From Macrostomum lignano (Eukaryota): a stretch of 64,000 nt of DNA. Each line of letters starts with the position of its first letter. The first letter of the stretch is position 1. The stretch is taken from the NCBI GenBank assembly GCA_002269645.1, contig NIVC01001330.1:124001-188000 (forward strand). The letters run 5' to 3'. Positions 1 through 64,000 of the stretch are shown piece after piece. A program made the translations under genes and the position numbers. The notes beneath the pieces were generated by a model, which searched no databases, was not told the origin of the DNA, and worked only from the letters and a program-made list of their open reading frames with translations.

Positions 1-24
1 CTCTCTCTCTCTCTCTCTCTCTCT
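1..24. repeat. (CT)n microsatellite
   Basis: Pure CT dinucleotide run at the window start. Confidence 0.95.
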
Positions 25-414
25 GCTCAGCTTGTGTTTTGTTGCAAATCTGTAAAAATTCAATTTTATTGCACATTCGAGTCCGCTTCTCCGTCGGTTT
101 CATTGTCCTGCCAGTAGCTTATTAAAAAAACTGGCTTGTCAAGTAGTTTTTGCATTTTGTAGCAAATGCTCGCTCACTGACCAGATGTTCCACTTTGTTT
201 ATATTTTGTCTCCAAGAAGGCCAAAAGCAACAACCTCTTGAACATTAGAAACAGTGCGTCACAGAACACACGTGGTTGGTCCTGACTCACAGAGCCATCC
301 TTCAAGTAGCTTTATACTCATGTGCCAAAACCCATACCCGTATCTCATGCACACAGCCATTGCTCATGTTCCATAACCATCTTTCTGTCTCTATTTTGTG
401 TCTCTCACCCATAC

Positions 415-1790
415 CCCCTCTCACCCATCTCCCACTCACCCATCTCCCTCTCAATCATCTCCCTCTCACACATCTTCCTCTCAACCATCTCCCACTCACC
501 CATCTCCCTCTCAACCATCTCCCTCTCAACCATCTCCCACTCACCCATCTTCCTCTCACTCATATCCCTCTCACCCATCTCCCTCTCAACCATCTCCCTC
601 TCAACCATCTCTCTCTAACCCATCTCCCTTTCACCCATCTCCCTCTCAACCATCTCCCTCTCACCCATCTCTCTCTAACCCATCTCCCTTTCACCCATCT
701 CCCTCTCAACCATCTCTCTCTAACCCATCTCCCTTTCACCCATCTCCCTCTCAACCATCTCTTTCTCAACCATCTCTCTCTAACCCATCTCCCTCTCACT
801 CATATCTCTCTCACCCATCTCCCTCTCATCCATCTCCCTCTCACCCATCTCCCTCTCACCCATCTCCCTCTCAACCATCTCTCTCTCAACCATCTCCCAC
901 TCACCCATCTCCCTCTCAACCATCTCTCTCACACATCTTCCTCTCACTCATATCCCTCTCACCCATCTCCCTCTCACTCATATCTCTCTCACCCATCTCC
1001 CTCTCATCCATCTTCCTCTCACCCATCTCCCTCTCACCCATCTGCCTCTCAACCATCTCCCTCTCAACTATCTCCCACTCACCCATCTCCCTCTCAACCA
1101 TCTCCCTCTCAACCATCTCTCTCTAACCCATCTCCCTTTCACCCATCTCTCTCTCACCCATCTCCCTCTCAACCATCTCCCTCTCAATCATCTCCCACTC
1201 ACCCATCTCCCTCTCAACCATCTCTCTCTCACACATCTTCCTCTCACTCATATCCCTCTCACCCATCTCCCTCTCAACCATCTCCCTCTCAACCATCTCT
1301 CTCTAACCCATCTCCCTTTCACCCATCTCCCTCTCAACCATCTCCCTCTCAACCATCTCCCTCTCAACCATCTCTCTCTAACCCATCTCCCTCTCACTCA
1401 TATCTCTCTCACCCATCTCCCTCTCACTCATATCTCTCTCACCCATCTCCCTCTCATCCATCTTCCTCTCACCCATCTCCCTCTCACCCATCTCCCTTTC
1501 ACCCATCTCCCTCTCAACCATCTCCCTCTCACACATCTTCCTCTCACTCATATCTCTCTCACCCATCTCCCTCTCAACCATCTCTCTCTCACCCATCTTC
1601 CTCTCACTCATATCTCTCTCACCCATCTCCCTCTCACCCATCTCCCTCTCACTCATCCCCCTCTCACCCATCCCCCTCTCACCCATCTCCCTCTCACCCA
1701 TCTCCCTCTCACTCATCCCCTCTCACCCATCCCCCTCTCACCCATCTCCCTCTCACCCATCCCCCTCTCACCTATCCGCCTCTCACTCAT
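415..1790. repeat. Pyrimidine-rich 15-bp minisatellite (CCATCTCCCTCTCAC/A variants)
   Basis: Direct reading of ~90 degenerate 15-bp units; the pentapeptide periodicity (THLPL/SHPSP) in ORFs 276-1802 and 398-1126 is a by-product. Confidence 0.95.
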
Positions 1791-1994
1791 CTCTATTTTT
1801 AGAACATTTTCTAGCTCAGACTTCACAGCCACCAGCTCGGTGCCTGACCAGGACAGTGCGGGACTCACATACAGGCTGATTTTGGATTCCATACAGTTTA
1901 TCTGTGCACTGCGGCTGCCTGCCTTTTTTAATGCATTTTGCACTCGGTGACCGGCACTTCAGCATTTCACTGCTGAGATTGTCAACTCGACAGC

Positions 1995-2710
1995 TCAGCT
2001 TCTCTTCTCCATCAGATCCCAGCTCAGCTTCTCTATTCTCCATCAGATCCCAGATCAGTTTCTCTATTCTCCATCAAATCCCAGCTCAGCTTCTCTATTC
2101 TCCATTAAATCCTAGCTCAGCTTCTCTATTCTCCATCAGATCCCAGCTCTGCTTCTCTATTCTCCATCAGATCCCAGCTCAGCTTCTCTAGATTCTCCAT
2201 CAGATCCCAGCTCAGCTTCTCTATTCTGCATCAGATCCCAGATCAGCTTCTCTATTCTCCATCAGATCCCAGCTCAGCTTCTCTATTCTCCATCAGATCC
2301 CTGCTCAGCTTCTCTAGATTCTCCATCAGATCCCAGCTCAGCTTCTCTATTCTCCATCAGATCCCAGCTCAGCTTCTCTATTCTCCATCAGATCCCAGCT
2401 CAGCTTCTCTATTCTCCATCAGATCCCAGCTCAGCTTCTCTAGATTCTCCATCAGATCCCAGCTCAGCTTCTCTATTCTCCATCAGATCCCAGCTCAGCT
2501 TCTCTATTCTCCATCAGATCCCAGCTCAGCTTCTCTATTCTCTATCAGATCCCAGCTCTGCTTCTTTATTCTCCATCAGATCCCAGCTCAGCTTCTCTAG
2601 ATTCTCCATCAGATCCCAGCTCAGCTTCTCTAGATTCTCCATCAGATCCCAGCTCAGCTTCTCCATTTTCCATCAGATCCCAGCTCAGCTTCTCCATTTT
2701 CCATCAGATC
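1995..2710. repeat. ~30-31-bp minisatellite (CCATCAGATCCCAGCTCAGCTTCTCTATTCT)
   Basis: More than 20 tandem copies; a few diverged copies of the same motif recur at ~28760-28860. Confidence 0.93.
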
Positions 2711-3535
2711 CGCTGCGCTGCTCATCTCTGCAGCCTCATCGCTATGAGCATCGGCAAGCAGTGGAAACTCGGTGGCTGTTCGGGACGCAGAGCTCGCGCC
2801 TCGCTGCCCAGAGGGAGGGCGGCTGCCCCCCCCTCCAGCCCCACCTCATCTGCATCATTTAGAGCTGCCAGCCTCCTCACTGCAGAGGCTCTGAGCAGCT
2901 CATTGTGCCTCCGCACTGACCGCCTTCTGCTCTCACGAAATGCTGAATTTCTAGGCAGCTCCTTTGCACCTCATCGTCTCAGCTGCCCGCTTTGGACCGC
3001 CTCAGACTTGGGGTGTGCGCTCAGCCTCGAGTCTCTCAGCATCTCCTCAAAGCACTGCTCACTGACCTCTCAGCTCTAGGGCAGTCTGGGCCACTCAAAA
3101 TCGGTATGTGTCTCTCACCTGCATGCACAAGCTCTGTTTATCAGCCACCTGTCTGTCTGCATTGTCAGCATCTGCCTCTCTGACATCCCCACTGCCCTCC
3201 CACCTTCTCGTCCGTCGCTCGCGCAGAGTAAATTTAGAAAGAATTGACGTGAGAATTCAATTATATGCTCCACTCAGCTATGTGGCAAATGAAGATTTTA
3301 TATTTGGGTTTGGCAGCTGACAAAAACTTTATAATTCGTTTTACGTAGCTGGGTCGAGGGAAGCTAAATGTACCAATAAACTATAAATCAACCAAGCTAG
3401 TGACCGCAAATCTATTCTAAACAAAGCAAAAAGGATTTACTGTGACTCAGATGAATCACACCAATAGTGGCCGCATTTTGTGGGAAGATTAGTGGGATCG
3501 GAATTAAGGCGAACCAACAACCAGCTCAGCTTCTG

Positions 3536-4072
3536 TCAGTTCCCTGCGCCGAAAAGCGAGCTCAGCAATCGCGTTTTCAGCTTCCCACCCGTCAGGAACT
3601 CGTGCCCCAGCAGCTCCTGCGCGGATCTTCTCCTCTTGCGGTCCTTGGCGGTGCAGCGGCTGTAGAAATCCCTCAGCTCTGCGGACCGGCCGTTCGGCAG
3701 GGCGGGGGCGCCCTTCCTGTCGATCAGCTGGGCCATTTCTAAGAAGCTCCTAGCATTCGCGAACGGCCTCGCGCCGGAGGCCATCTGGAAGACCGAGCAG
3801 CCGAACGCCCAGATGTCCGACTCTCTGCTGTACTGCACGCTGTCCGACTCTCCCGCTCCGAGCAGCTCTGGCGCCATGAAGTTCAGAGTGCCTTTGGGTG
3901 ACTGAGTGGAGGCTGACATGTGGCTGACTGACTGCTCCAGCTTGATTGACAGGCCGAAGTCTATCAGCTTGATTCGCGTGTTGTCAGCACGAACAATCAT
4001 GTTGGAGCAGTTGATGTCTCTGTGGATCACGGGCGGCTGCCGGCTGTGCAGGTAGAGCAGCGCGCGGCAGAT
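3536..4072 (-). CDS. Kinase gene exon 6 (subdomains VIa-XI, stop)
   Basis: ICRALLYLHS..VIHRDINCSN..KLIDFGLS..GTLNFMAPE..SDIWAFGC..SAQELLGHEF; acceptor CAG at 4075-4073. Confidence 0.93.
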   Translation of the reverse strand: MCRALLYLHSRQPPVIHRDINCSNMIVRADNTRIKLIDFGLSIKLEQSVSHMSASTQSPKGTLNFMAPELLGAGESDSVQYSRESDIWAFGCSVFQMASGARPFANARSFLEMAQLIDRKGAPALPNGRSAELRDFYSRCTAKDRKRRRSAQELLGHEFLTGGKLKTRLLSSLFGAGN

Positions 4073-7000
4073 CTGCGAGCGGTCGGTCAGTGAGCAGTCA
4101 TCATTCATGGGAACATGGAACTGGAGCATCAAGGATGCACAATGCTCACCTGCTCGCTGAAGTCTCGAATCTTTGGCTCGTCCAGCGGCTTGTTGTCGAT
4201 AAACCTCTCCAAGGTTCGGCCGTCCAGCAGCTCCATGAACACAACGACTGCGGCGGGCTCCGGCTGAGCGATGTGCAAGAACCTGACGATGTTGGGATGC
4301 CGCAGTCGGCACAGGTTTCTCTCGCTCTCGACAGCTCTGTGGATCTCTGTGCTCACAGAGGGCAGCTCATCACCGAGCTGCAGAGGCAGTCTGAGAGTCT
4401 TGGCAGCGCACGTGACGCCCGTGTCAGTTCGAACTTCGTGGACTTCGCCGAAGCCTCCGCGGCCAATGAGGCGAACGGCGTCCCAGCGCTCCAGGAACGG
4501 GGGGCCTTCGGGTCTGAGGGGATGCGAATTGAGGCAATGAAAGAAAATTTGCATGCTGTAGCTGTGTGCTGTAGCTGTGTGTGCTGTAGCTGTGTGCTAT
4601 AGCTGTGTGGTGTAGCTGTGTGGGCTGTAGCTGTGTGCTGTAGCTGTGTGCTGTAGCTGTGTGGTGTAGCTGTGTGCTGTAGCTGTGTGTGCTATAGCTG
4701 TGTGTGTGTGCTGTAGCTGTGTGTGCTGTAGCTGTGTGTGCTGTAGCTGTGTGTGCTGTAGCTGTGTGCTGTATCTGTGTGCTGTAGCTGTGTGCTGTAG
4801 CTGTGTGCTGTAGCTGTGTGCTGTAGCTGTGTGTGCAGTAGCTGTGTGCTGTAGCTGTGTGTGCTTTAGCTGTGTGTGCTGTAGCTGTGTGTGTCTTCTG
4901 TAGCTGTATGCTGTAGCTGTGTGCTGTAGTGTGAGCATCTTTTGTGATGTAACCGCCCTTGTCGCCGGTCCGCTCCTATTGAGAGACGAACGCTTGGCTA
5001 GAGGGGGCAATGACCGTAGGCTGCCTATGACCGGGCAATGACCTGACGGACCTCCAGCACCAGACTGTCCCGCCCACATGATTAGTAGCTTTGGTAGCGC
5101 TTCGTGACCAGAGGGCCAAGGACCCACATGGACCCCAAGTGTAGCCAAGGTGCAATAGTTGGTCACTCGGTCATGATTTGCCACCACTCTATGTGACCTG
5201 GCGCACCTGGATCTTGCTACCAGACCTCTCGAGGCTAGAGCCCCGCCTGGATTGGTTACCAGGGGATTTAGGCTAACAGGGGAGACACATGCAGCCGAGT
5301 ACAGGGACTCTGCTTGGGGCATGATCGGGAACTCTGGGCTCAATCCTGGAGGATTTCTCAGCAGGGGATCCTTTGTGGCTGTGAGCGAGGCTGACTTGCG
5401 ACTTCCATATACTAAGAGTAGTATGAGGCGAACATGTACTGTCTATAGTTTAGATTTCTCAGGGCGAAGGGACGCGTCAGCATGGGTTTGCAACCTTCCT
5501 ACTGCCATTCTGTGCCAAGACTCGCTAATCCCTCTACTGCACGCACACGCGGCCCCGCAGCACGCACTCACAGACGGGCTTTGCACGGGGAGAGGCCATT
5601 AGCTTACCCAAACTTCCTTATGCTTTGCCACCCCTGGAGAAAGGCTTAGCAAGCCATGAGTGAAATGATGGTGAGAGTGAATAATGATGAGGTTAGTTAA
5701 TAGTTAATAATTAGGCCCTTAGGCAAATAGTCAGGCAATTAGGCGGCTTCACTATTGAGTAAAATACAGCAAAAAGTTACGGTATCACAATTGGCTCAGC
5801 TCTCTAATCAGACAATGGAAAATAGGCAAACTCCGGATAAGCAAAGGCAATTAGAGCACAAATTAGTAACAGGAACTTACCGGCAGCTGCACAGAGAGAG
5901 AGAGAGGCGGAGTGACCGAGGGCGGCTGTAGGCTGCAGTCAGGCAGACGGTGAAGCGGCAATGCGCTGAGGCGACGAGGCGCTGGTGTAGATCAGGCGAA
6001 GCTGATGATGCTGGGCGGTGTCAGACCGCTGACCAATAGGCGAGCTCACTTGGGGAGCTGAAGATAACTTGGCGGTAACAGACCGCGGACCGGCAGGGAT
6101 TCGTCTTATAGACGAATGGGTCAGAACTCAGTCTGACGGCAAGTCCAAAGAAAGACTAGGAGCCCGAAGGTGGGCAAAAGTTGAGCCTTCTCATGCCGAA
6201 AACCGCCTCCTTTTATAGCCTTCCCAGCCGCCGCTCCAAGGTCGTTTCCATGGCTCCCTCTCTCTGATTGGCTGCCGGCCGAATGACGTCAGAATGAGTC
6301 ATGATGAGAAACATGAGACCGGCATAGCAACATGAGAAATAGGGAAATTGCGCAATCTGGAGGTGGGATGGGGGGATAATTGGCGCAGCGGGTGGTCGCG
6401 AAAGTGTTGCGCAATTAAGATTAAGATTAAGAATTAACATTAATTAAGATTATTAAGATTAACATTAAGAACAATAGGGCTGGGGTCGAGAACAAAGGAA
6501 TTGGAGATCGGGGATAATTGAGGAGAATCGAGAACAATAGAAAAGCAAACATTGAAGAAAAGGTGATAATTAGGTGCGAAAACGAGAACAAAAGAAAGAG
6601 AAAATCGGAGAAAATGTGATAATTGGTGGGGGTAAAGAGAACAAAAGAAGCAAAAACGAGAACAATAGAAGCGGAGGTGGGGTGGGTGTCGCATGAGAAA
6701 TTTGGGGAGGAGAACAATGGCGTGAGAAAAGGTTGCGCAAGGGAGGGGGATGAGTCATCGATGAGTCATCGAGGGGAAGAAGGGGTCACACGACTTGCGT
6801 CACCGTTTGGGAGTTTGGGAAGGGATCGGAGGTCGGTGAGCACACAAAATACTGTAAGTAGACGCAGGGAAAGGGGGGACAGCGCGGGAAAATAGTGCAG
6901 AGAGAGACAAAAAGAGGGGGGAATAGGGAGAGTACAAGAAGAATAGGGTGGGGCGCAGGGGAGATAAGGTAGGGAGGAGGGTACAGAGAGGGACAGGGAG

Positions 7001-10000
7001 CTCCGGAAAGGCAGGTGTGGCGGCAGGGGAGACGGAACCAAGGCAGCAGGGGGGGTGCAGCAGAGCGGGAGTCTCCAGGCCTGGTCAGAGACCTGGCCGA
7101 GTCTCGACAGCTCTGTGCAGGGGGGGTACACGGGATAGGAGGCACTTTCGAAAAAGTTCCCATGCCCTATCCCGCGACCAGAGCGTGGTTACATCATTTG
7201 CGTGAATTTTGTTAGTTAATTGATTGTATTAGTTTCTATACTAGCAATCTTCGCCCCCCGATGGGGACATCTGGATAGAATCTTTGTTCTTTACAAGTAG
7301 CAAATAGACAACGAAAAAAACAACAGACATTTCCTCTTAAAAGAAAACATCCCCAGACAGCATGCAAGCATCTCCCAGATAGCAAGCATCCCCCAAATAG
7401 CAAGCCCCTCCAAATACTCATACAATAGCAAGCACGCCCAAATACAATAGCAAGCACCCCCAAATACAATAGCAACCACCCTCAAATACAATAGCAAGAA
7501 CCCCCAAATACAATAGCAGGCACCCCCAAATACAATAGCAAGCACCCCCAAATACAATAGCAAGCACCCCCAAATACAATAGCAAGAAGCATCTTCCAGA
7601 AAGCAAACCCCCTCTCAGATAGAAAGAACCCTCCACCCCGAGAGCAAGCATCCTCCAATATTAAGTTACCCCAGATAGCAAGCATCCTTCCGATAGCAAA
7701 CATCTCTCCAATAGCAGGCATCCCTCAGATATCAAGCATCCACCAAGACAACAAGTAGCTAGTGCAATAATATCCTTAGCTTTATAGTGGCTCCTTTATG
7801 TTCGACATGAAGCTTCTTTTTACATTTAAATAGTGTCTCTTTTATGTTTGATGTTCGACATGGTGTCTCTTCAATGTTCGACATGGAGTCATGTATATGT
7901 CTTCCATGGTGGCTCTTGAATGTTCGACATGGAGTCATGTATATGTCTTCCATGGTGGCTCTTGAATGTTTGACATGGTGGCTCTTTAATGTTTGACATG
8001 GTGTCTCTTGAATGTTTGACATGGAGTCATGTATATGTTTGACATGGTGCCTCTTGAATGTTTGACATGGTGGCTCTTTAATGTTCGACATGGTGGCTCT
8101 TGAATGTTTGACATGGAGTCATGTATATGTTTGACATGGTGGTTCTTTAATGTTCGACATGGTGGCTCTTTAATGTTCGACATGGTGGCTCTTTTATGTT
8201 TTGCATTTTGTATTTTCAAGGTGTTTTATTAAAAAAATTATTTTGAACTACTACGATTCGAACCCAGGTCGCTACATTAGCAGTCCAGTCTGTTTGCATC
8301 TAGGCTATCTCTTTTCAATTGGAGAACATGAATTGTGGCCCATATAATCCATGTGAGTCATGTATATGTTTTACAGGGGGGCTCTTGAATGTTCGACATG
8401 GAGTCATGTATGTGTTTGCCATGGTGGCTCTTGAATGTTTGACATGGTGGCTCTTTAATGTTTGACATGGTGTCTCTTGAATGTTTGACATGGAGTCATG
8501 TATATGTTTGACATGGTGCCTCTTGAATGTTTGACATGGTGGCTCTTTAATGTTCGACATGGTGGCTCTTGAATGTTTGACATGGAGTCATGTATATGTT
8601 TGACATGGTGGTTCTTTAATGTTCGACATGGTGGCTCTTTAATGTTCGACATGGTGGCTCTTTTATGTTTTGCATTTTGTATTTTCAAGGTGTTTTAATA
8701 AAAAAATTATTTTGAACTACTACGATTCGAACCCAGGTCGCTACATTAGCAGTCCAGTCTGTTTGCATCTAGGCTATCTCTTTTCAATTGGAGAACATGA
8801 ACTAGCAATCTACGCCCCCCGTTGGGGAGCCAAAGAAATGCAATACACGTTTTTTTAATAAGCTACAGGTATCCTTGAAATCTTAAAAAATCTCCTGTCA
8901 AAACTTGTCAGCCTTGAAATGTCAGTAATTCCCCCCCCCACAAGCTTTAACATATCAACTTCCCCCCTTGACATCTCAGCAATGCCCCCAATAAGCCTTG
9001 GAAATCTAAAAATATCTGTCAACCTTCTAACCCTAACTCTAGCCTAACCCTAACCCTAACCCTAACCCTAACCCTAGCCTAACCCTAACCCTAACCCTAG
9101 CCCTAACCCTAACCTAACCCTAACCCTAACCTAACCCTAAAGCATTGACATTTCAGTAATTCTCTCTAAGAGTCATTATTGCACTACTACAGCATTATAG
9201 CGATTCCCTGCAAGCCTCGACATCGTAGGGATTCCCAAATGCATCTCTTCACTTCGACATGAAGCTTCTTTTATTTTTTACATTACGCTTTTTTTATCAG
9301 CGATCCCTCCCCTGAGGAGGCATCAAGTAATGTAATTAAAAGTTTTCAATAAACTACATGTAGCTTCTGACTTTAGCCTTGAAATCTCATTTATACCCCC
9401 GTGAGCCTTGACATGTCAGCTATTCCCCCCGTAAGCCTTGACATGTCAGCGATGGCCTCCATAAACCTTGAAATCTAAAACCCCCCCGTTAACCTTGAAA
9501 CCCGATAAAATATAACCCTCAACCCACACCTGACCTAAACCTAACTTTAACCCAACCTAAAGCCTTGAATCTCAGCAATTCTTCTCCCCTAAGCCTTGAC
9601 ATTTTAGTGATTCCTTCTTTAAGAATCACAGCACCATAACGATTTCCACCAAGCTTTGACATCGTAGCAATTCCCAAAGGAATCTTTTAACTTCGACATG
9701 ACTCTTCTTTTATGTATACATAGTGCTACTTTTATTTTTTACATGACTCTTCTTCTATCAGCGCCCCCCCCCTGTGGCGAGCCAACAAAGAATGTAATAA
9801 AAAAATTGAGTAAAGTACATGAACTTTGAAGTAGCTTCTGACGTTTGCTTTGACATCTCAGAAACCCCCCCCCCCTATAATCTCAGTTATTCTCTGTGAG
9901 CCTTGACGTCTCAGTTTTTTCTCCCCAGCCCAGCACTATAGCTGCATTTAATTTTTAAATGACACCCTTCATGTCTGACATGATGCTTCTTTTATTCTAC

Positions 10001-13000
10001 CATGATGCTTCTTAATTTTTTAAATGACACTTTCATTAGTTTTTAATGAGGCTTCTATGATTTTTTCATGACGCTTCTATGATTGTTTACATGACGCTTC
10101 TATGATTTTTTCATGACACTCCTATGATTTTTTCATGACGCTTCTATGATTTTTAACATGACGCTTCTATGATTGTTTACATGACGCTTCTATGATTGTT
10201 TACATGACGCTTCTATGATTTTTTACATTACGCTTCTATGATTGTTTACATGACGCTTCTATGATTTTTTAAAATGACGCTTCTATGAGTTTTATATGAC
10301 GCTTCTATGCTTTTTACATGACGCTTCTATGATTTTTTTACATGACGCTTCTATGATTTTTTACATGACGCTTCTATGATTTTTAACATGACGCTTCTAT
10401 GATTGTTTACATGACGCTTCTATGCTTTTTACATGACGCTTCTATGATTTTTTACATGACGCTTCTATGATTGTTTACATGACGCTTCTATGATTGTTTA
10501 CATGACGCTTCTATGATTGTTTACATGACGCTTCTATGATTGTTTACATGACACTTCTATGCTTTTTACATGACGCTTCTATGATTTTTTCATGACGCTT
10601 CTATGATTGTTTACATGACGCTTCTATGATTTTTTACATGACGCTTCTATGATTTTTAACATGACGCTTCTATGATTGTTTACATGACGCTTCTATGATT
10701 GTTTACATGACGCTTCTATGATTGTTTACATGACGCTTCTATGATTGTTTACATGACGCTTCTATGCTTTTTACATGACGCTTCTATGCTTTTTACATGA
10801 CGCTTCTATGATTTTTTTAAATAACGCTTCTATGATTTTTATATGACGCTTCTATGATTGTTTACATGACGCTTCTATGATTTTTTACATGACGCTTCTA
10901 TGATTTTTAAATGACGCTTCTATGATTTTTATATGACGCTTCTACGATTGTTTACATGACGCTTCTATGATTTTTAATGACGCTTCTACGATTGTTTACA
11001 TGACGCTTCTATGATTTTTTAAATAACGCTTCTATGATTTTTATATGACGCTTCTATGATTTTTTACATGACGCTTCTATGATTTTTAACATGACGCTTC
11101 TATGATTGTTTACATGACGCTTCTATGATTTTTAAATGACGCTTCTACGATTTTTACATGACGCTTCTATGACTTTTTTAAATGACGCTTCTATGATATT
11201 TTACATGACGCTTCTACGATTTTTTACATGACGCTTCTATGATTTTTACATGACGCTTCTATGATTGTTTACATGACGCTTCTATGATTTTTTTAAATGA
11301 CGCTTCTATGAGTTTTATATGACGCTTCTATGCTTTTTACATGACGCTTCTATGCTTTTAACATGACGCTTCTATGATTGTTTACATGACGCTTCTATGA
11401 TTGTTTACATGACGCTTCTATGATTGTTTACATGACGCTTCTATGATTTTTATATGACGCTTCTATGATTGTTTACATGACGCTTCTATGATTTTTACAT
11501 GACGCTTCTATGATTGTTTACATGACGCTTCTATGATATTTTTAAATGACGCTTCTATGAGTTTTATATGACGCTTCTATGCTTTTTACATGACGCTTCT
11601 ATGCTTTTTACATGACGCTTCTATGATTTTTTACATGACGCTTCAATGATTTTTTACATGACGCTTCTATGATTGTTTACATGACGCTTCTATGATTTTT
11701 TACATGACGCTTCTATGATTTTTTAAATGACGCTTCTATGATTTTTACATGACGCTTCTATGATTTTTACATGACGCTGCTATGATTGTTTCATGACGCT
11801 TCTATGATTTTTTACATGACGCTTCAATGATTTTTTACATGACGCCTTTTGTCCTTCATTTGTCCTTGAATAAAAGCTTTTAATAAAAAACTTTTCACTA
11901 CTAAGATTCGAACCCAGGTCGCTGCATTTGCAGTCCAGTCTGTTCACATCTAGGCTAGCTCTTATCGAATTTATAAATGAAATTGTAGCACTTATATAAT
12001 TCAACACTCACTCACGAAGCAGTTATGACATAATCAATTTCCCAGGCAAGTCAGTATCAGTCTCAATTAAAGTTGAGAATATGGTTACGCAATCTAAATC
12101 AAGTCTGGTGCTACGCTTCCACACTGCATTTTCAATACTGTGACGCAATTCAAGTTGGAGTTACAATTCAGTTATGATGCAATCTATTTCAGAATCAGAA
12201 TTCAACCAGTCAGTTTTTTCTCTAGCATTATTACAATGCATTTCAAGTCGAAAAGTTTGCTTGACCTTTGCAAAAAAGCATGTTTTTCGAATATTTAATC
12301 GCTTTAACATGGAGCAATTTCTTAACCAAGATGCATGTACCGTCACGGGAAAATTTCTGATCGAACAGTGCAAGTTCGAAGAAAATCAGTCCAGCCATTT
12401 TTTCTCTAATCGATCACATAGATAGATAGACACAGACAGACCATTTTTAGTATATAGGATTGTGGCCCATATAATCCATGTGAGTCATGTATATGTTTTA
12501 CAGGGGGGCTCTTGAATGTTCGACATGGAGTCATGTATGTGTTTGCCATGGTGGCTCTTGAATGTTTGACATAGTGGCTCCTTTATGTTTTGCATGGTGA
12601 CTTTTTTATGTTCGACATGCTGTCTCTTCAATGTTTGACATGGAGTCATGCATATGTTTGACATGGTGGCTCTTGTATTTTTAACATGTTGGCTCTTTAA
12701 TGTTAGACATGGTGGCTCTTTAGTGTAGGACATGGTGGCTCTTTTATGTTTGACATGGATTCACGTATATGTTTGACATGGTGGCTCTTTAATGTTTTAC
12801 ATGGTGGCACTTTTATGTTTGACCTGGTGGCTCTTTAATGTTTGACATGGTGGCTCTTTTATATTTGACATGGTGGCACTTTTATGTTTGACATGGTGAC
12901 TCTTTAATGTTCGACATGGTGTCTCTTGAATGTTTGATATGGTGCCACTTTTATGTTCGACATGGTGGCTCTTTAATATTTGAAATGGTGTCTCTTGAAT

Positions 13001-16000
13001 GTTTGACATGGAGTCATGTATATGTCTGATATGGTAGCTCTTTAATGTTTTAGATGGAGTCACGTATATGTTTCACATGGTGGCTATTTTATGTTTTACA
13101 TGGTGGTTCTTTAATGTTCGGCATAGTGGCTCTTTAATGTTTTACATGGTGGCACTTTCATGTTTGACCTGGTGGCTCTTTAATGTTTTACATGGTGGCT
13201 CTTTAATATTTGACATGGTGGCTATTTTATGTTTGACATGGTGGCTCCTTAATGTTCGACATGGTGTCGCTTCAATATTTGACATGGAGTCATGTATATG
13301 TTTGACATGGTGGCTCTTTTATGTTCGACATGGTGGCTCTTTAATGTTCGACATGGTGTCTCTTCAATGTTCGACATGGAGTCATGTATATGTCTTCCAT
13401 GGTGGCTCTTGAATGTTCGACATGGAGTCATGTATATGTCTTCCATGGTGGCTCTTGAATGTTTGACATGGTGGCTCTTTAATGTTCGACTTGGTGTCTC
13501 TTGAATGTTTGACATGGAGTCATGTATATGTTTGACATGGTGGCTCTTTAATGTTCGACTTGGTGTCTCTTGAATGTTTGACATGGAGTCATGTATATGT
13601 TTGACATGGTGGCTCTTTAATGTTCGACATGGTGGCTCTTGAATGTTTGACATGGTGGCTCTTTAATGTTTGACATGGTGTCTCTTGAATGTTTGACATG
13701 GAGTCATGTATATGTTTGACATGGTGCCTCTTGAATGTTTGACATGGTGGCTCTTTAATGTTCGACATGGTGGCTCTTGAATGTTTGACATGGAGTCATG
13801 TATATGTTTGACATGGTGGTTCTTTAATGTTCGACATGGTGGCTCTTTAATGTTCGACATGGTGGCTCTTTTATGTTTTGCATTTTGTATTTTCAAGGTG
13901 TTTTAATAAAAAAATTATTTTGAACTACTACGATTCGAACCCAGGTCGCTACATTAGCAGTCCAGTCTGTTTGCATCTAGGCTAACTCTTTTCAATTGGA
14001 GAACATGAATTGTGGCCCATATAATTCAATAGTTACAGCAAGTTGGTTAGAGTAAAAAGTTATGACATAATCAATTTCTCAGTCAGCCAGTATCAGTTTC
14101 AATTTAAGTTAGCAATATGGTTACGCAATTTCAATCAAGTCTTGTGCGCATTTCTTCGGCACTGTTTTCAACTTGTGATGCAATCTTTGTCAGAATTGAA
14201 ATTCAGTCAGTCAGTTTTTTCTCTAGCATTCTTACAATGCATTTCAAGTTGAAAATTTTGCTTGAACTTTGCAAAAAAAGCATGTTTTTCGAATATTTAA
14301 TCCCTTTAACATTGAGCAATTTCTTAGCCAAGATGCATGTACCGTCCCAGTAAAATTTCTGATCGAATGGTGAAAGTTTGAAAAAAATCGGTTGAGCGAA
14401 TTTTTCTGAAATCAATCGCATACCCATATACATACATACAGACAACTCATTTTTAGTATATATGGAGATGGAGAAGAAAGGGGAAGAACTCCCATCACCG
14501 GAATCCCATTTCCTGAACTCTCCGCGAAACAGAAATTGTCTCCGTGAAACTGAACACCATCAAAATCCTCTCCGCAAAAATCCTCTCCGTGTAACTGGAC
14601 TCAATCGAAATTTCTCCGTCAAACAGAACCCAGCTCTCAGAATTCATTGGTTTTGGTTAGGGTTAGAGCTACACACAGCTGCGTGTTGAAAGGCGCCGTA
14701 AAAACATTGAACCAATTAAATTGCGCAACTTATTTCTCAGGCAGTCAGTATCAGCCTCGGTTAAAGTTAACAAAAAAATTGCGCAATCTAAATCAACCCT
14801 CCAATACACAGCGACCGAACCCCTTCGAATACGCAGTGCAGCTAGAAATTGAACCCCCCCCCACTGTTGGGGGTCTGTCAAACCCTCATTGAACCCCCGA
14901 AATGGAGTACAATCTTTGCAAAAAGTTAAAAGTATGGAAATCACTTTTTGAATGCTGTGCTTTTAATTTTCATATTTAGAGCAAACAACTTATATCCCCT
15001 AACTCAGCATTGCAACCTCTTTCCAGCAATATAAGTCTCTTCTCTTAAAGTTTAAAACTCAAGGAACAGTTTGGCTTTGAAATTTCCCGTTTTAAGGAAT
15101 TGAACTATTGAGTGTACGTTCACTGCCTGCAGCAGTGAGAGGCTCGCAAGTTTATTCATTGAATTTTACTGTCCAACAAATACACAGTGTCCAACAAATA
15201 CACAGGGCTGCCTATTGAAAATCAGAAAACATATCGTTGCGAAATTTTCTATACAATCAGCCAGTGAGCTAGGGTCCGATTGTACACACGCAGCCACTGA
15301 GAATGCCCCCATTCCCCCATTGGAGAGAAAATACACTGCCGAGATAGGAGAAAGTTGTGGCGTAATCACTAAAAATTGATGCCAACTGGCCCAGTTACAC
15401 CCCTTCAGCTAAAAGAATACACTACACAGATAGGCCAGCTGTTGTGGCGCAATCACTAAGAGTTGCGCAAGGTGGATCATATTCCCTATTGTTATATTTT
15501 TTCTGCTTTTTTAGGGATCTTAAAATATAAAAATGAAAGATTAAAATAGCTATAAACCCAACCCGGAAAATTTGCAGTTTACCCATATAAGTTTCAACGC
15601 TGAGTTGCAAGTAGTCTAGGAGAAAAATTGCAACATACAGACAGACAAACATCGCACCAACTTTAGTATTTACGAGGCCAACTCCTCCTCTGGAGGAGAA
15701 AGGGGAAGAATTCCCATCACCGGAACTCCATTCCCTGAAATGCCATTCCCTGAATCCCATCATCCAACTCCTCTCCGCGAAACTGAACATCATCGAAATC
15801 TTCTCCGTAAAAGAAAACTCCATCAAACACCTCTCCGTGAAACTGACATTCATCAAAATCCCCTCCGAGAAATAGAAATCCTCTCCGTGAAACTGGACTC
15901 CATGGAAATCCTCTCCGTGAAACTGACATTCATCAAAATCCCCTCCGAGAAACAGAAATCCTCTCCGTGAAACTGGACTCCATGGAAATCCTCTCCGTGA

Positions 16001-19000
16001 AACTGACATCCATCAAAATCGTCTTCGCGAAACAGAAATTCTCTCCATTAAACTGGACTGAATCGAAATTTTCTCCGTAAAAAAGAATCAACTCTCAGGA
16101 TTTAGTGGTTAGGGTTAGGGTTAGGGTTAGGGTTAGAGCTACAACGCAGCAGCGTGTTGAACCAATTGAATTAATTGAATGCGCAACCGATTTCACAGTC
16201 AGTCAGTATCAGTCTCGGTAAAAGTTAACAAAAAGATTGCGCAAACTAAATCAACCCTCCAATACACAGCGACTGACCCCCTTCCAATACGCAGTGGCAA
16301 TTAAAAGTTGAACCCCCCCTCCCACCAACTGTTGGGGGTTGGTCGAACCCCCATTGAACTCCAAAATGAGTACACTGCCGAAAGTTAAAAGTATGGAAAT
16401 CGTTTTTTAAATGCTGTGCTTTTTGTTTTCACATTTAAAGCAAACAACTTATATCCCCGAACTCAGTATTGCAAGATCTTTCCAGTAATATAAGTCTCTC
16501 CTCTGAAAGTTTAAAACTCGAGGAACAGTTAGCGCTTGAAATTTCCTGATTTAAAGCATTAAAGTATCGAGTGTACGTTCACAGCCTGCTAAAGAGGCTC
16601 GCAAGTTTATTCATTAAATTTTACTGCCCAGCAAATACACATGGCTGCCTATTGAATGCCGCCGATAATAAAACCAATTAAATCTCGACACAGTCCTAGC
16701 TATCTCCTTACACTGTACAACTGCTATGTACACTCAGCCCAAGCCCAACCCCCTCCCATTCCGGGGGAATCGTTAAATTTAATTGAACCCCCCAACACGC
16801 GGGGGGGGGGGTTATTTGCATTGAACGCGGAACACGCGCACCCACCACCCCTCAATACACAGCGGCCCGCGGGCGGAGGTTGGGGTGGCTATTTTTACAA
16901 ACTGGCTGCAGCCCCAGGCAGAGTGGCCAAAGAAGGTTATTGAGGGTTAAAAAAACAGTTTTCTGCTTTTTTAGGGATCTTAAAATGTAAAAATGAAAGA
17001 TTAAAATAGCTATAAACCCAATCCGGAAAATTTGCAGTTTTCCCATATAAGTTTCAACGCTGACTTGCCAGTAGTTTAGGAGAAAAATTGCAACACACAA
17101 ACAAACATCGCACCACTTTTAGTATTAAGACGAGGCCAACTCCTCCTCTGGAGGAGAAAGGGGAAGAACTCCCATCACCGGAATTCCATTCCCTGATCTC
17201 CATCAGCTGAATCCCATCATCTAACTGTTCTCCAAATCCATTAAAATCCTCTCCGTGAAACTGAACACCATCGAAATCCTCTCCGCGAAACAGAAATCCT
17301 CTCCGCGAAACTGGACCCAATCGAAATTTTCTCCGTCAAAGAGAACTCAACTTTCAGGATTCATTAGTTAGGGTTAGGGTTAGAGCTGCACAGAGCTGCG
17401 GGTTGAAAGGCGCCGATAAAAATATGAATTAATTGAATCAATTTATTGCGCAACCGTTTTCTCATTCAGTCAGTATCAGGCTCAGGTAAAGTTAACGAAA
17501 TGATTGCGCAATCTAAATCAACCCTCCAATACACAGCGACTGACCCCCTTCCGCAGTGGCAATTGAAAGTTGAACCGCCCCCCCCTCCCACCAACTGTTG
17601 GGGGTTGGTCGAACCCCCATTGAACCCCAAAATGAGTACAATATTTCCAGAAAGTAAAAAGTATGGAAGTTGTTTTCGATCGCTGTGTTTTTTCTTTTCA
17701 CATTTAAAACAAACAACTTATATCCCCGAACTCAGTGTTGCGAGATCTTTCCAGCAATATAAGTATATTCTTTTAAAGTTTAGAACTCGAAGAACAGTTT
17801 GCGTTTGAAATGTCCCGATTTAAAGCATTGAAGTATCGAGTGTACGTTCACCTGCCTGCTAAAAAGGCTCGCAAGTTGATGCATTGAATTTCAGTGTGCA
17901 AAAAATACACCGGGCTGCCTAATTGAAAATCAGAGCACATATCGTTGCGCGATTGTCTATACAGTCAGCCCGTGCGCCAAGGTCCAAGTGTACACACGCC
18001 GCCACTGAGAACGCAAGCACCCCCCACTGGAGAGAAAATACACTGCAGAGATAGGAGAAAGTTATGGCGCAATCACTCAAAATTCATGCAAGTTTTCAGC
18101 TCCAAGCAGAAAGAGGGGACAAATAAGATTATCAAAGGTCAATATTGCAGTTTTTTGCTTTTTTCGGGATCTTAAAATGCAAAAATAAAAAATTGAAATA
18201 GCCCAATGCCATCCTCGGAAAATTTGCAGTTTTCCCATATAAGTTTCGACGCTGACTTGCAAGTCGTCTAGGAGGAGATATGTATCACACAGACAAACAA
18301 CGCACCACTTTTAGTATTTACGAGGCCAACTCCTCCTTCGGAGGAGAAAGGGGAAGAACTCCCATCACCGGAATTCCATTCCCTGAAATATCCATCAACT
18401 GAAATTCCATGTCTTGAACCCTATCTTCCAAATCGTCTCCAAATTCTTTACAAAATCTTTGAAAGACCATAGCTCAAAGACTCTCACGTCTCTCATATCT
18501 CCTCTCTCTTCTATTCGCTATTATCGTGACTCTCTTCTCTCTCCTCTCTCTCATCTCATCTCTACCCCTACTCCCTTATTTATCTCTTCTCCCTCGTCTT
18601 TCGTTTGTACCCTCTCCTGTCTCTTGTCTCCTCTCTTCTCTCATATCTCTCCTCTTCACTTCTGTCTCCTGTCTCCTCTCTTCTCTCTTATCTCTCCCTC
18701 TTCTCTCCTCTCTCATATGTCATCTCTTCTTACTTATTTATCGTCTCTCTTAACCCTCTCTCTCTTCTCTTTTCTCTCCTATCTGCTTCTCATTTCTCAT
18801 ATCTCATATACGCTCTCACACTCTACTTTCTTGTCTCCCATCTTTCTTTCCTCCTTACCACTATCCCCTATCTCTTCTCTTCTCTCTTTTCTATCCTCTC
18901 CATTCTCTCTTCTCTCCTCTCCTTTCTCATTTCATCTTCTCCCCTCTCTTCTCTAATCTCTAATCTCTTCTCTCTTATGTTCTCACTCATCTCTTTTCTC

Positions 19001-22000
19001 ATCGCATCTCTCATTTCTCCCCTCTTTTCTCCTCTCTTCTCTCTCCCCTCCTCTCTCATCTCTCATCCCTCATCTCACTCCTTCTTTCTCCTCTACTCTC
19101 CCCTCTTTTCTATTACCTCTGTACGCTCTTATCCCTCATCTCTATTCTCTCTCCTATCATCTCTCTTGTCTCCCTCTGCTATCTCATATCTCCCCTCTCG
19201 TCTCCTCTCTCCTCTTCTCTTCTCTCTCCTTCGTTCCCGCCTTACTCCCCTCTTTTCTCCCATCTGTCATGTCTAATCTCTCGTCTCATTTCTACTCTGT
19301 TTTCTATCATCTCATCTCTCTTCTCTTTTCATTCTTCTCTTTACTCTCTTCTCTGACTGACTGAAGATGCCAAATCCATCAAAATCCTCTCCGCAAAGCA
19401 GAAATCCTGTCCGTTCAAATGAAAACTATCGAAATCCTCTCCATGAAACTGGACTCCTTCGAAATCCTCTCATTGAAACTTAAATCCATCTAAATCGTCT
19501 CGATAAAACAGAAATCAATCATAAATTATCTCCGCGAAACAGAAATCCTCACTGTGAAGATGAACGTGATCGAAATCCTCTCCGTGAAACTGAACACCAT
19601 CGAAATCCTCTCCACGAAACAGAAATTCTCTCCGTCAAAATTAAAACATTGAAATCGTCTCCGCTAAACTGGACTCAATCGAATTTTTTCCGTCAAACAA
19701 CTCAACTCTCCGGATTCATTGGTTAGGGTTAGGGTTAGGGTTAGGGTTAGAACTATACGCACAGCTTCGTGTTAAAAGGCACTGATAAAAATATTGAACT
19801 AATTGAATCAATTCATTGCGCAACCGATTTCACAGTCAGTCAGTATCAGTCTCAGTTAAAGTTAACAAAAACATTGCGCAATCTAAATCAACCCTCCAAT
19901 ACACAGCAGCAGTGAGAAGTTGAACCCTCCCCCAACTTTATCTATTACGTCTCGCAAAACTGAGTACAATTTTTGCAGAAAGTTAAAAGTATGGACATAG
20001 TTTTTCAAATGCTGTGCATTTTCTTTTCATATTTAAAGCAAACAACTTATATTCCCGAACTCAGCGTTGCAAGATCTTTCCAGCAATATAAGTTTCTCCT
20101 CTCAAAGTTTAAAACTCGAGGAACAGTTAGCGTTTGAAATTTACCGATTTCCCGACTGCTTGCTAGAGAAGCTCGCAATTCATTGAATTTCACTGCCCAG
20201 CTAATACACAGGGCCGATAATAAAACCAATTGAATCTCGGCACAGTTCTATCTTTTTAAAACAGCTATGTACACTCAGTCCAAGCCCAACCCCCTCGTTC
20301 CGGGGAATCATTAAATTTAACTCAACCCCTCAACTAAAATCTTCCTACAATCTTTGCAGGAAGTTAAAAGTATGGAAATCGTTTTTTGAATCCCGCGCTT
20401 TTAGTTTTCATATTTAAAGCAAACAATTTATATCCCCGAACTCAGCGTTGCAAGTTCTTTCCAGCAATATAAGTCTCTCCTCTCAAAGTTAAAAACTCCA
20501 GCAACAGTCTGAGTTTGAAATTTGCCGATTTATAGCATTGCAATATTGAGTGTACGTTCATACGTTCACTGCCTGCTAAAGAGGCCCGCAAGTTTATTCA
20601 TTGAATTTCACTGTCTAACCAATGCACAGGGCAGTCAATTGAAAGGTGCTGATAATAAAACCAATTGAATCTCAGCACAATAGCCATATAATTGCGCTTA
20701 CTTACCCACCACCCCACGAAATACACACAGTTCAATTTTTCAGCCGGGGTCCGCTTGTACACACGCTGCCACTGAGAACGCGACCAACCCCCACTGGCGA
20801 GAAAATACACTACAGAGATAGGAGAAAGTTGTGGCGCAATCGCTCAAAATCATGCAAATTTTCGGCTCCGAGCAGAAAAAGTGTCCAGAGAAGGTTAGGA
20901 AATCAGTTTTCTGCTTTTTTAGGGATCTTAAAATGTGAAAATAAAAAATTGAAATAGCCCACTGCAGTCCCCGGAAAATTTGCAGTTTCCCCATATAAGT
21001 TTCAACGCTGACTTGCAAGTATTCTAGGAGGAGTTATGCAACACACAAACAAACAGACAAACAAACAAACAATCATCGCACCAACTTTAGTATTAGGACG
21101 AGGCCAACTCCTCCTCTGGAGGAGAAAGGGGAAGAACTCCCATCACCGGAATTCCATTCCCTGATCTCTATCAGCTGAATCCCATCATCTAACTGTTCTC
21201 CAAATCCATTAAAATCCTCTCCGTGAAACTGAACACCATCGAAATCCTCTCCGCGAAACAGAAATCCTCTCCGCGAAACTGGACCCAATCGAAATTTTCT
21301 CCGTCAAACAGAACTCAACTCTCAGGATTCATTAGTTAGGGTTAGGGTTAGAGCTGCACAGAGCTGCGTGTTGAAAGGCGCCGATAAAAATATGAATTAA
21401 TTGAATCAATTTATTGCGCAACCGTTTTCTCATTCAGTCAGTATCAGGCTCAGGTAAAGTTAACGAAATGATTGCGCAATCTAAATCAACCGTCCAATAC
21501 ACAGCGACTGACCCCCTTCCGCAGTGGCAATTAAAAGTTGAACCGCCCCCCCCTCCCACCAACTGTTGGGGGGTTGGTCGAACCCCCATTGAACCCCAAA
21601 ATGAGTACAATATTTCCAGAAAGTAAAAAGTATGGAAATTGTTTTCGATCGCTGTGTTTTTTCTTTTCACATTTAAAACAAACAACTTATATCCCCGAAC
21701 TCAGTGTTGCGAGACCTTTCCAGCAATATAAGTATATTCTTTTAAAGTTTAGAACTCGAGGAACAGTTTGCGTTTGAAATGTCCCGATTTAAAGCATTGA
21801 AGTATCGAGTGTACGTTCACCTGCCTGCTAAAAAGGCTCGCAAGTTGATGCATTGAATTTCAGTGTGCAAAAAATACACCGGGCTGCCTAATTGAAAATC
21901 AGAGCACATATCGTTGCGCAATTGTCTATACAGTCAGCCCGTGCGCCAAGGTCCAAGTGTACACACGCCGCCACTGAGAACGCAAGCACCCCCCACTGGA

Positions 22001-25000
22001 GAGAAAATACACTGCAGAGATAGGAGAAAGTTATGGCGCAATCGCTCAAAATTCATGCAAGTTTTCAGCTCCAAGCAGAAAGAGGGGACAAATAAGATTA
22101 TCAAAGGTCAATATTGCAGTTTTTTGCTTTTTTCGGGATCTTAAAATGCAAAAATAAAAAATTGAAATAGCCCACTGCCATCCTCGGAAAATTTGCAGTT
22201 TTCCCATATAAGTTTCGACGCTGACTTGCAAGTCGTCTAGGAGGAGATATGTATCACACAGACAAACAACGCACCACTTTTAGTATTAAGACGAGGCCAA
22301 CTCCTCCTCTGGAGGAGAAAGGGGAAGAACTCCCATCACCGGAATTCCATTCCCTGATCTCCATCAGCTGAATCCCATCATCTAACTGTTCTCCAAATCC
22401 ATTAAAATCCTCTCCGTGAAACTGAACACCATCGAAATCCTCTCCGCGAAACAGAAATCCTCTCCGCGAAACTGGACCCAATCGAAATTTTCTCCGTCAA
22501 AGAGAACTCAACTTTCAGGATTCATTAGTTAGGGTTAGGGTTAGAGCTGCACAGAGCTGCGGGTTGAAAGGCGCCGATAAAAATATGAATTAATTGAATC
22601 AATTTATTGCGCAACCGTTTTCTCATTCAGTCAGTATCAGGCTCAGGTAAAGTTAACGAAATGATTGCGCAATCTAAATCAACCCTCCAATACACAGCGA
22701 CTGACCCCCTTCCGCAGTGGCAATTGAAAGTTGAACCGCCCCCCCCCCTCCCACCAACTGTTGGGGGGTTGGTCGAACCCCCATTGAACCCCAAAATGAG
22801 TACAATATTTCCAGAAAGTAAAAAGTATGGAAGTTGTTTTCGATCGCTGTGTTTTTTCTTTTCACATTTAAAACAAACAACTTATATCCCCGAACTCAGT
22901 GTTGCAAGATCTTTCCAGCAATATAAGTATATTCTTTTAAAGTTTAGAACTCGAAGAACAGTTTGCGTTTGAAATGTCCCGATTTAAAGCATTGAAGTAT
23001 CGAGTGTACGTTCACCTGCCTGCTAAAAAGGCTCGCAAGTTGATGCATTGAATTTCAGTGTGCAAAAAATACACCGGGCTGCCTAATTGAAAATCAGAGC
23101 ACATATCGTTGCGCGATTGTCTATACAGTCAGCCCGTGCGCCAAGGTCCAAGTGTACACACGCCGCCACTGAGAACGCAAGCACCCCCCACTGGAGAGAG
23201 AAGAAAGGATTGTTATTGAATTAATATTTTCCTTTAGTATAGTCATGCGTTTTGATGTACTTTTTTCTTGTTAGTTAGAATCAATTTTGCGTAAACAGGC
23301 TAGAAGTCAGACGCCAATTGTGACTCAGCGGAGGGTTGAGTTTTTCTGCGAACCCCGGCTTTGCGCGGCCAGCCAATCAGAACCGGCCTGGACCCTGGCA
23401 CGCGGCAAGTTCCAGTTCTACCCGGTGCCGCGGGCACAGTGCAATTCAGCTTAGCGGGCGGCCGGCCAGACGACCACCACCCGGCTTGAGGGGGGGGGGG
23501 TTGTGAGGGGTTTGACTCTGACTATATATGAAAGTGTGTTTGGCGGTCGGATCTCACTTCCCTTCTCTTCTGTGTTTTTCCCCTCTGTTTTTCCGTTCCC
23601 CGGTTTTGATTTTTGTCCCGGCTTCCCGGCCGTTTGCCGATCTCTTTGGTTCGCGCTTTGAGGCGCCTGAGTTCGTCACCCCGGTCCATATTTTTGTTCC
23701 CTTGCCCGACCGCTTCAGTCTTGTAGCGTAACGATACGGCAAATTCCTGTCTGCAGTCGTCGCTATCAAGCGCGGTCTAGTTAGAGACTGTCGGATCTGA
23801 TCAAGTACGCGGCCTCGACCCAGAGGGCCTCAGTGTCGCACTGAAGGGCAGCGCTGGTAGAATTTAGTCAGTGCTCCGTTGAACGGTCAATTCGGCAGGG
23901 CTCTCGTTTGAGTGTAGGTTCTGGTTTAGGCCAGGGGTTAGGAGTCTTCTCCGTGGTCCTGTTCGGTTTTTCTTCTTCAGCTGAGATCTGCTTGCCATTG
24001 CGTAACTAAGTTATTATTACTAATCGTTTGTCTCGTTATCATTTTCCGCTATTATCAGTTCGAAATTATCTGCGCCGCGAATTGCATTGAAGCTTGTAAC
24101 TTGAAGTAATCAAATTAAATCGTCTAGCCAATTATCAGTCTGTATCATATAGGATTATCACTCTCTAAATCTATTCGGTTCGTGTTCACCTGTGTTCTTC
24201 CTTTCCTTGTACCGTACTGTGACTATTGGAGAAAGACTGGTAGGACTCGCCGACCGGCGATAGGCAATTAGGGCCAATAGCTTTAAAATCTCTGACGCTC
24301 CAAAAATAGGTTTGTCTAGGGCCTAAAAATTGCTTATCGTGCATGCAATATATATTCATATTGTATTTATCACAGTGCTGTAGCTGTGTTTGCTGTAGCT
24401 GTGTGTGTCTGCTGTAGCTGTATGCTGTAGCTGTGTGCTGTAGCTGTGTGTGCTGTAGCTGTGTGTGCTGTAGCTGTGTGCTGTAGCGAACTCACAGATT
24501 CTCATCGAAGTAGTTTTCTCCTTCATATCTGAAAGAAATACAATTTAAGTGTTCAGATTATAATCAACAACCAATCAATTAATCAACATTACTATTCAAC
24601 TGGCAATCAGCAGTCAAACAGCACTGCAAACTCCCTCAATGCAGCTCAGTCAGTCCCTGCTGCCCATTTAAACTACAAAAATGTAAAAATGCCCACTCAG
24701 AGCAACTGCAGTCAGCTGCTCAATATTCAATCATAAATTACAGCATAATGTTTATCAATGATAAATCAAAGTCAGAGAGACATTCTCAGTCGCCATGGAA
24801 ACTCACTGACGCAGCAGCTCAGCCAGTTCGCTCCTTCCCTCCTGTGTGGCCAAATACAGCGCAGTGTCGCCCTTATAGTCCTTCAGACTGCAATCCGCCC
24901 CTGAGTCCAGCAGAACCCGACCGACTGCGGCGGCGGTGGCGGGGGGCGCAAAGGCTGCCATCATGAGGGGCGTTGATTCACACTGACCCCTGGCATTGGC

Positions 25001-26887
25001 GGAGGCTCCGGCAGCCAGCAGAGCGGAGGCTGCGGCAGAATTGCCAGTCTTGGCTGCAAAGTGCAGGCAACTTCCAGCCCATATATTCGCACAGGTGGGG
25101 TCACCCAGCTGCACCAGCTGCTCCCACAGAGCCTCATCACCGCACGAGCTGTTCAGAGCTGCCCACATTAACGCGGTTTGACCCGTTCTATCAGGCAGGT
25201 CGCAGCTGCCGCGGGTCGCCGCTCGCCGCAGCCCCGCCGAGTCGCCCGCATCGGCAAGCCGCTCCAGTTCCTGTCGATCCGCCTCCTGCAAAGGCGCATC
25301 GGCACCGCAGATGCCGCTCACCTGGGCTGTCAGACCGAAGATATAGCCAAATGAATCCACAACCAGCCGCATCTCCCTGCAACAGCAAAAATGAGCAGCG
25401 AATTTCTAATTTTTTTTTTCAAATCCGACAACTATGATCGCCAAAATAAAGTTTTAGCTTAGTTTAATATGATTTAGTGTAGAAATTCCTAATTAACATG
25501 GCTGCTAGCAGATGGAGTTTTCAAGAGGACTGCAGCAGCTCTGCAACAATCAGCATTGGCGAGAGCGCATCCGACTTCTCACACGCAGCTCATTTTCCAT
25601 TTCTGCAGCATGAGTTTCCTTCCATCTCACAATGTCTCAGAAAGCACTCACGAACAGCCTCCCAGTTCTCCATCTGCAGCTCAACCCACACACTCTCACT
25701 GCACACCGAGGCCCTACAGCTTCCATTCTCGACTGAGATTAACCGGCACCCCATTGGCTGTGAGGCAGCCAGCCAATCACGGCTCTCGCCCATTAAACAG
25801 TCAGACAGAGACAAGCTCAGCTGACTGGCTCTGATTGGCTGGCCTGAGACTGCAGCTGGACACAGCAGCGAACTGCTCACTCACCGCTCGATGTAGCTGG
25901 CCAGCTCTGAGTGGCCGCTGAGCCTCGCCAGGTCCGACGCCGTCCGACCCTCGCGATCCTGCAGACCGAGCAGCCGCGACCTCTTCGAGTTTCCGTGCTT
26001 CTCGCGCTCATTACATCTTTCGTTCCTGAGCAGGTGCAGCAGGTGCTTGGCGCATTTCCAGCTTCCAGTCCGCGCCGCCTTCATCAGCGGAGTGGCTCCG
26101 TTGTCGTTCTGCAGCCACTTCGCATCGAACGACAGCAGCGTCAGCAGCCGCAGGTGGTCCCGCCGGGCTGCCAGGTGCGCAGCCGTGTCGCCATTCGCGT
26201 CAGCCGCCTTGGGGTTCGCGCCCAGCTCAAATAAGTACAAGATGCACTTTTCAGACTTGACGGGAGTCACAGGAAAGTTGGCCACCCGCATGAGGACGGT
26301 CCGACGAGCTGCATCAGCGCTGGTGACCAGCTGGCGCGTTGCCAGCCGCCGCACCTGGCCGAAGTCACCTCGGATGACGTCGTGGGTGAGAGTCTGGAGA
26401 TCGGCTGGTGAGTCTCCGACGCTTGCCCGGTTGGTGGGGTCCGGCTGAGTGAGTTCCTGCAACTGCAATTGAGGCACCCAAGCTGCTCATTCAAACATGT
26501 GAGTGAGTTCCTGTAACTGCAATTGAGGCACCCAAGCTGCACATTCAAACATGTGAGTGAGTTCCTGCAACTGCAATTGAGGCACCCAAGCTGCTCATTC
26601 AAACATGTGAGTGAGTTCCTGCAACTGCAATTGAGGCACCCGAGCTGCACATTCAAACATGTGAGTGAGTTCCTGTAACTGCAATTGAGGCACCCAAACT
26701 GCACATTCAAACATGTGAGTGAGTTCCTGCAACTGCAACCAAGGCTACAAATATTCAATATGCTTCAATTTGTCAATTTAACTTAACTTACTTTTTCGTC
26801 AGGAAATTGTTTATTGCCAGATAAGAAGATTGGTAAAAAGCCTTTGTAACGTGGTAGTGGTGGTGATGATCTCCCTCCCTCTGCCAT
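3536..26887 (-). CDS. Ankyrin-repeat + Ser/Thr protein kinase (STE11/MAP3K-like), 723 aa; join(26887-26792, 26456-25885, 25376-24807, 24528-24496, 4513-4150, 4072-3536)
   Basis: All five introns are GT-AG with matching phases (0,2,2,2,0); total 2172 nt = 724 codons with no internal stop. Eight ankyrin-like repeats are followed by a full kinase domain. Confidence 0.85.
4150..4513 (-). CDS. Kinase gene exon 5 (subdomains I-V)
   Basis: IGRGGFGEV, CAAK, ESERNLCRLRHPNIV, FMELLDG; donor GTGAGC at 4149; a 77-nt intron joins FSEQ|ICRA in frame. Confidence 0.93.
4554..4929. repeat. (GCTGTAGCTGTGT[GT])n microsatellite, left half
   Basis: The same repeat resumes at 24376-24487, so one tract was split by the insertions. 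Confidence 0.92.
4945..7196 (-). mobile_element. Solo LTR B (2252 bp), Gypsy-like
   Basis: Perfect 10-bp inverted termini TGATGTAACC...GGTTACATCA; 4-bp TSD TTTG (4941-4944 / 7197-7200); minus-strand TATAAAA at 6217-6211 with upstream CCAAT; no coding capacity. Confidence 0.85.
7420..7590. repeat. 22-bp tandem repeat (CAAATACAATAGCAAGCACCCC)
   Basis: Period 22 read directly (7441, 7463, 7485...). Confidence 0.9.
7800..8670. repeat. 23-bp satellite (GACATGGTGGCTCTTTAATGTTT / GACATGGAGTCATGTATATGTTT), first blocks
   Basis: Two alternating variant units; the array continues at 12480-13870 after the inner Helitron. Confidence 0.9.
8245..8312 (-). other. tRNA-derived (Pol III A/B-box) cassette, not a functional tRNA; copies also at 8715-8781, 11896-11962 and 13925-13990
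   Basis: Minus strand TAGCCTAGATG..GGACTGCTAATG..GGGTTCGAATC gives an A-box, an anticodon-arm-like stretch and a B-box; no pairing acceptor stem is visible. Confidence 0.6.
9030..9140. repeat. Interstitial telomere-like (CCCTAA)n tract
   Basis: Degenerate CCCTAA/CCTAA/CCCTAG hexamers inside the inner Helitron. Confidence 0.85.
10050..11850. repeat. 23-24-bp satellite (TACATGACGCTTCTATGATTGTT)
   Basis: About 75 tandem copies within the inner Helitron. Confidence 0.95.
12480..13870. repeat. 23-bp satellite (GACATGGTGGCTCTTTAATGTTT family), second block
   Basis: Same units as 7800-8670. Confidence 0.92.
14466..23199. repeat. Tandem array of ~1.2-1.5-kb units, most with a Helitron-like 5' end, ~30-bp subrepeats and a short (TTAGGG)n tract
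   Basis: Landmark GTTTC(A/G)ACGCTGA recurs at ~15590, 17051, 18242, 21000 and 22211; the units at 17130-18320 and 22290-23199 give near-identical translations. Confidence 0.85.
18480..19345. repeat. CT-rich low-complexity tract
   Basis: Degenerate (TCTC/TCC)n; the Leu/Ser-rich ORFs here are compositional artefacts. Confidence 0.9.
24496..24528 (-). CDS. Kinase gene exon 4 (33-nt micro-exon, YEGENYFDENL)
   Basis: TTTCTTTCAG acceptor and GTGAGT donor; phase 2/2 bridges exon 3 (..LLRQ) to exon 5 (PEGPP..) in frame. Confidence 0.8.
24807..25376 (-). CDS. Kinase gene exon 3 (four ankyrin repeats)
   Basis: GQTALMWAA, GSCLHFAAKTGN, ESTPLMMAA, GDTALYLATQEGR; TTGCAG acceptor, GTGAGT donor. Confidence 0.9.
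25885..26456 (-). CDS. Kinase gene exon 2 (four ankyrin repeats)
   Basis: RRTVLMRVA, GDTAAHLAARRDH, GATPLMKAARTG, GRTASDLARLSGH; GTGAGT donor at 25884. Confidence 0.88.
26447..26740. repeat. 54-bp tandem repeat (~5.4 copies) spanning the intron 1 / exon 2 acceptor
   Basis: GAGTGAGTTCC recurs at 26447, 26501, 26555, 26609, 26663 and 26717. Confidence 0.93.
26792..26887 (-). CDS. Kinase gene exon 1 (MAEGGRSSPP...FPDEK)
   Basis: ATG at 26887, 96 nt open, perfect GTAAGT donor; phase 0 matches exon 2. Confidence 0.75.
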
Positions 26888-27748
26888 AACTGCAAGCTCA
26901 GTCGCAGGTGTCTTAGCTCAGCCCGAGAGTCCGGCAGGGCAGCGGCCGCCTCTGCGGCAGATTTTATTGGCCCTGGAGCAGCTGCAGCGGATTCTCAGTA
27001 CCCCGCCCGGTAGGAACACCTGGAGCACACAAAGAAACACAGGTTTTCGAGAACACAATGGCGAAGCAACAGCCGCAAAATTTGATGAAGGTTAGCAAGA
27101 ACAGAAACAGACGAACGGGAACGGAGCTGCCGAGAATCCGGGCATCAAAACCCTCAACAGGCCTAGGAGCGGGCCGCTGCATAGGGAGGGTAGAAAACGA
27201 CTCAACGTACAAGCCTCCACCCTCCACGCCAACCAAAGCCGCAAAACCAGCCCCTCCCAAGGGGTACAAAAGCTGCTTTGCTCATAAGTACGCCTCAGAG
27301 AACACCCCAAGGCTCTTCTCATCCCGTCTGCTCAGACTGTGGCTGCATTTGCTGGCTTGTGCGGCCGCCTCTGCCCAGCTTTCTGCCTCTCCCATATTGG
27401 TTCAGAAGGAACAGGAGAACTGCAGCAATATTAATGCGTGGCTACTTAAAGCAGTCAATCTGCGACTGCTGATTTTTTTGCGAAATTGGCGCAATTAAAA
27501 TGCGAAATATGAATAATAATTTTACTTTGCGGCCATCTGCCACCACGTATCTCCCAGCTTCTATCTTCCATCTCCTATCTCCATCTCCCACATCCCAGCT
27601 CCCGCATCCCAGATCCCTAATTCCATATCCCATTTCCTGGATCCCTTCTCCCAAATCTTATCTCCTACTCGTAGATCCCTTTTCCAAAATCCAGTCTCCT
27701 ACATCTCACATCCCCCATCCCAGATTCCAGTGCCCCGCCGTCCCGCAG

Positions 27749-28360
27749 GTGTCCAGCCTGACCTTCTGCGACCTCGCCGGCTCGGAGCGGCAGCGCCACG
27801 CCGGCACGGCAGGCGAGCGCACCCGAGAGGCCGGCAGCATCAACTCCAGCCTGCTGACCCTGCGCCGCTGCGTTGAGACTCTGCAGAGAAATCAGCGAAA
27901 TCCCCGAGCCTCCATGCTGGTGCCGTTCCGGGACTCGAAGCTCACCCGCCTGCTGCAGCCCTACTTCAGCGGCAGCGGGCAGGCGGCGATCATTGTCAAC
28001 ATCTCCAAGTGCCCGGCGCTGTTCGACGAGACCTTCAACGCGCTGAAGTTCAGCAGCTTGACGCGCAGCGTCATCGTGAGCGAGCCAACGCCCAAGCGCC
28101 TGCGGCTGGCTGCCGCTGCCACCGCGTCTCCTGGGTGCGGAGAGGCGTCCAAGTCTGCGCCAGCCGCGTCTCCTGGGTACGGAGTGGCGTCCAAGTCTGC
28201 GCCAGCCGCGGCGTCCGGGAGGCCCGGCGACATCAGGACTGGGAGAAGACAAGATGGGGAACAGATTGCCGATAAGGACGATGAGCTCGAGGCTTTGGAT
28301 GTGACTTACGCTGATGAAGAGGAGGCTGAGGGCGGACCTCTTGGCCCAGATGGACAAGGA
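27749..28360 (+). pseudogene. Kinesin-6 (KIF20/MKLP2-like) motor C-terminal exon; orphan fragment
   Basis: FCDLAGSER, EAGSINSSLLTLRRC, VPFRDSKLTRLLQ, IVNIS..DETFNALKFS; CAG acceptor at 27746-27748; no P-loop or switch I exon found nearby. The 3' limit is uncertain. Confidence 0.75.
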
Positions 28361-29641
28361 GGTGGGGCTGACGAGTCCTCCTTGTGTCTGTTGTTTGCTG
28401 TGCCTGTTGTGTGCCTGTCTTTGTTTAGCCACCGCGTGTCTCGACTGTGTCTGTCTGTCAGCTGTAATCCTCAAAAGAAACCCAATCCTACCCCACTCCA
28501 AATAAGATTATTCGTTAAGAGTAGGTTTCAGGTGCCGGGCAAATCAAGATAAATATTATCGGGCGCTGATTGCTAGTGATTTTTCTTAACTTTTACCCGT
28601 CTCCTTCTCACCCATCTCCCTCTCCTTTGGCTGCCTTAGGCTTAGAGCAGCCTCCCAATAAGTTCCTCAGTTCCTAAGGCCTAAGTTTGGCATAAAATCG
28701 CTCACCAAATCCTCAAAGCAACGCTAACTCAGCTCTCCCCTTCCCTACTTCCCTATTCTGCATCAAATCCCATCTCAGCATCTCTATTCCCCACCAGATC
28801 CCAGCTCAGCTTCCCCATTTATCACCAGATCCCAGCTTAGCTTCTCTATTCCCTACCAGGTCCCAACTTGATCAGTTTCCCCCATTCGTTATCGGATCTA
28901 TCATGCTGAGCATAAACAACTATTGAGTCAACCAACTGACGGAGCCTGTAGCCATGAGGCCAAGCTGTTCAAGAAATTCGAGATAAGCTGTCAGCAGGGT
29001 GGCTTTGTCCTGCAACTGGAAAACCATTTGACTTCGGTCAATCAAACGTTTTGAGACATTCATGTCAGGCAAAAAATCATAAGAGCAAGACTGTTGACTG
29101 AAGTGAGTGAAAAAAAGTGTCACCATGGGGTTGCTCATTAGTTTTTTAGTGCACACCGCCCCTCCTCAAAAGACACTCAAAGACACAGAGCTGACGAGGT
29201 GAGGGAGCCTGGCAACGATGTCCCCTATATCGAAATTTATATTTCAGATCATTTAGAAGGTAAAAGCAAAGCAAGTAAAGCAGAAAGGCGAAGCTAAGGG
29301 CTAAAAGCAATACAAGAGAGAACGAAAATAGGAAAAAAATTTCAAGCGCGCAGCGAGACAAACCCAGCTAGCCCGCAGGCATAAAAACTCTCCCGAGGGA
29401 GGGGGTGGGCGCAAGCCGGGGGGGGGGTTGGCGGTGTACACAAACGCCGGTTAGTGCTGGCCGCACAAACCAGTTCATTAGTGCACACCGCCCCCTCCCC
29501 AAAGGACACACAAAGACACAGAGCTGGCGAGCAGACGAGGTGAGGGAGCCTGGCAACGATGCCCCCAACACCAAACAAAAGCAGGCGCAAAAGGAAGAGC
29601 AAAGCAATATGAATGCGCAAAAGGCAAACGGCAAGAGGCGA

Positions 29642-30691
29642 TCAGCACCTAGAAAGCAAAGCAACCGCCAGCTTCCGAGCAGCACCGAAAGCTGCATCGC
29701 CAGACGACAAATAACAGTTCACTGCGTCGCTGCGCCAGTCGCCCACGCTCTGGATCTCCCTGACTGACAGACCGAAACGCGCCGCCCAGGTGGCTGCACC
29801 CCTTCGCAAGCTGTGCACGGAATAGCCTGCCGCGCTGATGCTCGCCTTGCTAAGCCAGCACTTGAACTGCACGTCCAACATCCGGGATGTCAGAGATACG
29901 CTGCCGGCTGAACCGCCAGAGATTGTGAACAGGCCCTGCTGCGGTAGCCTCAAACGATTGCAGCGAAGATGATCTCGCAGCGCCGCGACGGAGCAGAGCG
30001 GGTGACCGGGCGTCAGTTGCGGCAGCAGAACCCGGTGGCTGCTGCCGAACTGGTTGCTTTTCCCATAGCTGGACAGCAGAAGCAGACCGTCCTTGCACTC
30101 CGACAGAGAACTGAGATGCAGCACTGGCGGATCAGCGCGCCCAACAGGCAACAGGCTGGACTTCCTAAACATGCCCCACCAGGCGCACATGACTGCAGCC
30201 CAGCAGGCAGCTTGGGATGGGTTCGAGCAATCAACTTGACGACGCAGCCGTGTTAAAATCTCGGGGGACACAGGCAGCTTGCGGCTCGGCCCGGCTCCGA
30301 GCTCGCGCTTGGCTCCCCGCAGCACCAGGTGCAGCAACGGATGCTTGGTCAGATCTGGCGCCCCTGCCAGCCGGAAGTTGGCGGAGAGAGCGCTGATGTG
30401 CACGCGGACGCTGCCGAAGGAGCTGAGCCGGCCATCCAAGAGTCGGGCAACGTAATTCGCGAGGTCCTCCGCCCGGCAGCAGAGCGGGTCGAGTCGCCGC
30501 TCGAGACAGAAGCGTTGCCAGGAGCGTATGGCGGACGACAGCGACTTCTTGGATGATGAGGCGTAGGCCTGCCGGGGAAGCTTGGCGGCGGCGTCGTCGA
30601 GAAACCCAGGGAGGCGACCTGCAAAAGGAGAAAGGCGGCGGTGGGAGGGCTGAGCGCATGACCGGCAAACTCTTGCGGGCTGACACAACAT
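29642..30691 (-). CDS. Tyrosine recombinase of the Ngaro/DIRS element
   Basis: Catalytic R-H-R-W-Y residues in FRKSS, HSLRRGAAT, GDWRS and VNCY; SAM-like N-terminal domain (WQRFC...LANYVARL). Confidence 0.92.
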   Translation of the reverse strand: MLCQPARVCRSCAQPSHRRLSPFAGRLPGFLDDAAAKLPRQAYASSSKKSLSSAIRSWQRFCLERRLDPLCCRAEDLANYVARLLDGRLSSFGSVRVHISALSANFRLAGAPDLTKHPLLHLVLRGAKRELGAGPSRKLPVSPEILTRLRRQVDCSNPSQAACWAAVMCAWWGMFRKSSLLPVGRADPPVLHLSSLSECKDGLLLLSSYGKSNQFGSSHRVLLPQLTPGHPLCSVAALRDHLRCNRLRLPQQGLFTISGGSAGSVSLTSRMLDVQFKCWLSKASISAAGYSVHSLRRGAATWAARFGLSVREIQSVGDWRSDAVNCYLSSGDAAFGAARKLAVALLSRC

Positions 30692-31125
30692 GTTGCATAG
30701 GCTCGAAACACAAAATTCAGCAATTCTTGACGGCAGTGCAGGCGAGAAGCTGCGTCAGCAAACAGCTGGAACCGGCCAGGCACATGATGGGCGGTAACAA
30801 CCATGTTCTGCTTCAGGCAAAGCAGAGTAACAGTTTGCAGCAGCCACAGCAACCGGGGCTCCCTGAAAGACCCCTTGTTGATGATCGCGCAGGCGGCGGC
30901 GTTGTCGCAGTAGACAGCGACCCGGCGGTTGTGCAGCTGATGGCGCCAGCGCAGCAAGGCCAGCAGGACCGCAGCACAGCCTCCTTGTAGTTGATGCAGC
31001 ACTCGCTGAAGACGCCGCCAGCATCGACATCCCACTTCAGGTAGCACCAGTCAAAACCAGTCGGGTCACGCAAATGTGCCGCTCCCACCAGGCAGGCGTC
31101 CGTCTCCATGGCAACCGGTCTTATT
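30690..31125 (-). pseudogene. DIRS-type RNase H, frameshifted
   Basis: METDAC...INYKE / (frameshift ~30980) AVLLALLRW..VYCDN..HVPG..ADAASR. Confidence 0.85.
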
Positions 31126-31349
31126 AAAGTCTTAATTAAGAGTGGGGAGGGGGCGGCTCCGAGGGCGGCAGATCCATCAGCAGCAGGCTCAGCGTCTCCG
31201 CCAGGTGGTTCTGCATCACGTCGCGAATGACGCCCTCGCTGTCGTAGAATGCCAGACGAAGACATACCAAAGGAAGCTTAATATTGAAATGAAAAAGAAA
31301 TAAATTGGCAGAGCCTGTCTCACCTTCGACGCCCAGACTCTCTAAGCTG

Positions 31350-31535
31350 GCGGCCTCAACTAAACTGGGGGTAGTGCTAATCTGGGGATAATGCTAATCT
31401 GGGGGTACTGCTAATCTGGGGGGTAGAGCTAATCTGGGGGAAGTGCTAATCTGGGGTACTGCTAAGCTGGGGGAAGTGCTAATCTGGGGGGTAGTGCTAA
31501 TCTGGGGGTTTGTGCTAATCTGGGGTTAGTGCTAT
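31350..31535. repeat. ~18-20-bp tandem repeat (GTGCTAATCTGGGGG..)
   Basis: About 9 variant copies read directly. Confidence 0.85.
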
Positions 31536-31867
31536 TGCATTCGTTTTTGCACGACTCCCATAGGTTGGCTCTGCTCTAACCAGGTTAGAACTGCTCCACC
31601 GCCGAAGGTAGAATTGCAGGTATTCAGGCGGCATCAACCTTTCCGCTGGGGCCAAGCCATGTTGCTGAAGTTCTGTAAATAATTTCTCTGTTTCACGCGA
31701 ACCTTGGAAGTTACTGAATAATGCTAAATTGGCAAATCATAGGCAACACGCTCACAATACGCCTGGGTGACCGGCGGTTGGCGCTGAGGGCTGGCTGGGG
31801 TGGCGCCGGTCGCGTCTATTAAAGTCAACTCTCAAAGCAGCAACCCTAACCCTAACCTGCCGTCAGA

Positions 31868-32197
31868 ATGCAGCCTCACCAAGTGCTCCGCCTGGCAACA
31901 CTCGGCCTCCTGGCCTCCGTCTGCCTTCTGCCCGCTCCAGCCGACGCCGTCAAGTGCTACGACTGCGAAGACTGCAGCTCCGTCTCCAGCAGCACTCCGA
32001 CAGCCAACGGCAACTACTGTACCAAGGCTGAAGTGGCTGGCGTTATCAGCCGTTCGGCTGCCCCTGCCTGCCTGGCCTTCAACGGCACCTGGTGCTGCAA
32101 CACCGACCTGTGCAACTCTTCGCCGAGGCAGTTCGGTCCCAGCGGCCTCCTGCTGACCGCGGCTCTGGCCCTGCTGGCCGCTGTGTGCAAGCAGTGA
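31868..32197 (+). CDS. Ly6/uPAR (three-finger) secreted, probably GPI-anchored protein, 109 aa, intronless
   Basis: Signal peptide, VKCYDC..C start, CCNTDLCN end motif and hydrophobic C-terminal GPI signal; TATTAAA ~45 nt upstream. Confidence 0.9.
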   Translation: MQPHQVLRLATLGLLASVCLLPAPADAVKCYDCEDCSSVSSSTPTANGNYCTKAEVAGVISRSAAPACLAFNGTWCCNTDLCNSSPRQFGPSGLLLTAALALLAAVCKQ

Positions 32198-32390
32198 CGG
32201 CCGCTGTGTGCAAGCAGTGACGGCCGCTGTGTGCAAGCAGTGACGGCCGCTGTGTGCAAGCAGTGACGGCCGCTGTGTGCAAGCAGTGACGGCCGCTGTG
32301 TGCAAGCAGTGACAGCCGCTGTGTGCAAGCAGTGACGGCCGCTGTGTGCAAGCAGTGACGGCCGCTGTGTGCAAGCAGTGACGGCCGCTG
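32177..32390. repeat. 23-bp tandem repeat (CCGCTGTGTGCAAGCAGTGACGG) containing the Ly6 stop codon
   Basis: About 9 near-identical copies starting in the last codons of the CDS. Confidence 0.93.
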
Positions 32391-33684
32391 CCACCCAGCA
32401 CTGCTGCGGCAGAGTCGCCTGCGGGAGAAGACCGAAACTAAACTGAACTAGCGTTATCTTATTTAACGTAACTACGTAACAACAAATTTTCCGTTTAAAT
32501 CCAAACCACTTTCATTTTATGAAGAATTACTATGCAATAATTTCCGAATTTTCAATGGTACATGTACAGCCGATCCGTTTTGATTTATTGATACAGTTTC
32601 GCGACTCATTGTGCCAGTTTTCCAGTTTTTAAATATACTGAAATATTAATTATGCATTTCGATAATACAATGGCTCGTACAATACAAACTCTGTTATTGC
32701 CAAACGACTTGCTGAATCGTTACACTACTCTACTCTATATATACTTACCTTACCAGTATTTGCGTAGGTAAATGCATGTAATCTTATACAAAATGATATA
32801 GATCGCGAATGCGCTAATTTATTGAGTTTTTTGGTGACCTCAAGAGTGACCTAAGTACATAAATTCAGTTCATAAGCTCGAATATCTTACTTGCATAACC
32901 ACAAATAGGAAGAGCATTTGTGAATCTGAGGGTGCGCGAACCAATTGGTAATTTGAACTTTGCTTACCGGCCTATTTTATAACTTGCTTGCTTGATTAAA
33001 GGTGGAAGTCTGAACGCCAGTCCCATATACTAAATGTCCTACTTCAAGTAGATAGGTCCGTATTTTCGCAACGCGAATCTTATTTTTGCTTCAGACAAAT
33101 TTGGGTACTTTATGTTTGGAATAGCTGGAATTCAAGGCTCGAGTTTATGAATCAAATTTTGATGAACCATGTTCCCGCACACTATAGTCACAATGCAACG
33201 CAGAGATCACCGACCCTGCTGTCGTGAAATCTTTGGTTGGCACCACGCCCATTATTTAGCCCATTGTCCATCGTCTGCGCCATCGTGTCTCGACCGATCC
33301 GCGGTGTCTCCTCGTAGTCCGGGCTGTCCTCGCTGGTCGGCCGGTAGCCTCGCACCGCTGCGTCGCTAGCTGAGCGCCGGTGCTGTGCCAAAGCAGCCGC
33401 GACCTTCGTTGAAGAACCGGAAGCTGCTCCGTCGCGTCTAGAGAGATGGTCGAGCTGCTCAGCGGAAGCTCGGAGAGTGGTCTCTAAATTGTGTGATAAA
33501 TTCATATACACTGACTTGTTAACTACTTCACTGACCATTACATGTACGGAGGAAAGATTAACATGGCACTCGGCATAGTCTCACGTACTTTTGGTATTGT
33601 CTCTCAGTAGCTTTCAATTTTATTATGGCTATGGCGCTTTGCTTGCTCATGATCGACGTGATCACTGACACAAAGACCACTGTA

Positions 33685-34486
33685 CAGGGTGGCTAAATAC
33701 GTTCGCGGAAAATTGAACTTCCTTTTAAGCAAATAAAATAAGATTTGATGTGCTTAATTCAGTAGATATTGAAGTCTTTCATGTCAATTTTCAGCCCCTT
33801 TGACTAAAATGCTACAAAGCAGTGGTCGAAAAAGTGATACAACCCCAGACCCTGACTTCGATTGACAGAGGGTTACAGACAAGCCGCAATTCTTGTTCAA
33901 TTTTGACTTGGCCAATCTGCCCCTGAGTGCCTGCAGATGGTTCAAAAAGCATTGGGTAATGAAGCTCCATCCCAGACGATGGTGTACAAGCGATTTGGTC
34001 GTTTCCGTTCTGGCTGCCTGGAGCTGGACGATGATGAGCGCGAATGCCGTCCGAATTCGAATATTACGAACGCATCAGTGGCCAGCGTCCGAAGACTGCT
34101 CGATGAAAATCGACGAGTGACGGATCGCGAAATCAAAAAACATGTCGGAATCTCGAATTCAAGCGCCATTTTCATATTGCATGATCATCTGGGCATGAGG
34201 AAAGTGTCGTTGGGTGCCCCATCGTTTGAACCCGACCCAGATGCAAGCTCGTGTTGAGTTCGCTAACTTCATGCTTAACAATTTCGATGCAGGGGCTTCA
34301 AAATTGGTGGACAATATCATGACAGGAGATGAAACTTGTGTTCACTTGTTTAACCCAGAGACGAAATCCCAGAGCAGGCAGTGGATTGCCTTCGAAGAGG
34401 ATGACCCCATCACATTCCTACGCGAGAGAAGTGTCCGCAAGGTCATGACAGCAGTCTTCTTCCGACGGTGTGGCATCCTGCTTTGA
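33685..34486 (+). mobile_element. Truncated mariner/Tc1 transposon with transposase pseudogene
   Basis: TA|CAGGGTG left end; HTH region (ALGNEAPSQTMVYKRF), (W)VPHRL and MTGDET motifs; one stop, one frameshift; second and third Asp and right TIR are absent. Confidence 0.85.
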
Positions 34487-35288
34487 TGTATGAAGTGCAT
34501 TTACTTTTCTTTTCAGCCTAGTCAGCATAGGGCTAAGATTTAGACGCTAGGCAGTCTTAAAGACAATAAAATTAAAAAAAACTAGCGAAATGTCATCAGT
34601 TCAAGCGCAGCTGATACACAGTTATGAGCACATAATTCTTAGCTGCAATGCAAACAAGTGAGCCTTCAAATACTTTGCAATATTTTAGTGTTGCGTCCAA
34701 GTATCTTCTAGTGGTCCTTGTGCTGCCTACGCACTTTACCCGACTCACTATTGTAAGTTGGAAAAAATAGCTAACGCATTTGAAAGAATTTCGTCTCTTC
34801 GCTTCTTGGGCATCACAGCATCATGCCAAGGTGAAGCGCGCGACCATCTCTTTTTTCTTCTCTCTCCACTCCATCTCTCTCCACTCCAGCCCAAAAATAA
34901 ACTGTACACCTATTCCAAGCTCAAACAGAATGAGTGCACTCAGTTTGGCGCTCTCATTGTGTTATTAAATATGCTAAGAAGCCGGGATATTCCACACAGG
35001 ATGCCGCGAATTTACGAGTTCGGAAATCCAAGATATCCGGCCTGAACAAAACCGGGAGACTAACGCTTTCTGCATGTGAGAAAGGCAGATATTTTGCTGT
35101 CATCTCCCTTGCATATCCGTGAATTATTTCTGAATTATAGAATATATATACAGGTGAATTCACAGCAGTATTTGTGCAATAAGCAGTGGCTACCGCACTG
35201 CTCAAGAAGCATTCTATCTGGAAAATACAAATACTCAAAGCGTAAAAACCACCGCGTCTCAATTCAATCCGGAAAATTGCTGCCCAAC

Positions 35289-36518
35289 ATGAGCAATTAT
35301 AACAAGCTCGCCATCGGACTGGCTGTTCTCGCCCTGAGCCTGATTGCAGCCGCTGACTGGGCAGGTGAGAGCTAATAAGAAGGTCCCACATTTCCAAGAG
35401 TATAATCTTCTTTGAACCAGGTACCGCACAGATAGCTTTGTGCAAGCCTCTGATACCGCTCTGAACCGATTTCAGACCAGCCAGATTCAGACAAGCCAGC
35501 TTCAGACAAGCCAGCTTATCTGAAAAACTACCATCCCGTTTTCGGCCGGGACTGCATCGAGTCCAAATACGTCTTCAGGTTCGTTTTCATAAAATCGCGC
35601 AAGAGATGCGCAGCAGTCTGCAGTTTATTCAAGACCTGCCAAGCCTTCACAACGATGGGTGGACACTGCAGACTGTTTTTGTTTGACAAGTGCAGCAAGA
35701 ACGTGCGCAAGTGCAGCTGCAATCGCGTCGCCAAGCTGTACGTGAGGCGACAGCCGGGCTTGCGACCGGGCACCTTGTGTCCGGCCGACTTTCATCACGA
35801 CAGGTGCATTTTTGTTTCGCTTAGCGCCCTGGGTGTCTTTTGGGTTTCCTGTGTGCCAGCCAGCGATGTGTTCTAGCTTTGCTAAACAATTTAGTGAACC
35901 CTTGGGTACGCTGGAAATGACACAGTCACACAAGGTGCACGGCCGCCCTCAATTCCCTGTTACTCTGTGCTTTTGGGTTTGTCTTCATGAATTTTAGTTC
36001 CACGGATAGCCCCAGGCTAATATAAATGCATCGAGAATCGAACGCAGAGTCAAAGGCGATATCGCTTCTCTTCCCAATCCTTCGCCAGGTGTGGCGTGAA
36101 GTACAAATTCGTTCGGCCGAGCTCGGGTCGCTGGGACTCGGCCTTGGCCAGCTGCAATGCTGAGAGAGGACTCACCATCATGGCCGAGCCGATCGACAGG
36201 GCCAAGTATTTTTACTTATTGCACCTACATGACAGATGGTTCAGACGGCGCCGAAATCGAAATTTAGTCTTTTTTCTCGGAGGCCGTCAAGATCCCGGAA
36301 GCAAGGAACCGGCAGGCGGCTGGTTTTGGCACAACTGCCGGATCCCCATCGATCCCAATCTGTGGCAGAAAGGACAGCCTGATAACGGTGGTAAAATTGA
36401 GAATTATGCGTGCAGATGGAGCGGCTTTCCATTGCTGAACGACTGTCCGATGTCTGTGAAAACCTTCGAAAATGGCGCGTTTTGTGAATGCCTGTCACCA
36501 TTTGACATAGAAAAGTGA
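35289..36518 (+). CDS. Secreted PAN/apple-domain + C-type lectin protein, 264 aa; join(35289-35364, 35515-35803, 36089-36518)
   Basis: Signal peptide exon; PAN-like C..SRKRCAAVCS..C.AF....C.L; CTLD with WDSALASC, FLGG, WQKGQPDN, ENYAC, LNDC and FCE; intron phases 1 and 2 are consistent. Confidence 0.85.
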
Positions 36519-36599
36519 TTCTCACCTGGAAGGAGCTGCACCTACTCATGTTTATTAAACTGAACTTTTTAATACTAAATTGTGATTTAGTGAACTAGC

Positions 36600-37614
36600 T
36601 CGTGAAGTAGTTTTTTGTCCGAACCTTTTTGACTAAAATATTTATTCAAAACACTCTCAGAGTTTCACATTCCAGACGCCAGCGATTGGAGCTGCTCCAG
36701 TTTTGCACAGCTCAAATCTAATTAAAATGTAAAGTGTGCTGGGTGGAAATGTTTATTCCGATAATAAATCTGCTGTACTTTTTAATTTTCACTACATAAG
36801 AAATAAATATCTATTCTGAATGAAATCCTACGATGCCCACGCAGAGTTAACTTCTAGTGACTATTTTATTACTTTTGTGAAAGGGAGCGCCAACAGTGAC
36901 TCATTTGCCTAGTGAAAACTAAAAATCTGCATAAGTAGTAGGAAAGTGGTACCCTCCACCGCCATCGCACGGGATTGGCCGGGGCACCCGGCCAATGAGG
37001 GGAGAGGGCGCCCCGAAGACGCCCCCCCGACACCAAACCCACCCCGACCCCCAAACCCACCCCGACCCCAAACCGGGCCCCCTCCTGTCCTGCACCCCGT
37101 GCATCCCATACCAAGGCCCCCTCCTGTCCTGCACCCCATGCATCCCATACCAAGGCCCCCTCCTATCCTACGCCTTGCCCCATCCCATGTAGCAAGGTCC
37201 TTCTATCCTGTACCCTAACCAAAACCAATTCCCCCCTCCTAATTCCTAAACCCAAGTCTTATTACCTGTCTCACTTACCGCCTTTAAAGCTAGCCGAGGC
37301 AAAACCCTCATTCCATGCTTTTGGTTGTACTCTATCTTGCTGTGGCGGGTACAGCGTGAGGTCGTTAGACCTAGAACGCTACTTCTTGGCGGCCAGAGGG
37401 CCGCAAGAAGGTCCCGCCACCTCCTGTTACGTAAATGGCTGAGTGGTCCCCGGAAGGGCTCCTGATTTGCCGAAAGTTCCTGCGAAAGGGCTGCTGTGTG
37501 GGGTTGGATTCGGGGTTCGGATTGGTTATTGCTATGGAGCGGGAGCTGGTCTTACTTATTAACTCCCGTCGTATATAATCTCGCGCACAACCGGAAGGAA
37601 AGCTCACAGTTTTT
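36600..37614 (+). repeat. Left TIR of element 1 (1015 bp; two 39-bp units)
   Basis: Reverse complement of 47646-49291; about 3 differences noticed over the outer ~430 bp. Confidence 0.95.
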
Positions 37615-37618
37615 CAGT
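37572..37618 (+). promoter_or_regulatory. TATA/Inr core promoter in the left TIR upstream of polB
   Basis: TATATAA at 37572-37578, CCGGAAG, and CAGTT/TCAGT ~30-40 nt downstream; polB ATG at 37666. Confidence 0.6.
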
Positions 37619-37665
37619 CCTAGAGTTTTTTAAAGAGTTAAAATTTTGCGTTCTAAATTTTAAAC

Positions 37666-40600
37666 ATGACATTTTGCGAATACTGTAGTCAGACAGTGGC
37701 CGGTGACATATTAGCTCACTACTCAGTGTGCCCAATTATTCCAACTTTATTTTCTGATGAACCGTGTCAATTCCAATTAATTAAAGAAGCATTTTTCGGC
37801 CAGACGCGACTCTATCGGCGGATCGTTGCCGGCCATCCCATCGACGCCCTGGAGTCATCCATTGCTTCAGGCACAGAACTCCTGGCAGATCTGCGTTCGA
37901 AACCAGGCTTTGCCATCAAGGTCCAAATCCGACTCGGCGTGTCTATGCAGCGTTGGGCTGGTGGCAGCTTTGTGGCGCAGAGCACAGCCTGGTTCGCCAG
38001 TCCTTTCAGATGAGGAAGAAGATTTCTTTGTTCGGGAAATCCCATTTATTTTGGAACGACTGAGCAAATACCTTCGCAATGGCAGTTGGTGGACAATTGA
38101 CTCCGTAGATCTTTCCATTGTAAGATATCAGTTGCCTCATGGCTCAGGTATAAGTTCCAACCCATTTGAACTTCCACCAAAGCTAAAGGCTAAAAGGGCA
38201 GTCATCAATGCCTACTCCAATGGGAACGACTGTCTGAAATATGCCGTTCTGTCTGCATTGCACGCTGACCGTGTTAGCAGTGAGAAGCCTTTGCGACGCT
38301 CCACTTTCCGTGAGTGGGAAGACGAACTTTGTTGGGAAAATGTACCTTTCCCTGCCAACGTGAATGACCTAGGCCGAGTGGAGAAGAACAATCCAGGATT
38401 GGCCATCTCGGCCTTCAAATGGACTAACGGCCATGCCCAGAGCTTGCGCCCAGCCCCAGCAGATCTCATTCAGGAATGGCGACCTCACCGATTGATCCTG
38501 CTTCTATTGGTTACCACTGATGCCGGCAACCATTGGTGTGCTATTGCTAACCTAGATCGTCTAATGAACAGTCATGACGCGCATAGATATCGTTGGTGCG
38601 ATCGCTGTCTAGGCAAGTTCCGGACGGTTGAGTCTCTATCCGTTCATAGACGGCGGTGCATTGGCCGTAAGGATAGCATGGAGGAGGTGATGCCAAAGGA
38701 TAAAACACTACGATTCAAGGCATGGCACAAAACACTCTCCCCACCTCATGTCATCTATGCAGATTTTGAAGCAATGATGTCCCCCATAGACGATGAGCTA
38801 GATGGCTGTGCTACCTTTAAGACTGCACACCACCTTCCAGCCGCTGCCGGATTCCTTATTGTCCAAAGAAGTGACGTAGCTGGGCCTCCACTCTCCGAAC
38901 GTCCTATGCAGCTGTTTTCAAAGTCGGATGAGTGCATGATGCACTTCCTACAGGCACTGGAGGCTGTCGCCATTGCAGCATACAAGTGGAATGCGCGACA
39001 TAGTCACTGCCCTGCCATTCGCTCTGTCCAGGAGGAAGAGCAGTTCCAGACTGCCACTCATTGCTGCTTGTGCGAGAAAGTTCTTGATGACGATCGCCAC
39101 TTTCATCATGATCATCTCAATGGCAAGTTTTTGGGTGCTGCATGCCCGTCGTGTAATGAGTCAGCTGTTCTCAAGCGCGACTTCCTTCCAATCTTTTTTC
39201 ACAATTTCCGAGGTTATGATTCACACTTGCTGTGCAGCACGGTGATCGGTCGTATGAAACATTGGGAACTAAGTGTCATTGCACAAACAAAGGAGCGTTA
39301 CATGACTCTAGAGGCCCATATACCTATTGAGTCGGTCTATGACTCATCTAAAGATCGCTTGGTGCCAAAATTCATGCGTCTGCGTTTTCTCGACTCTTTC
39401 CAATTCATGGCGTCGAGTCTTGCTCAATTAGTGCGCAATCTAACCCCGGTAGACTGTCACTACACGTTGGAGATGCAGCAGCGATATCCACTCGCCTCCA
39501 CCGAAGTCCTACTGCGAAAGGGGGTGTTCCCCTATTCCTATGCAACTAGTGATTCGAATTTAGATGACCAACAGCTCCCATCCCAAGAAGCTTTTGCTAA
39601 CGACTTGAACAATGAGCCTTGCAATGATCAGGACTATGCAACTGCCCAGCGTGCCTGGAGAGAGTTTGGATGTAAGACACTGCGCGACTACATGCTTGCA
39701 TACCTTGAAATGGACATTCGTCAGCTCGCCGATGTGTTCGAGGCGTTTCGTCGAATGAGCCTCACTTCGGATGGGCTAGACCCAGTGCATTTTGTAACGA
39801 CGCCGGGAATGTCTTTCGAAGCAGCGCTTAAGTACTGTAAATTGGAGCTTGAATTGCTGCAATGTCCAGAGTTGTACAGCTTATTTGAAGAGGGTACTCG
39901 TGGTGGTATGATATTTGTCAACACACACAGAGCCAAAGCCAACCATCCCGGACTCGGTGAACTGTATGATTCACATCAACCTCAAAGCTATCTTATCCCC
40001 ATCGACGCCAACAACCTCTACGGACACGCATTGTCCACCAAACTGCCATGGTGTGGGTTCCAGGTACTTGACACTGTACCACCAATCAATGAGGTTGAGA
40101 GATGGATCAGGGATGAGTTTGACCCAGAGGGCGATGTTGGATACTTGCTTAAGGTTGATCTCCATTACCCTCCAGAGTTGCACGACAAGACATCAGACTT
40201 TCCCCTTGCTCCGGAGAAGGCGCAGCCTCAATGGGAATGGATGCCGCCGCATCAGCAGCAGCTCTGGGAACTACTTTCTAGTCGGAGGCTCGCTTGTGGA
40301 GGATATAATTCTGGAGGCGACAAGTTGATGTTGACATGCTTTGATAAAACCAGCTATGTTGTACACGCCAGAATCCTACAGTTTTATCTCCGTCTAGGTC
40401 TTAGGCTGCGTACGGTCTACTGCTTAGTTCGCTTTCAGCAATCAGCAGTACTCGAGCCTTACATTCGGCGTAATAGTGAGCGGCGTGCACAAGCCAAAAG
40501 TGAGTTTGAAAAGGATTATAATAAGCTGCTGAACAACTCTCTGTTTGGGAAGACCATGGAGAATGTGCGCAAACGCTTTGACTACCGCCTGGTCAACTCA

Positions 40601-41032
40601 GCAGAGAAGTTGGAGAAGCTCGCAGCTAAACCTAACTTTGAAGATCAAGAGATATTTAATGAGAATCTTGTTCTCGTCCACATGCGCAAGACAACAGTCG
40701 AGCTCAACAAACCGGTGTACATCGGACAGTGTGTCCTTGATAACAGCAAACTCATTATGTACAGCTTGTGGTATGATAAGCTGCTTCCTCTGGTCAATCA
40801 GTTACCATGTGCGAGCCTCAATCTGCTCGGCGGTGACACTGACTCTTTCTTCCTCCACTTAAAGAATGCTGATGGCGAGCGATGGTTTCTGCCTAAACTG
40901 TGCGAAATGGAGCTGCTGGACACCTTTAATTATCCTAAGGACCACTGCTTGTATACTTGCGAACGCAAAGCAAGGTTGCCCGAGGAGAAGAGTTGGAAGG
41001 CAAGTTTTACGAGCCGGAAATGCAGCAAGTGA
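37666..41032 (+). pseudogene. polB: Protein-primed DNA polymerase B (element 1), frameshift at ~38000, C-terminus deleted after ~40978
   Basis: YADFEA, HHDHLNGKFLGAAC..CN, FHNFRGYD, FLDS, DANNLYG, KLLNNSLFGK and GDTDS; the expected G.(F/M)KDE and downstream motifs are missing. Confidence 0.95.
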
Positions 41033-41172
41033 CTGGAAACAAGAAGCTGTGGATCATCGACAAGGTTCTCAACATTAAGAAGCTGAAGAGTGGAAAGATT
41101 CGGTATTTGGTTCAGTGGCGCGATTCAGAAAAACCCAGTTGGATTGACGAAAAAGACTTAAGAAAAATATGA
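40981..41172 (+). pseudogene. C-terminal remnant (chromodomain) of the Polinton integrase
   Basis: GEELEGKFYEPEMQQV followed by IIDKVL...RYLVQW...SWI, the typical tail of Polinton integrases; the DDE core is absent. Confidence 0.85.
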
Positions 41173-41950
41173 AAAGGCAAAGATTTCAGGTAATGTCCGG
41201 CCCCGATGATGACCCGGCCAACTTTACTTCTGAGCTGCTGCATCCTGTGCTGCTGGATTCTGCTTTGGATTATGAGTTGGCTCTGCTTGGAATCAGTTTT
41301 ATCAACTGCATCTACACCATCTCTCATCCATTGTCGCTATATTATCAGCTTGAGGGTTCAATGCAATGTGCTGAAATTCCAGCTGGGCGCTACAATGACT
41401 TGAATGAGCTGATTGAAGCAGTAAATACCCTACTGATTGTAAAAGATTTTGATGAGTCTGGAATTGGCGAAACACCTATAAATGTGCATCTAATTAAATC
41501 TACCCTTGATTCAGTTAGCCATCATGTATACTATCAAATGGCTGGGATCTGTGGGAGATTTATCTTTCCAGAAAACAGCCAGCTGGGGAAAATCTTTGGT
41601 GCTGCGCAGACAACCTATAGCGAGCAGGCAAGATGCTTTGAACGACCTGGCATGAACCCGGCCTGGAATACGGATTTGCTGCTTGTTGAGTGCGATCAGA
41701 TTAGCCCGCGCTGTATTGGAAACTGTTTACTCCAGCACTGCAGACTTTGAATATTGGTGGTCTTTTGCAGGGTCACCGGTCGGAATTCATCTATAAGAAT
41801 AAGCTGTTCTTCCCAATAGCAGCAAACCACCGCTTAACACACATGCAAATACGGCTACGACCGATCAACTGCATCGAATCTATCCGATTACTCTTCGGAC
41901 CCACAGTCTTGACTTTTGAGCTGCGTGAGTCATGGACATTCGACAAGTGA
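41169..41950 (+). pseudogene. Minor capsid protein (penton, single jelly roll), one -1 frameshift at ~41727
   Basis: ANFTSEL..V.L....YELAL, GRYNDL, LLVECDQI...IG, F.PI..N.L..MQIRL...GPTVLTFELR. Confidence 0.8.
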
Positions 41951-42120
41951 CCGAGTTTTATCGAGGCAGTTGCTTCAAACTTCCTCATGGGCACGGATAT
42001 CCCACATTGCTGCTATCTCAACTGCCCCCTGAGACTCATGAAAATGCAGTTCTCCTTTCCCGCATACCAACTCCATCGCAGAAAAAACATAAGAAAACGC
42101 CAAAAATCAAACCAAAGTAG
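41932..42120 (+). CDS. Small basic core-protein-like ORF (possibly degenerate)
   Basis: FYRGS...HGHG motif and Lys-rich tail between penton and major capsid, as in many Polintons. Confidence 0.45.
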   Translation: MDIRQVTEFYRGSCFKLPHGHGYPTLLLSQLPPETHENAVLLSRIPTPSQKKHKKTPKIKPK

Positions 42121-42194
42121 AGCAAGCCAGTGCCCACAAAAAAGCGCAAGATATCATACAAAACAGTCAACCGAGTGCTCGATTCATTCTCATA

Positions 42195-43448
42195 ATGTAT
42201 CGGACAAATCCACGGCTCAACCTGTTTGAGCCAAAGACGCATGAAATCGGAGTGGATAGGTCTCACTTCATGGACTTTCATCCCATAGGCAGTCTCACGA
42301 CTCCTGATGCACCGATTGAATTCGACTGCCACGCCTCCTCTGAGGACTACACCGATCTGCACGCCACAGTGCTGCAAGTCACTTGTCGGATAACTCGTGT
42401 GATAAACAATGCAGAGCTGACTAATGAAGATGATGCCCATGTCGGACTATCGAATCTCCCGCTTGCCAGCCTGTTTCGTGATGTGACTGTAAAACTCAAC
42501 CAGCGGGTTGTGAGTGGTGGGGACCAGCTCTACCCATATCGAGCAATGCTTCAAGTGCTGACCAGCAGCAATGCCAACCAGCTTCAAGAACTGGCGGCCG
42601 CAGGTTATTATCCAGACACCGCTGGAGAGAGTGACACCATTGGGGAGCAAAATCATGGATTCACAAATCGTGCGAGATTGCATGAGGCTTCTGCTGTTGT
42701 GCAATATGCCGGCCCGTTGTTTTCAGACATTTTCTCAATCCGGCAGTATCTGCTAAACCAAATCAGCCTGCAGGTCAAATTGACCCGGCATTGCAGCGCT
42801 TTTTCATTGATGGTACCCAATAATGGTGTTCAATACCGTGTTGAAGTCGACAATGCTGTTCTGCTTTTGAGGCGTCTCCGAGTAAACCCAACAGTAGCTC
42901 TCGCACATAAACAGGGGCTCTCACAACGTAATACTCTCTACCACTGATAGAAGAGAGCTTCAGACATTCACATTTTCTGTTGGGACAAGAAACAAGAGTC
43001 TCGATTCAATCACGCATTTGTGCTCCTTGGAATGGTCAGCCAGACAGCTTTCAATGGATCTCTGCACCACAACCCGTTTTGGTTCCAAGCATTTGGATTG
43101 AATAGTTTAAGCCTGTTTGTCAATGGAGAGCCAATTACTGGGCAGCCCATAGAACCACAGCAGCAGCACTCATCCGAATTTTTGCAGTTTGCCCGCAGTC
43201 TCGGTGGAAACTATTGCATGAGCTTTGATGAATATCGAGATAGTGCCTATCTGCTTGCGTTTGACCTTAGTCCAAGTGGCGATGAAGTAGGCAGCTGGTT
43301 TGGTCATAGGCAGGGTCAACTACGACTGGATATTCGCTTTTCCAACGCTCTCGCACAGCCAGTCACACTCATCTGCTTGTGCGTGTATGACTCATGCATG
43401 GAAATCACTAAAGAGAGGGATGTGCTGCTGGATTATCGCAGAGCATGA
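42195..43448 (+). pseudogene. Major capsid protein (double jelly roll), disrupted at ~42945-43020
   Basis: RLNLFEP, PIEF, DYTDL, SLFRDV.VKLN, YPYRA, GYYPD, GPLFSDIF, AFNG....NPF.FQ.F, AFDLSP, G.LRLDIRF. Confidence 0.9.
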
Positions 43449-43918
43449 ATTCCGAAGAGTTGGAAACGTTCATTTCTCGCTGCCCCACACCTGTGCGGGA
43501 TGCCTATTGCGGAATTTTTACAGTTGGAACAGTGACACCATTTTTCGATTCAACCTGCCGACCCTGCTGCTTCATTTTATATGAGCCATGAAATGATGAG
43601 TGCGGTCACTGGATTGCTGGAGTAGTAACCAGTAAAGTGCATTGTGAAATTTTCAACTCTTTGGGAGGCTTGAGTAAAAATATGAAGAGCTGGTTAAAGA
43701 AAACTAAACCGACGCGGATGGTGCTACAATGAAATTCGGTCCCTGTTCAGCCCAGTTCGTCAACTCTATGCGGCTGGTATTGCATTTTTTACTTGATCCA
43801 TCGACTGCATAAGAGAATGTCGTATAATGCCTTGTTCATCAAGGTTTTGCACCCGGCAGCTGTGGCTCAAAACGATGCAATCATACCCAGACTCAAAAAT
43901 CAGTTGCAAGGTGTTTGA
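43445..43918 (+). pseudogene. Adenain-like cysteine protease with two in-frame TGA stops
   Basis: Translated by hand: GHWIA...EIFNSLG...VQPSSSTLCGWYCIFYL; its ATG overlaps the capsid stop (ATGA). Confidence 0.88.
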
Positions 43919-44534
43919 TTCCAGACTGCGGATGGGCGGCTGCATGATGGTTTCGGGCCCTTCTCGAGCGGGAAAATCAACAATCTGTTTGCGGATGCTG
44001 TCCCAACGACTGCTTCTGTTCGACCAACCTCCCAAGCGGATGATTTGGTATCACGGATGCCCGCAGCCGGAACTCCACGCGACTCTGCAGCGGCTAGGAG
44101 TGCAACTATGTGAAGGATTATCGAATTTGGATTTGCAGCCCCATGACCTGATTGTGATTGACGATTTACTGGATGAAGCAGCTGCAAGTCGAGAGCTACG
44201 ACATCTGTTCACCCGTAAGGCCCACCACAAGCCCTGCTTTGTCATTCTCATCACGCAAAATCTATTTTTCAAAGGCAGAGAGTGGCGCACAATTAGCATA
44301 AATTGCACCTACATTGTGTTGTTCAACAACCCGAGAGACACCTCTGCGGTCCAAGCTTTAAGTCAGCAATGCTTTCCCAAACGGCGCACTCTGCTAGTAG
44401 AACTGATGGATCGATTGGTGCGAGATGGAGATCAGCGCTATCTGCTGCTTGATTTTCACCCCGCTTCACCCCATGAACTGCGCCTGAGAGCCAATTTTCT
44501 CCCCGATGAGGCCCCGCAGCGAGTTTATCTATAA
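43900..44534 (+). CDS. FtsK/A32-like DNA packaging ATPase
   Basis: Walker A GPSRAGKS, Walker B IVIDD, FTRKAHH, ILITQN, YIVLFNNPRD, YLLLDF; exact start uncertain. Confidence 0.93.
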
Positions 44535-44564
44535 GAATGGCTCAGTCTCTGCACTGAGTTAAAC

Positions 44565-44897
44565 ATGAATAAACACATTGCACTAATAACTGTCTTTTGT
44601 GAGGGCACGATATCCTTGCGTCGCTGCATACTTACCTATACAAATAAAAGCACCATTTGCTTTTTGGTCGAGTGTATTATCAACTTACTAGCAGGAAAAG
44701 TTGGCTGTGAAGATAGCTTGAAGCGGAGACTCAGGCGATATCGAAATACTCTCCGGCTTGTTGCACAAAGCAAAAGTGTGAAAGAGGCTCGGCGCAATCT
44801 CTCACACCCGCATATCCTTCGTTGTCTTCCTCTGATTCTCACCTGTATAAAAAGACATGTACAAGGAAATGATACTGGTACCCCGGTTGCAGTATGA
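44565..44897 (+). CDS. Small basic conserved Polinton protein following the ATPase
   Basis: LRRCIL...TICFLVECIINLLAGKV...LKRRL pattern recalled from Polinton ORFs. Confidence 0.6.
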   Translation: MNKHIALITVFCEGTISLRRCILTYTNKSTICFLVECIINLLAGKVGCEDSLKRRLRRYRNTLRLVAQSKSVKEARRNLSHPHILRCLPLILTCIKRHVQGNDTGTPVAV

Positions 44898-45450
44898 GGC
44901 ACTTGTGAATCAGAGGGGCATGGAGACAGTCTGTGAACCCGAGCTAGAGGCGGAAAAACAGTTGCGCAAGATTACGGACGAGCGTTGCGTGCAGCAGCTG
45001 CAGGCAAGTGCGACCCAAGAACAGTCTCCAATTCACAAAGAACCGCAGTGGAAGGAGGTGTTATATCTGACGGTGAATCAGAAATGGCATCATCGTCTGC
45101 AGGCATTGATTAGCTTCATAACCGTAAAGTGCAAGTCGATTAGCATAGATGATACGTATGAAGTTTCTGTCAATGGTAAACCGTTGTACAACTCAAATAT
45201 CGTGGACCTGCTGCATTTCATAGTTAAAGATACGTACTCTAAGTACCTTCAGCCACCGAATGGGATTAATGAGTTTGTTACGTGTCTTCAAGAAAACCAC
45301 GTGCCTCTGTCTGCAGTTGGTCTGAACACTACAAAATTGCTGGAAAAGCCTCGGGAAGAAAAGTCCAGTCCTAAAAAACCTCGACTGCAAGGCTATAAGA
45401 AGACTCAGTCTCAGAAAGGATACGGCAAGTGGATCAAGTGGCCAAGATGA
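44857..45450 (+). CDS. Conserved Polinton protein (PZ-like)
   Basis: EMILVP start; EVSVNGKPLYNSNIVDLL and PNGINEFV..L.EN.VP motifs. Confidence 0.65.
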   Translation: MYKEMILVPRLQYEALVNQRGMETVCEPELEAEKQLRKITDERCVQQLQASATQEQSPIHKEPQWKEVLYLTVNQKWHHRLQALISFITVKCKSISIDDTYEVSVNGKPLYNSNIVDLLHFIVKDTYSKYLQPPNGINEFVTCLQENHVPLSAVGLNTTKLLEKPREEKSSPKKPRLQGYKKTQSQKGYGKWIKWPR

Positions 45451-45910
45451 TTTTCATTGATTTTGAAGGATTTCCGCACCTCTACAAAACAGAGGACTTT
45501 GTGATTAAGGAAATTGCATGGGTTGAGTTTGCATGCGGTCAAACGACGGCTCATTACTATTGCTTTGATCGAGGACAGCGACGAACCTGCTACTGGCTCA
45601 CCAATAAGCGGCACGGTCTAGACTGGGACAGGAGTGGGTTCCGACCCTACTCTTGTCTCTGGAGCGATATCTCTCACTTGCAAGGCCCGATATTTAGCAA
45701 GGGGGATGTCAAGTGCCAGTTCCTGTCGCGTCTGCTGCTGCAGCCTGTCTACGACCTCGCACACCTGGCCTTTCCGAGTGCCTCAAAGTACGTGCTGCCC
45801 TGCGCCCTGGCCAAAGTGGCGCTGTACGCTGATTGGCTGCGGCCTCGCGGCTACGGGTCTATAAAAGTAGCGATCTGCAGCAGGCACTGGCGTTTCTCTC
45901 GATTGTCTAA
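45447..45910 (+). CDS. DEDD-like exonuclease-fold accessory protein; reads through into the TBP-like frame in this sequence
   Basis: FIDFEGF...FVIKEIA, HGLDW..G, IFSKG..K, C.L pattern; the natural stop probably lies at 45864 or 45910 in another frame. Confidence 0.6.
45860..45867 (+). promoter_or_regulatory. TATA box upstream of the TBP-like ATG
   Basis: TATAAAAG starting 53 nt before ATG 45913. Confidence 0.5.
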
Positions 45911-45912
45911 AG

Positions 45913-46511
45913 ATGGTCGCAACAATTCGCGTGACAAACATCGTGACAGGAGCCGACCTGGCGACCCGGTGGGTCTGCCACAACTAGCGAATTTCCTGAC
46001 TCTTCATCTGCCTCAGTATCACACAATCCGCCATCGCCTGGTTCATCCTCGAACACTGGCAGTGGTTATGAAGAGCGAGCAGCATCGAGTAACCGCGCTG
46101 GTGTATCCGACCGGACAGGTGTCTGTCTGTGGAGCCAAAAGCATGGAGGAAGCTCTCGCAGAGACGGAGAAGATTGTGAGGCTGTGTGCGGACTTCTTGC
46201 GATTGACCAGTCTGCCCCAGATTCGCATCAAGACTATTACCTCTGTGACGGCCTTTCCCGCGGGTCCGCATCCACTCCGGTTGGGGGAAGTCAAGTCTAA
46301 ATGGCCGCATCGGGCCACCTACGAGCCGGAAATGTTTAACGGACTTGTGCTCAAGTTTAATGCCTCTGTAAAGTTGATTTTGTTTCATTCGTATCGTTGT
46401 ATAATAGCAGGTGCTCGCAGCGTGGTTGAGGCTCAGACTGCAGCTGATGCCCTCTCCCGCATTTTGCTACCAGATCAAGCATCCGAACCTACTTTGCTGG
46501 ACTCTGACTGA
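45913..46511 (+). CDS. TATA-binding protein (TBP)-like protein, ~199 aa, one -1 frameshift at 45960
   Basis: Two TBP half-repeats: IRVTNIVTGADL(G)DPVGLPQLA...VTALVYPTGQVSVCGAKSMEEA and IRIKTITS...PLRL...YEPEMFNGLVLK...LILFHSYRCIIAGARS. Confidence 0.85.
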
Positions 46512-46937
46512 GCTCCTCTACGGCATAACAGTAGTAGTGAGATCTGCCTATGCACTGAGTAATAATAATAATAATAATAATATTTTCCTATAACTTTACT
46601 TCTGTATTTTTTGTGTACAAAAGATAAGAAAAAATAAACGCGAATGCGACTATAGTGTTTGTACAACAATGCTTACGAAAATGAAATGTTTTTTAGTTTA
46701 TTTTATTGGCAGGTCCATGGATTGCAAAGCATAAAATTTCATGTTAAAAGCTCGTATTAGCACAAAAAAGTTTACGAAGAATGGAAGGGCAGTATTAAGG
46801 CCCGTCGCGTGTATTTACAAAACAGTATTATCGCCAGGAATCAAAGCATGATGGGGCAATATTATGGCCAGTATTGACAAAGCAATATATACAACAGTGC
46901 ATGATCAGTACTATGGTTCAAAACTATTAAAAAAAAG

Positions 46938-47633
46938 TTAATTGACGAAATGACCTGTTGTCGCTTCATGCATTGCGCGTCGCTTCATTGGTAGCTGGTG
47001 GAATGAAGGCTGTTGGTTTTTCTCAGCTGTTGGTGGCTCTTCCAGAGTTTCGGATGTAAATCTCTTTCTAAATTCAGCCTGAACTGCCTGGAAGGCCTCC
47101 CAGTGGTCGTCCCACTCTGCCGGCTGCCTGTCAGGTACTTGCATCAGTTGGTCGAGTGAAAGCCTTGCTGCCCATGCTGCACCCTCTTCAGGCTCCGTAG
47201 GGTGATATCCCATCCACCTTGGATCGCCGATCGGTGGCTCGACCGGAGGCTCTCGCTTGTCAATTTTGTCTAGGACCCATTGCTTTTGAGCCCAGACTTC
47301 GCGCCAAAGTGTTGTAGGAAGCGGTAAGGCGTGCCTTAGGTGCACCGGCGGTCCGAGTACAGTTGGAAGGCGCCAGAGTGTAATTACGCCATTTTGCACA
47401 ACCACTTGCCTGTTGCCACCCAGAAGGCATCGCGCATCGATGCACTTTCTTGCAAACTCTTCCAGTCGTTACTTCAGGCTGCCCAAGTGGCAAAACTGGT
47501 GGACGGTGAGCTCCATGCCAGGCAGACCTGGTCGATACTCTTCATCAAATTTGTACCACTTTCTGATGCTGATGCACTTCGAGTGCGACCTGACGCCGAT
47601 TCAAAATCTGTTCGATAATGTATTGAAGTTCAT
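46938..47633 (-). pseudogene. Tandem PC4/Sub1-like ssDNA-binding protein, 231 codons with two in-frame stops
   Basis: Hand translation from ATG 47633: LSNRF*IGV..KCISIRKWYKFDEEYRPGLPGMELTVHQF..L, then LGGNRQVVV..GVITLWR...ALPL..TLW; stops at 47603-47601 and 47471-47469. Confidence 0.65.
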
Positions 47634-47645
47634 TTGTTCACTGTC

Positions 47646-49291
47646 AAAAACTGTGCGCTTTCCTTCCGGCTGTGCGCGAGATTATATACGACGGGAGTTG
47701 ATAAGTAACACCAGCTCCCGCTCCATAGCAATAACCAATCCGAACCCCGAATCCAACCCCACACAACAACCCTCTGGCAAGAACTCTCGGCAAATCAGGA
47801 GACCTTCCGGGGAACCACTCAGCCATTTAGAAATCAGCTCCCGTTACATAGCAATAACCAATCCGAACCCCGAATCCAACCCCACACAGCAGCCCTTTCG
47901 CAGGAACTTTCGGCAAATCAGGAGCCCTTCCGGGGACCACTCAGCCATTTACGTAACAGGAGGTGGCGGGACCTTCTTGCGGCCCTCTGGCCGCCAAGAA
48001 GTAGCGTTCTAGGTCTAACGACCTCACGCTGTACCCGCCACAGCAAGATAGAGTACAACCAAAAGCATGGAATGAGGGTTTTGCCTCGGCTAGCTTTAAA
48101 GGCGGTAAGTGAGACAGGTAATAAGACTTGGGTTTAGGAATTAGGAGGGGGGAATTGGTTTTGGTTAGGGTACAGGATAGAAGGACCTTGCTACATGGGA
48201 TGGGGCAAGGCGTAGGATAGGAGGGGGCCTTGGTATGGGATGCATGGGGTGCAGGACAGGAGGGGGCCTTGGTATGGGATGCACGGGGTGCAGGACAGGA
48301 GGGGGCCTTGGTATGGGATGCACGGGGTGCAGGACAGGAGGGGGTCTTGGTATGGGATGCACGGGGTGCAGGACAGGAGGGGGCCTTGGTATGGGATGCA
48401 CGGGGTGCAGGACAGGAGGGGGCCTTGGTATGGGATGCACGGGGTGCAGGACAGGAGGGGGTCTTGGTATGGGATGCACGGGGTGCAGGACAGGAGGGGG
48501 TCTTGGTATGGGATGCATGGGGTGCAGGACAGGAGGGGGTCTTGGTATGGGATGCACGGGGTGCAGGACAGGAGGGGGTCTTGGTATGGGATGCACGGGG
48601 TGCAGGACAGGAGGGGGTCTTGGTATGGGATGCACGGGGTGCAGGACAGGAGGGGGTCTTGGTATGGGATGCACGGGGTGCAGGACAGGAGGGGGTCTTG
48701 GTATGGGATGCACGGGGTGCAGGACAGGAGGGGGTCTTGGTATGGGATGCATGGGGTGCAGGACAGGAGGGGGTCTTGGTATGGGATGCACGGGGTGCAG
48801 GACAGGAGGGGGCCCGGTTTGGGGTCGGGGTGGGTTTGGGGGTCGGGGTGGGTTTGGTGTCGGGGGGGCGTCTTCGGGGGCGCCCTCTCCCCTCATTGGC
48901 CGGGTGCCCCGGCCAATCCCGTGCGATGGCGGTGGAGGGTACCACTTTCCTACTACTTATGCAGATTTTTAGTTTTCACTAGGCAAATGAGTCACTGTTG
49001 GCGCTCCCTTTCACAAAAGTAATAAAATAGTCACTAGAAGTTAACTCTGCGTGGGCATCGTAGGATTTCATTCAGAATAGATATTTATTTCTTATGTAGT
49101 GAAAATTAAAAAATACAGCAGATTTATTATCGGAATAAACATTTTCACCCAGCACACTTTACATTTTAATTAGATTTGAGCTGTGCAAAACTGGAGCAGC
49201 TCCAATCGCTGGCGTCTGGAATGTGAAACTCTGAGAGTGTTTTGAATAAATATTTTAGTCAAAAAGGTTCGGACAAAAAACTACTTCACGA
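47646..49291 (-). repeat. Right TIR of element 1 (1646 bp; fifteen 39-bp units and a ~123-bp duplication)
   Basis: Inverted copy of the left TIR; TATATAA at 47688-47682 points at the PC4-like ATG. Confidence 0.95.
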
Positions 49292-50089
49292 ATCTGTTAG
49301 CCAACCAGACAACTGAAGTAGACGGACGCTGCGCTCGATTTTCTCAGCACGGATGTCCGCCTCGCACATTCGTCCGCATGTACGCAAGGCTCTGCAGAGT
49401 CCCGTTTGCTGCAAAAGACTGGCTTCGTAACTCTTGGATGAGCCGACGAAAATTTACAACAGAGATCGGTCAGCTCGGCTGAGCCGGAAGAAGAGCGTGC
49501 GGCGCCGTCTGCAAGAAGACAGAAAGCGGCGAGTTTGGTGGCGATCTGTTGCTCCGAGAGCTGCACGACGTGCCCAAATTACAGGCTGAGCTGACTTTAT
49601 TAATGTGCCTCTGCTTGACTGCACGTTGCGCAATCAAATTAGAGCATCATAGACGCATTTTACTTTGATTGACTGCCGGCGATTTTTTCAACGGCAGACA
49701 GGCAGTTCGAGTCTTCAGTAAAGCAAAGAATTTATCTGAATTAAAATCAAGTCAATTATTTACCTGACATTCATTACTATCTCACCGGTAGATTCGATGT
49801 TTTACTAAAGTACTTTAATATTTTTACATTTAGAGCTTTTTATATCGAATTTAAAGGCTGTAAACATTATAACGGTTGTGAATTGTTGGAAGATGTCACG
49901 TTTTTGAGCGCTTTTAGCCTCAGTATAGTATGTGTAAATAATCTGTAAATAAACTAATAGGATTGCTGCAGAACTGCTTAGGGATAAGTGGCCATTTGCT
50001 CAAGGATTGTGTAAAACTGCTGAAAGACCAGTGTGCTTCACTGAATCGGTGCTCATTTTCTAAATGTTTCACTCTCCCACTGGGTCATA

Positions 50090-51642
50090 TTTTGTGATTG
50101 TCTTGCTTTCTCACTCATGTTTTGTGATTCTCTCACTTTCTCACTCATATTTTGTGATTGTCTCACTTTCTCGCTCATGTTTTGTGATTGTATAGCTTGC
50201 TCACTCATGTTTTGTGATTGTCTCACTTTCTCGCTCATGTTTTGTGATTGTATAGCTTGCTCACTCATGTTTTGTGATTGTCTCACTTTCTCGCTCATGT
50301 TTTGTGATTGTATAGCTTGCTCACTCATGTTTTGTGATTGTCTCACTTTCTCGCTCATGTTTTGTGATTGTATAGCTTGCTCACTCATGTTTTGTGATTG
50401 TCTCACTTTCTCGCTCATGTTTTGTGATTGTGTCACTTTCTCACTCATATTATGTGATTGTCTCACTTTCTCACTCACATTTTGTTATTGTCTCACTTTC
50501 TCACTCATATTCCGTGACTGTCTCACTTTCTCACTCATATTATGTGATTGTCTCACTTTCTCACTCACATTTTGTTATTGTCTCACTTTCTCACTCATAT
50601 TCCGTGACTGTCTCACTTTCTCACTCATATCATGTGATTGTCTCACTTTCTCGCTCATGTTTTGTGATTGTATCACTTTCTCACTCATGTTTTGTGATTG
50701 TCTCACTTTCTCGCTCATGTTTTGTGATTGTATCACTTTCTCACTCATGTTTTGTGATTGTCTCACTTTCTCGCTCATGTTTTGTGATTGTATCACTTTC
50801 TCACTCATGTTTTGTGATTGTCTCACTTTCTCGCTCATGTTTTGTGATTGTCTCACTTTCTCACTCATGTTTTGTGATTGCCTCACTTTCTCGCTCATGT
50901 TTTGTGATTGCCTCACTTTCTCGCTCATGTTTTGTGATTGCCTCACTTTCTCACTCATATTCCGTGACTGTCTCACTTTCTCACTCATATCATGTGATTG
51001 TCTCACTTTCTCGCTCATGTTTTGTGATTGTATCACTTTCTCACTCATGTTTTGTGATTGCCTCACTTTCTCACTCATGTTTTGTGATTGTCTCACTTTC
51101 TCGCTCATGTTTTGTGATTGTATCACTTTCTCACTCATGTTTTGTGATTGCCTCACTTTCTCACTCATATTTTGTGATTGTCTCACTTTCTCGCTCATGT
51201 TTTGTGATTGTATCACTTTCTCACTCATGTTTTGTGATTGTCTCACTTTCTCGCTCATGTTTTGTGATTGTATCACTTTCTCACTCATGTTTTGTGATTG
51301 TCTCACTTTCTCGCTCATGTTTTGTGATTGTCTCACTTTCTCACTCATGTTTTGTGATTGCCTCACTTTCTCGCTCATGTTTTGTGATTGCCTCACTTTC
51401 TCGCTCATGTTTTGTGATTGCCTCACTTTCTCACTCATATTCCGTGACTGTCTCACTTTCTCACTCATATCATGTGATTGTCTCACTTTCTCGCTCATGT
51501 TTTGTGATTGTATCACTTTCTCACTCATGTTTTGTGATTGCCTCACTTTCTCACTCATGTTTTGTGATTGTCTCACTTTCTCGCTCATGTTTTGTGATTG
51601 CCTCACTTTCTCGCTCATGTTTTGTGATTGTCTAGCTTGCTC
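50090..51642. repeat. 30-bp satellite (TTTTGTGATTGTCTCACTTTCTCGCTCATG), ~52 copies
   Basis: Read directly; the 10-aa periodic ORFs are artefacts. Confidence 0.96.
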
Positions 51643-52028
51643 AAAAATTTTAATTCGTTTTCGCTTCATTCTTGCAGCATTTCTAGGGTTCCTAAGCTTT
51701 ACGTGATAAGCAGTCGACTTCGGTATTTCGTGCTGATAAAAACTATTCTAGGGTAACAATTTTTAGTGTATCATATTTAATGACATATTTGAATATCTAC
51801 TCATCAACATTGAAAAGTTAATTGCCACTCTATGCGCCAGCAAGCAGTTTTTACTGGACTATTCTGAAATAAAAGATGCAAGAAAACTGATCTGGGTAGC
51901 TTTAATCCGTCCAACACTCGCACACCGCTCCCCACACTTCATTCCTCAACTCAAGTCTGCCGCGGTGTAGCTGAGTTGCATCACTCCCAAGTAGAAGGCA
52001 TGAGGGGGCTTCTGGGACAAAATTTTTC

Positions 52029-52330
52029 ACGTCCTCCATAATCCACCTAAATCCATCCATATTATCCCCGACAGAATCAGAAAAAAAGGGGGGTCGCACT
52101 CGCTCCGAAAACGTCCTCCATAATCCACCTAAATCCATCCATATTATCCCCGACAGAATCAGAAAAAAGGGGGGTCGCACTTGCTCCGAAAACGTCCTCC
52201 ATAATCCACCTAAATCCATCCATATTATCCCCGACAGAATCAGAAAAAAGGGGGGTCGCACTTGCTCCGAAAACTTCGAACATAATCCTATTAAATCCAT
52301 CCATATTATCCCTGACAGAATCAGAGCATT
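52029..52330. repeat. ~81-82-bp tandem repeat, ~3.5 copies
   Basis: ACGTCCTCCATAATCC at 52029, 52111 and 52192. Confidence 0.9.
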
Positions 52331-52780
52331 ATCCCTGACAGAATCAGAGCATAACAGTAGGACACCTGTTATGCTCACTGACACCGACATCCACCCATAG
52401 CATGTTCGAAACAATCAGAAAATAATCTGCATTCTTCTCCCCACATTCAATTTGCAAAGCGAAACCACATCCCTAAGACTTTAAATCATCAGCGCAGGGT
52501 CCTCACCCTTTGAAAAAATATAAATTCTCAATAAAAATGTTTCCAGTTGTCTCTCCAGGTTCTTATTACAAAACGCACGAGCCTAATTACAAATCCAAGT
52601 ACCGATGCAAACTTGAATGCAGCGAGTACATGAGAAAATATTGGCCCGGCATGGATATCAATGTCCCTAATATTAATCAAGCTCTCCAAAGACACTGGTT
52701 TGAAAAACATGGAGTAACCTATGTAAAAGATTACGATAGCTATTATAACTTTGCAGAAATCATTAAGCAATTGTGATTTC

Positions 52781-53330
52781 TCACATTCTCTCAATGATCA
52801 ACGTCAATACAAACTCTTCACCGTTGAAATCAACACCCACCCCATCTTCAGTCTCAAACTGTAGCACAATCTCGTGAATCTCCTTATTACTCAATACAAC
52901 TCTTTTCACTGGATTTGGTTTCTCTACCACCATCTGTCCTCCAGCTACAGACTTGGAGATGTTGTACAAAATATTAGTTCGCTTTCCCTTAAATACCCAA
53001 TCAAGACTGAGATTAGTTCTGATTAGAATATTCAAACCCTTTACAATGTCTGCTATATTGGGTGCTAAGAACAAACCGCGTACACTTTCCCGGGCCATGA
53101 TAACGGCCCCCGTCGCTTGAGTGGCGGTCCGCGCCGCGGATTCTGCCTTATAAACTTTCTTCTCGAATCCTAATTCCCTATACCAAGTGTCATCTTTAAA
53201 CTCAACCTCCGCATTTTTGTGAACTTGCATGACCACTCTCATTACAGTGAGATCATAGGATAGTTTGACAGGGAACAGTTTTTTATCTGGCTTACTCGCA
53301 TCAGGTGTCTCGAAATATAAGCCGAAACAT
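52781..53330 (-). pseudogene. Minor capsid (penton) C-terminal part; 5' part degenerate or interrupted
   Basis: ELGF, NIADIVKGLNILIRTNL, ILYNI...GGQMVVEKPNP, EIVLQFETEDGVGVDFNGEEFVLTLII. Confidence 0.75.
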
Positions 53331-53460
53331 TAAATTCTGCATTATCTAATAATAAATCAGCACATGGACAAACTCATCTAAATTAAATATCAGCAAAGCT
53401 GGTTTGAAGATTGTGTCTGTCACTTTTTATTTAGAAGAATGAGTAAATAGCATATCATAA

Positions 53461-53781
53461 TTAATAAATTGATAATTGATTACCAATGGGCAGATGTGCA
53501 ACCGACAGCTCAGCCGCAGCTATTGCGCAGCTCATCTGAAGGCTGCTACGGCTGTTCAGTCCAAGGACTGGGGGGTCGCCATACACACACCCTCAATTAC
53601 TCCAGCTAATGCTGGCACCCATTTTACAGCTGGGTGAACTGAAGCAATGCGGAGTAAAGTTCCTTGCTCAAGGACACAAATTGTTGCAGTGGGATCGGGA
53701 ATCGAACCCCCCGACCTTCAAGTCGTGAGTCCGACGCCCTAACCACTAGGCTACAACCCCTACAGCAGGTGGGGTTGTAGT
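53461..53781 (-). mobile_element. tRNA-derived CORE-type SINE (321 bp)
   Basis: A-box TAGCCTAGTGG, B-box GGTTCGATTC, CORE-like TGTCCTTGAGCAAG...CAGCTGTAAAATGGG; 9-bp TSD ATATCATAA (53452-53460 / 53782-53790). Confidence 0.88.
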
Positions 53782-53994
53782 ATATCATAAATAACATGTC
53801 ACACACAGCTGGTACCAGAATAGGAAAAATTTCAACGCGTTAGCCTTTTCTGGCCAATCGAACGCAAGCTAGAGCGTGCGTAAAATACAAAAATATTTAT
53901 ATACAAAATATACAAAATATACAAAGTATACAAAAATATACAAAAATATACAAAATATACAGAATATACAAAAATATTTAACAAAAAAAATAAT

Positions 53995-54240
53995 TGCTCT
54001 TGCAATAGGAAAAAATGCCAACGCGTTGGCTTTTTCTGACCAATCCGAAGCAGGCTAGCGCTTTTTATAAAAAATTCTTTCTTTTGCTCTTGCAATAGGA
54101 AAAAATGCCAACGCGTTGGCTTTTTCTGACCAATCCGAAGCAGGCTAGCGCTTTCTATAAAAAATTCTTTCTTTTGCTCTTGCAATAGGAAAAAATGCCA
54201 ACGCGTTGGTTTTTTCTGACCAATCCGAAGCAGGCTAGAG
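53995..54240. repeat. 90-bp direct repeat, ~2.7 copies plus a partial copy at ~53820
   Basis: TGCAATAGGA at 54001, 54091 and 54181; contains CCAAT. Confidence 0.9.
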
Positions 54241-54248
54241 TGTCTTTT

Positions 54249-54932
54249 TCAAACAAGTTGCTTCCATGACTGATCATCCTCAAGGATTTCAACTAATATT
54301 GACATATTAGCATTCAGATCACGAAGCGGCAGGAAGACTTGCTTAAGACCAGGGTATTCACTTTCCAGCTTGAATAACTTCATATAAAGATTGGCCGACG
54401 AAACCTTGAGGTTTACTTTATCGAGAAGATAGTCAAAATTCTGTTTTCGGGCCTTTCTATCGTAGTTTTTGTTACCGTTTTTAAATGTCAACAAAATTTT
54501 TCCACATTGGATCGCATGAAGCAGACCACTCTTCTGCGACCTTTTCAGACGAAGCAGAGCGCACTGCAGACGCTTTACCACATCACCGCCTTCATCATCG
54601 GAAGGTATCCCAACATCCGCTTGGGGAATTCGTGAGGCGGTGAGCTTCTGTTTGAAGTCTTCTTTGCGCTTAGCTCGCCGCTCTGCATTAAGCGCCGCCA
54701 TGCGATCACTCGCCTCCTTCTTCTGCTGCCGCGTTAGAGTTAGGACTTCCATTTGCAGCGAATCTTCCTTGAGCCCGAAAAATCTGGCGATCTTTTGTCT
54801 TTTCTCCGCAGCTCTAACTGGATCCTTGATTTCTGCTAAAGTCTCAGATAAGACCTCGCATAGTCTCCGTTTCGCTGTTTCGCCAGACAGGTTTAAACAC
54901 CAATCAACATCCATAGATGAACTAGAAGCCAT
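54249..54932 (-). CDS. Accessory protein, 227 aa, with a putative C-terminal helix-turn-helix (DUF3102-like pattern)
   Basis: Intact ORF; AIQCGKILL..K...F..LL..V....S.ANLYMKL pattern. The family call is tentative. Confidence 0.55.
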   Translation of the reverse strand: MASSSSMDVDWCLNLSGETAKRRLCEVLSETLAEIKDPVRAAEKRQKIARFFGLKEDSLQMEVLTLTRQQKKEASDRMAALNAERRAKRKEDFKQKLTASRIPQADVGIPSDDEGGDVVKRLQCALLRLKRSQKSGLLHAIQCGKILLTFKNGNKNYDRKARKQNFDYLLDKVNLKVSSANLYMKLFKLESEYPGLKQVFLPLRDLNANMSILVEILEDDQSWKQLV

Positions 54933-55320
54933 TACGGTTTCGGTCGAGCAGCAGAAGCGTAAAGTAGTTGCACATAAAAAACTATAATCTGTCGCTTCTG
55001 TTTCTCAGTGCACAATGCGTGTGAAGATATAGAGAGCTAAAAATCGTTTTCAAATGTACATGCGCTTGTATCTACGCGAAATTTCTGTTACTAGCTGTTG
55101 CGTTCGATCGATTAAGCCACCCACCCGCTGCTCTACTCAAGCACCTAACACCAGCAAAGCGAGCTAAGACTCCCAAGCTCACTCTTTCCTTTCCTAAGAT
55201 TGTATGGACAAAATTCCTAGCAATACATTCGCAAAAATCGATTTCCCAATTTTTAAAAATGCAGCTGCTGCGTTTGGCCAGGGCTGAGAATAATACGCTC
55301 GTAGTTAAACCCTTCCCGAC

Positions 55321-55821
55321 TCAAACGTCTCTCTCTACCCCCAGCTCTTTCAGCAGTCTTCCTAGTACCTTGTGAGGTGCGCACAAAATAAACCCGGCTC
55401 CCGTGCGTTCGCCCTCTCTCCCCGTGCACTCGCCCTCTCTCCCCAAACACCCGCCCTCGGCGTACACCCCCAACCCCAGTTTTGTCTTACTAAAAATAAC
55501 AGCTTTAACTAGCTTCCGAGCGATCGACTCCTTCCACCCGCTTGAAGCCCCTATATTGTCTAGTCTCTTAAGCATTTCTTTGTCCCAGCGATTCTTCTCC
55601 TCAGGAAAATCTCTATACTTAACGTCGTGCCACATGCAGACAGAGTCTAGCTCGTTCACAGGCTCATGCCCAGGATGTGGATTATTGTTTTTATCTAGCT
55701 GTATTTCAAGTGGATTCAAAGGCCCGCAATATTTATAGCCGGGAAGTGTCCAGCCTTTGTTCGGATGAGGAAGCTTTTCTATCAGTCCATGTGAATCTAA
55801 CTTACCACCAGAGCGCTGCAT
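55321..55821 (-). CDS. Parvovirus-type phospholipase A2 domain protein, 166 aa
   Basis: TLPGYKYCGPLN (Ca-loop-like), PVNELDSVCMWHDVKY (catalytic HD), RWDKEM. Confidence 0.88.
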   Translation of the reverse strand: MQRSGGKLDSHGLIEKLPHPNKGWTLPGYKYCGPLNPLEIQLDKNNNPHPGHEPVNELDSVCMWHDVKYRDFPEEKNRWDKEMLKRLDNIGASSGWKESIARKLVKAVIFSKTKLGLGVYAEGGCLGREGECTGREGERTGAGFILCAPHKVLGRLLKELGVERDV

Positions 55822-55851
55822 TATTTTATTTAAAATTTTCTTTTTAAATAA

Positions 55852-56888
55852 ATGACAGATCAGAAACTTAAAAAACTCTACTACAGCGACAAAGGTTTCT
55901 TTGTAGGCAAAAATGCCGTTAGTAAACTCATGGAGCTGAGTAAGGAACCAAAAGCTACAGTAGAAAAATGGCTCTCTAAGCAGGCTGTCTTTCAAGTCTA
56001 TTTCCCACCAGTAAAATTTGAAAGGCCCCATTTCAGTATTTATAAACCTAATGAAGCGCACCAAGCAGATCTTTTGTTTCTCCCCAATGACTCAGGCTAC
56101 AAGTATGCTCTCACAGTAATAGACATTGCTTCCAGATATAAGGAAGCTCGCCCACTCAAGACGAAGAAGTCAGAGGTTGTTGCCAGCGCACTGCAAGATA
56201 TTTATAAAAACTCTCCGCTCACATACCCCAAATCTTTATGACCGACCCGGGTAAGGAATTCATGGGTGTAGTGAAATCCCTTATGGAAAAGAAAAACACA
56301 GAGATTCGCTATGGCAGAACAAACTTGCACAGAGACCAGGCTTTTGTGGAAAGATTCAATCTAACTCTAGCCAAGAGACTATTCACTAAGCAGACAGCGC
56401 AAGAACTCAAACTGAGTGCGGGGCAATACTATACCAAGTGGACAGAAAGACTCCCCATTGTTATAGAGCAACTGAACAATGAAGTCACACGTATGACTGG
56501 ATTGAAACCGTCCCATGCAATTAAACAAGACACTGTCAAACTTAAGGCAACTCAAAGAACAGACAACAACACTACAACCCCACACAACACACACAACACA
56601 AAACACACCTCGAACTACCCTCAGCTTCCAGGAGTTGAATCACCATACATACTGACAAACTCTGAGTTTCTACGCTTTTTATATCTACCTGGAGAGCTAG
56701 AGAAAGACACCAAAAGAAGAGCTACAGATCCATACTTCAGCCTTGATGTACATAAAATAGACAGACATTTTACATCCGACTCTGGAGAGTATTACTTTTT
56801 ATCTCAAGCCTTTAACCCTAAATCCCCCACGCGGTCATTCACTAGAGCTGAACTCCTAGTGATACCAGCTGACACAGAAATTAATTAA
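55852..56888 (+). CDS. Retroviral-like DDE integrase (345 aa if the one -1 frameshift at ~56238 is corrected)
   Basis: HQADL, LTVID..SRY, (L)MTDPGKEF, VERFNLTL; the junction TTATG is TTA-ATG minus one A. Confidence 0.92.

Positions 56889-64000: not shown

Follow-up and report, generated by a model that had tools for sequence, protein, structure and literature searches.

The window, by which we mean the whole 64,000-nucleotide stretch of Macrostomum lignano DNA analysed here, holds a Polinton copy of about 12.0 kb from end to end (36934-48957, forward strand), which we assign to a group called G1 and both of whose ends begin AGTAGTAGG. The terminal inverted repeats of these Polintons begin AGTAGTAG and have AGT-type ends. 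The left repeat (37614 is its last position, from 36934, forward strand) carries a TATATAA box at 37572-37578, before the PolB gene; the right repeat (47646-48957, reverse strand) has an expanded internal tandem repeat and a TATATAA box that points into the convergent gene. The genes that follow lie on the forward strand unless stated otherwise. A broken gene for a protein-primed PolB with an endonuclease-VII-like insert occupies 37666-40977 (PF03175, E 3.1e-11; PF02945, E 0.011). At 40977, a deletion of about 2.2 kb has removed the C-terminus of PolB; in a sibling copy (L047) the corresponding segment contains the end of PolB and an rve integrase (PF00665, E 3.2e-13). What is left of the integrase is its C-terminal chromodomain end (40978-41172), 98% identical to residues 277-340 of the sibling integrase, and the chromodomain is seen in siblings. 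The original prediction, made from the letters of the window, had overlooked that most of the integrase is missing; its identification of the element as a Polinton is confirmed by the protein-primed PolB, the rve integrase and chromodomain of siblings, the terminal inverted repeats and the 6-bp target duplications of siblings.

The virion block begins with a putative minor capsid gene (41169-41953, broken), recognised by position and size, and a putative major capsid gene (42195-43448, broken), whose homologues in two other groups, G2 and G3, are 36-41% and 27-38% identical, respectively; both are devoid of Pfam matches. A putative maturation cysteine protease follows (43445-43918, broken), with His and Cys motifs in the sibling frame. 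These three names are ones we presume from position, motifs and the gene sets of Polintons, without a profile match. The packaging ATPase (43797-44534) has AAA-type Pfam matches below the cut-off and homologues in all three Polinton groups. Two small conserved Polinton genes of 110 and 198 codons (44565-45450) are present in elements devoid of a TBP-like gene too. The next gene, which we call oDE (45447-46300), offers a DEDDh/Maelstrom-like lead only: it belongs to no Pfam family, and its G2 homologue has a weak Maelstrom lead in the atlas (0.88). It accompanies the TBP-like gene in G1 and G2 and was not found in G3. Both the window gene and a G2 homologue (L057:3148-3996) resemble unnamed arthropod clusters (0.96). 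The TBP-like gene itself lies at 45913-46511, followed by a putative AATAAA poly(A)-like signal (46633-46638); another putative poly(A)-like signal near 46700, on the reverse strand, would serve the convergent gene (46938-47560, reverse strand), a homologue of a PC4-domain protein of a G2 copy (L080; BLASTP E 2e-7, Pfam PC4 E 2.4e-9 for the latter).

Both ends were visible in 7 of the 10 G1 copies fetched, of which six have an exact 6-bp target duplication and one matches at five of six positions; such duplications were also seen in three G2 elements. The window copy has no target site duplication at the element ends. In its place, the same 335 bp of flank borders the element on both sides, in opposite orientations (36600-36933 and 48958-49291), the result of a rearrangement or an assembly artefact. 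This flank was rejected as part of the element because siblings end at 48957. The left flank also joins another copy, on contig C414, which is 99.9% alike outward and is broken off just before the TBP-like gene. Elsewhere in the window, a second decayed Polinton of another type extends from about 52700 to 64000, with integrase pieces, a broken PolB, an ATPase at the window end and a PLA2-like gene (55321-56091, Pfam E 9.7e-14); the part within the window has no TBP-like match. A weak tyrosine-recombinase match (29642-30754, reverse strand, Pfam E 0.0011) perhaps marks a DIRS- or Crypton-type element, and the kinesin, ankyrin and kinase exons near it are host genes. Interstitial telomere-type (TAACCC)n repeats occur in both orientations at 9044-9114, 16107-16141 and 19721-19750, and tandem arrays with 15-, 23- and 30-bp units at 297-1900, 7700-13400 and 49950-51750.

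The reading frame of the TBP-like gene starts with an ATG at 45913 and its stop ends at 46511, both of which we confirmed. The open piece at 45969-46508 matches the Pfam TBP family in two stretches (PF00352, E 1.6e-18; 66.7 bits for a cut-off of 22.9), as well as 35 distinct TBP sequences of solved structures at E<=0.001 (best 7.5e-11), and we found the motifs NIV, TALVY..GQV.V.GAKS, YEPEMF and GARS in the protein. The original prediction had recognised both halves of the TBP saddle and proposed the PF00352 search that we ran; profile, structure-database matches and sibling fold bear it out. It had also supposed that adding one base would restore a protein of about 199 residues. The window copy indeed has a one-base frameshift at about codon 19, and among the 19 siblings fetched (the 20 best loci minus the window's own), 13 are naturally open from the same ATG, over 199 or 201 codons, and the remaining six are broken at nearby or other sites. 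The window frame was left unrepaired, since these siblings already provide natural open frames. With 13 open siblings, and with G2 copies lying beside Polinton genes, the intact copies in Polinton context that it had called for do exist, and the fold model it had suggested was made on an unbroken sibling instead of a repaired frame. This AlphaFold2 model, built from an alignment of 15 element-type sequences with cellular TBPs excluded, has a pLDDT of 86.7. Foldseek searches of the PDB with it returned TBPs at all listed ranks down to 44 (best E 2.5e-12, TM about 0.69, with partners including 1mp9 and 1ytb), and the BFVD search matched giant-virus TBPs (best E 3.1e-12, from Heterosigma akashiwo virus), to which sequence identity is 7-18%. 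Taken together, sequence matches and fold model place it beyond doubt that 45913-46511 is the gene of a two-lobed protein of predicted TBP fold, and the window copy is a decayed insertion.

Two fusion forms were considered and rejected. The 370-codon open frame at 45399-46511 is an artefact of the frameshift, which runs the overlapping frames of oDE and the TBP-like gene together; six longer TBP-containing proteins are all chimeric-looking Macrostomum gene models. Close database relatives of the protein are likewise Macrostomum lignano entries (93% identity over 121 residues). Putative RNA contigs from four runs, whose RNA status is a guess, cover coding and non-coding parts of the locus alike and present a single joint, without splice ends.

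The TBP-like gene has 42 matches in its own genome, of which 30 cover at least 85% of the gene. A TBP family search of the genome gave 330 candidates, of which 150 were scored; host TBP and a TLF-like gene, each found on three contigs, score highest. Fetching 20 further PF00352 places revealed 18 beside another Polinton gene and two with no other match, and 16 of the 20 share one gene order, integrase-capsid-protease-ATPase-small genes-oDE-TBP-like, with PolB convergent. This is a second and much larger Polinton group, G2, in which the TBP-like gene is likewise a core gene, a point the original prediction had overlooked. Between G2 and G1, identity is 34-38% for the TBP-like protein, 36-41% for the capsid and about 45% for PolB and ATPase, so that the TBP-like gene has come down together with the virion block ever since the two groups parted. 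The dN/dS ratios of the two lobes are 0.20 and 0.22 in G2 (13 copies) and 0.44 and 0.41 in G1 (13 young copies). On these comparisons, one Polinton lineage has long kept the TBP-like gene as part of its core set, under purifying selection.

How does this family relate to the TBPs of its host? Identity is 25-28% to host TBP and 23-28% to host TLF, and quick trees of 78 and 30 rows group the Polinton proteins in a single clade with long branches (SH-aLRT 98). As a remote sister, neither host TBP (p 0.109) nor host TLF (p 0.161) is rejected by AU tests. Relatives in other public data sets, 60-62% identical to G1 and 66-72% to G2, have open frames and fall in the same clade. Our scans of viral contigs found nothing of the family, and the metagenome scan gave six loci, none of this family but giant-virus-like and archaeal-looking TBPs at 21-35% identity. 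A divergent 180-residue TBP on a 26-kb contig (P0007) is placed beside the Polinton clade by both trees, which may reflect long-branch attraction. As for the host genes, the TBP core and the TLF-like gene (L021-L032) are intron-free where read, and their equal scores on three contigs each suggest a partly polyploid or haplotype-split assembly. A G1 subfamily with 87-88% DNA identity (L093, L095, L096) has a TBP-like frame of 189 open codons without the first strand and the Glu-Pro-Glu motif; one copy of it that was read further (L094) has no capsid genes, so that this subfamily is probably non-autonomous.

The protein is a saddle of 187-201 residues without extra domains, with a net charge of +6 to +21. 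We describe its surface in the residue numbering of yeast TBP (69, 71, 99, 116, 127, 159, 190, 191, 207). Asn69, Val71, Phe190, Phe207 and a basic residue at 127 are kept. The position of Phe116 is Tyr throughout the family, that of Asn159 is Thr within an invariant R[IV]KT motif, leaving the base-reading Asn pair incomplete, and that of Pro191 is Ser, Asn or Thr. The loop of Phe99 reads [YH]R[PL][VTA][WH]PR across the family; more likely, this first intercalating Phe is replaced by Trp or His followed by Pro, in a register that we infer from the alignment with one gap on each side. The set of four intercalating Phe is therefore incomplete: 190 and 207 are kept, 116 is Tyr, and 99 is Trp or His, or lost, depending on register. 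A yeast TBP mutant with Pro after the N-lobe aromatic reportedly uses variant TATA boxes, the register here being uncertain. The original prediction had seen an intact Phe pair in repeat 2, which is correct, and an altered repeat 1, which holds for the Tyr at position 116 but not for its 'RTL for RFA', probably read in the wrong register. It had overlooked that the DNA face of lobe 2 has changed too, with Asn159 turned to Thr and Pro191 lost. The available text of PMC12529657 describes Pro191 as favouring a T in first place of the TATA box; a box beginning with C is in keeping with the loss of this residue.

All 15 of the element-type proteins aligned share an unchanged Glu-Pro-Glu stirrup (C.L3.2, C.L3.4); one decayed subfamily has lost it. 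A complex prediction with exon 2 of host TFIIB gave no usable answer (score 0.01) and is given no weight here. The basic patch on N-lobe helix 2 is kept in G2, with 5-6 Lys or Arg and 0-2 acidic residues, and is acidic instead in G1. As far as the available part of PMC7221094 goes, the stirrup Glu residues touch TFIIB, these positions have diverged in the TBPs of giant viruses, and the basic helix-2 patch is a regulator-binding surface; the part of PMC12529657 available describes KSHV ORF24 as devoid of the TFIIB-contact acidic residues.

Upstream of the gene starts, we noticed a recurring TAAGAA, a motif thus chosen after the data had been viewed. The box before the integrase and virion genes is mostly CTTAAGAA, strand-specific and non-TATA. 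TAAGAA is the top hexamer in three backbones (27 seen, 5.6 expected) and occurs 44 times in sense and once in antisense in five virion modules, four of which are related G2 modules and hence not independent; the coding strand of four PolB stretches contains a single one. Of the 10 gene starts in each of three G2 backbones, 8 have a TAAGAA 15-160 nt upstream, which none of 20000 random placements reproduced; most boxes are 33-56 nt before the ATG. In the window, the widened pattern TAAGA[AG] precedes 5 of 8 gene starts (random placement: 33 of 20000). All on the forward strand, these are a TAAGAA at 41159-41164 (ACTTAAGAA) before the minor capsid gene, another at 42090-42095, 105 nt before the major capsid start, a TAAGAG variant at 43810-43815 before the ATPase, and two boxes of the form CTATAAGAA at 44532-44537 and 45396-45401, 33 nt before the 110-codon gene and 51 nt before oDE, respectively. 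The protease and the 198-codon gene have no TAAGAA box upstream. The TBP-like gene is preceded by a putative canonical TATA box, TATAAAAG, on the same strand (45860-45867, 53 nt before its start), which would fit early expression of the G1 gene by host TBP.

Canonical TATATAA or TATAAAA boxes were seen ahead of the PC4-like gene at all 4 left ends; the first PolB-side gene has one in 5 of 8 cases. In G1, they also occur in the terminal repeats and upstream of the TBP-like gene. The G2 TBP-like gene is itself preceded by a late-type box. G1 boxes are often still TATA-like, as in CTATAAGAA above, and only two G1 sites match [CT]TTAAGAA.

G3 served as a control. No TBP-like match was found in 2,346 frames from 15 G3 stretches, partly short of full copies (best E 0.14). 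In five G3 elements (46,000 nt, two near-duplicates being left out), TATAAGC occurs 27 times in sense and never in antisense at the corresponding genes, [CT]TTAAGAA twice in sense and once in antisense, and plain TAAGAA, somewhat enriched, 14 times in sense and 5 in antisense. The respective sense and antisense counts of [CT]TTAAGAA are 21 and 1 in G2 and 2 and 0 in G1, and TATAAGC is absent from both groups, with 0 occurrences in 28,779 nt of the TBP-bearing groups. In the ATPase tree, G1 plus G2 versus G3 amounts to a single phylogenetic contrast. The G3 elements (L097-L110), TBP-less, endowed with a dUTPase and with a strict TATAAGC before most genes, present a Polinton promoter motif of their own. 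For the original prediction's hint at a changed DNA specificity, the non-TATA box upstream of virion genes is indirect support.

In G2, the two lobes of the gene have been inherited apart. Across the virion block and the N-lobe, paired elements share 95-100% identity; from around nucleotide 310-350 of the TBP-like gene and on through PolB, they share about 55-70%. The N-lobe often has a dS of 0.02-0.15 in comparisons whose C-lobe dS is above 1; the C-lobe is 55-80% conserved between G2 variants, and the PolB proteins of such pairs are 51-61% identical. One pair is 96-98% alike again beyond PolB, so that here a cassette made of the C-lobe and PolB was exchanged. Near-identical virion modules with many PolB genes (51-73% identical), the cassette starting in the middle of the TBP-like gene, are seen in L054-L064, L071 and L072. 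Given the endonuclease-VII-like insert in PolB, homing-like spread is conceivable. Where it overlaps the N-lobe, the oDE frame remains open over 128 codons in G1 and 106-110 in G2, and its end lies just before the breakpoint. Such an overlap arose by chance in 47-128 of 5000 synonymous recodings per backbone (47 of 5000 for the 128-codon case), and the longest comparable open runs in five other genes are 58-96 codons. Nematode Polintons are known to undergo pPolB replacement, with polymerase genes bearing nuclease inserts exchanged by recombination (10.1101/2023.08.22.554363); in the part of that paper available, a break between TBP lobes is not mentioned.

What might such a protein do? We lean slightly towards a viral TBP that would read the TAAGAA late box and recruit host TFIIB and RNA polymerase II. 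Host TBP would start the early genes and, in G1, the TBP-like gene as well; the viral TBP would then bind the (C/T)TTAAGAA box in the minor groove, in the fashion of a TATA box, and present its conserved acidic stirrup to host TFIIB, whereby host RNA polymerase II would be brought to the integrase and virion genes. This would constitute an early/late switch without a viral polymerase or viral TFIIB. The TBP fold and the fixed syntenic position at the end of the virion block in both G1 and G2 point to it, as do the two box classes, TATA at PolB-side and PC4-like genes and TAAGAA at integrase and virion genes. Other observations sit less easily with it. Since the TBP-less G3 elements carry a strict TAAG-core box at the corresponding genes, the box is older than the TBP-like gene, and some other factor might recognise it in every group. 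With a late-type box before the G2 TBP-like gene, its first expression would need read-through or leaky use. The loss of Asn159 and of one intercalating Phe could weaken DNA binding, and a C-lobe that is freely swapped in G2 while the box stays unchanged would be odd if that lobe reads half of the box. A fuller version, for which we would give a little less than even chances, is that an animal Polinton lineage of 12-20 kb may have arrived, independently of herpesviruses and giant viruses, at a one-protein late switch, a rewired minimal TBP acting on CTTAAGAA with host TFIIB, whose N-lobe would be locked to the virion module by the overlapping gene and whose C-lobe would travel with swappable PolB cassettes, making up a natural library of chimeric TBPs.

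Other explanations deserve consideration. The protein could be a decoy or antagonist, a TBP mimic that ties up host TFIIB/Brf or the negative regulators Mot1, NC2 and TAF1 and so tilts host transcription in favour of the virus, with some other factor, from the Polinton or the host, reading the TAAGAA box. Such a role would account for an invariant TFIIB-contact Glu pair next to drifted DNA-face residues, for a TAAG-core box that occurs without the TBP-like gene and for the basic helix-2 patch kept in G2, a regulator-binding surface according to the available text of PMC7221094. We nevertheless find it unlikely, since Phe190, Phe207, Asn69, an aromatic residue at 116 and the basic residue at 127 are all kept in a positively charged protein, G1 lacks the basic patch, and the box departs from TATA only in TBP-bearing elements. 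Somewhat less probable in our opinion, given the clean split within G2 between TATA on replication-side genes and CTTAAGAA on virion-side genes, is a general booster, binding TATA-like sites loosely at early and late promoters alike and escaping host eviction; the difference in motif between groups would then be lineage drift. This reading draws on the fact that we have a single phylogenetic contrast and that the G1 boxes are half canonical, and escape from Mot1 has been proposed for other viral TBPs (PMC7221094, in the part available).

We also considered an RNA-processing signal. Flatworms trans-splice, and AAGAAA is a weak poly(A) variant, so that TAAGAA could be a trans-splice acceptor or a poly(A) variant of a polycistronic block whose genes are tightly packed on one strand, and the TBP-fold protein could have a non-promoter function such as bending the genome for packaging or replication, consistent with the C-lobe travelling with PolB in G2. 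This seems improbable to us: the integrase, which opens the block and has no gene upstream of it on the same strand, also has the box; a pyrimidine tract plus YAG is absent; most boxes are placed as a -30 element would be; and there would be no need to conserve a TFIIB stirrup. Lastly, the family could descend from a recent retrocopy of host TBP or TLF carried as a neutral passenger, the case that the original prediction had named as fatal to it. The intron-free state of both host genes, in the stretches read, and the AU tests, which leave a remote host origin unrejected, could be invoked here. 'Recent' and 'neutral' are already refuted by the low identity to both host genes, the separate long-branched clade, a dN/dS of 0.2, the synteny fixed in two groups, the presence of the gene in other copies and the open relatives at 60-72% identity in other data sets, and we regard this origin as extremely improbable.

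Viral TBPs as such are known. Beta- and gammaherpesviruses have TBP-fold mimics (KSHV ORF24, EBV BcRF1, HCMV UL87) that serve late genes with a TATT/TATTWAA box (PMC12529657, available text). The likeness to our proposal extends to a nuclear dsDNA virus without its own RNA polymerase, a TBP-fold protein and a non-canonical late box, of which the Polinton protein is the putative reader. However, ORF24 is, in that same text, a large multidomain protein that works as one of six members of a complex and is devoid of the acidic residues for TFIIB contact, whereas the Polinton protein has kept them and is a bare saddle, without the extra domains by which the herpesvirus proteins bind Pol II and DNA; it has no recognised partner complex, unlike ORF24, and its role is presumed. 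The TBPs of NCLDVs are likewise divergent, two-lobed and viral. In the available text of PMC7221094, most NCLDVs bring a TFIIB of their own, and the adapter positions of their TBPs have diverged, whereas the Polinton genome is only 12-20 kb and the element genes scanned present no Pfam match to a viral TFIIB or RNA polymerase. Nor did a genome-wide profile search reveal a multicopy TFIIB-like gene (15 PF00382 matches, versus 330 TBP candidates). A further comparison is TLF/TRF2, which combines a TBP fold with a changed DNA face and acts at non-TATA promoters. The N-lobe of TBPL1 carries a Trp (PMC7221094, available part), but the Polinton TBP is virus-borne and does not group with host TLF.

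Starrett et al. (10.1101/697771; PMC8502044) use the label 'TBP' in the legends of figures on non-animal MELD viruses and related elements, a precedent that the original prediction had overlooked. In the parts of that work available, these are legend labels for non-animal data sets, with no analysis in the text, no promoter motif and no animal Polinton family, and our comparison is by label only; the supplement of PMC8502044 contains no TBP, TATA or Macrostomum, and PMC11161782 no occurrence of TBP, TATA or transcription. In their gene set, AGT termini and 6-bp target duplications, our elements are like Polintons/Mavericks (beta-type adintoviruses); unlike the Polintons described in the texts available to us, they have a TBP-like core gene and polymerase cassette swaps that cut between the TBP lobes. 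In the literature searched, with subscription journals and Repbase outside its scope, we found no report of a TBP for animal Polintons or of the TAAGAA box. Given herpesviruses, giant viruses and the MELD label, it is the animal Polinton family with a TBP and its box that appears to be new here.

The timing of Polinton gene expression is essentially undescribed in the literature we searched, and a concrete factor, a box and a factor-less control lineage make this question testable. If our reading is right, this would be the smallest viral TBP system known and, unlike other viral TBPs, one that uses host TFIIB; it would also supply a TBP whose specificity has been altered by nature, of use both for studying how TATA is read and as a component of orthogonal promoters. 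That these elements had a true virus-like cycle would gain further evidence from a late switch of their own.

Follow-up and report, generated by a model that had tools for sequence, protein, structure and literature searches.

PC4-like domains bind single-stranded DNA (ssDNA), several of them melt duplex DNA, and phage T5 uses one in replication (accessible text of PMC7549692). The residues of PC4 which contact DNA are named in the available part of PMC4350104 as R70, F77, R86, W89, R100 and K101. Other protein-primed replicons encode single-stranded-DNA-binding proteins (SSBs), including the adenovirus DBP, which is not an OB-fold protein (accessible sections of PMC8276246). Of the replication of Polintons little besides the polymerase is known, and in vitro a polymerase of the Polinton type displaces strands with no need of an SSB (available text of PMC3511435). 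PC4/MoSub1-like genes are already labelled in adintovirus maps. In the machine-read Supplementary Fig. S2 of PMC8502044 (Starrett et al. 2021; consulted in part), one row reads 'ITR PolB Integrase ... MAEL MOSUB ITR' and two rows bear the label SSDBP. A term search of the main text of this paper, whose supplements were partly readable, gave 0 occurrences of MOSUB or PC4. A literature search that combined PC4 with Polinton, Maverick and similar terms gave no relevant paper; one paper with both PC4 and polinton uses PC4 in another sense. Term searches of the main texts of PMC11071308, 10.1101/2023.08.22.554363 and 10.1101/2024.03.25.586562 found no mention of PC4, and neither SSB nor PC4 was found by term search in PMC11071308 and the nematode Polinton preprint. 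This kind of gene is thus labelled in adintoviruses but, as far as our searches reach, uncharacterised.

We analysed a window of 64,000 nucleotides of Macrostomum lignano DNA (assembly GCA_002269645.1, contig NIVC01001330.1, positions 124,001 to 188,000, forward strand). It carries a decayed Maverick/Polinton at 36934-48957, approximately 12 kb long, with terminal inverted repeats (TIRs) that have AGTAGT ends. The left TIR (36934-37614) starts at AGTAGT, and its TATA-like box at 37572 points into the gene of the protein-primed DNA polymerase B (pPolB; 37666-41032, plus strand; PF03175, E=3e-11), the 5' part of which is in a separate frame. Comparison with the copies on C114 and C1978 shows that the C-terminal end of pPolB and most of the integrase were lost in a deletion of about 2.2 kb. 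The polymerase is truncated in the window, and a lineage-B copy (see below) has it as an ORF of 1200 codons. A C-terminal chromodomain remnant of the integrase is left (40939-41172, plus strand; PF00385); in other copies its place is held by integrase-like ORFs of 294-356 codons, which we take to be integrases from their motifs. The virion module follows at 41148-45450 on the plus strand, with several genes broken. It comprises putative minor and major capsid genes, a putative protease remnant, a putative packaging ATPase (43797-44534, plus strand; P-loop matches) and two accessory ORFs. The capsid and protease ORFs gave no Pfam match, and we assume their names from Polinton gene order and motifs. 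Next comes an ORF which, from its motif, we presume to be a DEDD-type nuclease, and then a TBP-like gene (45399-46511 together, plus strand; PF00352, E=1.6e-17 for TBP). These ORFs are convergent with the PC4-like gene, and AATAAA signals lie between them at 46633 (plus strand) and 46707 (minus strand). A native nuclease-TBP fusion was rejected, because a single frame spans the two only where copies have decayed, and in other copies they are distinct ORFs that overlap. The right TIR (47646-48957) has its AGTAGT terminus at 48957 and contains a 39-bp tandem array. Its TATA-like box (47688-47682, minus strand) is situated about 55 nt upstream of the ATG of the PC4-like gene.

Exact 6-bp target-site duplications (TSDs) were present in 9 of 12 other mapped copies and none was found at the window insertion. 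The flank at 48958-49291 (334 bp) is an inverted copy (99.4%) of 36600-36933, and these outer flanks are closer to each other than are the TIR arms (about 96-98%). The inverted flanks without a TSD may reflect either a later rearrangement or an assembly artefact. Outside the element, the window has long tandem arrays with units of 15, 23 and 30 bp and interstitial TTAGGG runs (296-1900, 7700-13000, 9044-9114, 16107-16141, 19721-19750 and 49945-51700).

The PC4-like gene occupies 47633-46938 on the minus strand and has 231 codons, from the ATG at 47633 to the stop at 46938. Codons 1-62 (47448-47633) form repeat 1, a PC4 beta-beta-beta-beta-alpha unit; codons 63-125 (47259-47447) form repeat 2, a degenerate PC4 unit; codons 126-231 (46941-47258) form a net acidic C-terminal tail with a presumed function. 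In the window the frame is interrupted by premature stops at codon 11 (47603-47601) and codon 55 (47471-47469). The preliminary description, which had read through both stops, reported the motif ISIRKWY...EYRPG..G.EL...QF..L in frame from the ATG, and we found it there. With X at the stops, the frame matched PF02229 at residues 19-50 (E=1.7e-4) with 21.5 bits, which is below the curated Pfam cut-off of 25 bits. The scores for the gene of the window's lineage (21.5-23 bits) all stay under this cut-off, and lineage-B copies exceed it; PF02229 was matched by 11 of 11 members of alignment A1 (best E 5.9e-9). Searched against the PDB, the single window sequence had MoSub1 as its best sequence match (E=0.07), and a profile made from 8 natural copies retrieved human PC4 with E=1.5e-6.

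A DNA search of the M. lignano genome identified 30 loci at 90-100% identity, including the window. Among these closest loci a stop at codon 11 or 55 occurs in the window only (1 of 30). As the two stops also differ in kind, read-through and an alternative genetic code were rejected. Stop-free copies do exist: among the 29 close copies, 7 have an intact frame from end to end and 21 have one that runs through both repeats. A break at some point is present in 22 of these 29, as in the window copy. Several copies at different sites (L013-L016, L019-L021, L023-L025) share frameshifts at codons 124 and 138, which delete the tail and spare both repeats. The term 'cryptic' used in the preliminary description therefore fits the window copy, which is a decayed insertion, and does not hold as a trait of the gene, since other copies are open. 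Lack of a PC4 profile match, or of conservation of the frame upstream of 47405, had been named beforehand as counting against such a gene; the match was obtained and the frame is conserved. The window copy is a pseudogene of a genuine gene, an ordinary dead insertion.

A protein search of the same genome gave at least 150 matches (150 scored of 254 candidates), many of them with open frames. Among them are families of approximately 30% identity whose open frames measure about 245-265 codons; these we placed in lineage B. Between subfamilies, dN/dS for repeat 1 was 0.09-0.11 in the 2 of 8 pairs that could be measured, the others being saturated; it was 0.10-0.22 for repeat 2 (4 of 8 pairs measurable) and 0.19-0.31 for the tail (7 of 8 pairs measurable). 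Both repeats are under purifying selection between subfamilies. For two close pairs the dN/dS of repeat 1 was 1.46, with too few changes (5 vs 1); this is as expected from decay after insertion and is not supportive of selection.

Outside this genome, 224 cluster representatives matched at E<=0.001. Among the 38 representatives that we examined, about a dozen had the element-type signature; these homologues (P0004-P0013 and others) are on short contigs of 0.7-2.6 kb, on which no Maverick context is visible. In most of the other examined representatives the canonical PC4 repeat occurs one to four times; one of them bears the name of an algal KIWI coactivator. A search of viral contigs with alignment A2 gave no valid element-type homologue. 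One match among its candidates (L051, E=8e-5) was rejected, as it is within an unrelated ORF of a tailed-phage contig. The same alignment gave 120 pattern matches in metagenome contigs, 0 of them confirmed, and the putative major capsid protein had no match in viral contigs. The leads of an Atlas search with the PC4 protein were all below 0.9, though PC4-labelled.

Each repeat was compared with 333 canonical PC4 units by HHalign. The probability was 99.2% for repeat 1 and 92.9% for repeat 2 (score 33.8, 61 columns; best of 60 column-shuffled controls, 14.2). The weaker second repeat that had been proposed is therefore real, although its single-sequence HMM scores were at noise level and the direct profile comparison of repeat 1 with repeat 2 was weak (18.5%). 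We also obtained an AlphaFold2 model of a natural open copy (30 sequences; mean pLDDT 82.7). It predicts the beta4-alpha unit twice, as beta4-alpha-linker-beta4-alpha in one chain, then a helical patch and a disordered end. Its best structural match was Pur-alpha I-II (3k44; VIA Z 11.1, 118 aligned, rmsd 3.8), and further VIA matches were MRP1 (Z 7.8) and Whirly (Z 6.2); the PC4 homologue of phage T5 (4bg7) gave Z 5.2. Repeat 1 of the model superposes on human PC4 (6ycs) with an rmsd of 1.2 Å over 63 residues. The fold is thus predicted to be a single-chain PC4-like domain, helix-swapped, in which the repeats pair within the chain. Type II proteins have a single repeat and form a symmetric homodimer; here there are two repeats per chain and the predicted pairing is intrachain. 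Profile alignment and predicted fold both support the tandem PC4 pseudo-dimer of the preliminary description. Its novelty is lower than was implied, as single-chain PC4-like proteins are a described class and cellular proteins with 2-4 canonical repeats exist, besides the genes already labelled in adintovirus maps.

The residues which contact DNA in PC4 are kept unequally. In repeat 1, R86 is kept in 29 of 29 rows, the W89 position is aromatic (Y/F) in 29 of 29, and the equivalents of G99 and K97 are also retained. The R100-K101 pair is replaced by hydrophobic-Pro, with Pro at K101 in 29 of 29 rows, and the F77 position is aromatic in 15 of 30 rows, the window's lineage not being among them. 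In repeat 2, where the alignment register is less sure, the W89 aromatic is absent, its place being taken by Pro in 21 of 29 rows; the helix Trp is kept, as are two near-invariant Arg. In most rows the two-repeat domain has a net positive charge and the tail a net negative one. A small helical module is predicted in the tail (about 148-196), which also has NLS-like clusters of basic residues. With the R100-K101 contacts lost and F77 kept in part, ssDNA binding may be weaker than in PC4 or different from it. As judged from the sequences, the asymmetry of the repeats is new, the gene kind itself having been labelled in adintoviruses before.

The position of the gene is constant. In the window's lineage (A), 12 of 12 other mapped copies end with the PC4 gene pointing inward from the terminus, and polymerase sequence is at the far end in 11 of the same 12. 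In lineage B, which is approximately 30% identical, PC4 is the first gene after the TIR, with pPolB encoded on the other strand at the opposite end. PC4 is thus a fixed terminal gene of two Maverick/Polinton lineages, opposite pPolB. In the 3 elements with the window-type polymerase, pPolB and PC4 are each preceded by the same TATA-like motif, located in the TIR. In lineage B the TATA-like box is inside the element, beyond a short TIR, so that a shared TIR promoter is not applicable. In four runs that we guess to be RNA, the contigs extend over the genes and the TIR without distinction and are uninformative on expression. A TBP-like gene was found in 14 of 14 PC4-bearing elements tested, and the A and B versions are approximately 35% identical.

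The central block, from integrase to TBP, is inverted relative to the terminal genes between lineages A and B; despite this, pPolB and PC4 keep opposite ends and point inward in both. Among 12 copies of the window's lineage, 8 have a left end from a sister lineage (5' part of the polymerase about 49% identical) and most of pPolB deleted. This chimeric family (L031, L092-L103, L108-L111), about 10-12 kb long, keeps virion genes, TBP and PC4 and is likely non-autonomous. There are also palindromic derivatives, in which the PC4 end is duplicated and inverted over 0.7-6 kb at about 99% identity (L033-L034 on C862, L049-L050 on C664, L090-L091 on C3189, L087-L088 on C592); as they were found by PC4 search, no end bias can be claimed. 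The palindromic copy on C862 has a 6-bp TSD, which means that such forms were integrated.

A search with the ATPase revealed a third lineage, C, in the same genome, with elements of 17-21 kb and an ATPase 35-39% identical to that of the window. Of the 10 stretches examined, 5 are bounded by AGTAGT-type TIRs and 7 keep the polymerase end. With the canonical profile, PC4 was found in 0 of the 5 TIR-bounded elements (best 4.3 bits), and none of the 10 stretches had a credible match. The element-PC4 profile gave weak matches in two elements of lineage C (10.3 and 12.5 bits), which run antisense to the ATPase gene and which we attribute to chance. All 7 elements that keep the polymerase end begin with a two-exon gene (7/7). 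This gene (L112:183-1363, plus strand; also L115, L117, L118, L121, L122 and L130) has a GT-AG intron whose position is identical in 6 of 6 copies inspected. After the gene come a divergent TBP-like gene, an ORF resembling nucleoside kinases, and pPolB.

Exon 2 of this gene resembles viral DUF5871/DUF2738 clusters (Atlas 0.91-0.94; the families are on 10-29% of cluster members). DUF2738 and DUF5871 we take to be T7 gp2.5-like OB-fold SSBs. Both are called unknown in the accessible text of 10.1101/2022.07.28.501842. A partial model of exon 2, which covers a half-domain (mean pLDDT 49.9, about 80 over residues 51-110), matched phage ssDNA-binding domains best (Foldseek E=2.4e-3; none under 1e-3), and searches of the exons against Pfam, PHROGs and PDB sequences gave no meaningful match. 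Taken together, the first gene of lineage C is likely an OB-fold ssDNA-binding gene. With lineage-C profiles made from 6 sequences, the two-exon gene was found in 0 of 14 PC4-bearing elements (best 6.9 bits), which had been picked by their PC4 gene and several of which are internally deleted. TBP-like genes are present in all three lineages, with PC4 or with the OB-type gene; in lineage C the TBP profile gave E values from 2.5e-6 to 0.017 in 5 of the 7 elements keeping that end. The apparent exchange of PC4 and an OB-type SSB between sister lineages, a single independent contrast of lineages A and B with C, is new here.

Because PC4 and the OB-type SSB appear to be exchanged while TBP stays constant, a replication role is favoured over that of a coactivator. 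We estimate a probability of roughly 60% that the product of the PC4 gene is the replication SSB of the element. The TATA-like box in or next to the TIR would drive early expression of PC4 together with pPolB. The polymerase would copy the excised linear element from one end, and the PC4 protein would coat the displaced strand, protect the ssDNA and help to melt the duplex ahead of the polymerase. Contact with the strand would be made by repeat 1, which retains the aromatic/Arg face. The main part of repeat 2 would be to complete the helix-swapped fold, which would give a one-sided binder of a single strand, in contrast to the two-sided grip of PC4 on a bubble. The acidic tail with its basic clusters may serve nuclear import and contacts with partners. 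That other protein-primed replicons encode SSBs, and that a Polinton-type polymerase displaces strands, speaks for this role; the ability of that polymerase to do so free of SSB counts against it.

The preliminary description had named both an ssDNA-binding protein for replication and a transcription coactivator. The apparent swap favours the former, and the latter now seems less likely. A cofactor like cellular PC4/Sub1 would act with the TBP of the element to open or stabilise promoters with TATA-like boxes for host RNA polymerase II. Such a protein would be in keeping with a repeat 1 nearest in sequence to PC4/Sub1, with the acidic tail and its basic clusters, and with the TBP-like gene in 14 of 14 PC4-bearing elements, which in the window's lineage is the adjoining, convergent gene. 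Against it, TBP-like genes persist in lineage C without PC4, and in lineage B the PC4 gene is approximately 7 kb from TBP. The Fig. S2 row with MOSUB likewise has no TBP label, a weak point given the machine-read layout of a partly readable supplement. The host, moreover, has its own canonical single-repeat PC4, with identical scores at three loci (C37, C98, C1344; L072:2299-2769), and repeat 2 seems to have lost the aromatic of the second channel, which PC4 uses for the opposite strand of the bubble. We consider a coactivator unlikely on these grounds. Less probable still is that the protein binds single strands for some other use. It might bind or anneal RNA, as Pur-alpha and MRP1/2 do, protect excision or integration intermediates against host repair, or be packaged as a core protein. 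In favour, the best whole-domain fold matches are Pur-alpha and MRP1, which are RNA binders (accessible text of PMC7549692), the lineage-B PC4 gene directly precedes the integrase, and the binding loop of repeat 1 is altered by the change to G-x-P-G. Against these uses, the sequence derives from PC4 and not from Pur or MRP, to which it is 8-13% identical, the apparent exchange is with an ssDNA-binding-type gene, and the PC4 gene is located outside the virion block, in an early terminal position.

The broken state of the window copy and of 22 of 29 close copies could also be expected of a functionless passenger, a recently captured and decaying fragment of host PC4. We regard this as very improbable, and from the sequence comparisons it appears largely refuted already. 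The repeats show purifying selection between subfamilies, and the genome holds at least 150 matches, many with open frames in lineages only about 30% identical. In addition, a tree of repeat 1 separated the 29 element-type rows from host PC4 and 70 canonical units with SH-aLRT 93; as a quick tree of 71 columns with 70 of 253 thinned canonical units it is not conclusive, and it makes a recent capture from the host unlikely.

Beyond this element, we tentatively propose, with slightly less than even confidence, that Mavericks/Polintons have an overlooked dedicated SSB. It would be interchangeable between a single-chain PC4 pseudo-dimer and a spliced OB-fold of the T7/giant-virus type, both in one genome. 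The PC4 form would be the counterpart of adenovirus DBP, arrived at by duplication of a transcription-cofactor domain with one binding channel disabled. If the PC4 gene does encode an SSB, it would fill a gap in the replication machinery of these widespread elements, which have links to adenoviruses and giant viruses. It would also provide a small soluble protein for in vitro work. The asymmetric repeats are, besides, a natural experiment on the division of work between the two binding channels of PC4.

The closest viral counterpart by fold was 'MOSUB' of a Branchiostoma lancelet adintovirus (A0A5H3CIS2; Foldseek E=1.3e-4, 183 columns, 16% identity); a protein of Drosophila-associated adintovirus 2 also matched (E=8.7e-3). 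In the part of Fig. S2 that could be machine-read, MOSUB is beside the ITR with PolB at the other end, like the window gene, which here follows the order nuclease-(TBP)-PC4-TIR. Orthology with MOSUB is putative, suggested by the fold match and by the order of labels, and which map bears the label is uncertain in the machine-read figure.

Human PC4 and fungal Sub1 (PF02229; 1pcf, 6ycs, 4bhm) are type II homodimers, and repeat 1 of the element protein is homologous to them. The element protein differs in being a single chain with unequal repeats and a replaced R100-K101 pair, in the absence of the N-terminal regulatory region and in its C-terminal tail of approximately 100 residues. It shares its one-chain topology with Pur-alpha I-II, Whirly and MRP1/2, which are type I proteins (Janowski and Niessing, accessible text of PMC7549692), but is 8-13% identical to the Pur-alpha, Whirly and MRP proteins and has no sequence match to them. 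The element protein is probably a separate duplication of the PC4 unit, apart from Pur/Whirly/MRP. Tandem units in one chain are also found in proteins where the canonical PC4 repeat occurs 2-4 times (e.g. 'KIWI' of Coccomyxa, BDA42711.1), which we infer to be cellular, except for the one informatively named. In contrast to the element type, these are symmetric, with the canonical motif in all repeats, and are placed on the opposite side of the tree. The PC4 homologue of phage T5, a homodimer in recombination-dependent replication, is likewise unlike the single-chain element protein. With the SSBs of protein-primed replicons (adenovirus DBP, the phi29 and Bam35 SSBs, PRD1 P12), described in the available parts of PMC8276246 and PMC7549692, the element protein would share a job, to coat displaced ssDNA or aid unwinding, whereas DBP and the phi29-type SSB have folds different from its own.
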